Origin: an uncultured Actinomycetota bacterium
GTDB taxonomy: Bacteria; Actinomycetota; Nitriliruptoria; Nitriliruptorales; JAHWKO01
Length of the DNA: 50,515 nucleotides
Direction: 5' to 3'
NCBI GenBank assembly: GCA_964537235.1
Contig: CAZHZQ010000001.1
Span: 1 to 50,515 of the forward strand
Notes under the pieces: generated by a model
Database searches by the model: none
The model's input: only the letters and a program-made list of their open reading frames with translations
What the model was told of the DNA's origin: nothing
Shown here: one piece after another, positions 1-50,515 of the stretch
How the letters are laid out: every line of letters begins with the position of its first letter
Position numbering within the stretch: the stretch's first letter is position 1
Program-made: the position numbers and the translations under genes

Positions 1-2
1 AG

Positions 3-2114
3 CAAGACTGGCTGAAGACGAACAGAGAGAGTTTCACACGCATGCTGCAGGGGCAGCGTGATCTCAGCTCGGTCTCGAGCACGATCCTCTCGGAACTCGC
101 GCCTCTCGTGTCTGCCCAGCATGGTGTCTTCTACGCGATGACGGGATCCAGCGAAGCGACCGATCCCGTGCTCTCCTTGCAGGCGGGATACGGCTACGAA
201 GAGCGCCGGCAGCTGTCGACCTCGTTCCGCCTGGGAGAGGGTCTGGTCGGGCAGTGCGCGAAGGAGAAGAAGCGGATCCTGCTCACCGAGGTTCCCGGCG
301 ACTACGTGCGGATCAACTCGGGACTTGGCGCGTCGCCTCCGCTCAACATCGTCGTGCTGCCGATCATGTTCGAGGGGTCGGTGCGCGCCGTGATCGAGCT
401 CGCCTCTGTCAACGCCTTCACCGAGACACACCTGACCTTCCTCGATCAGTTGACGGAGAACATCGGACTCGTCCTGAACTCGCTCGAGGCCAACGCCCAG
501 ACGGAGACGCTGCTCGGACAGGCCCAGTCGCTGGCAGAGGAACTGCAAACCCAGCAGGAAGAGCTACGCGCATCGAACGAAGACCTCGGAGAACAGGCGG
601 AACTGCTCGCCGAGCAGAACATCCAGGCGGAGCAACGCAACCGCGACGCTGAGAAGTCCAAGCAACTGCTCGAGGAGAAAGCCGGTCAGCTCACGCTCTC
701 GTCGAAGTACAAGTCCGAGTTCATCGCCAACATGTCCCACGAGCTGCGTACCCCGCTGAACAGCCTGCTGATGCTCGCCGAGCAGCTCGAGGACAATCCC
801 GACGGCAACATGACGGATGCTCAGGTGCAGTACGCCAGCGTCATCCGTTCGTCGGGCCAGGACCTGCTGTCTCTGCTCAACGGCATCCTCGACCTGGCGA
901 AGGTCGAGTCCGGAACGGTCGTCGCGAAGTTCGCCGAGGTTTCCGTCGAGGCGCTCTGCGATGCGCTGCGCAAGGAGTTCGAGCCCGTGGCGACCGCTCA
1001 GGATCTCGAGTTCTCCATCGTGGTCGATCCGGACGCACCGAAGACGTTCGTCACCGATCTGCAGCGCCTGCGGCAGATCCTGAAGAACCTCCTCTCGAAC
1101 GCGTTCAAGTTCACCGCTCACGGCGGGGTGACGGTGAGCATCGGATCGCCGGACAACGGATGGAGCTCTGAGAACGACTCACTGGAGCAGGCATCCGCTG
1201 TCGTGGCGTTCACCGTCAGCGACACCGGCATCGGGATCGAGCCCGAGGACCAGAACCGGATCTTCGAGGAGTTCGCACAGGGTGACGGCTCCACAGGCCG
1301 CTCCTACGGAGGCACCGGCCTCGGCCTCACGATCAGCCGCAACCTGGCACAACTGCTCCACGGCGAGATCACGGTGGCCAGCACCCCTGGTGAGGGAAGC
1401 GCGTTCACCGTCTTCCTGCCCTGGCAAGAGCCAACAGCGCAAGCACAGCCGGTCGAGCCTCGATCCGCGACGATGACCGAGAGACCCACCTCCACGACCG
1501 TGGCGAATGGATCGGCCCCGGCGACAGTGGCGGGGGAACCCAACCCCGCGACCGTGGAGCAGAGATCCGCCCCGGCCACCGTGACGGAGGAGTCCCCCCT
1601 CGCGCCGGACCCTGGAGGTTCGCCCGTTGATCTTCCGGTCGTGGAACGAGAGGACGTGACGACGGATCTTCCACCGTCGCCCGATCCCGTGAACGCTGCG
1701 CGACGGGCTCCTGTCGATCTCGAGGGCACGCGCGTGCTCGTCGTCGACGACGACTTCCGCAACCTCTTCGCGTTGACCGCCCTGCTCGAGCGCTCTCGGG
1801 CGAACGTCCTGACGGCGGAGAGCGGCAACGACGCACTTGCCCTGCTCGTCGACGGCGGCGGGGCCGTCGACATCGTCCTCATGGACATCATGATGCCGGT
1901 CATGGACGGCTACGAGACGATCCGTGCGATCCGCAGCCTCGATGGTTTGGGAGACCTGCCGATCATCGCGGTGACCGGCAAGGTCGTCAGCGGCGAGCGC
2001 GAGCGCTGCATCGCGGCCGGAGCGAACGACTACGTCCCCAAGCCGGTCGACACGAACGAGCTCATGACGGCGCTCGAGCCGTGGCTCGTACGTGCGGCAC
2101 GTCCACCCCGATGA
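3..2114 (+). CDS. Hybrid sensor histidine kinase (GAF - coiled coil - HisKA - HATPase_c - receiver), 5'-truncated by the window edge
   Basis: The frame is open from base 3 ([13 protein letters not shown] precedes the ATG at 42). H-box [10 protein letters not shown]2 box GTGLGL, C-terminal receiver VLVVDDD...[11 protein letters not shown]...VPKP. Stop TGA at 2112-2114. Confidence 0.9.
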
Positions 2115-4975
2115 TCGACGTCGAAGAGCTCGCCACGGACGGTGCGGCCAGGCCGCCGCCGACGGTGCTGCGGTCGGCCCCTGTCCTCATCGTCGACGAC
2201 ACCCCGTCGAAGCGGATCGCGATGAAGGCCGCGCTCGCGCCGCTGGGCCACCGCATCGTCGAGGCGGACTCCGGTATCGCGGCACTGCGCCGCATCATGG
2301 AGGAGGACTTCGCGGTGATCCTGCTCGACGTCTCCATGCCGGACATGGACGGCTTCGAGACGGCCACGCTCATCCGGGAGCGGTGGCAGTCCGCGATGAC
2401 CCCGATCATCTTCGTCACCGCGTTCAGCAGCGACGAGGTCGGGCAGACGGACCATTACGCGGGAGGTGCTGTCGACTTCCTCTTCGCTCCGGTCCCACCG
2501 GCAGAGCTCCGCTCGAAGGTCTCTTTCTTCGCCCACGTCTTCCTGAACGCGGAGAACCTCGCTGCGCGGTCGAGGGGCGTCCAAGAAACCGCGGATCAGC
2601 TGAGATCCCTCACCGATGCCGCGCCCATCGGCATATTCCAGACCGACGCCGACAACCGTTACGTCTACACCAACGCCCGCTGGAGCGAGATCACGGGGAT
2701 CACGGCTGACGAGGCCGTCGGCCGCGACTGGGACTCGATCGTCGATGCCGAATGGCGGGCGGAACACGAGGCGGCGCTGGCTGACAGTGCCGCGCTCCGG
2801 TACAGGTTCACGATCGACCGGGTCGACTCCGACCCCCGTGTGGTTTTCGCGACGACGCAGGCCATGCATGACGGTGACGGTGGGCGCTCGGGCTGGGTGG
2901 GCACCCTCGCCGATGTCACCGCCGAGCGGAAGGCACAGGCCGCCCAACGTTTCCAGGCCCAGCTGCTCGGCGCGGTCGGCGAGGCGGTGATCGCCACCGA
3001 CCTCGACGGGACCGTCCGGTACTGGAACGAGGCTGCCGAACAGCTCTACGGCTGGTCAGCGAACGAGGTGCTCGGCCGCCCGATCACGGACGTCACCTTC
3101 CCCACTGACATGACGGGCGACGCTGACGAGGTCATGGCGGCGGTCACCGCGGACAAGACGTTGTCGGGGCAGTTCAGCGTCCAACGCCGCGACGGCACGA
3201 CGTTCACAGCGCTGGTGACGAACTCGCCGATCTGGGACGAGGAGTCGGGTGACCTGAGCGGCATCATCGGCGTCTCGGCGGACATCACGGACCTGACGTC
3301 CGCGCAGGAGCTGCTCGCCCGGACCGCCGCCCAGCAGACCGCTGTCGCAGAACTCGGTCGCTACGCGCTCGCGGCAGACGACATCACATCGGTGGCCAGA
3401 GCCGCCGAGACCACGATCACCGACATCCTCGGACCGCAGGAGTGGCATGCCCGCGTGGTCTGGCCGGACGAGCCGGATCCTGCACCGGCGGACCAGGGGA
3501 CCGGCACGGTCGTCCGTGTCGATGTCGGCGAGTCGGCGACGATCTCCGTCTGGAGCGACAACGGGTCACCACTCTCCCCACACGGCCGCCAGTTCATCGG
3601 TGACGTCGCCAACCACCTCGACTCCATGCTCCGACGCGCCGGCGCGAACGTCGAGTTCGAGCATCTGGCCACACACGACCCGCTCACCGCACTTCCCAAC
3701 CGGACGCTGTTCCTCGACCGCCTCCACCAGGTGAAGCTCGCGTCCGAGCGAACAGGTCACCGACACGCGGTGCTCTTCCTCGACCTCGACCGGTTCAAGT
3801 TCGTCAACGACGGCCTCGGCCACGACGTCGGCGACCAGTTGCTGCTGGCGGTGGTCGATCGGCTCCGCAGCGTCATGCGTACGTCCGACACCTTGGCACG
3901 CTTCGGTGGAGACGAGTTCGCCGTACTCAGCCCCAACATCGGCGACGAGCGAACGGCCTTGGCGGTCGGGGCGCGCATCCAGACCGCCCTCGACACTCCC
4001 TTCCAGCTGAAGTCGGTGGAACTGATGGCCACCGCCAGCATCGGGATCGCCATCGGCGACGCCGATACGGACGGGGCCGACCTGCTGCGCGACGCAGATG
4101 CCGCGATGTACCGCGCCAAGGACAAGGGACGCAACCGGGTCGCGCTCTTCGACGAAGACATGCAACGCAATGCTCAAGACCACCTGGACCGCGCCGCAGC
4201 GCTGCGTGGAGCTCTCGGCAACCACGAGATCGAGGCCCACTACCAACCCATCGTCGAACTGGACACGGGCCGGGTTGTCGGGGTCGAAGCCCTCGCCAGA
4301 TGGCGGCGTCAGTCCGGTGAGATGGTCTCCCCTGACGACTTCATCGGTCTGGCGGAGGAGATCGGCCTGATCGAACCGCTCGGTGAGCACATCCTCCGGA
4401 CCGCCTGCCGGGATGCCCTCGCTTGGAGCCGGTCGAGCCCTGAACCGTTCATGCTGTCCGTCAACGTCTCGCCGCGGCAGTTCGCGTCTGGCGACCTCAC
4501 GAACATGGTTCTCACGGCCCTGGCAGACACCGGCTTCGACGCCGCATGCCTCCACCTCGAGATCACCGAGTCCGCCCTGATGAACGAGCCCTCCGTCCAG
4601 ACCACCATCGGCGAGCTCCGCAAGCACGGGATCAAGTTCGCGATCGACGACTTCGGAACGGGTTACTCGTCACTCGCCAGCCTGCGGGAGCTGCCCGTGG
4701 ACATCCTCAAGATCGACCGGAGCTTCGTCAAGGGGATCACGACGAACCCGCAGGATCGCGCACTGATCACCGCAGCGGTCGACCTCGCCCGAAGCTTCGG
4801 CCTGACCACCATCGCCGAAGGGATCGAGAACCACGAGCAGCTCCGAGAGCTCACGGCGCTCGATTGCGATCTCGCGCAGGGATACCTGTGGAGCCGACCC
4901 GTCGAGGCGGAGGAAGTTGCCGAGGTCATGGAGCACGTCGGCGAGGTCACACACGACCGTCTCGTCCTCGTGTAG
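2111..4975 (+). CDS. Receiver-PAS-PAS-(GAF-like)-GGDEF-EAL c-di-GMP turnover protein
   Basis: ATG 2111 overlaps the upstream TGA (ATGA). REC motif [14 protein letters not shown]-like repeats, RFGGDEF, EAL (VEALARW) and [10 protein letters not shown]. The track ORF start at 2081 lies inside the upstream gene. Confidence 0.9.
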
Positions 4976-5011
4976 CACTGATGCGGACCACAAACGGCTT
5001 GTCGTTGATGT

Positions 5012-5842
5012 TCAGCTGGCGAAGTAGTCGGTCATCGTCTTGACGTAGTCATCGGGATGGGTGAGGTAGGGGAGGTGGCCGGCTCCGGCGAAGGTGTGCC
5101 AGTGGGCGTCGGGAAGTGAGGCGGCGAGAGAGGCGAGGATCGCAGCGAACATGGGTGGGCTGGCGTCGCCATCGGTCAGCAGGAGGGGCATCGGGATTGA
5201 AGCCAGTGTGCTGACATCTATCGCGAGCGCTTCGGGGTCGCCGAGCTCCCCGAGGAGGGTCGGTCCATGGGCCGTGACGTTGTCTTGAATCTCGGGCGGG
5301 AGGCGTTCCCACCAGCCCGGTCCGAGCGTGACCTCTTCGATGAACAGCTCGACACCACCGGCGTTGTCACCGGATTCGAGGCGTTGGCGAACGGCCTCGA
5401 ACGACGCAGTGGTCTGGTCGTAGATGCTGGCGTGTTCCGGTTGACCGTCGAGGACAGAGAGAAGAGGGGGTTCGTGTCCGGCGACCCGCCGAACGAGGTC
5501 GGGGCGTTCGATGGCGAGGCGGAGCGCGACGTTGGTCCCGTAGGAGGTGCTGCACACGTGTGCTGGCCCGAGGTCGAGCTCCTCGATCAAGGCGGCCAGG
5601 TCGGAGGCGTCGTCGTGAACGGTGCCCTCAGCGGGCGGCCCGCCGCTCCGGCCGTGCCCGCGCCGGTCGTAGGTCACGACACGGAACGTTTCAGCAAGGC
5701 CGGGCGCGACGAAGCGCCACGCCGTGGATTCGGCCAAAGAGCCGTGCACGAGGACCAAAGGATCTCCAGCACCCGAGATGTCGTAGTGCAAGTTCGGCCG
5801 GTCCGGTCGTGTGATCGTGGCCACAACTTCCCCTTCGGTCAC
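5012..5842 (-). CDS. Alpha/beta-fold hydrolase
   Basis: LVLVHGS oxyanion region, nucleophile elbow STSYG, C-terminal GAGHLPYLTHP. GTG start at 5842. Confidence 0.85.
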   Translation of the reverse strand: MTEGEVVATITRPDRPNLHYDISGAGDPLVLVHGSLAESTAWRFVAPGLAETFRVVTYDRRGHGRSGGPPAEGTVHDDASDLAALIEELDLGPAHVCSTSYGTNVALRLAIERPDLVRRVAGHEPPLLSVLDGQPEHASIYDQTTASFEAVRQRLESGDNAGGVELFIEEVTLGPGWWERLPPEIQDNVTAHGPTLLGELGDPEALAIDVSTLASIPMPLLLTDGDASPPMFAAILASLAASLPDAHWHTFAGAGHLPYLTHPDDYVKTMTDYFAS

Positions 5843-5885
5843 ACCGATGGTCTGAGCCGGAGCAGGAACGCGCCACTGCTAGACC

Positions 5886-5930
5886 CGGTGGGCGCGGACG
5901 GTTTCGAACCGCCGGCCTCCGCCTTGTAAA
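5886..5930. repeat. Distal att site (attL/attR copy): displaced 3' part of tRNA-Val, a 45-bp perfect direct repeat of 13800-13844
   Basis: cggtgggcgcggacggtttcgaaccgccggcctccgccttgtaaa is identical at both positions. It covers the tRNA from the anticodon loop to the 3' end. Confidence 0.88.
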
Positions 5931-6051
5931 AACGGATAAGGGGGATACAAGCTGTTCCCGTGTTCCCCCAGATGTTCCGTTGTCAGAGAGCTAGACGGGG
6001 GTAGGAGGCTGTCTCGGGGGAGCGGGGCTTCCTAGCTGTTCCCGCCCTTTC

Positions 6052-6091
6052 CGGACGGCTCACGGACAAACGACGGACAGATGCGGACAGA
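6052..6091 (+). repeat. Phased CGGAC(A) repeats (putative integrase arm-type sites, distal arm)
   Basis: CGGAC cores at 6052, 6063, 6074 and 6085, exactly 11 bp apart. The same GACGGACAAA unit occurs twice at 13713-13733. Confidence 0.5.
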
Positions 6092-6095
6092 ATGG

Positions 6096-6302
6096 TCACT
6101 CACCCCCGAGCCGATCCGCAAGCCCGCTATAGAGGTAGACCCCGGCGAAAAACCCACCTATGCCGAACGGCCCGACTATCAAGAGACCGACGACGCCTCC
6201 GAGCCCCGGTCCCGTCGGGGTCGCCCCGCCGAGTTCCACGAGCATCGCTCCTAGCCAAATCCCCACAATGCTCCCGGCGACACCAAACAGAATTACCAAC
6301 AC
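6096..6302 (-). CDS. Small Gly-rich two-TM membrane protein (68 aa), unknown function
   Basis: Hydrophobic, glycine-zipper-like sequence (GVAGSIVGIWLGAML...GLLIVGPFGIGGFFAGVYL). GTG start directly after AGGGGAAC. High GC3. Confidence 0.55.
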   Translation of the reverse strand: MLVILFGVAGSIVGIWLGAMLVELGGATPTGPGLGGVVGLLIVGPFGIGGFFAGVYLYSGLADRLGGE

Positions 6303-6463
6303 GTTCCCCTATCCCGACCTAGCTTCGACCGTAGGGGGGAGGTCTACCCAAACATGGCGCGGCTCTTGACTCTTGCCTCCCGCGCTGCCCGGCTGGGTGT
6401 GCCGGGGGAGTGCGCGGAGCGAAGCGGAGCGCCTATGGAAAGGGCAGCCTCTCAGCTACTCCC

Positions 6464-6628
6464 TCAGCTACTCCCGTGGCTCAGCATGGCGCGGAGGTCC
6501 CGGTAGATATGTGTTGCTAGGTCCCACATGGCCCCCAGGTAGCCCCGCAGCGCCTTGCCCCAGAGGTACGCGAGGGCTCCGACCCACAGGGCGATGAAGG
6601 CGTAAAGGAGGAAGGCCGATCCGCTCAT
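6464..6628 (-). CDS. Small single-TM membrane protein (54 aa), unknown function
   Basis: MSGSAFLLYAFIALWVGALAYLWGKAL... has one clear TM and high GC3. The start is uncertain (ATG 6628 vs ATG 6661). Confidence 0.45.
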   Translation of the reverse strand: MSGSAFLLYAFIALWVGALAYLWGKALRGYLGAMWDLATHIYRDLRAMLSHGSS

Positions 6629-6697
6629 GGGGTGGTCCCTGGTTGGGGTAGCACCGTACATATGTTCGGGTCACGGGGGAAGGAGGAACCCAACTTG

Positions 6698-7108
6698 TTA
6701 CCCATCCACTACCCCACGGCGGATCGCATCAGCACATACCGGGGCGTCATGGTCGGCGGGATCGAGACATGCCGCGATGAGGTCAACACGGCCCACGTGT
6801 TCAGGTCCAGCCACCCCCATGGCGGCCGGGTGACGACGCAGGGCCTCTAGCCATTGCTGGGAGGTTCGGCAGGACGTGAGCGTCGTTCGGATGAGTGGGT
6901 TAGCCCGGGACGGGTCTGTCTCGGCTGCCGCTGCTCGCATGTCGGAGAGGCAGGCAGCGGACGGCTGGGTGGTGGTCTGTTCCTCGTCGTCGCCCCCCAG
7001 CAAGGCACCGACCCCGGCGAGCCCCAGGACCCCTACGAGGATTATGGCGGGGAGCTTCCACCACCGTCCGTCGTTCGAGTCCCGTCCTGGCTCAGGTTGG
7101 TCATCCAT
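6698..7108 (-). CDS. N-terminally membrane-anchored protein with a 4-Cys extracytoplasmic domain (136 aa), unknown function
   Basis: WWKLPAIILVGVLGLAGVGALLGG is a TM segment, followed by a soluble domain with four cysteines. ATG 7108 is preceded by GGGGAG. Confidence 0.6.
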   Translation of the reverse strand: MDDQPEPGRDSNDGRWWKLPAIILVGVLGLAGVGALLGGDDEEQTTTQPSAACLSDMRAAAAETDPSRANPLIRTTLTSCRTSQQWLEALRRHPAAMGVAGPEHVGRVDLIAACLDPADHDAPVCADAIRRGVVDG

Positions 7109-7493
7109 CCGGCTCCCCAGACGTTCCCCTTTCCCTGACCGTAGACGGGATGGTGGATCAGCTTCGCCCCATTCACCTATTCCACAGTTTCTCGGCAGGG
7201 GGACCTCACCTATATGACCACCCCTCAGGTTGAACCCGGCCTATAGTTGTGTGTACAACTATCTTCTGTGTGGAAGGTGACTCACTCTCGATCCTTCCTC
7301 GCTGCCGCCTTCCTTCCCTGACCACGACGGGGGCGACGGTCGGGGCGCGGGCAGGGTGCTGTTGAGACAGTCCTAAGACGGCCGGGGGGAGGTATGACTA
7401 TGGGGGCTGAGGTAGCTGTTCGATCCCCAGCCTGCCCCAGCCTTCCCCCCTGCCGCTTGCTCCACCCTCCGATCCTCCATCTTCACTCTGACC

Positions 7494-7522
7494 TTGCGAG
7501 GCTCTGACCAGGTGTGTAATAC
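7494..7522 (+). promoter_or_regulatory. Putative sigma-70-type promoter for the serine recombinase operon
   Basis: TTGCGA (7494-7499), a 17-nt spacer, then TAATAC (7517-7522), in an AT-richer stretch about 55 nt upstream of ATG 7578. Confidence 0.3.
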
Positions 7523-7577
7523 TTCTTTTAGTTACTATTACGCTCACGGTTGCAAGCAGCCGAACAGGAGGGCAGAG

Positions 7578-7793
7578 ATGAGGACGAGCGTCAGGGTTCA
7601 GGAGAAGGACTGGCGATCATTCGTCACGGTCGCGACCTACTCCCAACCGATGCAGGCTGAGGCGGATGCGTTCAAGCTGGTCCGCCAGGGCTACCACGTC
7701 GAGCTAGGGCACCACGGGACGCGGATGCGCGAGCCGGGACGGTCGAAGGTCTGGACGAACGCGGAGCATGACTGGAACGTGATTGACCGATGA
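7578..7793 (+). CDS. Small protein (71 aa), unknown function, first gene of the serine recombinase operon
   Basis: Strong AGGAGG 8 nt upstream of ATG 7578. Its stop overlaps the recombinase ATG (ATGA at 7790-7793). The track start at 7494 lacks an RBS. Confidence 0.5.
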   Translation: MRTSVRVQEKDWRSFVTVATYSQPMQAEADAFKLVRQGYHVELGHHGTRMREPGRSKVWTNAEHDWNVIDR

Positions 7794-8599
7794 GGTTGCT
7801 CGGATATCTGAGGGTCAGCACGAACGGGCAAGCGGACAACGGGACGAGCCTGCCCGGACAGCGGGAAGCGATCCAGACGTGGGCCAGGGAGAACGGCCAT
7901 GAGGTCGTCGGCTGGTACCAGGATGCAGGGGTATCGGGGGCGAAGGAGCTAGAGGACCGCGACGGGCTCGCGGACGCCTTCCACGACCTGAGACAGGGGG
8001 AAGCTCAGGGGCTGGTGGTGTACCGGCTGGACCGCCTGGCCCGTGACCTGATCGTGCAAGAGACACTGTTGGCTGAGCTATGGGGAATGCAGATCGGCTC
8101 GGTCCTGGACGACCGGGACGGGGCTGCCGTGTTCTCCACGATCCCCTCCGAGGGGGAGTACCTAACCCCTGACACGGACGATCCCTCACGGAAGCTCATC
8201 CGTCAGACGTTGGGGGCGGTAGCTGAGTACGAACGATCCATGATCGCGCTCCGCATGAAGGCAGGGCGGGACAGGAAGCGGAGGCAAGGTGGGTACGCGG
8301 GAGGACGCCCACCGTTCGGCTGGAAGGCTGAGGACGGGGAGCTAGTCCCGTGTCCGGATGAGCAAGAGACCGTCCAGCTTGCCCGTGAGCTACGTGAGGA
8401 CGGGATGAGCTACCGCCAGATCGCGGAGAGGCTGGTGGAGGAAGGTCACCCACCCCGAGCCGTCCGGGACGCTCAGCGGAAGGCTGAGCGGGGCGATGAG
8501 GACGTGGAGGTACCTATGGACTGGACCTGGCATCCGCCTCAGGTGAGCGCCCTCATGGACGACCCTGAGGTAGTGACCAGGACCGGGGCCGGGGAGTGA
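7790..8599 (+). CDS. Serine recombinase (resolvase/invertase catalytic domain plus C-terminal HTH-like region, 269 aa)
   Basis: N-terminus MRLLGYLRVSTNGQ (catalytic Ser), VVYRLDRLARD, AEYERSMIALRMKAGR, GGRPPFGW...MSYRQIAERL. Confidence 0.9.
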   Translation: MRLLGYLRVSTNGQADNGTSLPGQREAIQTWARENGHEVVGWYQDAGVSGAKELEDRDGLADAFHDLRQGEAQGLVVYRLDRLARDLIVQETLLAELWGMQIGSVLDDRDGAAVFSTIPSEGEYLTPDTDDPSRKLIRQTLGAVAEYERSMIALRMKAGRDRKRRQGGYAGGRPPFGWKAEDGELVPCPDEQETVQLARELREDGMSYRQIAERLVEEGHPPRAVRDAQRKAERGDEDVEVPMDWTWHPPQVSALMDDPEVVTRTGAGE

Positions 8600-8808
8600 G
8601 TGACGAGATGAGTGAGGACAACGGAACGACGGAAGGACCGAACATGGATCGCTGGGAACGTGACCACCGGAAGCTGCATCAGCTTCGCCGGGAGAGTGAG
8701 GCGCTGGGCGTGAAGGTGAGAGACGCTGACGCCATGAAGCTACAGAGGGAGGTTGGCTTTGAAGCTGACTACTCCCGGATCGTGGACGAGAGGGGTCATG
8801 GGGAATAG
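8596..8808 (+). CDS. Small charged protein (70 aa), unknown function
   Basis: GTG 8596 overlaps the recombinase TGA (GTGA). An alternative ATG lies at 8608. No recognisable motif. Confidence 0.4.
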   Translation: MSDEMSEDNGTTEGPNMDRWERDHRKLHQLRRESEALGVKVRDADAMKLQREVGFEADYSRIVDERGHGE

Positions 8809-9120
8809 TGGGATAGGGGTTATAGGGATGTTCGGGATGGGTAGTTGCCGGGGGCTACATCCCATCCATTCCGCAGCTACCTCCCACACATCCACGGTGG
8901 ACCCCCGTGTGAAATAGCGCGGGCTACTGGGAGGACGAGTAGTAGGGCGTGAGTGGCTGCATATAGCAATATCTGACAGTTCTAGACGGACGGTAGGGGT
9001 CGGTGGCCTTATACCCTCATGACATCCCTTGTCCTCCCTCTATATGCGGTGCCAGCCCCCTCTAGCTGCCTGTTTTTCTGAAAGTGGGGTTAGTGGCGCG
9101 TAGGTGGGGGACTATCACAA

Positions 9121-9140
9121 TTCTTATAGTTCTTATAGTT
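9121..9140 (+). repeat. Perfect 10-bp tandem repeat TTCTTATAGT x2 (iteron-like)
   Basis: Read directly. Related TCTTA(T/G) units occur at 9157, 9249, 9296 and 13667. Confidence 0.7.
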
Positions 9141-9237
9141 GAATAGGGGGGGTGTCTTATACCTCTCGGGGAGCCTTGCATGAGGGGCTGGGGTACTGCC
9201 GGGGAGCGGCATGAGAGGGAGGGGCGTGGTGGCTTAT

Positions 9238-9328
9238 CCGGGAAAAAGTCTTAGTAGGTCTCCCTGCCCCGTTCCGGCCCTTAACCGGGAAGTTTTCTTA
9301 GGTCTCATGGGTATAGGGTTTTTCCCGG
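9238..9328. repeat. 10-bp perfect inverted repeat CCGGGAAAAA / TTTTTCCCGG enclosing a 71-nt segment with internal direct repeats
   Basis: 9238-9247 is the reverse complement of 9319-9328. The inner units are TCTTAGTAGGTCTC (9249) and TCTTAGGTCTC (9296), with a central TCCGG...CCGGG hairpin. Confidence 0.6.
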
Positions 9329-9374
9329 ACAAGGAGGGATCGCGGGCTGGGGAGTAGCTGAGAACGGGACCGGG

Positions 9375-9436
9375 GGACCAGGACCCGAGAGAAGGCGAGA
9401 AAGCCTGGTCCGGTCGGGGGCGGAGAGTCCCCCGAC
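9375..9436 (-). terminator. Two tandem GC-rich hairpins just downstream of the minus-strand island operon
   Basis: GGACCAGG (9375-9382) pairs with CCTGGTCC (9404-9411), and GTCGGGGG (9413-9420) pairs with CCCCCGAC (9429-9436). There is no clear U-tract. Confidence 0.35.
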
Positions 9437-9460
9437 GGTTACCCGATCCCGTACCGTCCT

Positions 9461-10111
9461 TCAGGAGTCGTCGGTGAAGGCATCGTGTAGTCGGCTGTTG
9501 ACCTGTTGCCGCAGTTCCTCACTGGCGGTCACGCGCCCCGCCCGTTCACGGCTGCCTCCGCTACTCGACACGTACACGGTCTCAGCTTCCTCGAAGGGGA
9601 AGGGCTCGTACTCGACCTCGAACCTGCCGATGTTTTTCCCGGCCCTGGCAAACGCCTCGGTGTCCACCTCCTCGGGGAGGTTGTCGGGACGTGCCTGCCT
9701 CAGCTTGCGATGCCACCTACTTACTCGCTTGTTCTCCTCGGCAATCTCCTCCTTATAATCGGCTCTCGCTTCGTTCACCTTCTCCCGCTGCCCCTCAACA
9801 TCTCCCCGGTTCTCGCGGAGGTCGGCAAGGGCTTGCTCCTCAATCTCCGCAGCGGTCTCGTCAACTACTCGCTGGGCTACCCGTGTCAGGTTCCTCTCAG
9901 AGCCCTCCACTTGCAGACGGTGGTACTCGACGGCTGACCTGGCATCGCGTAGCTGGTCCTGGGTGACGGTGCGATCCCCGTCACTGAGCCGCTGTTGCAG
10001 TTCCTCTAGGTGGGCGACGGCCTCTGTGGCAGCTTCCTTATCGTCGGCAAGCTGCTGCCGTGCTTCGGGAATGGTCATGGTCTCGGTCGGTTCGGTTGGG
10101 TCGTCACTCAT
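9461..10111 (-). CDS. Coiled-coil protein (216 aa), unknown function
   Basis: Heptad-like, E/R/Q/A-rich sequence. ATG 10111 overlaps the upstream TGA (ATGA). Confidence 0.65.
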   Translation of the reverse strand: MSDDPTEPTETMTIPEARQQLADDKEAATEAVAHLEELQQRLSDGDRTVTQDQLRDARSAVEYHRLQVEGSERNLTRVAQRVVDETAAEIEEQALADLRENRGDVEGQREKVNEARADYKEEIAEENKRVSRWHRKLRQARPDNLPEEVDTEAFARAGKNIGRFEVEYEPFPFEEAETVYVSSSGGSRERAGRVTASEELRQQVNSRLHDAFTDDS

Positions 10112-10515
10112 GCCGCATCCCCTCCCAGTGTCCCCAGAGCGTCACTGAGGCGCAGGTCGACGGCAGTCTCATAATCGCCCTCAGCCTCAGCCTGGGCTAT
10201 CCTCCCATCCAGCGTGGAGGGCTCGGACCCTTCCCCTTCCTGTTCGTTCTCGCCCCGGTCGTTGTCGTTATCAGAGTCGTTCGGGGAGGCGCTCTCGTCG
10301 CCGGGGTTACCGGGGCCAGGGCCAGAGATGTCGTCCAAGCTCACCCCCTCTGCGTTGGTGTCGTCATCATCACTCGCCTCTAGGCTGTCGCTCATCCCCT
10401 GATCGGTGCGGAGGTCAATGCCCTCGTTGAGCCTTTGGGTAATGGCTCCATCCCGTTCCTTCCGTGTCATGTTCGCCCAGTCTGGTCGCTGGGTCTGGTC
10501 GTCTGTCTCACTCAT
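10108..10515 (-). CDS. Extremely acidic protein (135 aa), unknown function
   Basis: About 30% D+E (for example SLEASDDDDTNAEG, NDSDNDNDRGENEQEGEGSE). Translationally coupled to the downstream gene. Confidence 0.6.
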   Translation of the reverse strand: MSETDDQTQRPDWANMTRKERDGAITQRLNEGIDLRTDQGMSDSLEASDDDDTNAEGVSLDDISGPGPGNPGDESASPNDSDNDNDRGENEQEGEGSEPSTLDGRIAQAEAEGDYETAVDLRLSDALGTLGGDAA

Positions 10516-10579
10516 CTTCTTCTTTCCTTTCTCGCGTCACGTCCCGGTATCTCCGAGCCGCATCTCTTGTTGCTGACTG

Positions 10580-11554
10580 TCATGCCGCTTCCGTGATCCC
10601 CTCGCTCTGGTCGTCGTCCTGATCGACAACCTCACTCCACCCCGTGACCGCGTGCTGCCGCTCCCGTTCGATCTTTACCTGCCTCTGGATCTCCGCAGCC
10701 CAGCCCTCATCCGTGAGACCAGGGGGAACCGATCCCGACACCCACCACTCAGGTATGGGCTGCCCGTTACCCCGTAGGCGTTCGGCTGCCCGTAGCTGAA
10801 CGTCGGACAGGTGAGCCTTGTCCGAGAAGGCATCCAGGTCGATCCATTCCCGTTCTCCCTCAGGCTGGTAGCTCCGGAAGGGATTGGGAACTATCCAAGG
10901 ATGCTCCCTGCTGCCCCGCGATGAGGACAACACCTTGACCGTCTGCCCGACCACCAGAACCTCATGCAGCTTCCGGGCCGCGTCGTCCGGAGTGAGGCGT
11001 TGCCAGGGAAGCTCGTACTTACATGACCGCTGGGGGGACAGGTCAGCCGTGGCGAAGGCGTAGAGGGCGCTGTCCCGGTTCTCGATGGTCGCGTAGTTAG
11101 CCCAGCCCTCCCGTGCTGCCCGGTCGGAGATGGTCCGCTCCCGATAGGTCGTCTGGTCGTCCTTGTCCATCTCGCCGTAGCCCGGAACGGTGGCGGTCCA
11201 GATTGCGGGTTGTTCGAGGAAGCGGGAGAGGAAGTATTGGAGGGCTGCCCGTCCTCTCGGTTCCGCGCAACGGTCCCGGCAGTACCAGGAACCATGAGGC
11301 GGGAGAGGTACCGACTCCACCTGTCCATCCACGATCCGCCCCCTCACCATCTGCCCACAGTGGAGGACGTACTCGGGAACATCCGGGGTGGGGTACAGGT
11401 CGGGCCAGTCCACGCGGGGTACGCGGAGCCTGGCAAGCTCATCCGGGGCGATGCCGTGGAGGTAGGCAAGGTCGTCCAAGCTCCATAGGCGGGCCACGGT
11501 TGAGCCCGTTGCTGGGCTGCCCCCGGAGGCTTCCGGGGTACCATGTAGCTGCAA
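10580..11554 (-). CDS. Island protein of unknown function (324 aa); possible replication or initiation factor (weak)
   Basis: TTG start with GAAGG about 7 nt upstream. HC...C-x3-C cluster (LHCGQMVRGR...WYCRDRCAEP). It occupies the position after xis where integrative elements usually encode a replication protein. Confidence 0.6.
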   Translation of the reverse strand: MQLHGTPEASGGSPATGSTVARLWSLDDLAYLHGIAPDELARLRVPRVDWPDLYPTPDVPEYVLHCGQMVRGRIVDGQVESVPLPPHGSWYCRDRCAEPRGRAALQYFLSRFLEQPAIWTATVPGYGEMDKDDQTTYRERTISDRAAREGWANYATIENRDSALYAFATADLSPQRSCKYELPWQRLTPDDAARKLHEVLVVGQTVKVLSSSRGSREHPWIVPNPFRSYQPEGEREWIDLDAFSDKAHLSDVQLRAAERLRGNGQPIPEWWVSGSVPPGLTDEGWAAEIQRQVKIERERQHAVTGWSEVVDQDDDQSEGITEAA

Positions 11555-11687
11555 GGGATTACCTTCTCTCTGCTGGTCACGTTGGGCTTGTCCTTCCTCT
11601 GTTGACCGTTGCCCTCTCGGTGTCCTTCACGCCGGGAGGGCTTCTCTCATGTCACGTCCGTGAGCCCGTGGGTTCTCGGTTGTCTCG

Positions 11688-11876
11688 TTAGGCAGCCTGG
11701 TCCGCGTTCTCGGAGAGCCATTCCTCTACGTCTTCCTGACGGAACCTCAGGGCTCCCGTTCCTCCGGCGAGCCGGACGGCTCGGGGACCCTGGCCCTTGT
11801 AACGCCAGTTATAGATCGAGGAGGTACTGACACCGAGGTAGTCAGCAAGCTCATCGACGCTCATTAGGTCACTCAC
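11688..11876 (-). CDS. Excisionase / AlpA-type helix-turn-helix DNA-binding protein (62 aa)
   Basis: MSVDELADYLGVSTSSIYNWRYKGQGP...RFRQEDVEEWL is the typical HTH_17/Xis pattern. GTG start preceded by AAGGAAAG. Confidence 0.75.
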   Translation of the reverse strand: MSDLMSVDELADYLGVSTSSIYNWRYKGQGPRAVRLAGGTGALRFRQEDVEEWLSENADQAA

Positions 11877-11947
11877 AGTCTTTCCTTTCTAGTGCTGGAT
11901 TGTCTATCGCGTGGCCGGTCTGCCCCACATAGTCATGTTACGGTAAG

Positions 11948-12523
11948 ATGTTTCCCAAGCTGTACAGCCTGTTGGATATCGCAACACGAAGGACCACGGT
12001 GGCGAAGCAAGAGAGGGGTGCCAGTGGCCTCCCTGACGACGTTCGGGAGTATCTGGATGAGGTCGTGGAGGCTGTCGCTGCGATGGTCCAGGGAGAGCCC
12101 CCGCCCAGGAACCCACGGGCCGCGCTAGAGGCAGCTATCTCGGCTGCGTCAGGGCTGGGGGGCTGGCAGACGATCACGGACGTTCCGAACGTCCTTCGGA
12201 CCAACATCGTTCGACTCCGGAAAGAGAAGGGCTGGACCCAACAGGGGCTCGCTGACCAGATGGAGGCAGCCGGGTTCGGCTGGACCAGAGCGATAGTCAG
12301 TCACGTAGAGACGGTGGAGCCCGACACAGCTCAGGTCAGACGGCAGGTGTCGGTCACAGAGGTTCTAGGGCTGGCCCTCATTTTCGACGTCCCCCTGACC
12401 TCTCTGCTGGTCCCGGCTGACGGGGAGACACCTGTTGAGGTTGGGGGCCGCAGCCTCACCCCGGACGACCTGAGAGACCTCATCGAACGACGGACGACGG
12501 ACGACGGACAGGAAGGGCGCTAG
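11948..12523 (+). CDS. XRE-family HTH transcriptional regulator (cI-like repressor candidate)
   Basis: LRKEKGWTQQGLADQM...SHVE...VTEVLGLALIFDVPLTSLL. Divergent from the xis-like gene, with its stop 2 nt before the integrase ATG. The start is uncertain. Confidence 0.72.
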   Translation: MFPKLYSLLDIATRRTTVAKQERGASGLPDDVREYLDEVVEAVAAMVQGEPPPRNPRAALEAAISAASGLGGWQTITDVPNVLRTNIVRLRKEKGWTQQGLADQMEAAGFGWTRAIVSHVETVEPDTAQVRRQVSVTEVLGLALIFDVPLTSLLVPADGETPVEVGGRSLTPDDLRDLIERRTTDDGQEGR

Positions 12524-12525
12524 TC

Positions 12526-13656
12526 ATGGCGCACATACGGAAGCGAGAGGGAAAGACGGGCCGGAGCTATCAGGTCCGGTGGGTCGACCCTGACGGACAG
12601 GAGCGGGCTAAGACGTTCTCGCGGAAGGGTCCAGCCGATGTATTCCTCCGCAAGGTGGAGCGGGAGATGGACACGGGGGAGTACGTCGATCCGTCCCGTG
12701 GCGACACGCCCTATGCGACATGGGTGGAGGACGGGTGGTGGCCCGGATACGCCCCCACGCTCGGAGACTCCACACGTATCCGGTACCGGGGCATCCTGGA
12801 CAACTACCTCTTGCCAAGGTTCGGGGACACAAAGCTGTCCCGGCTGAGGCAGGAGGACATACAGGCGTGGGTGGGGGACCTCACGGAGGAAGATGGACTC
12901 GCCCCTGCCACGGTGAAGAAGAACTATGACCTCCTGCAACGCTCCGTGGAGGCTGCCGTTGCCGCTGACAGGTTGCAGCGGTCCCCGTGCAAGGGCATCC
13001 ACCTACCCCGGCAGGACTCTCAGGAGATGAGGGCTCTCACTCCCTCTCAGGTGGACGCTCTCGCCACGACCATCGCGCCCCTGTACCGGGCTATGGTCCT
13101 GGTCGCTGCCTACGGGGGGCTGAGGCTGGGGGAGCTTGCGGGCTTGAAGGTGGATCGGGTGGACCTCCTGCATGGTCAGGTCCAGGTGGTGGAGACGCTG
13201 TCATGGCCCAAGGGCAAGCCCACTCCGAAGCCGGTTCCCAAGAGCGACGCTGGACGGAGGATGGTGGGGCTTCCGGGGAGCGTGGTGGAAGCTCTGGACC
13301 TCCACCTGTCCAGCTATCCCGCGTCCGATGAGGGCTACATCTTCACGTCTGTTGAGGGGCTGCCTCTGAGGAAGGACAACTACCGCCGTCGTCACTGGAA
13401 CCCAACCACGGAAGCGGTCGGGCTCCCGGCTCTGAAGTTCCATGAGCTAAGGCACACGGCCGCATCCCTCATGATCCGGGCGGGAGCGGACGTGTTGACC
13501 CTGGCCCGGAGGCTCGGTCACGCGAAGCCCTCCTACACCTTGGACCTGTACGGACACTGGTACCCGGACCAGGATCAGGCGCTCCGTTCCAACCTTGACG
13601 CAATGATCGAGAGCGGCAGCGTGGAGGCGTCGAACGTGGCGAACATGAACGGCTGA
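12526..13656 (+). CDS. Tyrosine-type site-specific integrase
   Basis: N-terminal SAM-like domain. Catalytic region GLRLGELAGL...HELRHTAASL...LGHAKPSYTLDLYGHW (R..HxxR..Y). Adjacent to the tRNA att site. Confidence 0.93.
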   Translation: MAHIRKREGKTGRSYQVRWVDPDGQERAKTFSRKGPADVFLRKVEREMDTGEYVDPSRGDTPYATWVEDGWWPGYAPTLGDSTRIRYRGILDNYLLPRFGDTKLSRLRQEDIQAWVGDLTEEDGLAPATVKKNYDLLQRSVEAAVAADRLQRSPCKGIHLPRQDSQEMRALTPSQVDALATTIAPLYRAMVLVAAYGGLRLGELAGLKVDRVDLLHGQVQVVETLSWPKGKPTPKPVPKSDAGRRMVGLPGSVVEALDLHLSSYPASDEGYIFTSVEGLPLRKDNYRRRHWNPTTEAVGLPALKFHELRHTAASLMIRAGADVLTLARRLGHAKPSYTLDLYGHWYPDQDQALRSNLDAMIESGSVEASNVANMNG

Positions 13657-13712
13657 GGGGATGAGTCTTATGTGCCTCTTGGGTAACCGTCCCGCCTCCG
13701 TCCCGTCTGAGC

Positions 13713-13733
13713 GACGGACAAATGACGGACAAA
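13713..13733 (+). repeat. GACGGACAAA x2, 11 bp apart (putative integrase arm-type sites, int-proximal arm)
   Basis: Two identical 10-mers at 13713-13722 and 13724-13733. The same core and phasing occur at 6052-6091. Confidence 0.5.
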
Positions 13734-13799
13734 CGGGATGCGGCCCGAACCCCTCTCAGCCCCAAAGTGCCGATATCCGGTAGTTATACCTCTCTAGCT

Positions 13800-13844
13800 C
13801 GGTGGGCGCGGACGGTTTCGAACCGCCGGCCTCCGCCTTGTAAA
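13800..13844. repeat. Proximal att site within the intact tRNA-Val (partner of 5886-5930)
   Basis: 45/45 identity with 5886-5930. Confidence 0.88.
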
Positions 13845-13876
13845 GGCGGCGCTCTCCCAAGCTGAGCTACGCGCCC
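13801..13876 (-). tRNA. tRNA-Val (anticodon UAC)
   Basis: The reverse complement folds as a cloverleaf: acceptor GGGCGCG/CGCGCCC, D stem GCTC/GAGC, anticodon stem CCGCC/GGCGG with loop TTTACAA, T arm GGCGG-TTCGAAA-CCGTC, discriminator A. CC is encoded. Confidence 0.95.
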
Positions 13877-13936
13877 GAGCGCGGAGCATGGTAACCGGCG
13901 CCCCTACCCTCACGGGGGTCGACGAAAGGGACAGCT

Positions 13937-15055
13937 GTGGCCGATCGGGTGTCGGACTGGGTGTCGCTGGTCCACGATCTGTACCCGCCCGCGCGTGCCG
14001 CGGACTGGGACAACGTGGGCCTCCAGGTCGGCGATCCGGACGATCCGGTCGAGCGGGTCCTGGTCACGTTGGACGTGACCTCGTCCGTCGTCGAGGAAGC
14101 CGCGGACGGCGCGGCGACGCTGATCGCCGCACACCATCCGTTGCTGTTCCAGTCGTTGTCGCAGGTGACCCCGGCGACCGCATCCGGGCGGATCGCGCTG
14201 GCGGCTGCCAAAGCGCACGTGTCGGTCCTCGCCGCACACACCAACCTCGACGTGGCGGACGACGGGGCGGGTACGTCTGACCCGATCATGCGTGCCCTCG
14301 GCATCGACGACACCCGACCGCTCACGAGCGAGACCCGGCAGTCCGACGAGGTGAAGCTCGTGACCTTCGTGCCGTCCGACGACGTCGATGCTGTCCTGGA
14401 CGCGCTGGCCGACGCGGGCGCGGGTGTGATCGGCGACTACGAACGGTGTTCGTTCCGCGTGGTCGGAACCGGCACGTTCCGCCCCGGTGCGGACGCGGAT
14501 CCCTACAGCGGCGCGGTGGGAGAGGACAACGAGGAGACGGAGGCTCGCCTCGAGATCGTCGTACCCCGTCGCCGGCTCGGTGGTGCGATCCGGGCACTGC
14601 TGGGCGCACATCCGTACGAGGAGGTCGCCTACGACGTCTACCCGCTCGTGGCAGGCGGGCGGATCGGCTTCGGGCGCCTCGGAGAGCTGGATGCCCCCAC
14701 GCCGCTGTCAGCGGTCGCCGGTCGCGTACGTGAAGCCCTGCCGGCGCCCCACCTCCGCTTCGCCGGGGACCCGGATCGCCGGGTGCAGCGGATCGCCGCC
14801 GTCGGGGGTTCGGGCGACTCGTTGATCCCGGCTGCGCTCGGTGCCGGGGCGGACGTCCTGGTCACCGGCGATCTCAAGCACCACGTCACGCTCGATGCAC
14901 TGGAGATGGGCCTGGCGCTGATCGACGCCGGTCACCACGCCACCGAGGTCGCGGCGATGCCGGCCTGGATCGACCGACTGCGGCACGAGGCATCCCAGAG
15001 GGAGCTGCAGGCGGAGGTGGTAGCTTCGTCCGTCCCCACGAGCCCGTGGGTCTGA
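13937..15055 (+). CDS. Nif3-like dinuclear metal centre protein (GTP cyclohydrolase I type 2 homologue)
   Basis: DWDNVGLQVGD, LIAAHHPLLF, HTNLD, C-terminal VTGDLKHH...DAGHHATE. GTG start. Confidence 0.9.
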   Translation: MADRVSDWVSLVHDLYPPARAADWDNVGLQVGDPDDPVERVLVTLDVTSSVVEEAADGAATLIAAHHPLLFQSLSQVTPATASGRIALAAAKAHVSVLAAHTNLDVADDGAGTSDPIMRALGIDDTRPLTSETRQSDEVKLVTFVPSDDVDAVLDALADAGAGVIGDYERCSFRVVGTGTFRPGADADPYSGAVGEDNEETEARLEIVVPRRRLGGAIRALLGAHPYEEVAYDVYPLVAGGRIGFGRLGELDAPTPLSAVAGRVREALPAPHLRFAGDPDRRVQRIAAVGGSGDSLIPAALGAGADVLVTGDLKHHVTLDALEMGLALIDAGHHATEVAAMPAWIDRLRHEASQRELQAEVVASSVPTSPWV

Positions 15056-15068
15056 CGGAGAGGATGCG

Positions 15069-15806
15069 GTGAGCGACGACCATCCGAGTCGCGAGGAACT
15101 CGAAGGGCTCCTCGAGCTCCAGCAGACCGAGAACGACATCCGGAGGTTCGAGAAACGCCTCGACGAGCTGCCCGAGCAGGCGGCCCTGGACGAGTCGCTC
15201 GAGACCTCCGAGAAGCTCAAGGCCACGCAGGACCAGCTCCGCGTCGATCGCGACATGGTCGATTCCGAGATCCGGTCCCTGGAAGGCGAGCTGGACATGC
15301 TCCAGGAACGACGCGAGAAGGAGCAGACCCGGATGTACGGGGGGGAGATCTCCAACCCGCGAGAGCTCCAGGCGATCCGTGCCGAGATCGACGGCGTCGA
15401 GGAACGCATCGAGACGCAGGAGGAGGAGCTCCTCGGGCGCATGGAGGAGCGTGAGGAGATGTCCGGGCAGATGGAGAAGCTCGAGGAACGCCGTGCGCAG
15501 CTCGAGGTGGAGCAGGAGGAGCTCACGGCCAAGCGGGACGAGGCTGCCAAGGAGATCCTCGCTGAGCTCGGAGAGCTCAAGGCCCGCCACGACAAGGTCG
15601 TCCAGGAGCTCACCGAGGACCTGCTGGGTCGGTTCGAGAAGGCCAAGGACCGGCACGGCGCGGTCGCGCTCGGGGCGTTGGAAGGCGGTATCTGCACCGC
15701 GTGCCGTCTCGAACTCACGCCGCTCGAGCGCAGCGACCTGCGGGAGGACGCTCCGACGCTCGGCACGTGTCCGCAGTGTCAACGGCTCCTGGTCGCGCTC
15801 GAGTAG
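15069..15806 (+). CDS. Coiled-coil / C4 zinc-ribbon protein (COG1579-like)
   Basis: Long coiled coil, then CTACRLEL...CPQCQRLL. This is the conserved partner downstream of Nif3 in actinobacteria. Confidence 0.85.
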   Translation: MSDDHPSREELEGLLELQQTENDIRRFEKRLDELPEQAALDESLETSEKLKATQDQLRVDRDMVDSEIRSLEGELDMLQERREKEQTRMYGGEISNPRELQAIRAEIDGVEERIETQEEELLGRMEEREEMSGQMEKLEERRAQLEVEQEELTAKRDEAAKEILAELGELKARHDKVVQELTEDLLGRFEKAKDRHGAVALGALEGGICTACRLELTPLERSDLREDAPTLGTCPQCQRLLVALE

Positions 15807-15812
15807 GTGCTG

Positions 15813-17660
15813 CTAGAGCCCCGGGCCGCGGGCTGACAGCTCCTCGTCGATGGCGGTCGCGGCGGTGATCAGCCCCATGTGGGTGAACCCCTGGGGGAAG
15901 TTGCCCAGGTGCGCGCCGGTCGACGGATCGATCTCCTCGGCGTAGAGGCCGAGAGGACCGGCCAGGGACAGCAACCGCTCGAACAGCCGGCCGGCCTCGT
16001 CCAGGTCGCGCATCCGGGCCAGCAGCTCGACCAGCCAGAACGAGCACATCAGGAACGCGCCCTCGTCCCCCTCGAGTCCGTCGTCGTTCTTGTAACGGAG
16101 CAGGAGCCCGTCGTCGACCTCCAGTTCGCGTCGTACCGCGTCGACCGTGCTCCGGACCCGTTCGTCCGCGACAGGCAGGAACCCGCGCAGGGGCAGCAGA
16201 AGCACGGATGCGTCCGGGTGCTTGGACCCGTAGGCCTGCACGAAGGACCCGATCTCCTCGTCGTAGCCGCGGGTCATGATGTCCTCGGAGATCTCTTCGC
16301 AGAGCCGCTGCCACTCCCGGAAGGGGCCCTTGAGTCCGAGGCCGCGACCGATGCGGATCGCGCGGTCCACCGCCAGCCAGCACTGGAACTTGCTGAACGT
16401 GTGGTGTCGGGGCGCCGAACGGATCTCCCACAGCCCGCTGTCCGGCTCCCGCCACCGGGCGGCGACCGTCTCCACCAGCTCCCGGATCACCGGCCAGCGC
16501 GCCGCAGGGACCTCGCCGCCGAGCTGCTCGGTGAGGAACCCCAGCTGCATGGCGGCTCCGTAGATGTCGAGCTGCAGTTGGTGGGCCGCGCCGTTGCCGA
16601 CACGCACGGGGCGGGACCCCCGGTAGCCGGCCAGATGGGGGAGTTCGAACTCGGTCAGGTCCTCCTCACCGGTGATCCGGTACAGCGGGCGCAGCTCGTG
16701 CGCCCCGCCGACGCGATCGGTCAGCTCGGACAGCCACCGGATGAACGTCTCCGCCTCACGTGCGTGCCCGATCTCCAGGAAACACTCCAGCACGTACGCG
16801 GAGTCGCGGATCCACGAGTAGCGGTAGTCCCAGTTGCGTATGCCGCCGACCGTCTCCGGCAGGGAGGTCGTCGGGGCGGCGACCAGCGCCCCGCTCGGCT
16901 CGTACACGAGACACTTGAGGACGAGGGCGCTGCGCACGACGGCGTCCCGCCACGGCCCGTGGTAGTCGATCAGGCCCGACCAACGTCCCCACGTGCGGAC
17001 GGTGAGGTCCAGCAGCTCCCGGGGGGACAGGTGACGGTGTGGGCCCCGTTCGGACCCCGGCGTGAGCAGGACGAACCAACGTTCCTGCCCGGGTTCCAGC
17101 CGCACGGTCGTCCGCGCGACGTCGCCGAGCCCGTCCTCGTGGGAGGCGATGTCCCAGTCGAGCCCCGGTCCCTCGAGCTCGAGGTGCTCGGTACCCGCCA
17201 TGGCCCGCACCCCCGCGGTCGTGGTCTCGATCGTGGTGTGGGCCCGGGCGTAGTCGAACCGGGGCTGGAACGCGACCTCTGCGGTGACCGGAGCGAACGC
17301 TTCGACGCGGCGGACGAGGGTGTGGGCCGTGTGGGTCGGGTCGAACGCGTTCACCCGCGAGTAGACGAGGAAGTCCGTGAGCGTCAGCACCGGCTCGCCG
17401 TCACGTACGAACCGCGTCACCAGGACGTTGGTCTCACCGAGGTAGGTGCGTTGGACCCGCAGTTCTTCGTGGTCGCGCGGACGGATCCGCCAGCGGCCTC
17501 CCTTCTCCTGGTCCAGGAGCGCCGCGAAGACGCTGGGGGAGTCGAAGCGCGGGATGCACAGCCAGTCCACCGATCCGTCCGGCGAGACGAGGGCGGCGGT
17601 CCGGCTGTCGCCGATCAGGCCGTAGTCCTCGATGGGATGCTCCACGGGAGAACCGCTCAC
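15813..17660 (-). CDS. Glycoside hydrolase family 15 (glucoamylase/trehalase-like)
   Basis: IEDYGLIGDSRTAALVSPDGSVDWLCIPRFDSPSVFAALLD, IRNWDYRYSWIRDSAY, FPQGFTHMGLI. Confidence 0.9.
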   Translation of the reverse strand: MSGSPVEHPIEDYGLIGDSRTAALVSPDGSVDWLCIPRFDSPSVFAALLDQEKGGRWRIRPRDHEELRVQRTYLGETNVLVTRFVRDGEPVLTLTDFLVYSRVNAFDPTHTAHTLVRRVEAFAPVTAEVAFQPRFDYARAHTTIETTTAGVRAMAGTEHLELEGPGLDWDIASHEDGLGDVARTTVRLEPGQERWFVLLTPGSERGPHRHLSPRELLDLTVRTWGRWSGLIDYHGPWRDAVVRSALVLKCLVYEPSGALVAAPTTSLPETVGGIRNWDYRYSWIRDSAYVLECFLEIGHAREAETFIRWLSELTDRVGGAHELRPLYRITGEEDLTEFELPHLAGYRGSRPVRVGNGAAHQLQLDIYGAAMQLGFLTEQLGGEVPAARWPVIRELVETVAARWREPDSGLWEIRSAPRHHTFSKFQCWLAVDRAIRIGRGLGLKGPFREWQRLCEEISEDIMTRGYDEEIGSFVQAYGSKHPDASVLLLPLRGFLPVADERVRSTVDAVRRELEVDDGLLLRYKNDDGLEGDEGAFLMCSFWLVELLARMRDLDEAGRLFERLLSLAGPLGLYAEEIDPSTGAHLGNFPQGFTHMGLITAATAIDEELSARGPGL

Positions 17661-17705
17661 GATCGATGTCCCGTCAGGAGCTTCTCCCGCACCGTCGGCC
17701 TTCCG

Positions 17706-19115
17706 TCACCCCCCGTCGGTGACGCCCTCGAGGCCTTCCAGCTGACGGTCGACCCAGGCGAACACGTCGTGCTCGTGCACCACCTGCGCCATCCGCTTCA
17801 GACCCTCGCGGGCCGCGACCGGATCGACGTCCAGGGCTTCCTCGATGCGGCGGGACAGTCCCTCCACATCGAACGGGTTGCAGGGGATCGCCTCGGTGAG
17901 CTCCAGGCGTGAGCCGGTGAACTCGCTGAGGACGAGCGCTCCCGTCCCGTCCTGTGCAGCCTGGCACACGACGAACTCTTTGGCGATGAGGTTCATCCCG
18001 TCCTTCAACGGAGTGACCATCGCGACGTCGGCCAACCGGTAGTAGGCGACCAGCCGTGAACGGGGTACGCCCCGGTGCAGATAGTGCACCGGGACGTCCG
18101 AGCCCGGCTCGGTGAAGCGGCCGTTGATCCGTCCGACCTCGCGCTCGACGTCACGCCTCAGGTCGCGGTACTCCTGGACCCCCTCGCGGCTCGGGACCGC
18201 GATCTGCACGAACGCGATCTGCTCGCGCAGGTCCGGGCGACGTTCCAGGAGCAGCTCGATCGCCCGGAACCGTTCGTGGATGCCCTTCGTGTAGTCGAGA
18301 CGGTCGACACCGAGGAGGACCTTGCGCCCCGAGAACTGTTCGCGCAGGCTCGTGAGCTCCTTCTCGACAACGGTGCTCCTCGCCAGCTCCTCGAACGCGC
18401 CGGCATCGATCGAGATCGGGTCCGCAGCCGTCCGGACGGTCCGCCCGTCCGGCAGTCCGATGTCGAGATCGGTGACCTCGAAGTCCTCGCGGTGGAACCG
18501 TTCGACCGTGCGCATGAAGTTGTCACGGTACGGCTCGGTGTGGAAGGCCACGAGGTCGGCTCCCAGCAGGCCACCCAGTATCCGCTCGCGCCACGGCAGG
18601 CGGGCGAACAGCTCCTGGGGAGGGAACGGGATGTGCAGGAAGTACAGGATCGTGGCGTCGGGCCACGCCTCGCGCAGCAGCTCGGGCAGCAGCATCAGGT
18701 GGTAGTCGTGCACCCACAGGATCGGGGACTGGTCCTCGACCTCGATCTCGGCGGTGCGTTCGGCGAAGCGCTGGTTGACCTGTTCGTAGATCTCCCACCA
18801 GCGCCGGTCGAAGACGGGTTGCTCGACGAGGTCGTGGAACAGCGGCCAGAGCGTCCGGTTGGCGAAGCCGTGGTAGTAGCCCTGGACCTCTGCGTGGGAC
18901 AGGGACAGCGAGGCCAGGTCGATGTCGAGCCCTTCGACGCGGGGCGGGACGTCCTCGTCCCCGCCGTCCCACCCGACCCAGACTCCGCGGGTGTTCTCCA
19001 TGATCGGCCGCATCGCCGTGACCAGGCCTCCGGTGCTGGTGCGCCAGCCGCCGTTGTCCTTGGACACGGGCAACCGGTTGGCGATCGTGACCAGCGGTCG
19101 ATCGGTGGTGAACAC
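17706..19115 (-). CDS. otsA: Alpha,alpha-trehalose-phosphate synthase
   Basis: IANRLPV, FANRTLWPLFH, WVHDYHLMLLP, LFLHIPFP-like block, MNLIAKEF. GT20 hallmark order. Confidence 0.92.
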   Translation of the reverse strand: MFTTDRPLVTIANRLPVSKDNGGWRTSTGGLVTAMRPIMENTRGVWVGWDGGDEDVPPRVEGLDIDLASLSLSHAEVQGYYHGFANRTLWPLFHDLVEQPVFDRRWWEIYEQVNQRFAERTAEIEVEDQSPILWVHDYHLMLLPELLREAWPDATILYFLHIPFPPQELFARLPWRERILGGLLGADLVAFHTEPYRDNFMRTVERFHREDFEVTDLDIGLPDGRTVRTAADPISIDAGAFEELARSTVVEKELTSLREQFSGRKVLLGVDRLDYTKGIHERFRAIELLLERRPDLREQIAFVQIAVPSREGVQEYRDLRRDVEREVGRINGRFTEPGSDVPVHYLHRGVPRSRLVAYYRLADVAMVTPLKDGMNLIAKEFVVCQAAQDGTGALVLSEFTGSRLELTEAIPCNPFDVEGLSRRIEEALDVDPVAAREGLKRMAQVVHEHDVFAWVDRQLEGLEGVTDGG

Positions 19116-19219
19116 GTGTTCTGCCTGGTGTCGGTGTGTCCGAACCCTAACGGTGGACCGGCTGTCGGTGGGTCCGTCGCCGCGTCCATCGGGGCAGCGG
19201 ACCGGTCATCAGGGGCAGC

Positions 19220-20017
19220 TCAGGGCCGTGGATCGAGGGTCTCGTCGATGTGCCGCTCGAAGGTCTCGTGCACCTCGCTCGTCACCGGCCCCGGAGCCGG
19301 GTACGTCGTCTCGTCGATCGCGTGCACGGGCATCACGGGGCGGGTGGCCGACAGGAGGAAGACCTCGTCGGCGTCCAGGAGCTCGTCGAGCGTGTGCACG
19401 CCGAGCTCGACGTCCACCAGACGACCGAGGTGGGCGAGTGTGACCGAGTCGAGGATCGGGAGCGCATCGGGGTCCGGGGCGCGGAGCACCTCGTCCTCGA
19501 CCCACGCGATGGCCGCGGTGGGCGATTCGAGCACGATGTCGCCGTTGACGACGATCGCATCGTCGGCGTGGGCGGCCTTGGCCTGCCGCGTCGCCCACAC
19601 GTTGGCGGCGTAGGAGAGCGTCTTGACGCCGGTGAGGGCCGTCCGCCAGGGCATGTCGATGGGCCGGAGCGCCATCGTGGATGGCCACGTCGAAGCCTGG
19701 AGCACTCCGCGCACGATGCCGTCGCGGGTCACGACGAGTCGCAGGGAGCCGTCACGATCGCCCCACGCCGCCAGCAGGTCGGTCACGACCTGACGCAGGA
19801 CGGGGACGCGGATGCCCAGGACCCTCGCGGAGCGCCGGAGGCGCGCCAGGTGATCGTCGAGCGCGTGCGTCCGACCGCCCCGTACCAGCGCGACGTCGAA
19901 CACGGCGTCGCCCCGCAGGAACCCGTCATCGAGCAGCGGAACGGTGGCCTCGGAGGCCGGCACGACACGGCCGTTCATCCAGGCGAGGGGTCTCGGTTCA
20001 GCGGACACGGCGTGCAT
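19220..20017 (-). CDS. Class IV (branched-chain / D-amino acid / ADC-lyase type) aminotransferase
   Basis: DDGFLRGDAVFD, HLARLRRSA, LTGVKTLSY. Confidence 0.82.
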   Translation of the reverse strand: MHAVSAEPRPLAWMNGRVVPASEATVPLLDDGFLRGDAVFDVALVRGGRTHALDDHLARLRRSARVLGIRVPVLRQVVTDLLAAWGDRDGSLRLVVTRDGIVRGVLQASTWPSTMALRPIDMPWRTALTGVKTLSYAANVWATRQAKAAHADDAIVVNGDIVLESPTAAIAWVEDEVLRAPDPDALPILDSVTLAHLGRLVDVELGVHTLDELLDADEVFLLSATRPVMPVHAIDETTYPAPGPVTSEVHETFERHIDETLDPRP

Positions 20018-20112
20018 GGTGGCAGAGCACGCCGCCTCGGGTCGAACCGGCCTCCGTCATCACGCCCGACATCGGGAACGGTCGTGGGCGCCGTCGCGTT
20101 GTACCGTCACGA

Positions 20113-20486
20113 GTGAGGAGCCGACCGGGCGGCCGCGGTTTCGCATCACGCGGGATCGAGGAAAGTCCGGACTCCACAGGGCAGGGTGCTGGGGAGAACC
20201 CCAGGCGCGGCGACGCGTGGACAGTGCCACAGAAAACACACCGCCGATGGCCGCACACGCGGCACAGGCAAGGATGGAACGGTGCGGTAAGAGCGCACCA
20301 GCGTCCGGGGCGACCCAGGCGGCTCGGTAAACCCCACCAGGAGCAAGGCCAAGCAGGGACAGGGCGGCCCGTCCGACGTCCCAGGTAGGCCGCTAGAGAC
20401 GCTGGGCAACCGGCGTCCCAGACAGATGGTCGCCACCCCGCACTCACGGTGGGGCACAGGATCCGGCTTACAGGTCGGCTCCTCAC
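20113..20486 (+). ncRNA. rnpB: RNase P RNA, bacterial type A
   Basis: P1 pairing between 20113-20126 (gtgaggagccgacc) and 20473-20486 (ggtcggctcctcac). Universally conserved blocks GAGGAAAGTCCGGAC, ACAGAAAACA, GGTAAGAGCGCACCAG, GGTAAACCCCACC, AGCAAGGCCAAG, ACAGGATCCGGCTTACAG. Confidence 0.93.
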
Positions 20487-20513
20487 CTTTCCCTCGCCGC
20501 AGAGCGCCGAGGT

Positions 20514-21911
20514 CTACGGCACCTGTCGTAGCCCGGGTGACTCGGAGGTTTCTGACGCCCCGTTGACCACGACGCGGTCGCGGCCCGCCGCCTTGGCCTC
20601 GTAGAGCGCAGTGTCCGCGGTGGCGAGCAGTTCGTCCAGACCGTCGCCGGTCGAGGTGTCGGCCAGCCCGATGCTGACCGTGAACGTGGGCAGCAGCCCG
20701 CCCTCCAGCGAATCCGCGAGCCGCTGACGGACCCGTTGGGCCACCTGCCGTGCGGTGTCGGCGGAGCAACGGGGCAGCAGCAGGACGAACTCCTCGCCGC
20801 CGAACCGCGCCGCCATGTCACCGGGGCGTAGCGCCGCGCGCAGCACGCGAGCGAACTGGCGCAGGGCCCGGTCCCCGGTCTCGTGCCCGTGCGTGTCGTT
20901 GAGATCCTTGAAGTTGTCGAGGTCGCACATCGCCACGGTGACCGGGCGGGCGTCGCGTGGGAGTTCGCGGAAATGGGTCTCCAGGCTGCGGCGGTTGATC
21001 AGGCCGGTGAGTGGGTCCGTCGCCGCCTGCAGTTGCGTGTCGGCGAGCACCCGCATCATCTCGATCCGGGCGCCGGTGCGCGCCGCGAGCGATCGCAGCC
21101 GGTCCGTGTTCTCCGGCCTCTCCGTCTCCTCGACTGGGCGGATCGCGTGGAGCACGCCGACGGCGTGTCCCATCAGCGCGACCGGGACACACGTGGCGGC
21201 GCAGGGACCGTACGGGCGACCGCGCAGCTTCGGGCAGGCGTCCAGCTCCTCCGAGGACTCGAACACCATCGGTGAACCCTGGCGCACGGCTGGGCAATCC
21301 TGTGGTGCCTCGACTGTGCAACCGGGGGCCTGATCGTCCTGGGCGCGTACGGCGACCCGGCGAAGGTGCGCGTCGCTGTTGTCGGCCAGGAGCAGCTCCA
21401 CCGGTCGCCCGGGCGCGGCGTCGCCCATCCCATGTTCGACGATGTCGAGGACCTCGGGCTCGTCGTCGGCCATCTCGAGCGCCCGGTGCAGGCGGGTGTC
21501 GAACTCGAGCCGCTCCGCCTGGGACGTCAGGTCGGCTTCCCGCCGCGCCATCTCGCCCATGCGCTCCTCCAGCTCGTTGCGCAGCGGTCCGACGATCACT
21601 CGCCAGAGCAGGACCCCGAGCAGGAGCGGCAGCCACAGCGCACTGACAGCGACATCCGCGATCCCCCCGAGGTCCGGGACGAGTCGTGCGCGCAGCGCAT
21701 CCTGGGTGAGCTGCACGACGACCGCGACCGCGAGGATCGCCAGGAACACCTGGAGCGGTGACCGCACGAGCTGCTCACCCCACGAGTCGCCGAGCCGGCT
21801 CCGGCCGCGCCGCAGCCGCTGCCACAGTTCCGACATCTGGCCCCCAGAGAGATGCTCGTCCACCTGAGAGTTCGACGGTCCCGTGCGGCGGCTTGAGCTC
21901 ACTGGCCTCAT
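20514..21911 (-). CDS. Membrane-anchored diguanylate cyclase (TM - coiled coil - Cys-rich GAF-like sensor - GGDEF)
   Basis: RFGGEEF, DLDNFKDLND. ATG 21911 overlaps the upstream TGA (ATGA). An alternative start is ATG 21836 (MSELWQRL). Confidence 0.85.
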   Translation of the reverse strand: MRPVSSSRRTGPSNSQVDEHLSGGQMSELWQRLRRGRSRLGDSWGEQLVRSPLQVFLAILAVAVVVQLTQDALRARLVPDLGGIADVAVSALWLPLLLGVLLWRVIVGPLRNELEERMGEMARREADLTSQAERLEFDTRLHRALEMADDEPEVLDIVEHGMGDAAPGRPVELLLADNSDAHLRRVAVRAQDDQAPGCTVEAPQDCPAVRQGSPMVFESSEELDACPKLRGRPYGPCAATCVPVALMGHAVGVLHAIRPVEETERPENTDRLRSLAARTGARIEMMRVLADTQLQAATDPLTGLINRRSLETHFRELPRDARPVTVAMCDLDNFKDLNDTHGHETGDRALRQFARVLRAALRPGDMAARFGGEEFVLLLPRCSADTARQVAQRVRQRLADSLEGGLLPTFTVSIGLADTSTGDGLDELLATADTALYEAKAAGRDRVVVNGASETSESPGLRQVP

Positions 21912-24085
21912 TTTCTCGCGTAGCGGTCGAACAGCGCCTCGATCTCGTCCGGGGGACCGATGATCGTCATCCGGTCACCCCCCTGCAAGCGCGTACCACC
22001 CCGGGGGAAGATGGCGTGTCCGTTCCGGCGCACCAGGGCGACCAGGGTGTTGGCGGGCCAGTCGATGTCACGGATGCGGCGGCCGTCGAGTCCACGGGTG
22101 GGACCGTCGGCCCGGATCTCCACCGTGACGAACCACTCGTGCCGGAGCAGGGCCTCCTTGAGCTCGTGTTCGTCCTGCGCCCACCGCCATCGGCGCGAGA
22201 AATCACCTTCCTCCACCTGCGTGGCCAGCTCGGCCAGGATCCTCAGGTGTTGGGTCATGGCTTCGCCGGGACTGAAGAGCACGATCAGGCCCGAGACACG
22301 GCGTGCCACCGCCGACGCGCCGTCGACTTCCTCGTGTTGCTCTTCCTGCTGCTCCTCCTCCGTTCGGTCCTCACCAGGGAACTGCCGTCCCTCCCCGATC
22401 CGCACGCCGTGCTCGACCCGCACGAGGGCGACCACAGGGTGGCCGATCTCGTCGAGCATCACGTCGATGAGTCCCACGGAGGTGTCCGCAGGGGTGATCG
22501 CCCCCTCCTGCGCGCTCTCCAAGACCATCCTCAGACCGTCGACGGCCATGTCGAGATCCGAGGCCAGCTCCCCGGCAACCCGGTCCAGCACCTCGTCCAT
22601 GGACACCCTCTCGTGGATGTCGAGGGTCCGGGCTCTGGCCACCAGCTCCTCGTAGGAGTCCTCCACGGTCGTACCCCGCTCCTGCAACAGACGCCACAGC
22701 TCGTGGTCGACCCCGGGTTCGCCGAGTCTGCTCAACCGTCGGAAGTAGCTGAAGATGGCCCCACGTTGCGCGACACGGCCCTTGGCGTAGACCTGGTACC
22801 AGCCGGCCGACCCGGCGACGATGACGACGACGAACAGCACCGCGAAGATCCCCAGCGTCGCGATGAGCCCGAGCATGGCGACCACCCCGAAGATCTGCAT
22901 CCACGGGTACAGAGGGGACCGGTAACCGGGCGCGTACGCCTCGATCCGGCTCTCACGCATGATGATGACCGCGAGGTTGATCAGCGCGAACGTCAACAGG
23001 ATGAACGCCGAGCCGAGCTTGGCCAGCCGTTCCACGTCGAGGAACACGATCGCGGCGATCATGATGGCGCAGGTCGCGGTGATCGCGACCGTCGGCGTCG
23101 AGAACCGGCCGATGCGCTCGAAGCCGCTCCACACGAGTTCGTCGCGCGCCATCGCCAGCGGGTAACGCGACGCGGTGAGGATGCCCGCGTTGCCGGTCGA
23201 CGCGAACGCGGCGATCGCGGCCACGACCACGAGTAGGAGCCCCAGTTCCCCCGGCAGCCAGTGGAGGAACGCCTCGCCGGCGGTGGCCACCGGGGTCAGG
23301 TCGTCACGCAGGACGGCAGGATCGATCGCGCCGACCATGATGTAGACACCGCCGACGTAGATCGCGGTGGCCGTCAGCAGCGCCAGACCCATCCCGAGGG
23401 GCAGGTTGCGGTCGAGATCACGGATCTCCTCGGCCGCCGACGCGATCTTGGTCAGCCCCGCGTACGAGATGGACACCAGACCGATCGTCGACACCAACCC
23501 GAGCGTGCCGAAGGCGAGGAACGGGGAGAACTGCCGGCTGTGGACGGTGGCGAAGCCCTCGCCCCCGAGGTGGAACAGGCCAGCCGTCACGTAGTAGGCC
23601 AAGATCGGCACCAGCATGAACACGAGGAAGTTCTGGAGCCAGGCCGTCTCCTTGACCCCGACCGTGTTGAGCAATCCGAACGCGACCGTCAACGCCACCG
23701 CGAGCGGGACCATCGGCACGTCGAAGAACAGGGCGATGTAGGCGCCCATCCCGACCAGGGCGAAGGAGCTCTTCAGCACGAGGACCAGCCACAGACCGAT
23801 GCCGCCGATCACGCCGAACCAAGGACCGAGGCTGCGGTGGATGAAGAAGTACGCGCCGCCGGCCCGTGGCATGGCGCTGGACAGCTCCGAGATCGAGTAC
23901 ATCGCCGGGACCATGACCACGGCGGACAACAGGTACGCGAGGACGACCGACGGACCGGTGTTGCCGGCCGCCACCCCGGGCAGGAAGAAGAAACCCGACG
24001 CGAACATGGCCCCGACGCAGATCGTGTACACGTCGCGCAGCCCGAGCCTCTTCTCGAGCACCTCGATATCAGCGTCGCCGGACAA
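21908..24085 (-). CDS. APC-family amino acid/cation permease with a cytoplasmic regulatory tail ending in a TrkA-C (RCK_C) domain
   Basis: Permease core starts LRDVYTICVGAMFASGFFFLPG. The C-terminus LDGRRIRDIDWPANTLVALVRRNGHAIFPRGGTRLQGGDRMTIIG is TrkA-C-like. TTG 24085 is preceded by AGGAG (5-nt spacer). The track ORF extends to 25084 as an antisense artefact. Confidence 0.85.
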   Translation of the reverse strand: MSGDADIEVLEKRLGLRDVYTICVGAMFASGFFFLPGVAAGNTGPSVVLAYLLSAVVMVPAMYSISELSSAMPRAGGAYFFIHRSLGPWFGVIGGIGLWLVLVLKSSFALVGMGAYIALFFDVPMVPLAVALTVAFGLLNTVGVKETAWLQNFLVFMLVPILAYYVTAGLFHLGGEGFATVHSRQFSPFLAFGTLGLVSTIGLVSISYAGLTKIASAAEEIRDLDRNLPLGMGLALLTATAIYVGGVYIMVGAIDPAVLRDDLTPVATAGEAFLHWLPGELGLLLVVVAAIAAFASTGNAGILTASRYPLAMARDELVWSGFERIGRFSTPTVAITATCAIMIAAIVFLDVERLAKLGSAFILLTFALINLAVIIMRESRIEAYAPGYRSPLYPWMQIFGVVAMLGLIATLGIFAVLFVVVIVAGSAGWYQVYAKGRVAQRGAIFSYFRRLSRLGEPGVDHELWRLLQERGTTVEDSYEELVARARTLDIHERVSMDEVLDRVAGELASDLDMAVDGLRMVLESAQEGAITPADTSVGLIDVMLDEIGHPVVALVRVEHGVRIGEGRQFPGEDRTEEEQQEEQHEEVDGASAVARRVSGLIVLFSPGEAMTQHLRILAELATQVEEGDFSRRWRWAQDEHELKEALLRHEWFVTVEIRADGPTRGLDGRRIRDIDWPANTLVALVRRNGHAIFPRGGTRLQGGDRMTIIGPPDEIEALFDRYARK

Positions 24086-24254
24086 GCAGTCTCCTGGGTT
24101 CGCCGACCGTACGCGTGCGTCTGAACGGATCCTGGTGCCGCACGGGTCGCGCCGCCTCCCCGCGAGTCGGGAACGGGTCGATGAGGCTAGCCTCCCGGAC
24201 CTGACGGGCCGATCCTCCGAGTGCCCCCTGATTTCGCCTCCGCTGGAGTGAACG

Positions 24255-26381
24255 ATGTTGACACCGGTCGGTGAGCACGAACTCCTGGTGTTCTGGCTGC
24301 AACTGGTGGTCCTGTTGGGGGCGGCGCGTGGCCTGGGCGGTGTGATGAAGCGCGTCGGCCAGCCCGCCGTGATCGGTGAGTTGGGCGCCGGCCTGCTGCT
24401 CGGGCCGTCGGTGTTCGGCCGGGTGGCCCCGGGGTTGGCCGGTTGGCTGTTCCCCGGCGGTGAGGTCGAGAGCGCACTGATCCTGGCCGTGGCGTGGCTG
24501 GGGATCGTGTTCCTGCTCACCGTGACGGGCTTCGAGACGGATCTGCGTCTGATCACGCGGCTGGGACGGTCGGCCGCCGGTGTGACGATCGGCAGCCTGG
24601 TCGTTCCCCTGGCCCTGGGGATCGGGCTGGGATTCTTGCTTCCGGAGACGTTCGTCGGCGAGCAGGGCGGGCGGGGCATCTTCGCCGCGTTCATCGCCGT
24701 GGCGCTGTCCATATCCGCGCTGCCGGTGATCGCGAAGATCCTGCAGGACATGAACCTGATGCGGCGCAACTTCGGGCAGGTGACCATCGCGGCGGGGATG
24801 GTCAACGACACCGTCGGATGGTTGTTGCTGGGAGCGCTGACGGCGGTGGTGCACACCGGCGGCCTGGATGTCGGTGGCCTGGTGCTGACGTTGGGAGCGA
24901 TCGTCGCGTTCGTGGCCGTGGCGTTCACGCTGGGGCAGCGGGCGGTGGACTGGAGCCTGCGACGTGCTCGGCGCGGTGAGATCCGGTTCGAAGCATCGCT
25001 GACGGTGACCCTGCTGATCGTGTTCGCCGCCGGGGCGGTGACCCACGCGATCGGGATGGAGGCGGTGATCGGTGCCTTCGTCATCGGGATCGTCCTGGGG
25101 CGGTCGCGTTACCTGCCAACGGAGGTGGAACACTCGATCGAGCACCTCAGCCACGCGGTGTTCGCACCGATCTTCTTCGCCACGGCCGGCCTGTACGTGG
25201 ATCTGGGCGCTCTGGCCGATCCGGCGGCGGCGGTCGGGGCGCTGGCGGTGCTCGTGGTGGCCGCGATCTCGAAGCTGGCGGGTTCGTACGCGGGTGGCCG
25301 TCTCAGTGGGCTCACCCCCGTGGAGAGCCTGGCCGCGGGGATCGGCCTGAACGCCCGCGGGGCCATGGAGATCGTCCTGGCGGCGATCGGGCTTCGGCTG
25401 GCGGTGCTGAACGAGGCCTCCTACGCAGCGGTGGTGTTGATGGCGATGGTCACCTCGATGGCCGCCCCACCGTTGCTGCGACCCGTGCTGCGCCGTCTGG
25501 AAGCAACCCCTGAGGAGACCGAACGTCTCGAACGGGAGGAACTGCTGGCGGCGAGCGTGATCGCCAGCGCGGACAACGCCCTGCTGCCCACCCGTGGTGG
25601 GGCGAACTCGATCATGGCGGGCCGGATGCTGGATCTCATCCTTCAGCCCCATGCCGGCGTCACGGTGCTGACCGTGGGAAGACCCGACGAGGAGGACGCG
25701 GCTGGCCGTGTGGAACGCGCGCGGCAGGTTACGGGCTCGTTCGACACCCGCGCCCCGGACTTCCGCCGGACGACCTCCGAAGATGTCGCAGGCGCGATCC
25801 TCCAGGAGGCGAGGTTGGGCTACGACCTGATGGCCCTCGGGCTCAACGAGGAGTTCCGCGGCACGCACCAGCTGTCCGACCGTCTCCAACGGATGATCGC
25901 GGACGTCGACGTCCCGGTGCTGCTCGTACGTCGGCCAGCCCGGCGGACCTCGCCGGACGCGCTGACCGGAGCGCCCATCCGCCGCATCCTGGTCCCGGTG
26001 ACCGGCACCGTCGTCGGGCTGGCCGCGGAGGAGATCGCCTTCGTGCTCGCCTCGAGGCTCGACGCGGAGGTCGATGCGGTCCACGTCGTGTCCCGCCCGG
26101 ACCCCGAACGCGCCGCCGACGCCCAGATCCGTGGACAGCTGCGACGCAGCCGCGTCCTGTCCCAGCGTTTCGGACGTACCGCCTCTGCGCTGCTGCGGGT
26201 CGCGCCGGTGCCGTACGAGGGCCTGCTCGACGCCGCCACCGAGCGGCAGACCGACCTGATAGTCCTCGGCACCCAGGTCCGCTCGCACGAGGGCCGCCCC
26301 TTCCTCGGCCACGGCACGGAGTACCTGCTCGAACACGCCTCCACGGCCGTCGCCGTCATCGTGTTCCCCGCCAGCTCGTAG
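24255..26381 (+). CDS. Cation:proton antiporter (CPA2 type) fused to tandem universal-stress-protein domains
   Basis: N-terminal QPAVIGELGAGLLLGPSVFG and about 12 TM segments. The C-terminal halves have USP-like ILVPV.G / DLIVLG / VAVIVF blocks. Confidence 0.87.
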   Translation: MLTPVGEHELLVFWLQLVVLLGAARGLGGVMKRVGQPAVIGELGAGLLLGPSVFGRVAPGLAGWLFPGGEVESALILAVAWLGIVFLLTVTGFETDLRLITRLGRSAAGVTIGSLVVPLALGIGLGFLLPETFVGEQGGRGIFAAFIAVALSISALPVIAKILQDMNLMRRNFGQVTIAAGMVNDTVGWLLLGALTAVVHTGGLDVGGLVLTLGAIVAFVAVAFTLGQRAVDWSLRRARRGEIRFEASLTVTLLIVFAAGAVTHAIGMEAVIGAFVIGIVLGRSRYLPTEVEHSIEHLSHAVFAPIFFATAGLYVDLGALADPAAAVGALAVLVVAAISKLAGSYAGGRLSGLTPVESLAAGIGLNARGAMEIVLAAIGLRLAVLNEASYAAVVLMAMVTSMAAPPLLRPVLRRLEATPEETERLEREELLAASVIASADNALLPTRGGANSIMAGRMLDLILQPHAGVTVLTVGRPDEEDAAGRVERARQVTGSFDTRAPDFRRTTSEDVAGAILQEARLGYDLMALGLNEEFRGTHQLSDRLQRMIADVDVPVLLVRRPARRTSPDALTGAPIRRILVPVTGTVVGLAAEEIAFVLASRLDAEVDAVHVVSRPDPERAADAQIRGQLRRSRVLSQRFGRTASALLRVAPVPYEGLLDAATERQTDLIVLGTQVRSHEGRPFLGHGTEYLLEHASTAVAVIVFPASS

Positions 26382-26384
26382 CTC

Positions 26385-26972
26385 TCAGTCGGTCGCGGAG
26401 CGCTCGTTGCCGGGGTAGACGTCCTCCTCGGAGACCTCCCACACGGGGGTCTTGGTCGAGTTCTCGACGTTGAACCCGTAGTCGAAGGCCAGGGACCCGC
26501 CGTACGTCGCCCCGTACGCGGTGAGCAGTCCGATCACGACCGACAGGACGGTGACACCGATCGGTGCGGCCGGAGCGTCGTAGCTCCCCAGCCGCAACAC
26601 GAGGTCGACGGCCACCAGCACGGTGACGGTCACCATCACCGCCATGTGCCAGTTCGCGGTCCGCCACGCCTGGGTGTGCTTGGGTGTGCTCTTCCACCAG
26701 TCCCAGAACCCGGTCGCCGCCGCCCCGAGTGAGACGACGGCCCCGCCGGCCAACGTCCACGTGCCGGCGACGTAGGCATCGGCCGCGAAACCACGGTCGG
26801 CGCCGGCCACGGCGGAGATGAGGTCGAAGGCTGCGACCAGGGTGTACGCCCCGATCGGCACGTCCGTCAGCGGAGGGTGCAGCGGTTTGCCCGCCCAGCC
26901 CCGTATCCCTTTGAACTCGCGGCCGCGGAACGTGATGCCCGGACCGATCGAGAAGATGCGTCGTCGTCCCAC
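26385..26972 (-). CDS. DUF2231-like integral membrane protein
   Basis: GKPLHPPLTDVPIGAYT motif followed by 4 TM segments. Confidence 0.72.
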   Translation of the reverse strand: MGRRRIFSIGPGITFRGREFKGIRGWAGKPLHPPLTDVPIGAYTLVAAFDLISAVAGADRGFAADAYVAGTWTLAGGAVVSLGAAATGFWDWWKSTPKHTQAWRTANWHMAVMVTVTVLVAVDLVLRLGSYDAPAAPIGVTVLSVVIGLLTAYGATYGGSLAFDYGFNVENSTKTPVWEVSEEDVYPGNERSATD

Positions 26973-27013
26973 GTCGTCCTCCGTCGTCCTCGGTGCTCCC
27001 CGCTGTCTCCTGT

Positions 27014-28483
27014 ATGTCTAGCGCTTCGACGCATGACTACGCTCCCGACAGCCCAGTGGGAGATCTCGCCGTGTCCGACCTCGCGTTCACGTCCGCGCTC
27101 GAACAGGCCCGCATGATCCGGGACGGCGAGGTCTCCTCGCGGGAGCTGGTCGACCTCTACCTGGATCGGATCGACACGTACGACGACGACCTCAACAGCT
27201 ACACGACGGTCCTGCATGACGAGGCCCGGCGCCTCGCCGCGGAGAAGGACGAGCGGACGGCCTCGGCCGCTCCGGACGAACTGCCCCCGTTCCACGGGGT
27301 CCCGGTCTCGATCAAGGGCCTGAACTTCCTCGCGGGGCAGCCCGCCACGATGGGCACGCGCGCGATGAAGGACTTCCGCGCCCCGTTCGACGACGAGATC
27401 GTGGCGCGGCTCAAGCGCGCCGGCATGGTGCCGCTCGGGCTCACCAACGTGCCAGAGTTCGGGTCGGTCGCCTACACGGAACCTGAGCTGTTCGGACCCG
27501 CCCGCAACCCGTGGGACCACGACCGCACCCCAGGGGGATCGTCCGGGGGTGGCGCGGCGGCGCTCGCCGCGGGCCTGTGTCCCGTATCGCAGGGATCCGA
27601 CGGGGCTGGCTCCCTGCGCATCCCCGCGTCGAACTGCGGGCTGTTCACGATCAAGCCGACCCGCGATCGTGTCAGCCGCGCCCCGCTCTTCGGCAACTTC
27701 GGGTTCGAGCTGTCCACCGGTGGCACGATCAGTCGGACGGTCGCGGACACCGCGGCGCTCCTCGACGTCCTCCACGGGTACGTGCCCGGGGACCCTGGGA
27801 TGCTGCCCGATCCGGAACGGCCCTTCGCGGACGAGGTCGGTCGGGACCCGGGTCAGCTGCGGATCGGCGTGCTGTCCACCAGCCCGGTCGGTCGCTACGC
27901 GGAGCCCGTGCGGGCTGCTCTCGATGAGGCACGGACGGTCGTCGCGGAGCTCGACCACGAGGTCGTCGAGGTCGAGGTGGGCGTCGAGGACGACGTGATC
28001 GACGCGTTCATGGACATGTGGGCGGCGATGATGTCGGCGCAGCCCGTGCCTCTGGACACCATCGAGCCGCACAACCGGTGGCTCGTGGAGGAGCGGGGGA
28101 AGTCGATCTCGGGTGGTTCCTACCTGATGTCCGAGTTCCGCCTCAACCAGTACTGCCGTCAGCTCGTCGGGCGCTTCCACACCGAGTTCGACGTGCTCGC
28201 CTTCCCGGTCGTGACCGAGCTCCCGTTGCAGGTACGGGAACTGGCGGACGCCGAGCCGGAGGCCGTGTGGGACCGCATGACCGAGTACGTGGGCGCGACC
28301 GCGATCGTCAACGCCACCGGACAGCCGTCCATCGGGGTCCCGCTGTACCACGACGACGACAGCGGCCTGCCCGTGGGGGTCCAGTTCGTCGGGCGTTTCG
28401 CCGAGGAGTCGCTGCTGTTCCGGCTCGCCGGTCAGCTCGAGCAGGCGCGGCCGTGGCACGACCGGTGCCCGCCCGGCTACTGA
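27014..28483 (+). CDS. Amidase (amidase-signature family)
   Basis: GVPVSIKG, GGSSGGGAAALAAG, GSDGAGSLRIPAS. The start is uncertain (GTG 26993, ATG 27014, or GTG 27071 with GGGAGA upstream). Confidence 0.87.
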   Translation: MSSASTHDYAPDSPVGDLAVSDLAFTSALEQARMIRDGEVSSRELVDLYLDRIDTYDDDLNSYTTVLHDEARRLAAEKDERTASAAPDELPPFHGVPVSIKGLNFLAGQPATMGTRAMKDFRAPFDDEIVARLKRAGMVPLGLTNVPEFGSVAYTEPELFGPARNPWDHDRTPGGSSGGGAAALAAGLCPVSQGSDGAGSLRIPASNCGLFTIKPTRDRVSRAPLFGNFGFELSTGGTISRTVADTAALLDVLHGYVPGDPGMLPDPERPFADEVGRDPGQLRIGVLSTSPVGRYAEPVRAALDEARTVVAELDHEVVEVEVGVEDDVIDAFMDMWAAMMSAQPVPLDTIEPHNRWLVEERGKSISGGSYLMSEFRLNQYCRQLVGRFHTEFDVLAFPVVTELPLQVRELADAEPEAVWDRMTEYVGATAIVNATGQPSIGVPLYHDDDSGLPVGVQFVGRFAEESLLFRLAGQLEQARPWHDRCPPGY

Positions 28484-28503
28484 ACCGCTCGGCTACTGGA
28501 CGG

Positions 28504-29879
28504 TCACTCGACCCAGACGGTCTTGACGTTCGTGAACTCCCGGGCCCCGGGCCAGGAGAGCTCGCGACCGTAGCCGGAGTCCTTGACTCCCCCGAAGGGC
28601 AGGCGCGGGTCGGACTTGACGAGCTCGTTGATGAACACCGAGCCGGCCTCGACCCGTTCGGCCAGACGCTCGCCCCGTTCGCGGTCCTCGGTCCAGATCG
28701 CCGCGCCCAGTCCGAACCGTGACGAGTTCGCCAGCGCGAGCGCGACCTCCTCGGTCTCGGCGCGCATCACGGCGGCGACCGGGCCGAACGTCTCGTCCGA
28801 TGCGGCGGACGACTCGGGGTGCACGTCGCGCAGCACGGTCGGGGTGTAGTAGTACCCGGGACCGTCGATCGGCTCGCCGCCCGTGGCGAGCTCGCCACCC
28901 TGGTTCAGGGTGGCCTGTACCTGCCGGTGCAGCGTCAGCCGCAGGTCCTCGCGGGCGATCGGACCGATGTCGGTGTCCTCGTCCGTGGGGTCGCCGACCG
29001 TCCGGGACTCGAACTGGTCGACGAACCGCTCGAGGAAGTCCTCGTAGACGTCGTCGAGGACGATGAACCGCTTCGCGGCGATGCAGCTCTGCCCCGAGTT
29101 CAGCAGCCTGCTGTCCGCGCCGACCTGCGCCGCACGGTCGAGATCGGCGTCGTCGAGGACGATGCACGCGTCCGATCCCCCCAGCTCGAGCACGGTCTTC
29201 TTCAGGTGCTCGCCGGCCGTCGCCGCGACCGCGCGTCCCGCTCGGTCGCTGCCGGTCAGGGTCACGCCCCGGATGCGCCGGTCGCCGATGACGTCGGCGA
29301 GGGTGTCGTGGTCGACCAGCAGCGTCTGAAACGCGCCCTCGGGGAGCCCGGCCTCCTCGAAGATCTCCTGGCACGCGAGCGCGACGCCGGTCGTGTTGTT
29401 GGAGTGGCTCAGCAGCCCGGTGTTGCCGGCCGCGAGGTTGGGGACCGCGAAGCGCATGAACTGCCAGTACGGGTAGTTCCACGGCATGACCGCCAGGATC
29501 GGTCCGAGCGGGTCGTACCGGACGTAGGAGGAGCGCGCGTCGGTCTCGACCTGCTCGGGGGCGAGGTAGCGCTCGGCGTTGTCGACGTAGTGGCGGCACA
29601 ACCAGACGCACTTGTCGAGCTCGGCCCGCGATGCTCCGATCGGCTTGCCCATCTCGCGTGTCGCCAGCTCCGCGAGCTCGTCGCGACGCGTCTCGATCAC
29701 GTCCGCCGCCTTGGCGAGCACCCCGACGCGCTCATCGACCGAGGCGCCCCGCCAGTCGTCCTGCCAGGTCGTCCACGCCCGCGCCAGCATCCAGGTGAGC
29801 TCGTCGCCGCTGTGGAGCTCGTACGTCTCGATCTGTTCGCCGGTGGCCGGGTTGACCGTCGTGATCACGTGAGCACCTT
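28504..29879 (-). CDS. NAD(P)-dependent aldehyde dehydrogenase (succinate-semialdehyde dehydrogenase-like)
   Basis: [44 protein letters not shown] 29879 has GGAAGG 7 nt upstream. The track start is 29892. Confidence 0.9.
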
Positions 29880-30014
29880 CCGCTCGCCTCACCCATCATG
29901 CAAGCATCCGCACGGGGGACCCCGCCGAGTCCGAACGGACGACGCCGCGGTTGGCGCATCCGCACCCGCTGCGGCACCGTGTGCGGCACCGTCCGCCTCC
30001 CCCTGAGGTTCCTC

Positions 30015-31058
30015 GTGCCTCCATCCGCCTTCCTCGCCGCCTGCCGTGGTGAGCCCCACGAGCGTGTCCCCGTCTGGTTCATGCGGCAGGCCGGCCGCTC
30101 GCTGCCGGAGTACCGGAAGCTCCGCGAGCAGCACTCGATGTCGGAGGTGATCCACGCGCCCGATCTCGCCGCCGAGGTCACGCTGCAGCCCGTCCGCCGC
30201 TACGACGTCGATGCGGCCATCCTGTTCTCCGACATCGTGACCCCGCTCGCCGCGGTCGATGTCGACGTGGAGATCGTCAGCGGGGTCGGTCCGGTCGTCG
30301 ACGAGCCCTTCCGCAGCGCCTCCGACCTGGATCGGCTGCGTCCGATCGATCCCGACGTCGACCTGGCCCACGTGCTCGAGACGGTCCGGATCCTGGTCGC
30401 AGAGCTCGAGATCCCGTTGATCGGGTTCGCCGGCGCCCCGTTCACGCTCGCCAGCTACCTCGTGGAAGGCGGCCCGTCCAAGCACCACGCGGCGACCAAG
30501 GCGTTGATGTACGGCGAGCCGGACCTGTGGGGGCAGCTGCTCGACCGGATCGGCGACATCGTGGCCGCGACGCTGCGGGCACAGATCGACGCCGGCGTAC
30601 AGGCGGTGCAGCTGTTCGACTCCTGGGCGGGCGCGCTGTCGGGCGACGACTACCGGCGGTACGTCCTGCCGTCGAGCCGGCGGATCCTGAGCGGCCTGGC
30701 CGACCTCGGCGTCCCGAGGATCCACTTCGGCGTGAGCACCGGCGAGATCCTGCCGCTCATGGCCGCTGCGGAGGCCGACGTCGTCGGCGTCGACTGGCGC
30801 GTGCCCCTGGACGTGGCCAGGGAGCGGATCGCGACGGACGTCGCGTTGCAGGGCAACCTCGACCCGGCGGTGTGCCTCGGGCCGTGGGAGCTGGTCGCCG
30901 AGCGCGCCCGCGAGGTCCTGAAGCGCTCGGAGGGCCATCCCGCCTACGTGTTCAACCTCGGGCACGGGGTGCTGCCCGAGACCGACCCCGACACCCTGCG
31001 TCGCCTCGTGGACCTCGTCCACGACGAGGGGACCGTCGCGGAGGTGGCGTCGCCGTGA
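30015..31058 (+). CDS. hemE: Uroporphyrinogen decarboxylase
   Basis: [43 protein letters not shown] 30015 is preceded by GAGG. Confidence 0.92.
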
Positions 31059-32449
31059 GTCCGCACGTCGGCGTCGTCGGCGGGGGCATCACGGGCCTGA
31101 CCGCCGCGTACCACCTGCGGCGCACCGCCCCGGCGCTCGACGTCACGGTCTTCGAGAGCGGATCCGAACCGGGCGGCAAGCTGCGGACGGGCAGGGTCGG
31201 GGATCTGCGTCTCGAGACCGGTGCCGACGCCTTCCTCGTGCGCGACCCCGACGCCCTCGACCTGTGCGAGCAGTTGGACCTGGAGGACGAACTCGTCCAG
31301 CCCGCCGTCCAGGGGGTGCAGATCTGGGCCGACGGGCGGGCGCATCCGCTGCCGCCCGAGCTGGTGCTCGGGGTGCCCACCCGGTTCGCCCCGCTGTTCC
31401 GGTCCGGGGTGATCTCGGGGCGTGGGGCGCTGCGGGCAACCTTGGACCTGGTCATGCCCCGCGAGGTGGACGTCGACGACGCGTCGGTCGCCGGGCTGGT
31501 GGGCCACCGGTTCGGGCGGGAGGTCCTGGAGCGCCTGGTGGACCCGTTGCTGTCGGGGATCTACGCGGGGGATCCCGAGCAGCTGGGCGCGGCCGCGGCG
31601 ACCCCGCGGCTCGCCGACGCGGCCAGGGAGCACCGGAGCCTGGCCAGGGGACTGCGCGCAACGACGTCCGATGCGACGTCCGACGATCGGGCCGAGGGAT
31701 CCGTCTTTCGGTCCTTGCGGGGCGGGATGTCGCGCCTGATCGAACGGTTGGGCGAGGAGGTGCGGGTCGAGACGCGGACCCCGGTCCGTCTCGTGGGGCG
31801 GTCCGGCTCTGGTTCCGGGTCCGGCTACGTGCTCGAACGGGCGACCGGCGACCCGGTCGAGGTCGACGCGTTGATCCTCGCGGTGCCGGCGTTCGTGGCC
31901 GGGGCGCTGCTCCGTGACGTCGCCCCGGAGGCGTCAGAGACCCTGCACCAGATCCCCTACGTGTCCGTGGCGTCGATCATCACCGTCCACGAACCGGGAT
32001 CGGTCGAGGTGACCGGCAGCGGGATGCTCGTGCCTCACGGCGGTTCGCGGGCCGTCAAGGCCGTGACCTACGTGTCCAACAAGTGGGAGCACCTCGTCGA
32101 CGACGACCGGGTGGTCCTGCGTTCGTCCGTCGGCCGTCGGGGTGCGGAGGAGGCCGTGGCGTGGGAGGACGAACGGCTGGTCGACACGGTCCTCCGCGAC
32201 CTGCGCGATCTGGTCGGGGTCCACCGGTCACCCACTGAGGTCGAGATCACGCGTTGGGAGCGCGCCCTGCCGCAGTACGAGACGGACCATCTCGATCGGC
32301 TCGCACGCCTCGATCGCGCCCTGGCGATCCACCAGCGGCTCGCGCTCGCCGGGGCGGCCTATCGGGGCGTGGGGATCAGCGCGTGCGTGCAGGACGGCCG
32401 GCGCGCCGCCACACGGATCGCCTCGGCCCTCAGCTCGGTGCCGGCCTGA
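31055..32449 (+). CDS. hemY: Protoporphyrinogen/coproporphyrinogen III oxidase (HemY/CgoX type)
   Basis: GTG 31055 overlaps the hemE TGA. FAD dinucleotide fold [15 protein letters not shown]. It lies directly after hemE. Confidence 0.88.
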
Positions 32450-32510
32450 TCAGCTCGGGTCCGTCGTTGCGGACGTCGTTGACGGTCGGGGCGACCGCGT
32501 CTGCACACCG

Positions 32511-33707
32511 CTACAAGCCCATGGTATTCGCGACGATCTCCTTCATGATCTCGTCGGTGCCGCCGCCGATCGGCCCGAGGCGCGAATCCCGCCACCAGCG
32601 CTGCACCGGGAACTCCATCATGTAGCCGTACCCGCCGTGCACCTGCACGGCCTCGTCGGCCACCTCCCAGGCCATGCGCTGGGTCGCCAGCTTCGCCTGG
32701 GCGGCGGCGCGCACGATCTCGGGATCCGATCCGTCCGCATCGTTCGCCACGTACAGCCGCAACGCGTGCTCGGTGAGGCTGCGCCCCATCGCGATCTCGG
32801 TGTTCAGGTCGGCGAACCGGTGGCGCCACACCTGGAACCGGGCGACCGGCCGGCCGAACGCCTCACGCTGCTGGGCGTAGTCGATCGCGGCCTGCAGGGT
32901 GCGTTCGGCCCCGGCGACCGCACCCAGCGCCATGGTCAACCGTTCCCAGACGAAGTTGCGCATGATCGCGTAGAAGCCGCCGCCCACCTCGCCCAGCACG
33001 GCCTCCTCCGGGACCTGGACGCGGTCGAACCTGAGCTCTCCGGTGTGGGAGGTGCGCCAGCCGAGCATCTTCATCCGTCGGCGCTCGACGCCGTCCGCGT
33101 CGGCATCGACGAGGAACAGCGTCAGACCTCCGTGACCGGCGTCCGGGTCGGTCTTCGCTGCCACGACGACCCAGTCGCACCACGCCCCGTTCGTGATGAA
33201 CACCTTCTCGCCATCGATCACCCAGCCGGCGCCGTCGCGTTTCGCCGTCGTCGTGATGTTGGCGACGTCGCTGCCGGCATCGGGCTCGGTGATCGCCAGC
33301 GCCCCGATCGTCTCGCCCGCGATCCCGGACGTGAGGTACCGCTCCCTCTGGGCATCGTCGCCGCAGCGGTCGACGTACAGCATCGCCAGCTGGGAGTGGG
33401 CACCCAGGTCGGCCGCCACACCGCCCGAACCGGCCCGGGCCAGCTCCTGGACCCACACCGCCTCGGCGAGGTGGTCGGGGCCGGAACCGCCCCAGCGATC
33501 GTCGAACTTCATGCCGAACAGGCCGGCTTCGCCGACGGTGCGGAACAGCTCGCGGGGGAAGTCCTCCTCGGCCTCCCAGTCCTCGACGTCGGGGGCGATC
33601 TCGGACTCCACGAAGGCGCGGCAGGTGTCACGCAGCGCGTCGTGCTCCTCCCGGAACAGCGGCAGACGCGTTGCGGTGTCGTGCGCGATCGCGGTGTCGA
33701 CGGTCAT
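32511..33707 (-). CDS. Acyl-CoA dehydrogenase
   Basis: ITEPDAGSD, FITNG, HGGYGYMMEFPVQRWWRD, IGGGTDEIM. Confidence 0.9.
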   Translation of the reverse strand: MTVDTAIAHDTATRLPLFREEHDALRDTCRAFVESEIAPDVEDWEAEEDFPRELFRTVGEAGLFGMKFDDRWGGSGPDHLAEAVWVQELARAGSGGVAADLGAHSQLAMLYVDRCGDDAQRERYLTSGIAGETIGALAITEPDAGSDVANITTTAKRDGAGWVIDGEKVFITNGAWCDWVVVAAKTDPDAGHGGLTLFLVDADADGVERRRMKMLGWRTSHTGELRFDRVQVPEEAVLGEVGGGFYAIMRNFVWERLTMALGAVAGAERTLQAAIDYAQQREAFGRPVARFQVWRHRFADLNTEIAMGRSLTEHALRLYVANDADGSDPEIVRAAAQAKLATQRMAWEVADEAVQVHGGYGYMMEFPVQRWWRDSRLGPIGGGTDEIMKEIVANTMGL

Positions 33708-33708
33708 G

Positions 33709-34908
33709 TCACACCCCCATCAGCTTGGAGATGATCTCGCGCTGGACCTCGTCGGAGCCGCCACCGATCCGGTTCAGCCTGGAGTCGCGCCAGGCCCGTT
33801 CGACCGTGAACTCGGTCGAGTAGCCGTAGCCGCCGAACAGCTGCATCGTCTCGTCGGCCACCCACGATCCGAGCTGCGCGGAGGCGAGCTTGCACATCGC
33901 GATCTCGGTCGTGGCGTACACCCCGCGGTTCCACTTGTCAGCGCAGTCGTACACCAGACGGCGACAGGCCTCGATCCGCGTCGCCATGTCCACCAGCCGG
34001 TGCTTCTGCACCTGGAAGGAGGCGATCTGGCGTCCGAACGCCTCGCGCTGCTGCCCGTACTCGATCGCCCGATCGAGGTTGCGTTGTGCCCCGGCGACGG
34101 CCTGGATCGCCGCGATCAGCCGTTCGCCCTGCAGCTCCCACATGATCTGCTTGAAGCCCTGCCCCTCGACCCCGAGCAGGGCCTCCTCGGGCACGTGGAC
34201 GTCCTCGAGCCGCAGCTGCGCGGTGTCGGAGCAGCGCATCCCGACCTTGTCGAGCTTCTCCATCACCTCGAACCCGTCGAGGTCGGTGTCCACGAGGAAC
34301 AGCGAGATCCCGTCGTACCTTCCCCGGCCGTCCTCCCGACGTCCCCGGCCGTCCTCCCGGCCGTCCTCAGGGCCTCCGTGCGTGCGCACCACCATCGTGC
34401 AGAAGTCCGCCCGGACCCCGTTGGTGATGAACATCTTCCCGCCGTTGATCACCCAACCGTCGGAGACCTTCTCGGCTCGCGTGCGGATCCGTGCGACGTC
34501 GCTGCCGGCATCGGGCTCGGTGATGCCCAGGCAGGCGATCTTCTCGCCGCGCACGGCCGGTTCGAGGTAGTCGCGCTTCTGCTGGTCGGTGCCGAACTTC
34601 AGGATGGGCGGTGTGGCCATGTCGGTCTGCACGGCGATCGCCATCGGCACGCCGCCGTTGCCGGCACCGGACAGCTCCTCGGCGAGCACGACCGTGCACC
34701 AGTAGTCGCCACCCTGCCCTCCGTGCTCCTCCGGCACCGTCAGGCCGAGGAACCCGAGCTCTCCGGCGCGGTGGAACACCTCGTCGGGGAACCAGGCGTC
34801 GGCCTCCCACTCGTCCGCGTGTGGGGCCAGCTCCCCGCTGACCCACCGGCGGACCGCCGCGCGGAGCTGCTCGTGCTCCTCGGCGAACGGTTCGACGGAG
34901 GCCGCCAT
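33709..34908 (-). CDS. Acyl-CoA dehydrogenase (paralogue carrying a charged repeat insertion)
   Basis: ITEPDAGSD, FITNG, FGGYGYSTEFTVERAWRD, IGGGSDEV. ATG 34908 overlaps the rhodanese TGA (ATGA). The track start at 35145 is an Arg/Gly-rich artefact. Confidence 0.88.
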   Translation of the reverse strand: MAASVEPFAEEHEQLRAAVRRWVSGELAPHADEWEADAWFPDEVFHRAGELGFLGLTVPEEHGGQGGDYWCTVVLAEELSGAGNGGVPMAIAVQTDMATPPILKFGTDQQKRDYLEPAVRGEKIACLGITEPDAGSDVARIRTRAEKVSDGWVINGGKMFITNGVRADFCTMVVRTHGGPEDGREDGRGRREDGRGRYDGISLFLVDTDLDGFEVMEKLDKVGMRCSDTAQLRLEDVHVPEEALLGVEGQGFKQIMWELQGERLIAAIQAVAGAQRNLDRAIEYGQQREAFGRQIASFQVQKHRLVDMATRIEACRRLVYDCADKWNRGVYATTEIAMCKLASAQLGSWVADETMQLFGGYGYSTEFTVERAWRDSRLNRIGGGSDEVQREIISKLMGV

Positions 34909-35237
34909 CAGTGCACCAGCTCCCCGTCGATCGGGAGGCCTTCCTCGACCCAGTGCTTCATGCCTCCGACGACGTTGCCGGCGTCGACCCCCTGGGCTCG
35001 CAGCCAGCGAGCGACCTGGCCGGACCGTGCTCCGGAGTAGCAGACGACGTGGACCGTGCGGTCCTCGAGCTGCTCCAGGGCCCCGGGGACGGCCCGCATC
35101 GGGATGTGGACGGCGTCCACGGCGTGACCGCCGCGCCACTCCCACTCCTCACGACAGTCGAGGAGGACGGCCTCGCCCGACGCGGCGGCGTCCTTGGCCT
35201 GCCGGGGCGTCACGTCGCCGTCCTCACCCGCTGACAT
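34908..35237 (-). CDS. Rhodanese-like sulfurtransferase domain protein
   Basis: LLDCREEWEW, active-site loop VVCYSGARSGQ, GGMKHW. ATG 35237. Confidence 0.8.
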   Translation of the reverse strand: MSAGEDGDVTPRQAKDAAASGEAVLLDCREEWEWRGGHAVDAVHIPMRAVPGALEQLEDRTVHVVCYSGARSGQVARWLRAQGVDAGNVVGGMKHWVEEGLPIDGELVH

Positions 35238-35646
35238 CTGGTCCCGCCTCCTCGATCGTGATCCGCAGCAGGACGCGGTCCTGGTCGCGCATCGCCTGGC
35301 GGTACTCGTCCCAGTCGTCGTGCTCACCCTGGGCGCGTCGGTAGTAGTCCACCAGCGGTTCGAGTGCCTCGGGCAGTCGCACGATGTCGGCCTCCCCGTC
35401 GATGCGCACCCACGTGCCGAAGAACCCGTCGCTGAGCACGCACAGGGACGCTCGCGGATCGCGTTCGAGGTTCTTGGTCTTCATCGCCGCCGCGCGGGTC
35501 GAGACGATCGCGCGCCCCTCCTCGTCGATCACCACCAGCACGGGCGACAGCTGGGGGGAGCCGTCCTCCCGGAACGTGTGCAGCACGGCGCGGTGGTTCT
35601 CGGAGATGAACTCACGGGCCTCGTCGATGTCCACGGGGCACCTCAT
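35224..35646 (-). CDS. Pyridoxamine 5'-phosphate oxidase-family (PPOX / F420-dependent class) protein
   Basis: AVLHTFREDGSPQLSPV...KTKNLERDPRASLCV is the typical split-barrel pattern. ATG 35646. Confidence 0.78.
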   Translation of the reverse strand: MRCPVDIDEAREFISENHRAVLHTFREDGSPQLSPVLVVIDEEGRAIVSTRAAAMKTKNLERDPRASLCVLSDGFFGTWVRIDGEADIVRLPEALEPLVDYYRRAQGEHDDWDEYRQAMRDQDRVLLRITIEEAGPDVSG

Positions 35647-35750
35647 GGTCGGATCTGTCAGGGAGCACAGCGTAGGCGTCCGCCCCCGGTCCCTCCGTCC
35701 GACCACCCCTCGCGTGACGAACCACCGGGACATCTGCTTGCATGCGCCCC

Positions 35751-36095
35751 ATGGATGCACTCACCGAACAGCAGATCGAACAGGCGCTCGCCGACCTCCC
35801 GGGGTGGGACTTCGACGGGGAGGTCATCACGAAGACCTACACGTGGGGTTCCTTCCGTGATGCCGTCGACTTCGTGAACGACGTCGCCGACCTCGCCGAG
35901 GACGCCAACCATCATCCCGACCTCGAGATCTACTTCGACGAGGTGGTCGTGTCGTTCCGGACCCACAGCGCCGAGGCGGTGACCGACGTCGACGTGCGCA
36001 TGGCCGGTGAGGTCGAGAGCCTCGCTTCGGACGACGGGGACGACTTCGACGACGAGGACTTCGAGGACGACCTCGAGCTCGACGAGGACGGGTAG
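35751..36095 (+). CDS. 4a-hydroxytetrahydrobiopterin (pterin-4a-carbinolamine) dehydratase with a polyacidic C-terminal tail
   Basis: LPGW...F.DAVDFVNDVADLAEDANHHPDLEIYFDEVVVSFRTHS. The start could be ATG 35742 or 35751. Confidence 0.85.
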   Translation: MDALTEQQIEQALADLPGWDFDGEVITKTYTWGSFRDAVDFVNDVADLAEDANHHPDLEIYFDEVVVSFRTHSAEAVTDVDVRMAGEVESLASDDGDDFDDEDFEDDLELDEDG

Positions 36096-36130
36096 CGCCT
36101 CGGGGCAGGTGGTCGCCTCGTCTACGCTCG

Positions 36131-36991
36131 GTGGCCATGTCCGAGGACACCCGCCCCGACGTCCACCGTGTCGCGGTCGACGATGCGACGGTCTCCTACC
36201 TCGCGTTCGGGCAACAGGGTGGGCCTGTCGCCGTCGTGTCGCCGGGGCTCACCGACGGGCTGGCGCCCGTCTTCCACGAACCCGCCGCCCACGCGATCCC
36301 ACCGCCCCCCGAGCCGTTCGAGGACTGGCAGGTGCTGGTGGCCTCGCACCGGCAGCCGATGCCGGACGGATGGACCACGCGCTCGATGGCCGGCGACCTC
36401 GCCCGTCTGCTCGAGCAGGTCGCTGACCGCCCCGCGATCATCACCGGTCACTCGATGGGGGGGATGGTCGCACAGCACCTCGCCGCCACGCGCCCCGAGC
36501 TCGTGGACCGTCTCGTGCTCAGTTCGACGGTCGCGAAGGCGGATGCGCCGTTCATCGCCCGGCTCGAGCGCTGGGAGGACCTGCTCCGTGCCGGACGGTG
36601 GGTCGAGTTCCACCGGGACGCGATCCGGGCGTCGTTCGCGGGCGAGGAACGGCACCGGCAGCTGGCTGAGCTCGACGAGGACGAGATCGACCCTCCACCG
36701 CCCGAGCTGGTCGACCGGCACCTCACGTTGTCGGGCGCGTGCAAGCGTCACGACGCGATCGGGGCGTTGCCGGACATCCGCTGCGCCACCCTGGTGCTGG
36801 CGGGGCGTTCCGACGAGCTCACGCGCCCCGACCACGCCCGCGATCTCGCCGCCCGCATCCCGGAGGCGACCCTGGTGGTGCTCGACGGGGCCGGACACGG
36901 TCTCCCCGAGCAACGATCGGCGGCGTACGCCCGGACGGTGATCTCGTTCCTCGCGGGCGACGTCCAGTCGGTCGCGGGAGCAGAGATATGA
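36131..36991 (+). CDS. Alpha/beta-fold hydrolase
   Basis: GHSMGG nucleophile elbow and C-terminal GAGHGLPEQ. Confidence 0.85.
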   Translation: MAMSEDTRPDVHRVAVDDATVSYLAFGQQGGPVAVVSPGLTDGLAPVFHEPAAHAIPPPPEPFEDWQVLVASHRQPMPDGWTTRSMAGDLARLLEQVADRPAIITGHSMGGMVAQHLAATRPELVDRLVLSSTVAKADAPFIARLERWEDLLRAGRWVEFHRDAIRASFAGEERHRQLAELDEDEIDPPPPELVDRHLTLSGACKRHDAIGALPDIRCATLVLAGRSDELTRPDHARDLAARIPEATLVVLDGAGHGLPEQRSAAYARTVISFLAGDVQSVAGAEI

Positions 36992-38583
36992 ACGATCGCA
37001 GCTGGTGGGGATGGGGCAGCGCCTCGGCGCACCTCGACCGCGACGCGCTCGAAGGCATGGCGCAGGAGATCGCCCGCACCTTCGACCTCGCGGTGCCCGA
37101 CGTCCGCGATCCCGTACCGGTCGAGGAGCTGGAGCTGCCCGCGCCCCGCGTGACACCTCCGGACGCCCTGGTCCACCTGGTGACGACCCGACCCGTCGAG
37201 CGGGCCCGTCGCGCCCACGGGCAGGCCTTCCGGGACGTGGTCCGCGCGTTCGAGGGCCGTCTGGACGGTGTGCCGGACGTCGTGGCGCTGCCACGCGATG
37301 CGGACGAGGTCGCGGCGGTCCTCGACTGGTGCGCCGACGAAGGGGCCGCCTGCGTGCCGTTCGGCGGGGGTACCTCCGTCGTCGGAGGCGTGAACCCGCC
37401 GGCAGGCGACCGCCCTGTCGTCACGATGGACCTCACCCGCTGTCGCGGCGTCGTGGAGGTCGACCGCACCTCGAACGCCGCGTTGATCCGGGCCGGCACG
37501 ACCGGTCCGGACATCGAGAACGAACTGCGCGAGCACGGCCTCACCCTGCGGTTCTTCCCGCAGTCGTGGGAGTTCTCGACGTTGGGCGGGTGGATCGCCA
37601 CCCGAGCCGGCGGCCACTTTGCAACTCGGCTCACTCACATCGACGATCTGGTCGAGGCGGTGTCCGCCGTCACGCCGTCGGGGGAGTGGACGTCGCGTCG
37701 CGTCCCGTCCTCGGGTGCGGGACCGTCGCCCGACCGGTGGCTGCTGGGGAGCGAGGGGATCCTGGGCGTCATCACGCAGGCCTGGGTGAGGGTGCGTCCG
37801 CGACCCACCTTCCGTGCCGACGCGTCCGTCCTGTTCGACACGTTCGAGGAGGGGGTCGAGGCCGTGCGGGAGGTGGTGCAGGCCGACCTCGGGCCCGCGA
37901 ACTGCCGGCTGCTGGATGCCACCGAAGCCGTGCTGTCGGGGGCGGGTGACGGGGAGCACGCGGTGCTGCTCGTGGGCTTCGAGTCGGCCGACCACCCGCA
38001 GGGGCCGGCGTTGGAGCGGGCGTTCGCGTTGTGCCGTGGGCACGGGGGCCGATCACCGGACGGTCCGCGCCTCCGGGAGGGAGACGAGACCGGCTCGCAA
38101 CAGGGTGCGACGGGCTCGTGGCGGAGCGCGTTCCTCCAGGCGCCGTACCTGCGTGACGGGCTGGTCGCGCTGGGCATGGTGGTCGAGACCTTCGAGACCG
38201 CCACCACCTGGGAGCGCCTCGGGGAACTCGTCACCACGTTGCGCGAGACCGCACGGGCGGCGGCCCACGAGGTCTGCGGCGGGGCGCAGGTCGCGGTCCG
38301 TCTGACCCACGCGTACCCGGACGGGGCGGCGCCCTATTTGACCGTGATCGCTCCGGGGAGACCTGGCTCGCAGGTCGCGCAGTGGGACGCGGTCAAGGCG
38401 GCCGTGTCCGATGCGGTGATCGAGGGCGGCGGCACGATCACGCACCACCACGCCGTGGGCCGCGACCACCGGCCGTGGTACGACCGTCAGCGTCCCGATC
38501 CGTTCGCGGACGCGCTCACCGCCGCCAAGCGGGAGCTGGATCCCGACGCGATCCTCAACCCGGGCGTCCTGATCGATCCCTGA
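36988..38583 (+). CDS. FAD-linked oxidase (alkylglycerone-phosphate synthase-like)
   Basis: ATG 36988 overlaps the upstream TGA (ATGA). WWGWG N-terminus, PFGGGTSVVGGV FAD-binding block, C-terminal HHHAVGRDH. Confidence 0.87.
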   Translation: MNDRSWWGWGSASAHLDRDALEGMAQEIARTFDLAVPDVRDPVPVEELELPAPRVTPPDALVHLVTTRPVERARRAHGQAFRDVVRAFEGRLDGVPDVVALPRDADEVAAVLDWCADEGAACVPFGGGTSVVGGVNPPAGDRPVVTMDLTRCRGVVEVDRTSNAALIRAGTTGPDIENELREHGLTLRFFPQSWEFSTLGGWIATRAGGHFATRLTHIDDLVEAVSAVTPSGEWTSRRVPSSGAGPSPDRWLLGSEGILGVITQAWVRVRPRPTFRADASVLFDTFEEGVEAVREVVQADLGPANCRLLDATEAVLSGAGDGEHAVLLVGFESADHPQGPALERAFALCRGHGGRSPDGPRLREGDETGSQQGATGSWRSAFLQAPYLRDGLVALGMVVETFETATTWERLGELVTTLRETARAAAHEVCGGAQVAVRLTHAYPDGAAPYLTVIAPGRPGSQVAQWDAVKAAVSDAVIEGGGTITHHHAVGRDHRPWYDRQRPDPFADALTAAKRELDPDAILNPGVLIDP

Positions 38584-38729
38584 TCCACGCGGCGTGCAGG
38601 CTCTGCACAGGCCCTCGCGGGGAACCCTTCCATCCCCGGAGTGGCCGCCCTACGCTCGTCGTACGGCCCAGGTCGTACGGCACCAGCCGAGGCGCAGGGC
38701 GACAGCCCGATGGCGGACCCGAGAGAGGC

Positions 38730-39566
38730 ATGATCCAACGAACCTACGTTCACGACCTGAACGGGAGCGGGCTCGAACCGGGCCAGCGGCAGCTCACGGT
38801 CGAGGACGTCACGCTCCGGTTCGGCGGGGTGACCGCACTGGAAGACGTCTCCCTGGAGATCCGCCAGGGCCAGGTCCACGCCGTGATCGGGCCGAACGGG
38901 GCGGGCAAGACCAGCCTGCTCAACTGCATCAGCGGGCTGTACCGACCGGACCGTGGCTCGATCCGCCTGCACGACACCGAGGGCGCCAACGAGTTGACGC
39001 GCCAGCGGCCGCACCGGATCGCGCGGTTGGGGATCGCACGGTCGTTCCAGAACATCGAGCTGTTCCGGCACATGACCGTCCTCCAGAACCTCATGTTGGG
39101 CCGACACGTCCACATGCGGCACGGCCTGTTCGAGGATCTGGTCTGGTTCGGCCGCGCCCGACGCCAGGAAGTCGACGAGCGTGAGCTGGTCGAGGAGGTG
39201 ATCCACCTCCTGGAGATCCAGTCGGTGCGTCACCAGCCGGTCGCCTCCTTGGCCTACGGCGTCCAGAAGCGCGTCGAGCTGGGGCGGGCGCTGTGCATGC
39301 AGCCGTCGGTGCTGCTGCTGGACGAGCCGATGGCGGGGATGAACACCGAGGAGAAGGAGGACATGGCCCGGTTCACGCTCGACGTCAACGAGCTGGCGGG
39401 GGTCACGGTCGTGCTGATCGAGCACGACATGGACGTGGTGATGGACATCTCCGACCGCGTGACGGCCCTGAACTTCGGGCAGGTCATCGGCGACGGTACG
39501 CCTGAGGAGGTCGCCGCCGAGCCGGAGGTCGTCGAGGCCTACCTGGGGGAGGGGGTGGCCGGATGA
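38730..39566 (+). CDS. ABC transporter ATP-binding protein (LivG type)
   Basis: Walker A GPNGAGKTS, signature-region LAYGVQKRVELGRAL, Walker B LLLDEP. GAGAGAGG lies before ATG 38730. Confidence 0.9.
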   Translation: MIQRTYVHDLNGSGLEPGQRQLTVEDVTLRFGGVTALEDVSLEIRQGQVHAVIGPNGAGKTSLLNCISGLYRPDRGSIRLHDTEGANELTRQRPHRIARLGIARSFQNIELFRHMTVLQNLMLGRHVHMRHGLFEDLVWFGRARRQEVDERELVEEVIHLLEIQSVRHQPVASLAYGVQKRVELGRALCMQPSVLLLDEPMAGMNTEEKEDMARFTLDVNELAGVTVVLIEHDMDVVMDISDRVTALNFGQVIGDGTPEEVAAEPEVVEAYLGEGVAG

Positions 39567-41572
39567 GTACGCGTGCTGACGCGCGACGGACGCCGAGCGA
39601 CCTCGACGCCGTGGACGTCGCCGGGTCCGACCGCACCTTCCCGCGGCTGCTCGAGGCGTTGGCCGACGAGCACGGCGACCGGGTGGCGATGCAGGAGAAG
39701 CACTACGGGATCTGGCAGCCGATCACCTGGAGCGAGTACCGCGACCGCGTCCACGATCTGGCGCACGGGTTCGCGTCGCTCGGCGTCGAACCGGGCGAGA
39801 TCATCGCCGTCCTCGGGGACAACCGTCCCGAGTGGCTGATCGCCGAGCTCGCGGCCCAGTCGCTGGGGGCGGCCGTGGTCGGGATCTACCCGTCGAGCGT
39901 CGGCGACGAGATCGTGCACATCATCTCCGAGGCGCGGGTGCGGATCGTCGTCGCCGAGGACCAGGAGCAGGTCGACAAGCTGCTGGAGCTGTCGGAGCGG
40001 ATCCCGCGGGTCGACACGATCATCTACTACGATCCCCACGGTCTCGAGGCGTACGACGAGTCGATCCTGGTGTTCTTCCCGGAGCTCGAGGAGCGGGGCC
40101 GGGCCTACGCGGAGGACCGGCCCGGCTGGCTGGAGGAGCAGATCGCCGCGGCGCGGGCGGACGACATCGCCGTCATCTGCACGACGTCGGGGACCACCTC
40201 GAAGCCGAAGCTGGCGATGCTGTCGCACCGCAACCTGCTGACGATGGGGCGCCGGCTGATGGAGCTGGATCCCCTCGATGCGGACAGCCGCTACGTGTCG
40301 TTCCTGCCCTTCGCGTGGATCGGGGAGCAGATGCTCGCGCTCGCCTGTGGACTGCAGGCGGGGTTCACGGTCTCGTTCCCCGAGGAGGCGGGGACGGTCC
40401 GCTCCGACATGCGCGAGATCGGTCCGGACGTGATGTTCGGGCCGCCGCGCATCTGGGAGTCGATGCTGTCCGACGTGCAGGTGCGGCTGGGGGAGGCCGG
40501 ATGGGTGAAGCGTCGCACCTTCGAGTGGGGCTACCGCATGGGTGACCGGGTGGCGGGCAAGCGGGTCGCCGGTGAGGCGGTGGGGGTCGTCGAGCGTGTT
40601 CTGCACGGGTTGGTCGATCTCGTGGCGCTGCGCCCCATGCGCGAACAGCTGGGGCTCACGCGCGTGCGACGCTGCTACACCGGTGGCGCCCCGCTGGGTC
40701 CGGACGTCTTCCGCTTCTTCCACGCGATCGGCGTCAACCTGAAGCAGATCTACGGGCAGACCGAGATCTGCGGGATCGCGGTGTGCCACCGGGACGACGA
40801 CATCCGGTTCAACACCGTGGGACAGCCGCTGCCAGGCACCGAGATGCGGATCGGCGAGGACGGGGAGATCCTGCTGCGGTCCGGGGCGGTGTTCAAGGGC
40901 TACTACCGCGACGAGGAGGCCACGAGCGAGGCGCTCGAGGACGACGGGTGGTTGCACACCGGCGACGCCGGGTACCGCGACGACGCCGACCACCTGGTGG
41001 TGATCGACCGCGCCAAGGACGTGATGCGCACGATCGACGGCACGATGTTCAGCCCGGCGTTCATCGAGAACAAGCTCAAGTTCTCCCCCTACGTGGAGGA
41101 AGCGGTCGTGTTCGGCGGGGAAGAGCGAGACGAGATCACCGCCATGATCACGATCGACATGGAGACCGTGGGGACCTGGGCCGAACGCAACCAGCTGTCG
41201 TACACGACCTACACGGACCTGTCCCAGAAACCGGAGGTCTACCAGCTCGTCGCCGAGGCGATCGCCCGGGCGAACGAGGACCTGGAGGAGGCGATCCAGG
41301 TGCAACGGTTCGTGCTGCTGCACAAGCGTCTGGACCCCGACGATGCCGAGATCACCCGGACCCGAAAGGTGCGACGCGGGACGATCAACGAGCGCTACGA
41401 CGACATCATCGACGCGCTCAGCCGGGGTGACAGGTCGGTGTCGATCACCTCCACGGTCAGCTACCAGGACGGCACCAGCGTGGATCGGGCGATCGATCTG
41501 GACATCTTCTCGATGGCGTCGTTCAGCCCACGTGAACGCGACGACCGCGGCCTGGCCTGGAGCGCCTCATGA
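39563..41572 (+). CDS. AMP-dependent acyl-CoA synthetase (long-chain fatty acid-CoA ligase-like)
   Basis: ATG overlaps the livG-type TGA (ATGA). TSGTTSKPKLAMLSH, YGQTE, GWLHTGDAG. Confidence 0.9.
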   Translation: MSTRADARRTPSDLDAVDVAGSDRTFPRLLEALADEHGDRVAMQEKHYGIWQPITWSEYRDRVHDLAHGFASLGVEPGEIIAVLGDNRPEWLIAELAAQSLGAAVVGIYPSSVGDEIVHIISEARVRIVVAEDQEQVDKLLELSERIPRVDTIIYYDPHGLEAYDESILVFFPELEERGRAYAEDRPGWLEEQIAAARADDIAVICTTSGTTSKPKLAMLSHRNLLTMGRRLMELDPLDADSRYVSFLPFAWIGEQMLALACGLQAGFTVSFPEEAGTVRSDMREIGPDVMFGPPRIWESMLSDVQVRLGEAGWVKRRTFEWGYRMGDRVAGKRVAGEAVGVVERVLHGLVDLVALRPMREQLGLTRVRRCYTGGAPLGPDVFRFFHAIGVNLKQIYGQTEICGIAVCHRDDDIRFNTVGQPLPGTEMRIGEDGEILLRSGAVFKGYYRDEEATSEALEDDGWLHTGDAGYRDDADHLVVIDRAKDVMRTIDGTMFSPAFIENKLKFSPYVEEAVVFGGEERDEITAMITIDMETVGTWAERNQLSYTTYTDLSQKPEVYQLVAEAIARANEDLEEAIQVQRFVLLHKRLDPDDAEITRTRKVRRGTINERYDDIIDALSRGDRSVSITSTVSYQDGTSVDRAIDLDIFSMASFSPRERDDRGLAWSAS

Positions 41573-41606
41573 CGCTGCCCGCCACACACCTGGGGACCGC
41601 GCGGCG

Positions 41607-42479
41607 ATGACCACGTTCGTGCAGTTGACGGTCAGCGGGCTCGCCAACGGGGCCGTCCTGGCGCTGGCGGCACTCGGGTTCGTGCTGATCTACAAGGCGA
41701 CGCAGGTGATCAACTTCGCGCAGGGCCATTTCCTGCTCGTCGGCGCGTTCGTCATCTGGTCCTTCGTGGTACAGGTGGGGCTGCACTGGAGCATCGCGGT
41801 GTTCGCGGCCATGGCCGTGGCCGTGATCATCGGCCTCCTGGTCGAACGGCTGGTTCTGCGCCCCATGGTGGGCGAAAACCCGATCGCGGTGATCATGGTG
41901 ACGATCGGGTTGGCCGCCGTCCTCGAATCGATCGTGCAGATGCTGTGGGGGGTCACGCCCCGTCGCCTCCCGGAGTTCATCCCCACCGGTGTCTGGCGGG
42001 TCGGAGGGGTCACGGTCCCGAAGGACCGGATCTTCGCGGTGGTGATCGCCGCGGTCGTCCTCGCCGCCTTCACGCTCTTCTTCACCCGGTCCCGGCACGG
42101 CATCGCGATGCGGGCGGTGGCCGACGACCAGCAGGCGGCGCTGACGCAGGGCATCAGCGTCCGTCGCGTGTTCGCGATGGCCTGGGCGCTGGCGGCATTG
42201 TCCGCCGTGATCGGTGGGGTGCTGCTGGCCAACCTGACCGGGGTGTCGGGGACGATCACCCAGATCGGGCTGCTGGTGTTCGCGGTCGTCATCGTCGGCG
42301 GCCTGGACTCGATCCCCGGCGCGATCGTCGGCGGGGCGATCGTGGGTCTGCTCCAGCAGTACACGGCCGGGTACGTCGGCGGCGGGCTCCAGCAGGTCGT
42401 GCCCTACGCCGCGCTCGTGCTCGTCCTGCTGGTCCGCCCGTACGGGCTCTTCGGCGAGATCCGGATCGAGAGGGTCTGA
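41607..42479 (+). CDS. Branched-chain-amino-acid-type ABC permease (LivH type)
   Basis: MTTFVQLTVSGLANGAVLALAALGFVLIYKATQVINFAQG. Multi-TM. Confidence 0.9.
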   Translation: MTTFVQLTVSGLANGAVLALAALGFVLIYKATQVINFAQGHFLLVGAFVIWSFVVQVGLHWSIAVFAAMAVAVIIGLLVERLVLRPMVGENPIAVIMVTIGLAAVLESIVQMLWGVTPRRLPEFIPTGVWRVGGVTVPKDRIFAVVIAAVVLAAFTLFFTRSRHGIAMRAVADDQQAALTQGISVRRVFAMAWALAALSAVIGGVLLANLTGVSGTITQIGLLVFAVVIVGGLDSIPGAIVGGAIVGLLQQYTAGYVGGGLQQVVPYAALVLVLLVRPYGLFGEIRIERV

Positions 42480-42480
42480 G

Positions 42481-43533
42481 ATGGCGGCCGTCTCCACAGG
42501 TGTGCACCACCGCTCGTACCGGTCGGAGCTGCGGCTGCGCCACACCGCCGCCGAGCGCGTCCGTCTCCTGCTGGGGATCGGCGTGCTGCTGGCCGTCCCG
42601 TTCGTGGCCAACCAGTTCTGGCTGACCGCGCTCAACGAGATCGGGATCGCCGTCATCGGGGCCATCGGCCTCAACATCCTCACCGGCTACACCGGTCAGA
42701 TCTCGCTGGGGCAGGGCGGCTTCCTGGCCGTGGGTGCCTACACGTCCGGGCTGATGGTGGTGGAGCTCGGCCTGCCCACGCTGGTGGCTGTGGGCATCGC
42801 GATCGCGTTCACCGCCCTGGTCGGGGCCTTCTTCGGCCTGCCGGCGCTCCGGCTCAAGGGCCTGTACCTGGCGATCGCGACCCTCGCGTCGCAGTTCATC
42901 ATCATCTGGGTCGTGCGCAACTGGGACACGGTCACGGGCGGGACCGGCGCGCTCGTCGTGCCCAGACCCGAGGTCGCGGGCCTCGCGCTCAACAGCAACT
43001 TCCGCTGGTACTGGATCATCCTCGCCGCGGCCGCCCTCGCCACGATCCTCGCCCGCAACCTGTTCCGGACGGGGATCGGCCGGGCGTTCATGGCCATCCG
43101 CGACCAGGACATCGCCGCCGAGGCCATCGGGGTCGACCTCGTCCGCTACAAGGTGCTGGCGTTCGCGATCTCCTCCGGCTTCGTGGGGCTGGCCGGCGCG
43201 TTGACGGCCCACTGGCGCAGCATCGTCACGTGGGAGCGCTTCACCCTCGAGGTCTCGATCCTGTACCTCGCGATGATCATCGTCGGGGGCCTGGGCTCCG
43301 TCCTCGGGGCGATCCTGGGCGCCGCCTTCATGATCGCGATGCCTGACGGGATCGACCGGTTGGCGGGCGCGCTGCAGGGCACCGTCCCGTTCCTCGACCA
43401 GAAGCTCCCCGCGATCCAGCTCGGCATCTTCGGCCTCGTCATCGTGCTGTTCCTCATCTTCGAACCCCGGGGGCTGGCGCGGATCTGGCAGCGCATCAAG
43501 GACTACTTCCGGTTGTGGCCGTTCCGGTATTAG
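42481..43533 (+). CDS. Branched-chain-amino-acid-type ABC permease (LivM type)
   Basis: GYTGQISLGQGGFLAVGAY. Multi-TM. Starts 1 nt after the LivH-type stop. Confidence 0.9.
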   Translation: MAAVSTGVHHRSYRSELRLRHTAAERVRLLLGIGVLLAVPFVANQFWLTALNEIGIAVIGAIGLNILTGYTGQISLGQGGFLAVGAYTSGLMVVELGLPTLVAVGIAIAFTALVGAFFGLPALRLKGLYLAIATLASQFIIIWVVRNWDTVTGGTGALVVPRPEVAGLALNSNFRWYWIILAAAALATILARNLFRTGIGRAFMAIRDQDIAAEAIGVDLVRYKVLAFAISSGFVGLAGALTAHWRSIVTWERFTLEVSILYLAMIIVGGLGSVLGAILGAAFMIAMPDGIDRLAGALQGTVPFLDQKLPAIQLGIFGLVIVLFLIFEPRGLARIWQRIKDYFRLWPFRY

Positions 43534-43569
43534 GGACGGTCTTGGACGAGCTCTCAAGGAGGGAGCACC

Positions 43570-44790
43570 ATGAGAAGCACGAGAAGCAGGATCCTGGCGA
43601 TCATGATGGCGATCGGTCTGCTCGCCGCCGCGTGCGGCGGCGGCAACGGTGGTGGAGGTGAACCGACCGCCGGCGACACCGCGGTGGACGGCACCGAGGA
43701 CGGCGGGGGCGCCGCCTCCGGCGAGCCGATCACGGTCGGCGCCGTCTTCGACCTGTCGGGCGCCACCGCGGACGTCGGCACCCCGTTCGCCGACGGCGTC
43801 AAGGCCTACGTCGAGTGGCTGAACGACAACGGCGGCGTCGACGGGCGGCCGATCGAGCTGCTGAACGCCGACTACGCGTACGACGTCGCCCAGGCCGAGC
43901 AGCTGTACTCCCAGTACGTGTCCCAGGACGTGGTCGCGTTCAGCGGCTGGGGCACCGGAGACAGCGAGGCGCTGCGGTCCCGGGTGACCGAGGACGAGAT
44001 CCCGTTCATGTCGGCGTCGTACTCGGAGGGGCTGGCCGACCCGGCCGAGACCCCGTACAACTTCGTCGCCGCCGCGAGCTACTCGCAGCAGATGCGCGTC
44101 GCCCTGGCCCACATCGCGAACGTCAGTGACGGGCACGCCGAGGTGGCCGTGTTCCACCACGACTCGCCGTTCGGGGAGTCCCCGTTGGAGGACGGCCGGC
44201 AGTACATCGCCGACGAGGGCCTGGACATCGGCTACCAGACGTACGCGATGCCGGGCGGCGCGACCGACTACACCGGTGAGCTCACTCAGGTCCAGGACCA
44301 GGGTGCCGGCTACGTCATCATCCAGAACGTGTCCAGCCCCGCGGCCCAGCTGGCGCAGAACATCCAGTCCCAGGGCATGGACGCGACGATCGTGTGCCTC
44401 AACTGGTGCGCCGACGAGATCTTCGTCGAGCTCGCCGGGGACGCGTCGGAGGGTTCGCTCGGGGTGCTGCCGTTCGCGCCACCGAGCCAGGCCGACGGGG
44501 ACATCAGCGACGTCCAGGAGGCCATCGGCGATGACATCAACCTCCACCACACGCAGGGCTGGTACCAGTTCTCGCTCTTCGTCGAGGCGATCCGCCACGT
44601 CCTGGAGGGAGGCGGCGAGGTGACCGGACCGACCATCAAGACCGCGTTGGAGGAGATGGGGCCGCTCGACACGCCGGTGACGACCGAGATCGAGTTCACG
44701 GCCGACGACCACATGGGCATGAAGTCCGTGCCGGTCTACGAGGTCCAGGACGGTGCGTGGACCACCATCACCGACCCGATCACCCCGTGA
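43570..44790 (+). CDS. ABC substrate-binding lipoprotein (LivJ/type I periplasmic-binding fold)
   Basis: Lipoprotein signal LLAAACGGG, then ITVGAVFDLSG. GGAGGGAG lies before ATG 43570. Confidence 0.9.
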   Translation: MRSTRSRILAIMMAIGLLAAACGGGNGGGGEPTAGDTAVDGTEDGGGAASGEPITVGAVFDLSGATADVGTPFADGVKAYVEWLNDNGGVDGRPIELLNADYAYDVAQAEQLYSQYVSQDVVAFSGWGTGDSEALRSRVTEDEIPFMSASYSEGLADPAETPYNFVAAASYSQQMRVALAHIANVSDGHAEVAVFHHDSPFGESPLEDGRQYIADEGLDIGYQTYAMPGGATDYTGELTQVQDQGAGYVIIQNVSSPAAQLAQNIQSQGMDATIVCLNWCADEIFVELAGDASEGSLGVLPFAPPSQADGDISDVQEAIGDDINLHHTQGWYQFSLFVEAIRHVLEGGGEVTGPTIKTALEEMGPLDTPVTTEIEFTADDHMGMKSVPVYEVQDGAWTTITDPITP

Positions 44791-44800
44791 CCGGCGTCTG

Positions 44801-45649
44801 ATGTCGACCGCCACGAACGCGCCCGCGGAACCCCGCCCCGGCGACGCCGGGGCGGGGCCGCCCGTCCTGGAGCTCAACAACGTCGAGGTCATCTACGACG
44901 AGGTCATCCTCGTGCTCCGGGGCCTGTCCATGGCGGTCCACGAGGGTGAGATCGTGGCCCTGCTCGGATCGAACGGGGCGGGCAAGTCCACCACCATGAA
45001 GGCCATCACGGGGCTGCTGCCCACCGAGCACGGGGAGGTCACGGACGGCGACATCACCTTCCGCGGCCAGGACATCACCCACCGGGATGCGGCGGACATC
45101 GTCAAGGCCGGTGTCGGTCTGGTCATGGAGGGACGACACGTCTTCGAACACCTGACGGTCCGCGAGAACCTGATCGCCGGCGCCTACACGCGGGGGCGCG
45201 TGGACGAGGAGGCGATCGAACGGGCGTACGGCTACTTCCCGCCGCTGGCCGACCGGCGGGCGCAACGGGCCGGCTTCCTGTCCGGCGGTGAGCAGCAGAT
45301 GCTGGCGATCGCCCGTGCGTTGATGTTCGAACCCGACCTGCTGATGCTCGACGAGCCGTCCCTGGGGCTGGCACCGAACCTGGTCGGGGAGATCTTCAGG
45401 ATCATCCAGCGCCTCAACGAGGAGCTGGGCACGACGGTGCTGCTCGTGGAGCAGAACGCCCGACGTGCCCTGGAGATCGCCGGGCGGGCCTACATCATGG
45501 AGAACGGACGGATCGTACTGGACGGCCCCTCGGACGAGCTCGCCGAGAACCCCGACGTCAAGGAGTTCTACCTGGGCATCGCCGAGTCGGGGCGTCGCAA
45601 GAGCTACCGCGACGTGAAGCACTACAAGCGACGGAAGCGCTGGCTGTGA
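44801..45649 (+). CDS. ABC transporter ATP-binding protein (LivF type)
   Basis: GSNGAGKST, LSGGEQQMLAIARAL, LLMLDEPS. Confidence 0.9.
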   Translation: MSTATNAPAEPRPGDAGAGPPVLELNNVEVIYDEVILVLRGLSMAVHEGEIVALLGSNGAGKSTTMKAITGLLPTEHGEVTDGDITFRGQDITHRDAADIVKAGVGLVMEGRHVFEHLTVRENLIAGAYTRGRVDEEAIERAYGYFPPLADRRAQRAGFLSGGEQQMLAIARALMFEPDLLMLDEPSLGLAPNLVGEIFRIIQRLNEELGTTVLLVEQNARRALEIAGRAYIMENGRIVLDGPSDELAENPDVKEFYLGIAESGRRKSYRDVKHYKRRKRWL

Positions 45650-46851
45650 CGGATCCTTCGACGTACGCGTCGAGCTTCGACGACGAGGTCGCCGTCACGG
45701 TCCGGGAAGCCGCCGAACGGGTCGACGGGTTCCGAAGCCGGCTGTCGGCAGCGGACCTCGAGCCGGAGGAGGTCGACAGCGTCGCCGCGCTCGACCGGCT
45801 CCCGGTCATGAGCAAGGACGAACTGCTCGAGGAGCAGCGCGCCGATCCGCCGTTCGGTGGGTTGCTCGCGCCCGACGCGGACGTCAGACGGATCTTCCAG
45901 TCACCGGGGCCGCTCTACGAGCCCGAGCTCGCTGCTCGGGACCCATGGCGGTGGGAGCCTGCGCTGCGCGCGGCGGGGTTCAGCCCAGACGATCTGGTGC
46001 TGAACGCGTTCGGCTACCACCTCAGCCCAGCGGGGGCGATGTTCGAGGAGGCGTGTCTGGCGCTCGGGGCGCGCGTCGTGCCGGCCGGGGTCGGGAGCAA
46101 GGACCTGCAGGTGACCGCCTGCGACGACCTGGGCGTGTCCGCCTACATCGGGACGCCGAGCTACCTCAAGGCGCTCCTCGAGGAGGCCGAGGACGGCGGG
46201 GTGGAACTGGCGATCGAACGCGCCTTCGTCAGCGCCGAACCGCTGCCGCCGTCGCTACGGACGTGGCTGCAGGAGCGCGTCGAACTGGTCAGACAGGGGT
46301 ACGGAACCGCCGAGGCTGGTCTGCTCGGGTACGAGTGCGAGCGGCTGGAGGGGCTGCACGTCCCGGCCGACGCGCTGGTGCAGGTGACCGACCTGACCAC
46401 GGGCGAGGCCATCGTCGAAGGAGGCGAGGGGCAGGTCGTCGTGACCCTGTTCGACAGCAGCTACCCGATAATCCGCTTCGGCACGGGCGACCTGTCCCGG
46501 TGGATCGAGGAACCGTGCGGGTGCGAACGGCCCACGCCCCGCCTGGCCGGCTGGCTCGGCCGGGTCGGAGACGCCGTGAAGGTGCGCGGCATGTTCCTCC
46601 ACCCACGACAGGTCGCGGGTGTGCTTGACGGGCTGGAGGAGGTCGCCCGGTACCGGGTCGCGATCACGCGGGAGGAGCACCGCGACGAGATCCGGTGCGA
46701 CTTCGTGCCCTCCGGGGACGACGTCGAGGCCGCGGTCGAGCGCGTCCGTGAGGCGTTCCGGGAGGGCTTGCGGTTCCGCGCCGAGGTCGTCCCGGTCGAC
46801 TCCCTGCCGGAGGGCGCGCCGCCGCTGACGGACGAACGCACTTGGGACTGA
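45646..46851 (+). CDS. Phenylacetate-CoA ligase-like adenylate-forming enzyme (PaaK / F390-synthetase family)
   Basis: GTG overlaps the LivF-type TGA (GTGA). LPVMSKDELL, GYGTAEAG, IIRFGTGDLS, VKVRGMF. Confidence 0.85.
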   Translation: MTDPSTYASSFDDEVAVTVREAAERVDGFRSRLSAADLEPEEVDSVAALDRLPVMSKDELLEEQRADPPFGGLLAPDADVRRIFQSPGPLYEPELAARDPWRWEPALRAAGFSPDDLVLNAFGYHLSPAGAMFEEACLALGARVVPAGVGSKDLQVTACDDLGVSAYIGTPSYLKALLEEAEDGGVELAIERAFVSAEPLPPSLRTWLQERVELVRQGYGTAEAGLLGYECERLEGLHVPADALVQVTDLTTGEAIVEGGEGQVVVTLFDSSYPIIRFGTGDLSRWIEEPCGCERPTPRLAGWLGRVGDAVKVRGMFLHPRQVAGVLDGLEEVARYRVAITREEHRDEIRCDFVPSGDDVEAAVERVREAFREGLRFRAEVVPVDSLPEGAPPLTDERTWD

Positions 46852-46871
46852 CCGGCATCTCCGCCGGCGGG

Positions 46872-47225
46872 CTACTCGCCCCCGTCGACGTACCCGAGCT
46901 GTTTGCCCCCGAGGACGTGGAAGTGCAGGTGGAAGATGGCCTGGCCACCCTCGGCGCCGATGTTGGTGGCGATCCGGTACCCATCGGCGATCCCCGCGTC
47001 GGCCGCGACCCGTTGCGCGAGATCGAAGCAGCTCCAGAGGAGCTCCGACCGTTCAGCGGTCAGATCGTGTGCCGACGACAGGTGCTCCCGCGGGGCGACG
47101 AGGATGTGCACCGGCGCTCTGGGGAACTTGTCCTCGAACGCCACCACGTCCTCCTCCTCGGCGACGAACGCGGCCGGCTCATCGCCCGCGATGATCGTGC
47201 AGAACAGACAGTCGTCCGAACCCAT
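46872..47225 (-). CDS. HIT-family (histidine triad) nucleotide hydrolase/transferase
   Basis: CLFCTII and histidine triad HLHFHVLGG. Confidence 0.9.
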   Translation of the reverse strand: MGSDDCLFCTIIAGDEPAAFVAEEEDVVAFEDKFPRAPVHILVAPREHLSSAHDLTAERSELLWSCFDLAQRVAADAGIADGYRIATNIGAEGGQAIFHLHFHVLGGKQLGYVDGGE

Positions 47226-47389
47226 CGGATGCTCCCTCCGGTGTCACCCTAACTCCAGAACTCGGCGGCCCCGAGCTGGTCGAACGGGTGGATCCACATC
47301 GTCTCCTCACGGTCGCGTGCTCGCCATCATGGGGTTCGCCCCGGGGCGGTGTCCAGGACGGGACCGGCGGCTGGCTAGTCTCGGCCTCC

Positions 47390-48121
47390 ATGGCTGACAC
47401 CTCGACCATCGTCTGGATCTCCGGTGCGTCCAGCGGCATCGGACGTGCGCTCGTCGACACCGTCCCGTGGGACGACGCGCGCGTCATCGACATCAGCCGC
47501 AGCGGCGCCGACGACGCCGAGCACGTCCGCGCCGATCTCACGAAGCCGGCCGGTTGGCAGCGCGCGGCGAGCTCGTTCGCGTCCGAACTGGCGGAGTTCA
47601 AGGGCCGCCAGGCGGTGTTCGTCCACTGCGCGGGGACGCTCGAGCCCATGGGCTTCGCCGGTGAGGTCGACCCCAGCGGGTACGCCCAGCAGGTCCTGCT
47701 GAACGCGGCCTCGCCGCAGATCCTCGGCGACGCGTTCCTGCGCGCCGTCATGGATCGCGAGGGACTCGAGAGTCACCTGATCATGATCTCCTCCGGCGCC
47801 GCGACCAGCGTCTACGAGGGCTGGTCGGCCTACGGGGCGGGGAAGGCTGCCGTCGAGCACTGGGTCCGGACCGTCGGCGCCGAGCGCGTCCGGCGCGGCA
47901 CCGACTGCCGGGTCGTGGCCGTCGCACCCGGCGTCGTCGAGACGCCGATGCAGGCGCAGATCCGCGACATGGACGCCGAGGACTTCCCCCAGGTCGACAA
48001 GTTCCTCCGGCTGCACGAACGCGGAGAGCTCCGGTCCCCCCACGACGCCGCCGAGGGCATCTGGGGGTTGCTCGACCGTGACCTCGACCACGGTGCGGTC
48101 GTCGATCTGCGGGACCTCTGA
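47390..48121 (+). CDS. Short-chain dehydrogenase/reductase (SDR)
   Basis: ISGASSGIGRAL cofactor motif and catalytic YGAGKAAV. ATG 47390. Confidence 0.87.
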   Translation: MADTSTIVWISGASSGIGRALVDTVPWDDARVIDISRSGADDAEHVRADLTKPAGWQRAASSFASELAEFKGRQAVFVHCAGTLEPMGFAGEVDPSGYAQQVLLNAASPQILGDAFLRAVMDREGLESHLIMISSGAATSVYEGWSAYGAGKAAVEHWVRTVGAERVRRGTDCRVVAVAPGVVETPMQAQIRDMDAEDFPQVDKFLRLHERGELRSPHDAAEGIWGLLDRDLDHGAVVDLRDL

Positions 48122-48124
48122 CCG

Positions 48125-49285
48125 ATGGTCGACGACGTGGTGGGTGACGATCTTGTGGGTGGGCCGCTCGAGGGTACGACGGTGATCGAGGTGGCGGCGA
48201 TCGGACCCGTCCCCTTCGGGGTGATGCTCCTGGCCGACCTCGGCGCCGAGGTGATCCGCGTCGACCGGGCCTCGAGCGTCGGCAACCCCGGCCAGGAAGC
48301 GGCGATGGCCGGCCTGTCACGCGGCCGCCGGTCGGTCGCGGTGGACCTCAAGAACCCCGACGGACTGGACGTGCTCCTGCGGCTGGTCGAGGGCGCCGAC
48401 GTGCTGGTCGAGGGGTTCCGTCCCGGGGTCGCCGAACGCCTCGGGTTCGGGCCAGAGGGCTGCCTCGAGCGCAACCCTGGTCTGGTGTACGCGCGCATGA
48501 CGGGCTGGGGCCAGGACGGTCCGATGGCAGACCGTGCCGGCCACGACATCGACTACGCCGCGATCGCAGGCGCCCTGCATCCCATCGGTCGGGCAGACGG
48601 CCCACCGCCACCACCGCTGAACTACCTCGCGGACTTCGGTGGCGGTGGCGCCTACCTCGCGATCGGGGTGACCGCAGCGCTGCTCGAGCGCGAGCGGTCG
48701 GGGCGTGGCCAGGTCGTCGACGTCGCGATGGTCGACGGCGCGGCGAGCCTCACCGCCTTCTTCCACGGACTGCTCGAGATGGGCGCCTGGACCACCGACC
48801 GGGCGAGCAACCTCCTGGACGGCGCCGCCCCGTTCTACGACACCTACGCCACGGCCGACGGTGGCTACATCGCGGTCGGCTGTCTCGAACCCCAGTTCTA
48901 CGCCGAGTTCCTGGACCGGCTCGGGCTGGACCCCGACGAGTGGCCGCAGTTCGACCGCGAGCGTTGGCCCGAGCAGAAGCGACGGCTCGCCGAGCTGTTC
49001 GCCGCCGAGCCCCGTGCCCACTGGGAGGAGCGTTTCGCCGGCAGCGATGCGTGCGTGGCCCCTGTCCTGGCGCTGGACGAGGCGCCCGCGCATCCCCACA
49101 TCCACGCTCGGGGAACGTTCACGGACGTCGGCGGATCCGTCCAGCCCGCCCCGGCGCCCCGGTTCTCGCGCACGCCGGGTGAGGCGGGCGGTCCTGCACC
49201 GGAGCCGGGCGATCACACCGACGACATCGTCGCGGAGTTGGGTCTGGATCCCGCGGCGTTGCGCGACCGCGGGGCGATCGCCTGA
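48125..49285 (+). CDS. Family III CoA-transferase (CaiB/BaiF; alpha-methylacyl-CoA racemase-like)
   Basis: GPLEGTTVIEVAAIGPVPFGVMLLADLGAEVIRVDR, GFRPGVAERLG, MTGWGQDGP. Confidence 0.9.
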   Translation: MVDDVVGDDLVGGPLEGTTVIEVAAIGPVPFGVMLLADLGAEVIRVDRASSVGNPGQEAAMAGLSRGRRSVAVDLKNPDGLDVLLRLVEGADVLVEGFRPGVAERLGFGPEGCLERNPGLVYARMTGWGQDGPMADRAGHDIDYAAIAGALHPIGRADGPPPPPLNYLADFGGGGAYLAIGVTAALLERERSGRGQVVDVAMVDGAASLTAFFHGLLEMGAWTTDRASNLLDGAAPFYDTYATADGGYIAVGCLEPQFYAEFLDRLGLDPDEWPQFDRERWPEQKRRLAELFAAEPRAHWEERFAGSDACVAPVLALDEAPAHPHIHARGTFTDVGGSVQPAPAPRFSRTPGEAGGPAPEPGDHTDDIVAELGLDPAALRDRGAIA

Positions 49286-49295
49286 GTGCGATCGC

Positions 49296-50515
49296 CTAAC
49301 TGGCGGTCGGGCTCGGGGAGGGCGACGTCGTGTCCGAGTCGCTCGGCGACGGACTCTCGCTCTCGGAGGGCGAGTCGGACTCGTTCGGCGATTCGGTCGA
49401 CAGGATCGTCTCCTCCTCGGTCGGCGACGGGGACGGGCTGTCACTCTCCGTCGGTGACGGCGAGGGGGAGGGGCAGTCCTCGTCCGGCGGCAGGATCGTC
49501 TCGAAGGTCCCGTCCTCTCCGTCCGGGCACTCCACGGGGGAGGGTGACGGCTCGGGCTCCTCGGTCTGCGTGGGCGAGGGGCTCGGAGCCTCGTTGAGGG
49601 TGTCCAGCCCCGAGTAGTCGGGCTCGGGGAACTCCTTGGCCTCCATGTCCTTCACGGCCTCGGACATGTACAGGGCCCAGGTCTCGGCCGGGATGCTGCC
49701 ACCGGTGACCTGGCCCATCGACGTGTCGTCGAGCGTCCCGAACCAGACCGCCGTGGACAGCTGGGGTACGTAGCCGGCGAACCAGGCGTCCTGGCTGTTC
49801 TGGGTCGTTCCGGTCTTGCCGGCCGCAGGTCGACCGATCTGCGCGGCGGTCCCCGTCCCCGACTGGATGTTCTGCTCCAGGAGGTCGCTGACCGCATGGG
49901 CGACGTTGGCGTCGATCCCACCCTCGCCCTCGGGTGCCTTGTCGAGGATCAGGTTCCCGTCGGCGTCCTCGACCTTGCGGACCAGTCGCGGTTGCGACCG
50001 TGCTCCGCTGGACGCGAACGTGGCGTACGCCCCGGCCATCTCCTTGACCGAGACCTCGCTGGTCCCCAGGACCAGGGAGAGGTTGGGGCTGAGCCAGTCC
50101 TCGGGGATGCCCGCGTCCTCACCCATCTCCTTGACCTTCTGCGGGCCGATCTCCTCCGCGAGCTGTACGAACACGGTGTTGGTCGAGGTCAACGTCGCCT
50201 GGCGCACGGTCTGCTCGCCGAAGCCCCGGTTGGCGAAGTTGTGGACCGTGTACGGCTCGGCCTCGCCGATGTCGAACTGCTTCTCGGACGGTGCCGGGAA
50301 CCGTGACTCGGGGGAGTAGCCCTCGTCGAGGAAACCGGCCAGACCGAACGGCTTGAAGGCCGATCCCGGCTGGTTGCGGCCCGTGCCGTCGTCGTAGCCG
50401 ATCGCACCGTTGAAGTTCTGCTCGTTGTAGCTCGGCCCGCCGACCAGCGCGCGCACGCCGCCGTCCGCCGGATCGACGCTCACGAGCGCTCCCGAGACCT
50501 CCGCCGGATCGAACC
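49296..50515 (-). CDS. Penicillin-binding protein (class A type), transpeptidase part plus a Pro/Ser-rich tail; N-terminus lies beyond the window
   Basis: The frame stays open to the window end (FDPAEVSGALVSVDPADGGVRALVGG). SAFKPF (SxxK), AGKTGTT (KTG). Stop at 49296. Confidence 0.88.
   Translation of the reverse strand, partial: FDPAEVSGALVSVDPADGGVRALVGGPSYNEQNFNGAIGYDDGTGRNQPGSAFKPFGLAGFLDEGYSPESRFPAPSEKQFDIGEAEPYTVHNFANRGFGEQTVRQATLTSTNTVFVQLAEEIGPQKVKEMGEDAGIPEDWLSPNLSLVLGTSEVSVKEMAGAYATFASSGARSQPRLVRKVEDADGNLILDKAPEGEGGIDANVAHAVSDLLEQNIQSGTGTAAQIGRPAAGKTGTTQNSQDAWFAGYVPQLSTAVWFGTLDDTSMGQVTGGSIPAETWALYMSEAVKDMEAKEFPEPDYSGLDTLNEAPSPSPTQTEEPEPSPSPVECPDGEDGTFETILPPDEDCPSPSPSPTESDSPSPSPTEEETILSTESPNESDSPSESESPSPSDSDTTSPSPSPTAS

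Follow-up and report, generated by a model that had tools for sequence, protein, structure and literature searches.

We are fairly confident that a 7,914-bp integrative element occupies the 3′ part of a tRNA-Val(UAC) gene in a Nitriliruptoraceae-like actinobacterium, and that its own tyrosine integrase inserted it. The element lies within the 50.5-kb stretch of DNA that was analyzed (the window), and it is a genuine tRNA-targeting integrative island. The initial annotation had proposed an integrative element here, and that reading gains support from an anticodon-loop core, phased CGGACA repeats, an HTH_17 excisionase, six integrase catalytic residues and the geometry of related AICEs. The element is probably excision-competent. 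Because no recognizable replication, conjugation, capsid or packaging gene was found, it is most likely not self-transmissible and is either cryptic or dependent on a helper, whether a phage or an FtsK-type conjugative element. It contains the tyrosine integrase, an Xre-like regulator, the excisionase, a Pin-like serine recombinase and nine ORFs essentially without homologues.

Borders and attachment sites

The features that define the element ends are as follows.

5886..5930, no strand: tRNA-distal att copy, an orphan tRNA-Val 3′ part
13800..13844, no strand: tRNA-proximal att copy within the intact tRNA gene, reaching from the anticodon loop to 3 nt beyond the discriminator
13801..13876, minus: intact tRNA-Val(UAC); ARAGORN tRNA-Val(tac), Rfam RF00005 66.5 bits at 13803-13876
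13838..13844 (twin 5924-5930), no strand: predicted 7-bp overlap (crossover) region, the anticodon loop
6063..6089, plus: three CGGACA copies at spacings of 11 and 10 bp, lying 133-159 nt in from the left end; candidate arm-type sites for the integrase
13715..13731, plus: two CGGACA copies at a spacing of 11 bp, lying 69-85 nt in from the right end; candidate arm-type sites for the integrase
13657-13799 + core + 5931-6100: predicted attP
5856-5885 + core + 13845-13876: predicted attB

The perfect 45-bp direct repeat annotated at the borders was confirmed. All 45 positions of 5886-5930 match 13800-13844, and over the longer span, 5886-5935 vs 13800-13849, the agreement is 48/50. A sensitive blastn-short search found exactly two copies in the window, with a next best match of 11 nt; by our own arithmetic the chance expectation of a 45-mer repeat in 50 kb is ∼1e-18. 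ARAGORN, Rfam and reading of the sequence all identified the second copy as the 3′ part of an intact tRNA-Val, as annotated. The block of identity begins precisely at the 5′ boundary of the anticodon loop, where the predicted overlap region lies, continues across the T arm and the acceptor strand, and stops 3 nt beyond the discriminator (13800). On the plus strand CCGCC (13833-13837) and GGCGG (13845-13849) are the two anticodon-stem strands, and TTGTAAA (13838-13844) is the loop. The stem strands supply inverted core-type sites that are perfect in the tRNA and match at 3/5 positions on the element side (AACGG vs GGCGG), the classic layout in which inverted core sites flank a 7-bp overlap. These features place the predicted crossover at the 7-bp anticodon loop. 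On this model the tRNA-distal copy would be the displaced, host-derived one. The alpha/beta hydrolase gene said to adjoin it does so (5012-5842, minus; Abhydrolase_1, 4.7e-24), although its start codon (5842) is 43 nt from the orphan copy rather than 44.

In the window, helically phased CGGACA repeats are confined to the inner edges of the element's two ends, and both sets have the same orientation. Three phased pairs were observed in the whole window vs 0.13 expected, and 5/6 exact matches to GACGGACAR are inside the element. Judged by these statistics and by position, the repeats look like integrase arm-type sites.

The lower GC content noted in the initial annotation was also found (interior 0.629, right flank 0.700, left flank 0.661), with the shift at the element borders; the drop is modest, and the left flank is itself somewhat low. 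Genes sampled elsewhere in the window are ordinary chromosomal genes, in agreement with the description of the element as the only clearly accessory DNA.

Integration and excision module

Three genes form the module next to the tRNA.

12526..13656, plus: tyrosine integrase, 376 aa; PF00589 (Phage_integrase) 3.6e-19, PF14659 1.1e-9, PHROG 1 integrase 4.3e-59
11948..12523, plus: Xre-like HTH protein, 191 aa; weak HTH_31/HTH_3 matches (0.0087, 0.025)
11688..11876, minus: excisionase / AlpA-like HTH_17 protein, 62 aa; PF12728 5.7e-14

The integrase, correctly placed beside the tRNA by the initial annotation, ends 143 nt before the repeat on the tRNA side. It is intact, and R200, K239, H306, R309, H332 and Y342 are invariant in an alignment with 6 relatives. 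The Xre-like gene is immediately upstream of int and co-directional with it; a 49% identical homologue holds the equal position in the closest relative, locus L086 (HTH_31, 7e-4), and the protein is a candidate repressor or regulator. The excisionase gene is divergent from the regulator-int pair. Its product is 65% identical to the L086 excisionase and 42% identical to the excisionase of an AICE, L099.

The circular form is predicted to carry attP, whose core would be the tRNA copy from the anticodon loop to just beyond the 3′ end, flanked by the putative arm-type sites, which lie 69-85 nt away toward int and 133-159 nt away in the opposite direction. Int would bridge arm and core sites and exchange strands across the 7-bp anticodon loop. 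With exchange at this position, integration would restore an intact tRNA from the host 5′ part and the element-borne 3′ part, leaving the host 3′ part as an orphan copy 7.9 kb away beside the hydrolase gene. Excision would require both Int and the divergently transcribed HTH_17 excisionase, and the Xre-like protein is probably the switch at the 71-bp divergent promoter region.

Cargo genes and non-coding regions

The remaining features are listed from left to right.

6096..6302, minus: ORFan, 68 aa, Gly-rich, very hydrophobic, about two membrane segments in the translation; weaker coding signal, GC3 0.71
6451..6474, plus: tandem pair of the 12-mer CTCAGCTACTCC
6464..6661, minus: ORFan, 65 aa, one hydrophobic segment; GC3 0.83, gene also called in Logan
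6698..7108, minus: ORFan, 136 aa, one hydrophobic segment at the N terminus, Cys in the C-terminal part
7243..7262, no strand: perfect palindrome ATAGTTGT-GTGT-ACAACTAT, read in the sequence of the divergent intergenic region
7493..7557, plus: conserved promoter-like piece TTGCGA-17-TAATAC; blastn 77% over 65 nt vs L087
7494..7793, plus: small ORF upstream of the serine recombinase and overlapping its start; GC3 0.77
7790..8599, plus: Pin-like small serine recombinase, 269 aa; PF00239 7.9e-31, PHROG 95 2.1e-55
8596..8808, plus: ORFan, 70 aa, start overlapping the serine recombinase stop; no family matches
8809..9460, no strand: non-coding, lower-GC (about 0.59), repeat-rich stretch of 652 bp between convergent gene ends
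9461..10111, minus: coiled-coil ORFan, 216 aa, last gene of the xis operon
10108..10515, minus: acidic ORFan, 135 aa; coding GC3 signature, stop overlapping the next gene's start
10580..11554, minus: ORFan, 324 aa (305 aa in the Logan gene call)

The initial annotation had described the cargo as almost only proteins of unknown function. This held for the nine ORFs, but the serine recombinase and the excisionase had been missed. No Rep, Tra, capsid or terminase match was found among the cargo using Pfam, PHROGs, NCBIfam and PADLOC, and tblastn with RepSA, TraSA, Nudix, GntR and AAA_25 detected no remnants of these genes in the element (E > 0.01).

The serine recombinase has resolvase, Gin invertase and TP901-1 as PDB relatives, and its homologue in L087 is 85% identical. 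Its family has >4,000 matches of 227-334 aa, mostly about 230-250 aa; since the family itself has this length, a truncated large serine integrase was rejected. The ORF at 7494..7793 is 99 aa long if started at TTG, and Logan calls it as a gene of 71 aa that begins at the ATG at 7578; it is not conserved upstream of the L087 recombinase. The piece at 7493-7557 is common to the upstream regions of both recombinase genes and may be a promoter. Within the non-coding stretch 7109-7493 (about 385 bp) the palindrome is a candidate operator. The 136-aa ORFan is predicted to be membrane-anchored and had no match in Pfam, PHROG, NCBIfam or PADLOC. A third, inverted copy of CTCAGCTACTCC is at 9351-9362.

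In the xis operon, the 324-aa ORFan sits in the slot of a replication gene in relatives, where L086 has an AAA_25 protein. It matched no family in Pfam, PHROG, NCBIfam or PADLOC, its AF2 pLDDT was 36-37, and among 1.84 billion representatives it has one real remote homologue (P0002). A relationship to RepSA was rejected (hhalign probability 0.2%). The acidic ORFan likewise had no match in these four collections. The coiled-coil ORFan gave only weak coiled-coil-type matches (JetC/SMC, E 2.5e-4 to 8e-3) and has no relatives in IMG/VR.

Long intergenic regions had been noted, and the longest, 8809-9460, is a candidate origin or cis-acting site. It contains short direct repeats, for example TCTTATAGT x2 at 9122-9142, and an inverted repeat of 15 nt (93% complementary) at 9233/9319. 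It holds no ORF with a coding signature, no Rfam match and no Pfam remnant in six frames, and its RNA fold z-scores are only -1.0 and -1.4. By our own gene list ∼76% of the interior is coding and ∼24% non-coding; a non-coding share of about a quarter could mean decay, which counts against our main reading.

Relatives and distribution

The integrase is 45-46% identical to integrases of canonical AICEs, elements with RepSA/FtsK/Nudix/GntR. In these relatives int (plus) is followed by a tRNA (minus), tRNA-Val(GAC) or tRNA-Ala, which is the geometry of the element; unlike the element, they carry Rep and Tra genes. The closest relative, L086 (75% Int identity), shares the module of xis divergent from hth-int. 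Other elements with this module, with AAA_25 downstream of xis, have 35-46% identical integrases and are roughly 10-11-kb entries with capsid, portal and/or TerL: capsid and portal in L105, capsid and TerL in L128, and all three in L136. Their architecture is phiRv2-like or cf-PICI-like. The element matches the divergent layout of these small capsid-encoding elements but has no detectable capsid or packaging gene.

The tRNA-Val/Nif3 neighborhood is conserved in 10/20 related Nitriliruptoraceae loci. Gene order to the right of the tRNA is shared with the 20 related genomes, and this synteny ends at the tRNA. An integrase beside tRNA-Val was found in 0/20 of them, the only match (L011) being downstream of Nif3. 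No close relative was found in GTDB representatives or JGI metagenomes, the nearest genomes having 59-69% Nif3 identity. Searchable collections yielded no empty attB, circular attP junction or polymorphism, since they hold no close relatives, and present-day mobility is therefore something that we infer. Exact-protein look-ups returned only contigs breaking at the repeat, or nothing. An identical element is present in an independent Logan assembly of two SRA runs, whose contig reaches 30 nt into each of the repeat copies and stops there, which is what a k=31 graph branching at the 45-bp repeat should give; the window is a single NCBI metagenome-derived contig, and k=31 unitigs cannot re-verify the order of flank, repeat and element.

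Alternative explanations

The repeat could be unrelated to the integrase, either a duplicated tRNA fragment or an assembly chimera of two contigs at a common tRNA sequence, given a metagenome-derived contig and unitigs unable to phase the two sides of the repeat. We regard this as extremely improbable: the block of identity is exactly what anticodon-loop integration predicts, the integrase directly adjoins the tRNA in the orientation seen in relatives, arm-type repeats are confined to the two inner ends, GC content shifts at the borders, and the interior contig stops in both copies at exactly 30 nt. Loss of replication and transfer or packaging genes from an originally larger element, whether AICE or small prophage/satellite, leaving an immobilized, cryptic island, is unlikely. 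Such a remnant would account for the missing Rep/Tra of AICE relatives and AAA_25/capsid/terminase of module relatives and for the non-coding quarter with its 652-bp and ∼385-bp gaps, and AICE remnants keeping int, xis and kor are documented (PMC2440964). Against decay, the two repeat copies still agree at 45/45 positions, Int keeps every catalytic residue and, like Xis, is intact, tblastn found no pseudogene debris of RepSA, TraSA, Nudix, GntR or AAA_25, six-frame translation of the long gap revealed no Pfam domain, and the ORFs retain a coding GC3 signature and overlapping start/stop codons.

Two alternatives invoke a helper. The element may be a helper-dependent phage satellite of a minimal PICI/PICMI-like style, which we consider unlikely. 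In such a cycle, repression by the Xre-like protein would be lifted by a helper phage, and the element would be cut out by Xis and Int, replicated from the repeat-rich 652-bp region by the ORFan operon next to xis, and packaged into helper capsids. The gene order follows the PICI plan (int and repressor one way, xis and a replication slot the other, then a non-coding repeat region), and 7.9 kb is within the range of PICIs (median 9.5 kb) and PICMIs (about 6 kb). The module relatives L105, L128 and L136 encode capsid, portal or TerL, and phiRv2, a 10.8-kb element in tRNA-Val, has a tyrosine recombinase (PMC3986857). However, no primase/replicase, terS, capsid-morphogenesis, capsid, portal or TerL gene was detected, only 2/5 PICI core components (PMC10085698) and 2/4 PICMI components are present, 0/9 cargo proteins match among 50,697 phage genomes, IMG/VR holds no relatives and no helper is known. 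Mobilization by a co-resident FtsK/TraB-type conjugative element (AICE or plasmid), with the repeat-rich non-coding region as a clt-like cis site, is very unlikely and would be an argument purely by analogy. The integrase clade is that of AICEs, AICEs are present in the same class (L099/L100, Egibacteraceae MAG), and FtsK/TraB-type transfer needs one Tra protein and a cis-acting clt locus only (PMC3218068); yet no Tra, relaxase or known clt motif was found, nor a co-resident AICE within the window.

As a tRNA-integrated island, the element belongs to a well-known and very common class. It is unusual only in its cargo, almost all of which is without known relatives.

Borders of the element and its tRNA target

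The initial annotation read this region as an integrative element in tRNA-Val, and that interpretation was right. Examination of positions 5000-15000 with a repeat finder gave one outstanding direct repeat, 5886-5935 versus 13800-13849, in which 48/50 positions match and the first 45 are identical. The perfect 45-bp repeat (45/45) that had been described as delimiting the element, together with the whole tRNA, was searched against the window using blastn-short with a word size of 7. Only two copies were found, and the next best match was 11 nt.

The second copy lies within an intact tRNA-Val gene, as proposed. ARAGORN called tRNA-Val(tac) on the minus strand at 13801-13876, and the Rfam tRNA model matched 13803-13876 with a score of 66.5 bits. 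On the plus strand the anticodon-stem strands are 13833-13837 (CCGCC) and 13845-13849 (GGCGG), the loop is 13838-13844 (TTGTAAA), and the discriminator is 13803. Read from these positions, the start of the identity block coincides with the 5' edge of the anticodon loop, and the block stops 3 nt past the discriminator. The five bases following the repeat on the orphan side (the tRNA-distal copy, 5886-5930) are AACGG instead of the GGCGG of the tRNA, so around the 7-bp loop the element-borne copy still has an incomplete inverted repeat.

The orphan copy was correctly placed beside an alpha/beta-hydrolase gene (5012-5842, minus strand; Abhydrolase_1, 4.7e-24), whose start is 43 nt away. The enclosed DNA is also less GC-rich, as had been noted, with 0.629 in the interior against 0.700 in the right flank and 0.661 in the left flank.

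Gene content

Genes were called from third-position GC and frame analysis, translations, and independent Logan gene calls.

Features of the element and its flanks
1-5885: left flank, ordinary chromosomal functions (GAF-histidine kinase/receiver, PAS-GGDEF-EAL protein, alpha/beta hydrolase)
6096-6302, 6464-6661 and 6698-7108, minus: three ORFans, small and hydrophobic or membrane-anchored from their translations
7494 or 7578-7793, plus: small ORF, 99 or 71 aa, first of a converging three-gene plus-strand unit
7790-8599, plus: Pin-like serine recombinase, 269 aa (PF00239, 7.9e-31)
8596-8808, plus: ORFan, 70 aa, start overlapping the recombinase stop
8809-9460: non-coding stretch of 652 bp, GC about 0.59, with short repeats
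9461-10111, minus: coiled-coil ORFan, 216 aa, on the strand of xis
10108-10515, minus: acidic ORFan, 135 aa, on the strand of xis
10580-11554, minus: ORFan p324, 324 aa, on the strand of xis
11688-11876, minus: HTH_17 excisionase (xis), 62 aa (PF12728, 5.7e-14), separated from hth by a 71-bp divergent region
11948-12523, plus: Xre-like HTH protein (hth), 191 aa, stop 2 nt from the int start
12526-13656, plus: tyrosine integrase (int), 376 aa (PF00589, 3.6e-19; PF14659; PHROG 1, 4.3e-59)
Right flank, ordinary chromosomal functions: Nif3, CT398-like coiled-coil zinc-ribbon protein, glucoamylase-type hydrolase, RNase P RNA, acyl-CoA ligase-type enzyme, branched-chain amino-acid ABC transporter genes, CoA transferase, penicillin-binding transpeptidase
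20117-20486, plus: bacterial RNase P RNA class A (250.7 bits)

The tyrosine integrase (PF00589 plus PF14659) adjoins the tRNA, as the initial annotation stated. Three gene pairs are joined by overlapping stop and start codons: the small ORF and the serine recombinase (ATGA, 7790-7793), the recombinase and the 70-aa ORF (GTGA, 8596-8599), and the acidic and coiled-coil ORFs (ATGA, 10108-10111). These overlaps imply translational coupling and support the ORFans as real genes.

The statement that the cargo falls almost wholly outside known families was borne out. Searches of the non-recombinase cargo proteins against Pfam, PHROGs, NCBIfam, and PADLOC gave nothing beyond weak coiled-coil noise. 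Defence-system cargo was considered and rejected, the PADLOC matches being only spurious coiled-coil. Comparison of the element with phage and plasmid records by blastn returned nothing except one tRNA-sized match, and none of 50,697 phage and 72,556 plasmid records was matched by the nine concatenated cargo proteins using tblastn. Scans of IMG/VR using p324, the integrase, and the coiled-coil protein as queries gave no relatives. A consensus scan for promoters and terminators produced 0 promoters and 2 terminator-like sites, which is below the shuffle mean. A perfect palindrome, ATAGTTGT-GTGT-ACAACTAT, is located at 7243-7262, in the gap that separates the serine-recombinase unit from the 136-aa membrane ORF, and is a candidate operator.

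Integrase and site-specific insertion

An alignment with six relatives shows no variation at any of the six catalytic residues of the integrase (R200, K239, H306, R309, H332, and Y342). Heterobivalent (lambda-Int-like) integrases combine catalytic R-K-H-R-H/W-Y residues and an N-terminal arm-binding domain with arm-type sites in attP, which lie on either side of the core. There are 55 occurrences of the hexamer CGGACA in the window, and pairs phased at 9-12 bp are found only at 6063/6074/6084 and 13715/13726. Both phased sets are on one strand, the first 133-159 nt in from the left end of the element and the second 69-85 nt in from the right end, and the number of phased pairs in the window is 3 versus 0.13 expected. 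The exact form GACGGACAR is found six times in the window, 5/6 within the element. In an excised circle the CGGACA repeats would flank the core (the shared 45-mer) on both arms and would be candidate arm-type sites. In addition to the candidate arm repeats at both ends, the precomputed annotation holds a weak PF26003 match at the integrase N-terminus.

In tRNA-gene integration the anticodon stem-loop serves as core sites plus 7-bp overlap. [quoted passage not shown] The integrase is 45-46% identical to those of canonical actinomycete integrative conjugative elements (AICEs). One, in an Egibacteraceae MAG (L099/L100), has Nudix, GntR, FtsK_SpoIIIE, RepSA, HTH_17, and int genes, with the int end ∼75 nt from an opposite-strand tRNA-Ala; loci L095-L097 have RepSA, HTH_17, and int, with the int end 47 nt from tRNA-Val(gac). 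In the window, as in both of these, int is read in the direction of the 3' end of a tRNA gene on the opposite strand. [quoted passage not shown] That the repeat is a fortuitous or unrelated tRNA fragment was ruled out by the catalytic residues, the phased CGGACA repeats, the AICE-like geometry, and the extent of the repeat taken together.

The canonical AICE of L099/L100 is located at about 2300-11260 of its locus, a few kb from gyrA/gyrB/dnaN/dnaA, in the class Nitriliruptoria. A 2011 survey reported AICEs as confined to Actinomycetales (Ghinet et al. 2011, PMC3218068). The gyrA gene adjacent to the L099/L100 AICE contains an intein with a LAGLIDADG domain.

Comparison with known classes of element

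AICEs are recognized by an integrase, a replication initiator, and an FtsK/SpoIIIE Tra protein (Ghinet et al. 2011, PMC3218068). The element resembles them in the clade of its integrase, shared with RepSA/FtsK-bearing elements at 45-46% identity, in its HTH_17 excisionase, in its small size (pSAM2 is 10.9 kb), and in its insertion in the 3' part of a tRNA gene left intact (PMC2440964), with a terminal int facing the tRNA. A tyrosine (or serine) integrase (here PF00589, 3.6e-19, with conserved catalytic residues) and an attB over the 3' end of a tRNA that is kept functional are both present. The remaining AICE functions were not detected. No ORF had a Pfam or NCBIfam match to a RepSA, RepAM (DUF3631), or Prim-Pol initiator; two RepSA proteins used as tblastn queries gave E ≥ 0.17; and p324 aligned with RepSA by hhalign profile-profile comparison at a probability of 0.2%. 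For the FtsK/SpoIIIE Tra (PF01580), the Pfam and NCBIfam searches gave no match, and the L099 TraSA gave a tblastn match of E = 0.42 that falls outside the element. The RepSA, TraSA, Nudix, and GntR proteins of the relatives found nothing in the element by tblastn. Unlike AICEs, the element has no Rep (RepSA/RepAM/Prim-Pol), FtsK/SpoIIIE Tra, Nudix, or GntR-type Kor. Its xis is divergent from int, whereas AICEs have a co-directional rep-xis-int operon, and its host belongs to the class Nitriliruptoria rather than to Actinomycetales.

A second resemblance is to phiRv2, a small prophage-like element, and to capsid-forming phage satellites (cf-PICI). The closest integrase relative (75% identity) is on a 3.2-kb Logan contig, L086, with the gene order xis | hth-int as in the window and an AAA_25 helicase-type gene after xis. 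An alignment-based scan of IMG/VR returned elements with a minus-strand xis upstream of int and integrase identities of 35-46%. AAA_25 was confirmed in four of them (L105, L112, L128, and L136), of which L128 also has an hth homologue. Three (L105, L128, and L136) are 9.9-11.4 kb 'proviruses', each with an HK97-type capsid gene; an SPP1-type portal is present in L105 and L136, and TerL in L128 and L136. These three are phiRv2-like or capsid-forming-satellite-like Actinomycetota elements with the recombination-module order of the window element. The order replication gene, divergent xis and HTH regulator, int, tRNA is common to L086, L105, L128, and L136, and phiRv2 (10.8 kb) likewise has a tyrosine recombinase and uses tRNA-Val (PMC3986857). 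SatelliteFinder places M. tuberculosis elements resembling phiRv1 and phiRv2 with PICI (PMC10085698). The group differs from the element in carrying AAA_25 and an HK97-type capsid, portal and/or TerL where the element has unrelated ORFans, and its integrase identities are only 35-46% except for L086 (75%). None of the genes that define cf-PICI/phiRv2-like elements (own capsid, portal, head-tail adaptor/connector, and TerL, with no tail or lysis genes) was detected in the element. The element thus shares a recombination and regulation module with this group and none of its replication or capsid genes.

The PICI core list was taken from SatelliteFinder (PMC10085698) and the PICMI definition from PMC10803314; 2/5 PICI core components and 2/4 PICMI components were found. 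For PICI, an integrase is present (Pfam and PHROGs), and the HTH_17/AlpA-like 62-aa protein (PF12728, 5.7e-14; PF05930, 4.9e-4) and the Xre-like 191-aa protein are candidates for a regulation module (alpA/merR/stl). No primase-replicase was matched using Pfam, PHROGs, or NCBIfam, its slot being filled by p324, and no ORF tested had a PHROG or Pfam match to a capsid-morphogenesis gene or small terminase. Of the PICMI arrangement, int, alpA, and a primase (DUF3987/DUF5906) by fis, int and an alpA-like gene are present, the primase is absent, and the site is tRNA-Val. The integrase at one end, the AlpA/HTH_17-type protein, the divergent regulatory region, the small size, and the absence of structural and lysis genes are all satellite-like (PMC10085698, PMC10803314). 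The element differs from PICI and PICMI in having no primase/replicase (DUF3987, DUF5906, and others), terS, or capsid-morphogenesis gene, and in not being adjacent to fis, and there was no sign of a helper phage.

For a prophage, virion structural, packaging, and lysis genes were sought, and the PHROGs matches were the integrase and the serine recombinase only. No phage relatives of the element or its cargo were found among 50,697 phage records by blastn or tblastn. A filamentous or other small prophage was rejected since no morphogenesis ATPase, capsid, or Rep was matched. There is no essential difference from generic tRNA islands with lambda-type (heterobivalent) integrases, in which the repeat likewise runs from the tRNA anticodon loop to the 3' end and candidate arm-type sites are on both arms; the element stands out from these by its ORFan cargo and extra serine recombinase. 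Because the Rep/Tra, primase, and capsid genes are lacking, it was filed only as a tRNA-targeting integrative island with a lambda/AICE-type integrase, and it is not assigned to AICE, PICI, PICMI, cf-PICI, or prophage.

Serine recombinase and repeated sites

The serine recombinase matches PF00239 (7.9e-31) over residues 4-168, followed by a weak HTH_7 and a partial PF07508, and has a YLRVST motif at residues 6-11. These features make it a small serine recombinase (resolvase/invertase), with an N-terminal Resolvase catalytic domain containing the active-site Ser and a C-terminal DNA-binding region. The gene is intact, and its product falls in a very large Pin-like family (4,027 matches) whose members are 227-334 aa long, mostly ∼230-250 aa. 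The possibility that the recombinase and the downstream 860 bp are a decayed large serine integrase was rejected because the homologues are naturally 227-334 aa and the gap has no Pfam remnant.

Other family members are found in variable islands beside restriction-modification, Abi, and helicase-nuclease genes, or have DUF3987 and WhiB genes around them in what may be a phage/plasmid-like setting. Three homologues of 53-55% identity are next to defence-type genes: L101 has Abi_C and type I restriction-modification genes, while L103 and L104 have PLD-SNF2 helicase, Eco57I-like, DUF4411, and M78 peptidase-HTH genes. This suggests that the family marks variable or defence islands. The contig with an 85%-identical recombinase (L087) has only that gene and a 65-nt promoter-like piece in common with the window, which indicates that the recombinase gene moves between contexts. 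In the element it may act in multimer resolution or inversion, or may be a hitch-hiking gene.

The 12-mer CTCAGCTACTCC occurs exactly three times, as a tandem pair at 6451-6474 (plus) and an inverted copy at 9351-9362 (minus). Counting a flanking base as well, the copies make up a 14/14 inverted repeat whose arms are 2,886 nt apart, and the sites bracket 2.9 kb containing the serine recombinase and four small genes. They could serve as a site set for inversion or regulation, but their geometry differs from that of hix, gix, or res sites, and they do not resemble canonical dimer-binding sites.

p324 and the non-coding region

p324 occupies the position of the replication gene of relatives. A search of 5.8 billion clusters found only p324 itself. 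In 1.84 billion representatives, HMMER detected a single true remote homologue (27% identity across 220 residues), encoded on a 1-kb contig that provides no context. The two proteins share LTPD-x12-VLVVGQ ... PW-x-PNPFR. A PDB sequence search gave no match, and two AlphaFold models had pLDDT values of 35-37 and were unusable.

The 652-bp region was rejected as a decayed gene, having no Pfam remnant, and as a known or structured RNA, having no Rfam match and fold z-scores of only -1.0 and -1.4. An origin or other cis site would be consistent with the short repeats of the region and its position after the last xis-operon gene. A sequence within it, CTTATACCTCTC at 9156-9167, recurs as GTTATACCTCTC at 13783-13794 on the int side, 6 nt from the att core (2 matches observed versus 0.04 expected), and could be bound in both places by one protein, such as Xis or a host factor.

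Host neighbourhood

The window makes up the whole of one NCBI contig of 50,515 bp. The best relatives of the Nif3-family gene right of the tRNA, among GTDB species representatives, are 59-69% identical and belong to Nitriliruptoraceae, Nitriliruptorales, and unclassified Actinomycetota MAGs. tRNA-Val(tac) lies within ∼250 bp upstream of Nif3 in 10/20 related loci, as in the window. Protein-level synteny extends 5-10 kb right of the tRNA in the longer related loci and is absent left of it. None of the 20 related genomes has an integrase match beside tRNA-Val; the sole match, in L011, is downstream of Nif3. The tRNA-Val 3' parts of the related genomes differ from the 45-mer at 8-11 positions, which makes the core of the element specific to its own host lineage.

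The left flank (1-5885, GC 0.661) has no synteny to the 20 related Nitriliruptoraceae loci, and the right flank is syntenic. Synteny breaks at tRNA-Val, so 1-5885 could be a variable region in its own right; a further att copy was not detected there. A 95-nt tRNA-Pro(cgg) called by ARAGORN at 49331-49425 overlaps the transpeptidase (PBP) ORF at 49296-50483 (minus) and gains no support from Rfam at its gathering threshold; the call is probably false.

Mobility and significance

The closest relatives recovered were distant: the best Nif3 match among GTDB species representatives was 69% identical, with synteny only right of the tRNA, and the hydrolase matched JGI metagenome proteins at ≤34% identity only. 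Neither an empty site nor a circular junction was found, exact-protein look-ups of the hydrolase, integrase, and Nif3 giving repeat-broken Logan unitigs or nothing. Unitig L082 corresponds to 5901-13829, so that it covers the interior together with 30 nt from either repeat copy, and unitig L081, with the hydrolase gene, likewise stops after 30 nt of the repeat. A k = 31 graph breaks in this way at a 45-bp repeat, a pattern equally compatible with integrated, excised, and empty forms. The perfect repeats, intact int and xis, conserved candidate arm repeats, and coding-quality ORFs favor an element that would still be excisable. Its lack of Rep, Tra, and packaging genes speaks against autonomous spread.

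A more ambitious reading, which we felt was rather unlikely, is a new family of minimal helper-dependent islands in Nitriliruptoria, satellite or mobilisable. Under it, p324 and the 135-aa and 216-aa ORFans downstream of xis, together with the 652-bp region, would be a novel replication or hijacking module replacing the AAA_25 helicase and capsid genes of the phiRv2-like/cf-PICI-like relatives, and the three CTCAGCTACTCC sites plus the Pin-like recombinase would be an internal inversion or resolution switch.

In bacterial genomes, islands integrated in tRNA genes by tyrosine integrases rank among the most frequent findings. The element is this common kind of feature, with ORFan cargo and in an under-sampled lineage, and opens no long-standing question. 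It is nevertheless a mobile island with sharp borders, from a class that has been little studied and is mostly uncultured. Since its cargo is almost wholly without homologues, any function found there would be new. Exact attP, attB, integrase, and excisionase sequences can be derived and offer a possible site-specific integration tool for Nitriliruptoria, and the integrase of the element, being of AICE type within a module order of satellite type, connects AICEs with small satellites.

Follow-up and report, generated by a model that had tools for sequence, protein, structure and literature searches.

Borders and composition of the tRNA-Val element

The question raised by this locus is what kind of mobile DNA is carried at a tRNA-Val gene within the stretch analyzed here (the window, 50,515 nucleotides), and how a set of genes without a recognizable replication, packaging or transfer function could be maintained. 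The original prediction described a satellite- or IME-like core that probably depends on a helper. The small element at tRNA-Val that it envisaged was delimited by two perfect 45-bp direct repeats (45/45 identical) at 5886-5930 and 13800-13844, and measures 7,914 bp, counted from the first base of one repeat to the first base of the other. The repeat corresponds to the portion of tRNA-Val(TAC) running from the anticodon loop through the 3' end. An intact tRNA-Val(TAC) gene occupies 13801-13876 on the minus strand (ARAGORN; Rfam tRNA, 66.5 bits; repeat alignment), and its 3' 45 bp form the attR core (13800-13844, minus strand); the attL core at 5886-5930 is a partial, non-functional copy of the tRNA-Val 3' end. 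The element is inserted at the 3' end of the tRNA-Val gene and regenerates the tRNA. No third copy of the att repeat was present inside the element, and its GC content is about 62% versus about 70% in the flanks. A Logan contig of 7,929 bp (window 5901-13829) has the extent expected of a k=31 unitig that ends where the 45-bp repeats interrupt it.

A search of the window for GACGGACAAA with at most one mismatch returned seven matches, four of which make up two 11-bp-spaced pairs, one beside each att core. The pair CACGGACAAA and GACGGACAGA (6061..6081, plus strand; 11 bp apart) lies about 130 bp inside attL, and the tandem pair GACGGACAAAT/GACGGACAAAC (13713..13733, plus strand) about 70 bp from attR; both are candidate arm-type sites of the integrase.

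Integration and regulatory genes

The six genes of the original prediction proved to be open reading frames with coding-like base composition (GC3 0.68-0.81 versus GC2 0.42-0.50), each at its predicted position, and their regulatory layout also held, with the integrase and an XRE regulator divergent from a xis-headed orf324-orf135-orf216 operon. All open reading frames of the element are intact, with translational coupling at three junctions, and no pseudogenes were visible within it. The tyrosine integrase (12526..13656, plus strand; 376 aa) matches Phage_integrase (3.6e-19), Phage_int_SAM_3 (1e-9) and phrog_1 (4e-59). Its catalytic residues R...HxxR...H...Y are all present, with GGLRLGE, HELRHTAAS and LGH..LDLYGH readable in the translation, and it shares 75% identity with its relative P0010, about 46% with AICE integrases and about 30% with actinophage integrases.

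Upstream of the integrase, with only 2 nt between its stop and the int ATG and thus probably in one operon with it, lies an XRE-type regulator of 191 aa (11948..12523, plus strand) with its HTH at about residues 85-145. The HTH_31 and HTH_3 matches are weak (HTH_31 0.009, below the Pfam cut-off), and the 49% identical protein in the same position on contig L005 of a sister element reaches 7e-4 with HTH_31. The regulator had been called cI-like, a term that fits it by position only because an S24 peptidase domain is absent; the XRE assignment stands at the level of this weak match. The divergent gene (11688..11876, minus strand; 58-62 aa), predicted as an AlpA/Xis-type HTH protein, is an excisionase-type HTH_17 protein (PF12728, 5.7e-14; phrog_66, 6e-14; TIGR01764, 34.3 bits, above the cut-off of 28.8), the AlpA half of that label falling slightly short (Phage_AlpA, 20.4 bits; cut-off 21). 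Its homologues adjoin int in four related contigs (L005, L006, L008 and L009).

The central operon

The three genes behind xis had been described as unknowns, and none matched Pfam, PHROGs or NCBIfam. The first, orf324 (10580..11554, minus strand; the Logan contig call has 305 aa and starts at about 11497), is a near-orphan alpha/beta protein. An exhaustive phmmer search of 1.84e9 representative proteins recovered, apart from the query, a single true relative, P0007 (E 1e-7; 27% identity across residues 46-227); two further matches were rejected as Ig-repeat artefacts. PADLOC, PDB, phage and plasmid comparisons of orf324 returned no match, hhalign detected no similarity to RepSA or Prim-Pol, and the protein displays no nucleotide-binding, HUH or primase motif. 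Of the structure and profile checks proposed in the original prediction, the RepSA comparison was thus blank, the AlphaFold2 model of orf324 was unusable (pLDDT 35), and that of orf216 led to generic coiled coils alone (Foldseek, best E 0.03). By its position only, orf324 is a candidate replication initiator, because the slot beside xis holds replication genes in relatives.

The second protein, orf135 (10108..10515, minus strand), is very acidic (37 D+E in 135 residues) and probably disordered, and had no PADLOC match. The acidity is less telling than it appears, since host proteins in the window are likewise acidic (pI 4.5-5.4). Its predicted ATGA overlap with orf216 was confirmed in the junction sequence. 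The third protein, orf216 (9461..10111, minus strand), is an acidic helical-hairpin (coiled-coil) protein with helices predicted at residues 14-43 and 51-139 (mean pLDDT 71, above 90 at residues 10-80) and a C-terminal third that is disordered or without assignment. Its PADLOC matches were marginal and confined to coiled coils (JetC 2.5e-4, over the coiled-coil arm), and its single relative is P0003, at 55% identity.

The predicted lack of recognizable replication, packaging and transfer genes was borne out for the whole element: neither translocase, relaxase, helicase, capsid nor terminase was found by any HMM library (Pfam, PHROGs, NCBIfam, PADLOC), and a Walker A motif ([AG]xxxxGK[ST]) is absent from all six frames. 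Helper dependence is what we infer from these absent genes rather than a result.

Recombinase operon, non-coding stretch and membrane proteins

A second operon of three translationally coupled genes occupies 7494-8808 on the plus strand. It opens with a small basic protein (7494..7793, plus strand; 99 aa at longest, 71 aa as called; no family match) whose stop overlaps the recombinase start (ATGA), continues with a short serine recombinase of 269 aa (7790..8599, plus strand; PF00239 Resolvase, 8e-31; phrog_95, 2e-55) and closes with an acidic 70-aa protein (8596..8808, plus strand) whose GTG start overlaps the recombinase stop. The recombinase has its catalytic serine in YLRVSTNGQ and combines a Resolvase domain with the first part of a 'Recombinase' domain. 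Its best full-length matches are encoded by pRA1, pWTY27 and further Streptomyces plasmids of 13-45 kb (about 36% identity over 95-99% of its length).

Between this operon and the convergent orf216 operon lies a non-coding stretch of 652 bp (8809..9460; 51-60% GC). It contains TTCTTATAG in 2.2 copies at 9121-9140, four copies of CTTATA, three of CCGGGAA, an inverted repeat (9233-9247/9319-9333) and a terminator-like hairpin of orf216 at about 9408-9436. Repeated 7- and 8-mers in the stretch exceeded all 300 shuffles, yet were unexceptional relative to coding windows, and neither significant single-strand structure nor an Rfam match was detected in it. A 17-nt block, AACMGGCAGCTAGAGGG (9058-9074), is common to the intergenic region of the sister contig L003, with a score reached by 2 of 500 shuffles. 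The stretch could serve as a cis site, whether origin, iterons or res.

At the attL end the minus strand encodes three small membrane proteins: a hydrophobic protein of 49-68 aa with two to three predicted membrane helices (6096..6302; GRAVY 1.29; 49 aa on the Logan contig; no family match), a 65-aa protein with one hydrophobic helix (6464..6661; GC3 0.82) and a membrane-anchored protein of 136 aa with four cysteines in its predicted external part (6698..7108; an open reading frame also called on the Logan contig), the last without a match in Pfam, PHROGs, NCBIfam or PADLOC. These proteins, the three-gene recombinase operon, the 652-bp non-coding stretch and the paired arm-type repeats are parts of the element that the original prediction did not contain.

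Relatives and known systems

A sister element is represented by two contigs of one sample, L005 and L003, both fragments. Its proteins are 75% (integrase), 49% (regulator) and 55% (orf216) identical to those described here. The 33 nt upstream of the orf216 homologue on L003 encode an orf135-like C-terminus (..VGGAA*) with the same ATGA overlap, and a convergent serine recombinase follows that homologue. The orf324 slot after the sister's xis is occupied by an AAA_25 protein (9e-35) matching phage helicase/primase families; given the fragmentary contigs, the sister may carry an orf324 homologue beside this helicase, or none at all. More distant integrase relatives lie in RepSA-HTH_17-Int modules (L008/L009 and L028) or in Prim-Pol...HTH_17-Int modules (L007 and the P0021 contig). 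L008/L009 additionally encode FtsK_SpoIIIE, GntR and NUDIX proteins and are, judged from their genes, a classic pSAM2-type AICE. Each of the six informative relatives has a gene of replication type or with a P-loop at most three genes from xis. L007 (JGI Ga0672920_0002661) combines resolvase, Prim-Pol, DUF2637, HTH_17 and Int in about 5.6 kb. It resembles the present element in integrase clade (46% identical), small size, an int-distal serine resolvase and lack of FtsK, but differs in its recognizable Prim-Pol and DUF2637, its co-directional xis-int without an XRE gene and its lack of orf324, orf135 and orf216 homologues.

With AICEs of the RepSA/FtsK or Prim-Pol type in general, the element shares the tyrosine integrase clade, an HTH_17 excisionase beside the integrase, insertion at a tRNA 3' end with direct repeats, and small size. 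Unlike them, it lacks an FtsK/SpoIIIE translocase, RepSA, RepAM and Prim-Pol, as well as the GntR Kor and NUDIX Pif; moreover, their rep-xis-int genes form one co-directional operon, whereas in the present element xis and int diverge and int follows an XRE gene. We take this divergent arrangement to be more like that of ICEBs1, SaPIs and prophages, which counts against an AICE reading. In the ICEBs1 and SaPI/PICI switch a repressor-int operon is divergent from a xis-replication operon; the present element has its regulator, int and xis arranged and oriented in this way, with downstream genes that would act once it is excised. Sequence similarity to them is, however, limited to HTH and recombinase folds, our element shows neither an identifiable ImmA-type protease nor an antirepressor target, and it lacks the relaxase and helicase processivity factor of ICEBs1 as well as the pri-rep and terS/cpm/ppi genes of SaPIs. 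The Streptomyces and Rhodococcus plasmids of the pWTY27/pSG2 and pRA1 types share the short serine recombinase (about 225-275 aa) at the full-length identity given above, and nothing further of the element; they exist as free plasmids, encode TraA/TraB, Spd (DUF2637), Kor and Prim-Pol, and have neither a tyrosine integrase nor an att-tRNA. The pWTY27 initiator RepA, shown experimentally to bind a 300-bp iteron region (PMC3583192), has no Pfam domain; a domain-less initiator acting on a repeat-rich non-coding origin therefore has precedent in this lineage. Placement of the host in Actinomycetota is plausible.

Interpretation

At a probability of roughly 0.55, we read the locus as an integrative element of the AICE/small actinomycete plasmid lineage that is intact, probably able to excise and not self-transmissible, transfer-less and AICE-like rather than a phage satellite, and for which a hitch-hiking lifestyle is plausible. 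Integrity is indicated by the 45-bp att cores, the arm-type repeats on both sides, intact Int and Xis, and coupled intact genes; the lineage by the integrase neighborhoods and the plasmid matches of the recombinase; the sister backbone and the shared non-coding block also support the reading. The XRE regulator, made from the int transcript, would repress the divergent promoter driving xis-orf324-orf135-orf216; upon derepression Xis and Int would excise a 7.9-kb circle on which the orf324 operon could then act. We consider orf324 most likely an initiator, or a DNA-binding replication factor, specific to this lineage, which would recruit host helicase and polymerase to the repeat-bearing 652-bp stretch, with orf135 and orf216 as possible accessory or maintenance proteins and the serine recombinase perhaps resolving multimers, as proposed for its plasmid homologues. 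Transfer to another cell, if it occurs, would need a co-resident conjugative element or phage, because FtsK/TraB translocase, relaxase and packaging genes are lacking. Against this reading, orf324 is tied to replication by nothing but its position, and the non-coding repeats rise only modestly above background in a stretch without significant structure.

The missing rep and tra genes of known type are also what would be expected of a stranded remnant, in which a former AICE, plasmid or prophage has lost transfer and replication genes, may still be excisable, and retains the unknown genes as drifting leftovers or neutral cargo. In AICE surveys, an element that shows no more than two of the three signatures int, rep and tra is counted as a remnant or as another kind of island (Ghinet 2011, PMC3218068), and traB-less remnants are reported from Streptomyces (Choufa et al. 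2022, PMC9513070). These AICE-related integrative elements without tra or rep, which their authors suggest to be either decayed or helper-mobilized, resemble ours but are mentioned only in passing, without characterization (PMC3218068, PMC9513070), and the defective AICEs (DAICEs) of Streptomyces differ in retaining traB by definition. The extreme rarity of the element in public data also suits a remnant. What makes this explanation unlikely is that, unlike such remnants, the present element has an intact backbone, sister conservation and a near-orphan operon: no reading frame is visibly decayed, three junctions are translationally coupled, the att cores are perfect, arm-type repeats remain on both arms and the non-coding block is conserved. 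The sister retains int, regulator, xis, the orf135 tail, orf216 and the convergent recombinase with protein identities of 49-75%, and such retention implies that the module has been under selection for a long time.

A phage satellite of the PICI/P4/PICMI kind, derepressed by a helper phage, excised and packaged in helper capsids, with orf324, orf135 and orf216 as novel interference or packaging-redirection proteins, appears improbable. Its 7.9 kb and its regulator-int genes divergent from a xis operon fit SaPI/PICI architecture, the gene behind xis in the sister is of primase/helicase type, as in satellites, and the long predicted hairpin of orf216 is compatible in shape with scaffold-like proteins such as P4 Sid or Psu. 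Minimalist satellites devoid of capsid genes also exist (PICMI, PMC10803314). Nevertheless, small terminase, capsid, portal, head-tail and known interference families are absent (PHROGs, Pfam), PHROGs matches are limited to integrase, excisionase and recombinase, and IMG/VR holds no relatives of orf324, orf216 or the regulator. The 50,697 GenBank phages were blank at the DNA level, and tblastn with orf324 and orf216 recovered nothing from them; Foldseek against viral structures gave only generic coiled coils (E 0.03 or worse), and the 50-kb window shows no prophage. The satellite half of the original prediction is thus not supported, and IME-like is the better option because the relatives, including the AICE- and plasmid-associated integrase and recombinase clades, point to the world of actinomycete conjugative elements and plasmids. 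More improbable still is a cargo or defense islet, in which the operon behind xis, the membrane proteins or both would be an anti-phage, exclusion or anti-restriction system on a minimal integrase cassette, unrelated to replication. Small integrase-borne islands often carry defense genes, the strong acidity of orf135 would suit a DNA mimic, the far end encodes three small membrane proteins, and the MADS Mad1 HTH is a further match of the excisionase-type HTH (6e-10, far under that model's cut-off). However, PADLOC was blank for orf324, orf135, the recombinase and the membrane proteins and marginal for orf216, acidity is proteome-wide in the host, and in every informative relative this slot is devoted to replication.

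Insertion site and gene content

Analysis of the island borders placed tRNA-Val(TAC) at 13801-13876 on the minus strand, and 5886-5930 proved to be a perfect repeat of the 3' 45 bp of this gene, running from the anticodon loop to its end. The 7,914 bp from repeat to repeat have a GC content of about 62%, against about 70% in both flanks. There is no third att-like copy inside, so a tandem insertion of two elements was rejected and the island is treated as a single element. A tyrosine integrase gene (int, 12526-13656, plus strand) is the gene nearest to tRNA-Val, and an XRE-type regulator (11948-12523, plus strand) ends 2 nt ahead of the int ATG. Divergent from this pair is an excisionase-type HTH_17 gene (xis, 11688-11876, minus strand), followed, reading inward on the same strand, by orf324, orf135 and orf216. 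GC3 is coding-like in the integrase, regulator, HTH_17 gene, orf324, orf135 and orf216. Coordinates, GC3 and family matches therefore confirm the layout of integrase, XRE regulator, divergent HTH gene and three unknown genes given in the original prediction, and the ATGA overlap that it proposed between orf135 and orf216 was borne out at the junction. While this core was correctly described, the other half of the element had been left out. That half comprises 652 bp of non-coding DNA (8809-9460), three genes for small membrane proteins (6096-7108) oriented towards attL, and a convergent operon (7494-8808) whose translationally coupled genes specify a small basic protein, a serine recombinase of 269 aa and an acidic protein of 70 aa.

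A public Logan contig of 7,929 bp (SRR12687320_415575) is identical to window positions 5901-13829, covering the interior of the element together with 30 nt from either att repeat. It was rejected as evidence of an excised circle, since these are the limits expected of a k=31 unitig and the contig is explained as an assembly-graph effect of the 45-bp repeats. The contig is recorded in two samples, an orf216-bearing fragment occurs in SRR12687281, and a one-residue variant of the integrase (P0005) lies on a separate Logan contig.

Recombination module

The integrase, read in translation, retains all of the R...HxxR...H...Y residues. The HTH_17 protein exceeds the cut-off of the excisionase model TIGR01764 and falls just under that of the AlpA model. 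Arm-type integrase sites are typically paired repeats on both arms of attP. A pair of GACGGACAAA copies with 11-bp spacing lies at 13713-13733, about 70 bp from attR, and a second pair, with one mismatch, lies at 6061-6081, some 130 bp from attL; together the two pairs account for 4 of the 7 matches across the whole 50-kb window. As they would flank the reconstituted attP, we infer that these pairs are candidate arm-type sites. With respect to AICEs (actinomycete integrative conjugative elements), the expected recombinase adjoining an att site with direct repeats at a tRNA 3' end is found here as an integrase beside tRNA-Val and 45-bp perfect repeats. The autonomous excision and integration module expected of an IME is likewise present in sequence as integrase, excisionase, att cores (5886-5930 and 13800-13844) and putative arm-type repeats. 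The recombination kit thus looks complete. Examination of the intergenic region between xis and the regulator revealed no operator conserved with the related contig L005, and a scan for the sigma-70 consensus found no promoter. A metagenome scan with the regulator as query returned generic HTH matches only, which share no other gene with the element.

Transfer, replication and packaging functions

The original prediction recognised no translocase, relaxase, primase/helicase, capsid or terminase, and this holds after profile scans and a motif search. The Walker A motif [AG]xxxxGK[ST] is absent from all six frames of 5886-13849, which excludes an FtsK/TraB translocase, a replicative helicase, a large terminase and ParA independently of homology. 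PF01580 (FtsK/SpoIIIE translocase) matched no ORF of the element, RepSA, RepAM (DUF3631) and Prim-Pol had no Pfam or NCBIfam match, and no relaxase was matched in Pfam, PHROGs or NCBIfam. Searches of Pfam, PHROGs and NCBIfam together with the motif scan recognised no primase, replicase, helicase or P-loop in the element, and neither PHROGs nor Pfam matched terS, cpm, ppi, sid/psu/delta, capsid or portal. A blastn comparison of the whole element with phages and plasmids matched the tRNA only.

The orf324, orf135 and orf216 products

As originally reported, these three proteins fall into no identifiable family. Neither orf324 nor orf135 matches anything in Pfam, PHROGs, NCBIfam or PADLOC, while orf216 matches nothing in Pfam or PHROGs and has only marginal coiled-coil matches elsewhere (SMC, 0.0037, NCBIfam; JetC, 2.5e-4, PADLOC). 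The acidity ascribed to orf135 is real but less distinctive than it was taken to be, host proteins in the window also having pI values of 4.5-5.4. A word-indexed search of 5.8e9 proteins returned orf324 itself only, and for orf216 itself and one relative (P0003, 55% identical). An exhaustive phmmer search of 1.84 billion representatives added a single real relative of orf324, P0007, which is 27% identical over residues 46-227 and conserves LTPD[DE]A, VLVVGQ and PW..PNPFR. Two further phmmer matches to orf324 were rejected as spurious because they are Ig-repeat proteins. With orf324 and orf216 as tblastn queries, neither 50,697 phage records nor 72,556 plasmid records gave a match, IMG/VR scans with these two proteins and the regulator gave no relative, and alignments of orf324 and orf216 matched no PDB sequence. 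The structure predictions advised at the outset were informative for one protein. For orf216, AF2 gave a confident model, a helical hairpin with helices at 14-43 and 51-139, for which Foldseek against PDB and BFVD returned generic, non-specific coiled coils only; the orf324 model, built from a two-sequence alignment, had a pLDDT of 35 and was unusable, and no fold search was made from it. An hhalign comparison of the orf324 alignment with RepSA and Prim-Pol found no similarity (probability 0.2%). On contig L004, from run SRR32548264, the gene after P0007 (1007-1054) begins MSKSYEVSEEAREAQR, with a faint likeness to the orf216 N-terminus (..TIPEARQQLADDK). The contig stops after 16 codons of this second gene, so the sequence only hints that orf324 and an orf216-like gene may travel together.

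A probable sister element and other relatives

The closest integrase (P0010, 75% identical) lies on L005, which derives from the same sequencing run, SRR26668046, as L003, the contig bearing the orf216 relative P0003; the two fragments are therefore probably one sister element. Its regulator is 49% identical and directly upstream of int, with a divergent HTH_17 gene, and an orf135-like C-terminus is ATGA-coupled to the orf216 homologue, followed by a convergent serine recombinase. In the sister, the position after xis is taken not by orf324 but by a gene for an AAA_25 ATPase (9e-35) with matches to helicase and primase families of phages.

Integrases of about 46% identity sit in co-directional rep-xis-int modules. 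In an Egibacteraceae MAG, RepSA-HTH_17-Int is accompanied by FtsK_SpoIIIE, GntR and NUDIX genes, forming a textbook pSAM2-type AICE, and another integrase of about 46% identity belongs to a RepSA-HTH_17-Int module at a different tRNA-Val. A Prim-Pol...HTH_17-Int module was seen twice, once in the JGI metagenomic element L007 (5614-11155 of Ga0672920_0002661). This stretch of about 5.6 kb carries a resolvase, two unknown genes, Prim-Pol, DUF2637, HTH_17 and integrase without FtsK, and is a second small transfer-less element of the AICE clade whose resolvase lies at the opposite end from int. All informative relatives have a replication-type gene at most three genes from xis. For an actinomycetotal host, as expected of an AICE, the indications are indirect, namely the 70% GC of the flanks and some integrase relatives whose names refer to MAGs of Egibacteraceae and Acidimicrobiia. 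A search of a genome contig collection with the integrase gave a single, unrelated match (26% identical).

Over its full length, the serine recombinase is best matched (about 36% identity over 95-99% of the length) by 'recombinase family proteins' from small plasmids of actinomycetes, among them pRA1 of Rhodococcus (9.4 kb) and pWTY27 of Streptomyces (14.3 kb). In experiments on pWTY27, replication depended on three components (PMC3583192): the Prim-Pol RepB, a 300-bp non-coding region of iterons, and RepA, a 'hypothetical' protein that binds to this region. No Pfam domain is present in this RepA, so the pairing of a domain-less initiator with a non-coding origin that bears repeats is an established pattern in the lineage. 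The plasmid pRA1 (NC_010882.1) also carries a gene annotated 'head completion/stabilization protein', and in pWTY27 (NC_013667.2) a gene annotated 'phage major capsid protein' adjoins the recombinase. Such phage structural annotations in plasmids sharing the short serine recombinase point to a plasmid-phage mixture that may merit its own look.

The non-coding stretch

The stretch at 8809-9460 lies between two convergent operons and so is not a promoter region. Its GC content falls to 51%, and it holds 2.2 copies of TTCTTATAG, three of CCGGGAA, a 15-nt inverted repeat and, all on the same strand, four of the five CTTATA copies in the element. A 17-nt block at 9058-9074 is common to the equivalent intergenic region of the sister element, a score reached in 2 of 500 shuffles. 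For the flanking proteins, identity between the elements is no more than 55% (orf216) and 27% (recombinase). Repeated k-mers exceed those of all shuffles but are unexceptional against coding windows. Folding was no better than in shuffles (z-scores of -0.3 and +1.4) and there was no Rfam match, on which grounds sso-like hairpins and a non-coding RNA were rejected. Four IMG/VR matches to the conserved 17-mer were dismissed as chance given their unrelated composition and content. On this modest evidence the stretch is regarded as no more than a candidate cis site, be it an origin, a res or a transfer locus. Where an IME would have an oriT or clt and/or a relaxase, this stretch offers short repeats and a sister-conserved block, with nothing tying them to TraB or a relaxase.

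Class assignment and proposed mechanism

The best-supported reading, to which we assign a probability of roughly 55%, is that the element belongs, intact but transfer-less, to the AICE/small-plasmid lineage. We count as established the tRNA insertion, a recombination kit complete in sequence, a plasmid-type resolvase, the lack of a P-loop protein and a backbone conserved in the sister. The element should not be filed as an AICE, because two of the three features defined by Ghinet et al. 2011 (PMC3218068), which requires int, rep and FtsK-type tra together, are absent, namely Tra and a Rep of known type. In AICE surveys, a locus that shows no more than two of the three signatures (int, rep, tra) is assigned to the remnants or to other islands (PMC3218068), and a Streptomyces population study reported traB-less remnants and suggested helper mobilisation of defective elements (PMC9513070). 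The transfer-less AICE-like kind is therefore already known, though uncharacterised. What is new is the combination of a regulator-int versus xis switch resembling those of ICEBs1 and SaPI, an integrase of the clade found in pSAM2-type AICEs (whose FtsK translocase and known Rep type the element lacks), a resolvase of plasmid type and a module of three near-orphan genes. In content, the element is related neither to the EPIP satellites of Mycolicibacterium nor to the replicative element of Rhodococcus.

Three other explanations were weighed against this reading. That the element is a stranded remnant would account for the missing functions and would make it ordinary, but the coupled genes are intact, the att sites perfect and the sister backbone conserved, and we consider it unlikely. 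A phage satellite, one of the two options in the original prediction, is a still more doubtful proposition. The layout fits, and an integrase with a regulatory switch (XRE regulator, HTH_17/excisionase) is present. The element has no recognisable primase, replicase or helicase of its own (the sister does have its AAA_25 helicase-type gene), Pfam and PHROG searches and the non-specific Foldseek result for orf216 gave no packaging or capsid-hijacking function, and no database searched provided a phage link. A defence or cargo islet has no PADLOC support and appears the least probable of the three.

As an intact, transfer-less element, the island may work as follows. The regulator-int transcript and the divergent xis operon would form a switch, and the orf324 operon would act on the excised circle, most likely in replication or maintenance, since its slot encodes such functions in the relatives. 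The resolvase would resolve multimers, and horizontal movement, if any, would depend on a helper. That orf324 itself is an initiator is a tentative suggestion, against which the odds presently lie; if true, it would represent a replication protein family missed by current AICE and plasmid detection profiles.

A bolder and rather improbable proposal is that this island and its sister are the first members of a family of hitch-hikers dependent on helpers, in Actinomycetota with high GC and an acid proteome. Such elements would be self-excising, would use orf324 as a P-loop-free initiator or orf135/orf216 to manipulate a helper, and would be moved either by a phage or, through a clt-like site within 8809-9460, by the dsDNA TraB of a co-resident AICE or plasmid. 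Conjugation in Actinomycetota uses one FtsK-like translocase and a short cis site, and an island would need little to exploit it. We know of no experimental description of a TraB-hijacking mobilizable island, nor, to our knowledge, has any parasite of this FtsK-like conjugation been characterised. The element is a clean and compact candidate, with an apparently full recombination kit, no transfer gene and a conserved three-gene module in the replication slot of its relatives. Hitch-hiking elements are thought to be more numerous than autonomous ones, and most genomic islands have no known means of transfer (PMC11389934).

Other features of the window

A full-length bacterial class A RNase P RNA was detected at 20117-20486 on the plus strand (250.7 bits, E 1.4e-80), which makes it unlikely that the ORFs listed across it, such as the minus-strand one at 19998-20486, are genes. 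ARAGORN called a 95-nt tRNA-Pro(CGG) at 49331-49425 (plus strand), where the Rfam tRNA model stays below its gathering score. The call lies inside or adjoining a long Ser/Pro/Asp-rich ORF (49296-50513) on the opposite strand; either a false positive or an atypical gene is likely. Acidic host proteins (pI about 4.0-5.4), for example those encoded at 42-2114, 13937-15055, 26936-28483 and 43534-44790, are the rule across the window at 70% GC, which suggests a halophilic or haloalkaliphilic high-GC organism. A 54-bp tandem repeat at 1484-1591 (two copies, 77% matches) encodes a repeated Pro/Ala/Thr/Val-rich segment in the linker of a 690-aa GAF/histidine-kinase/receiver protein.
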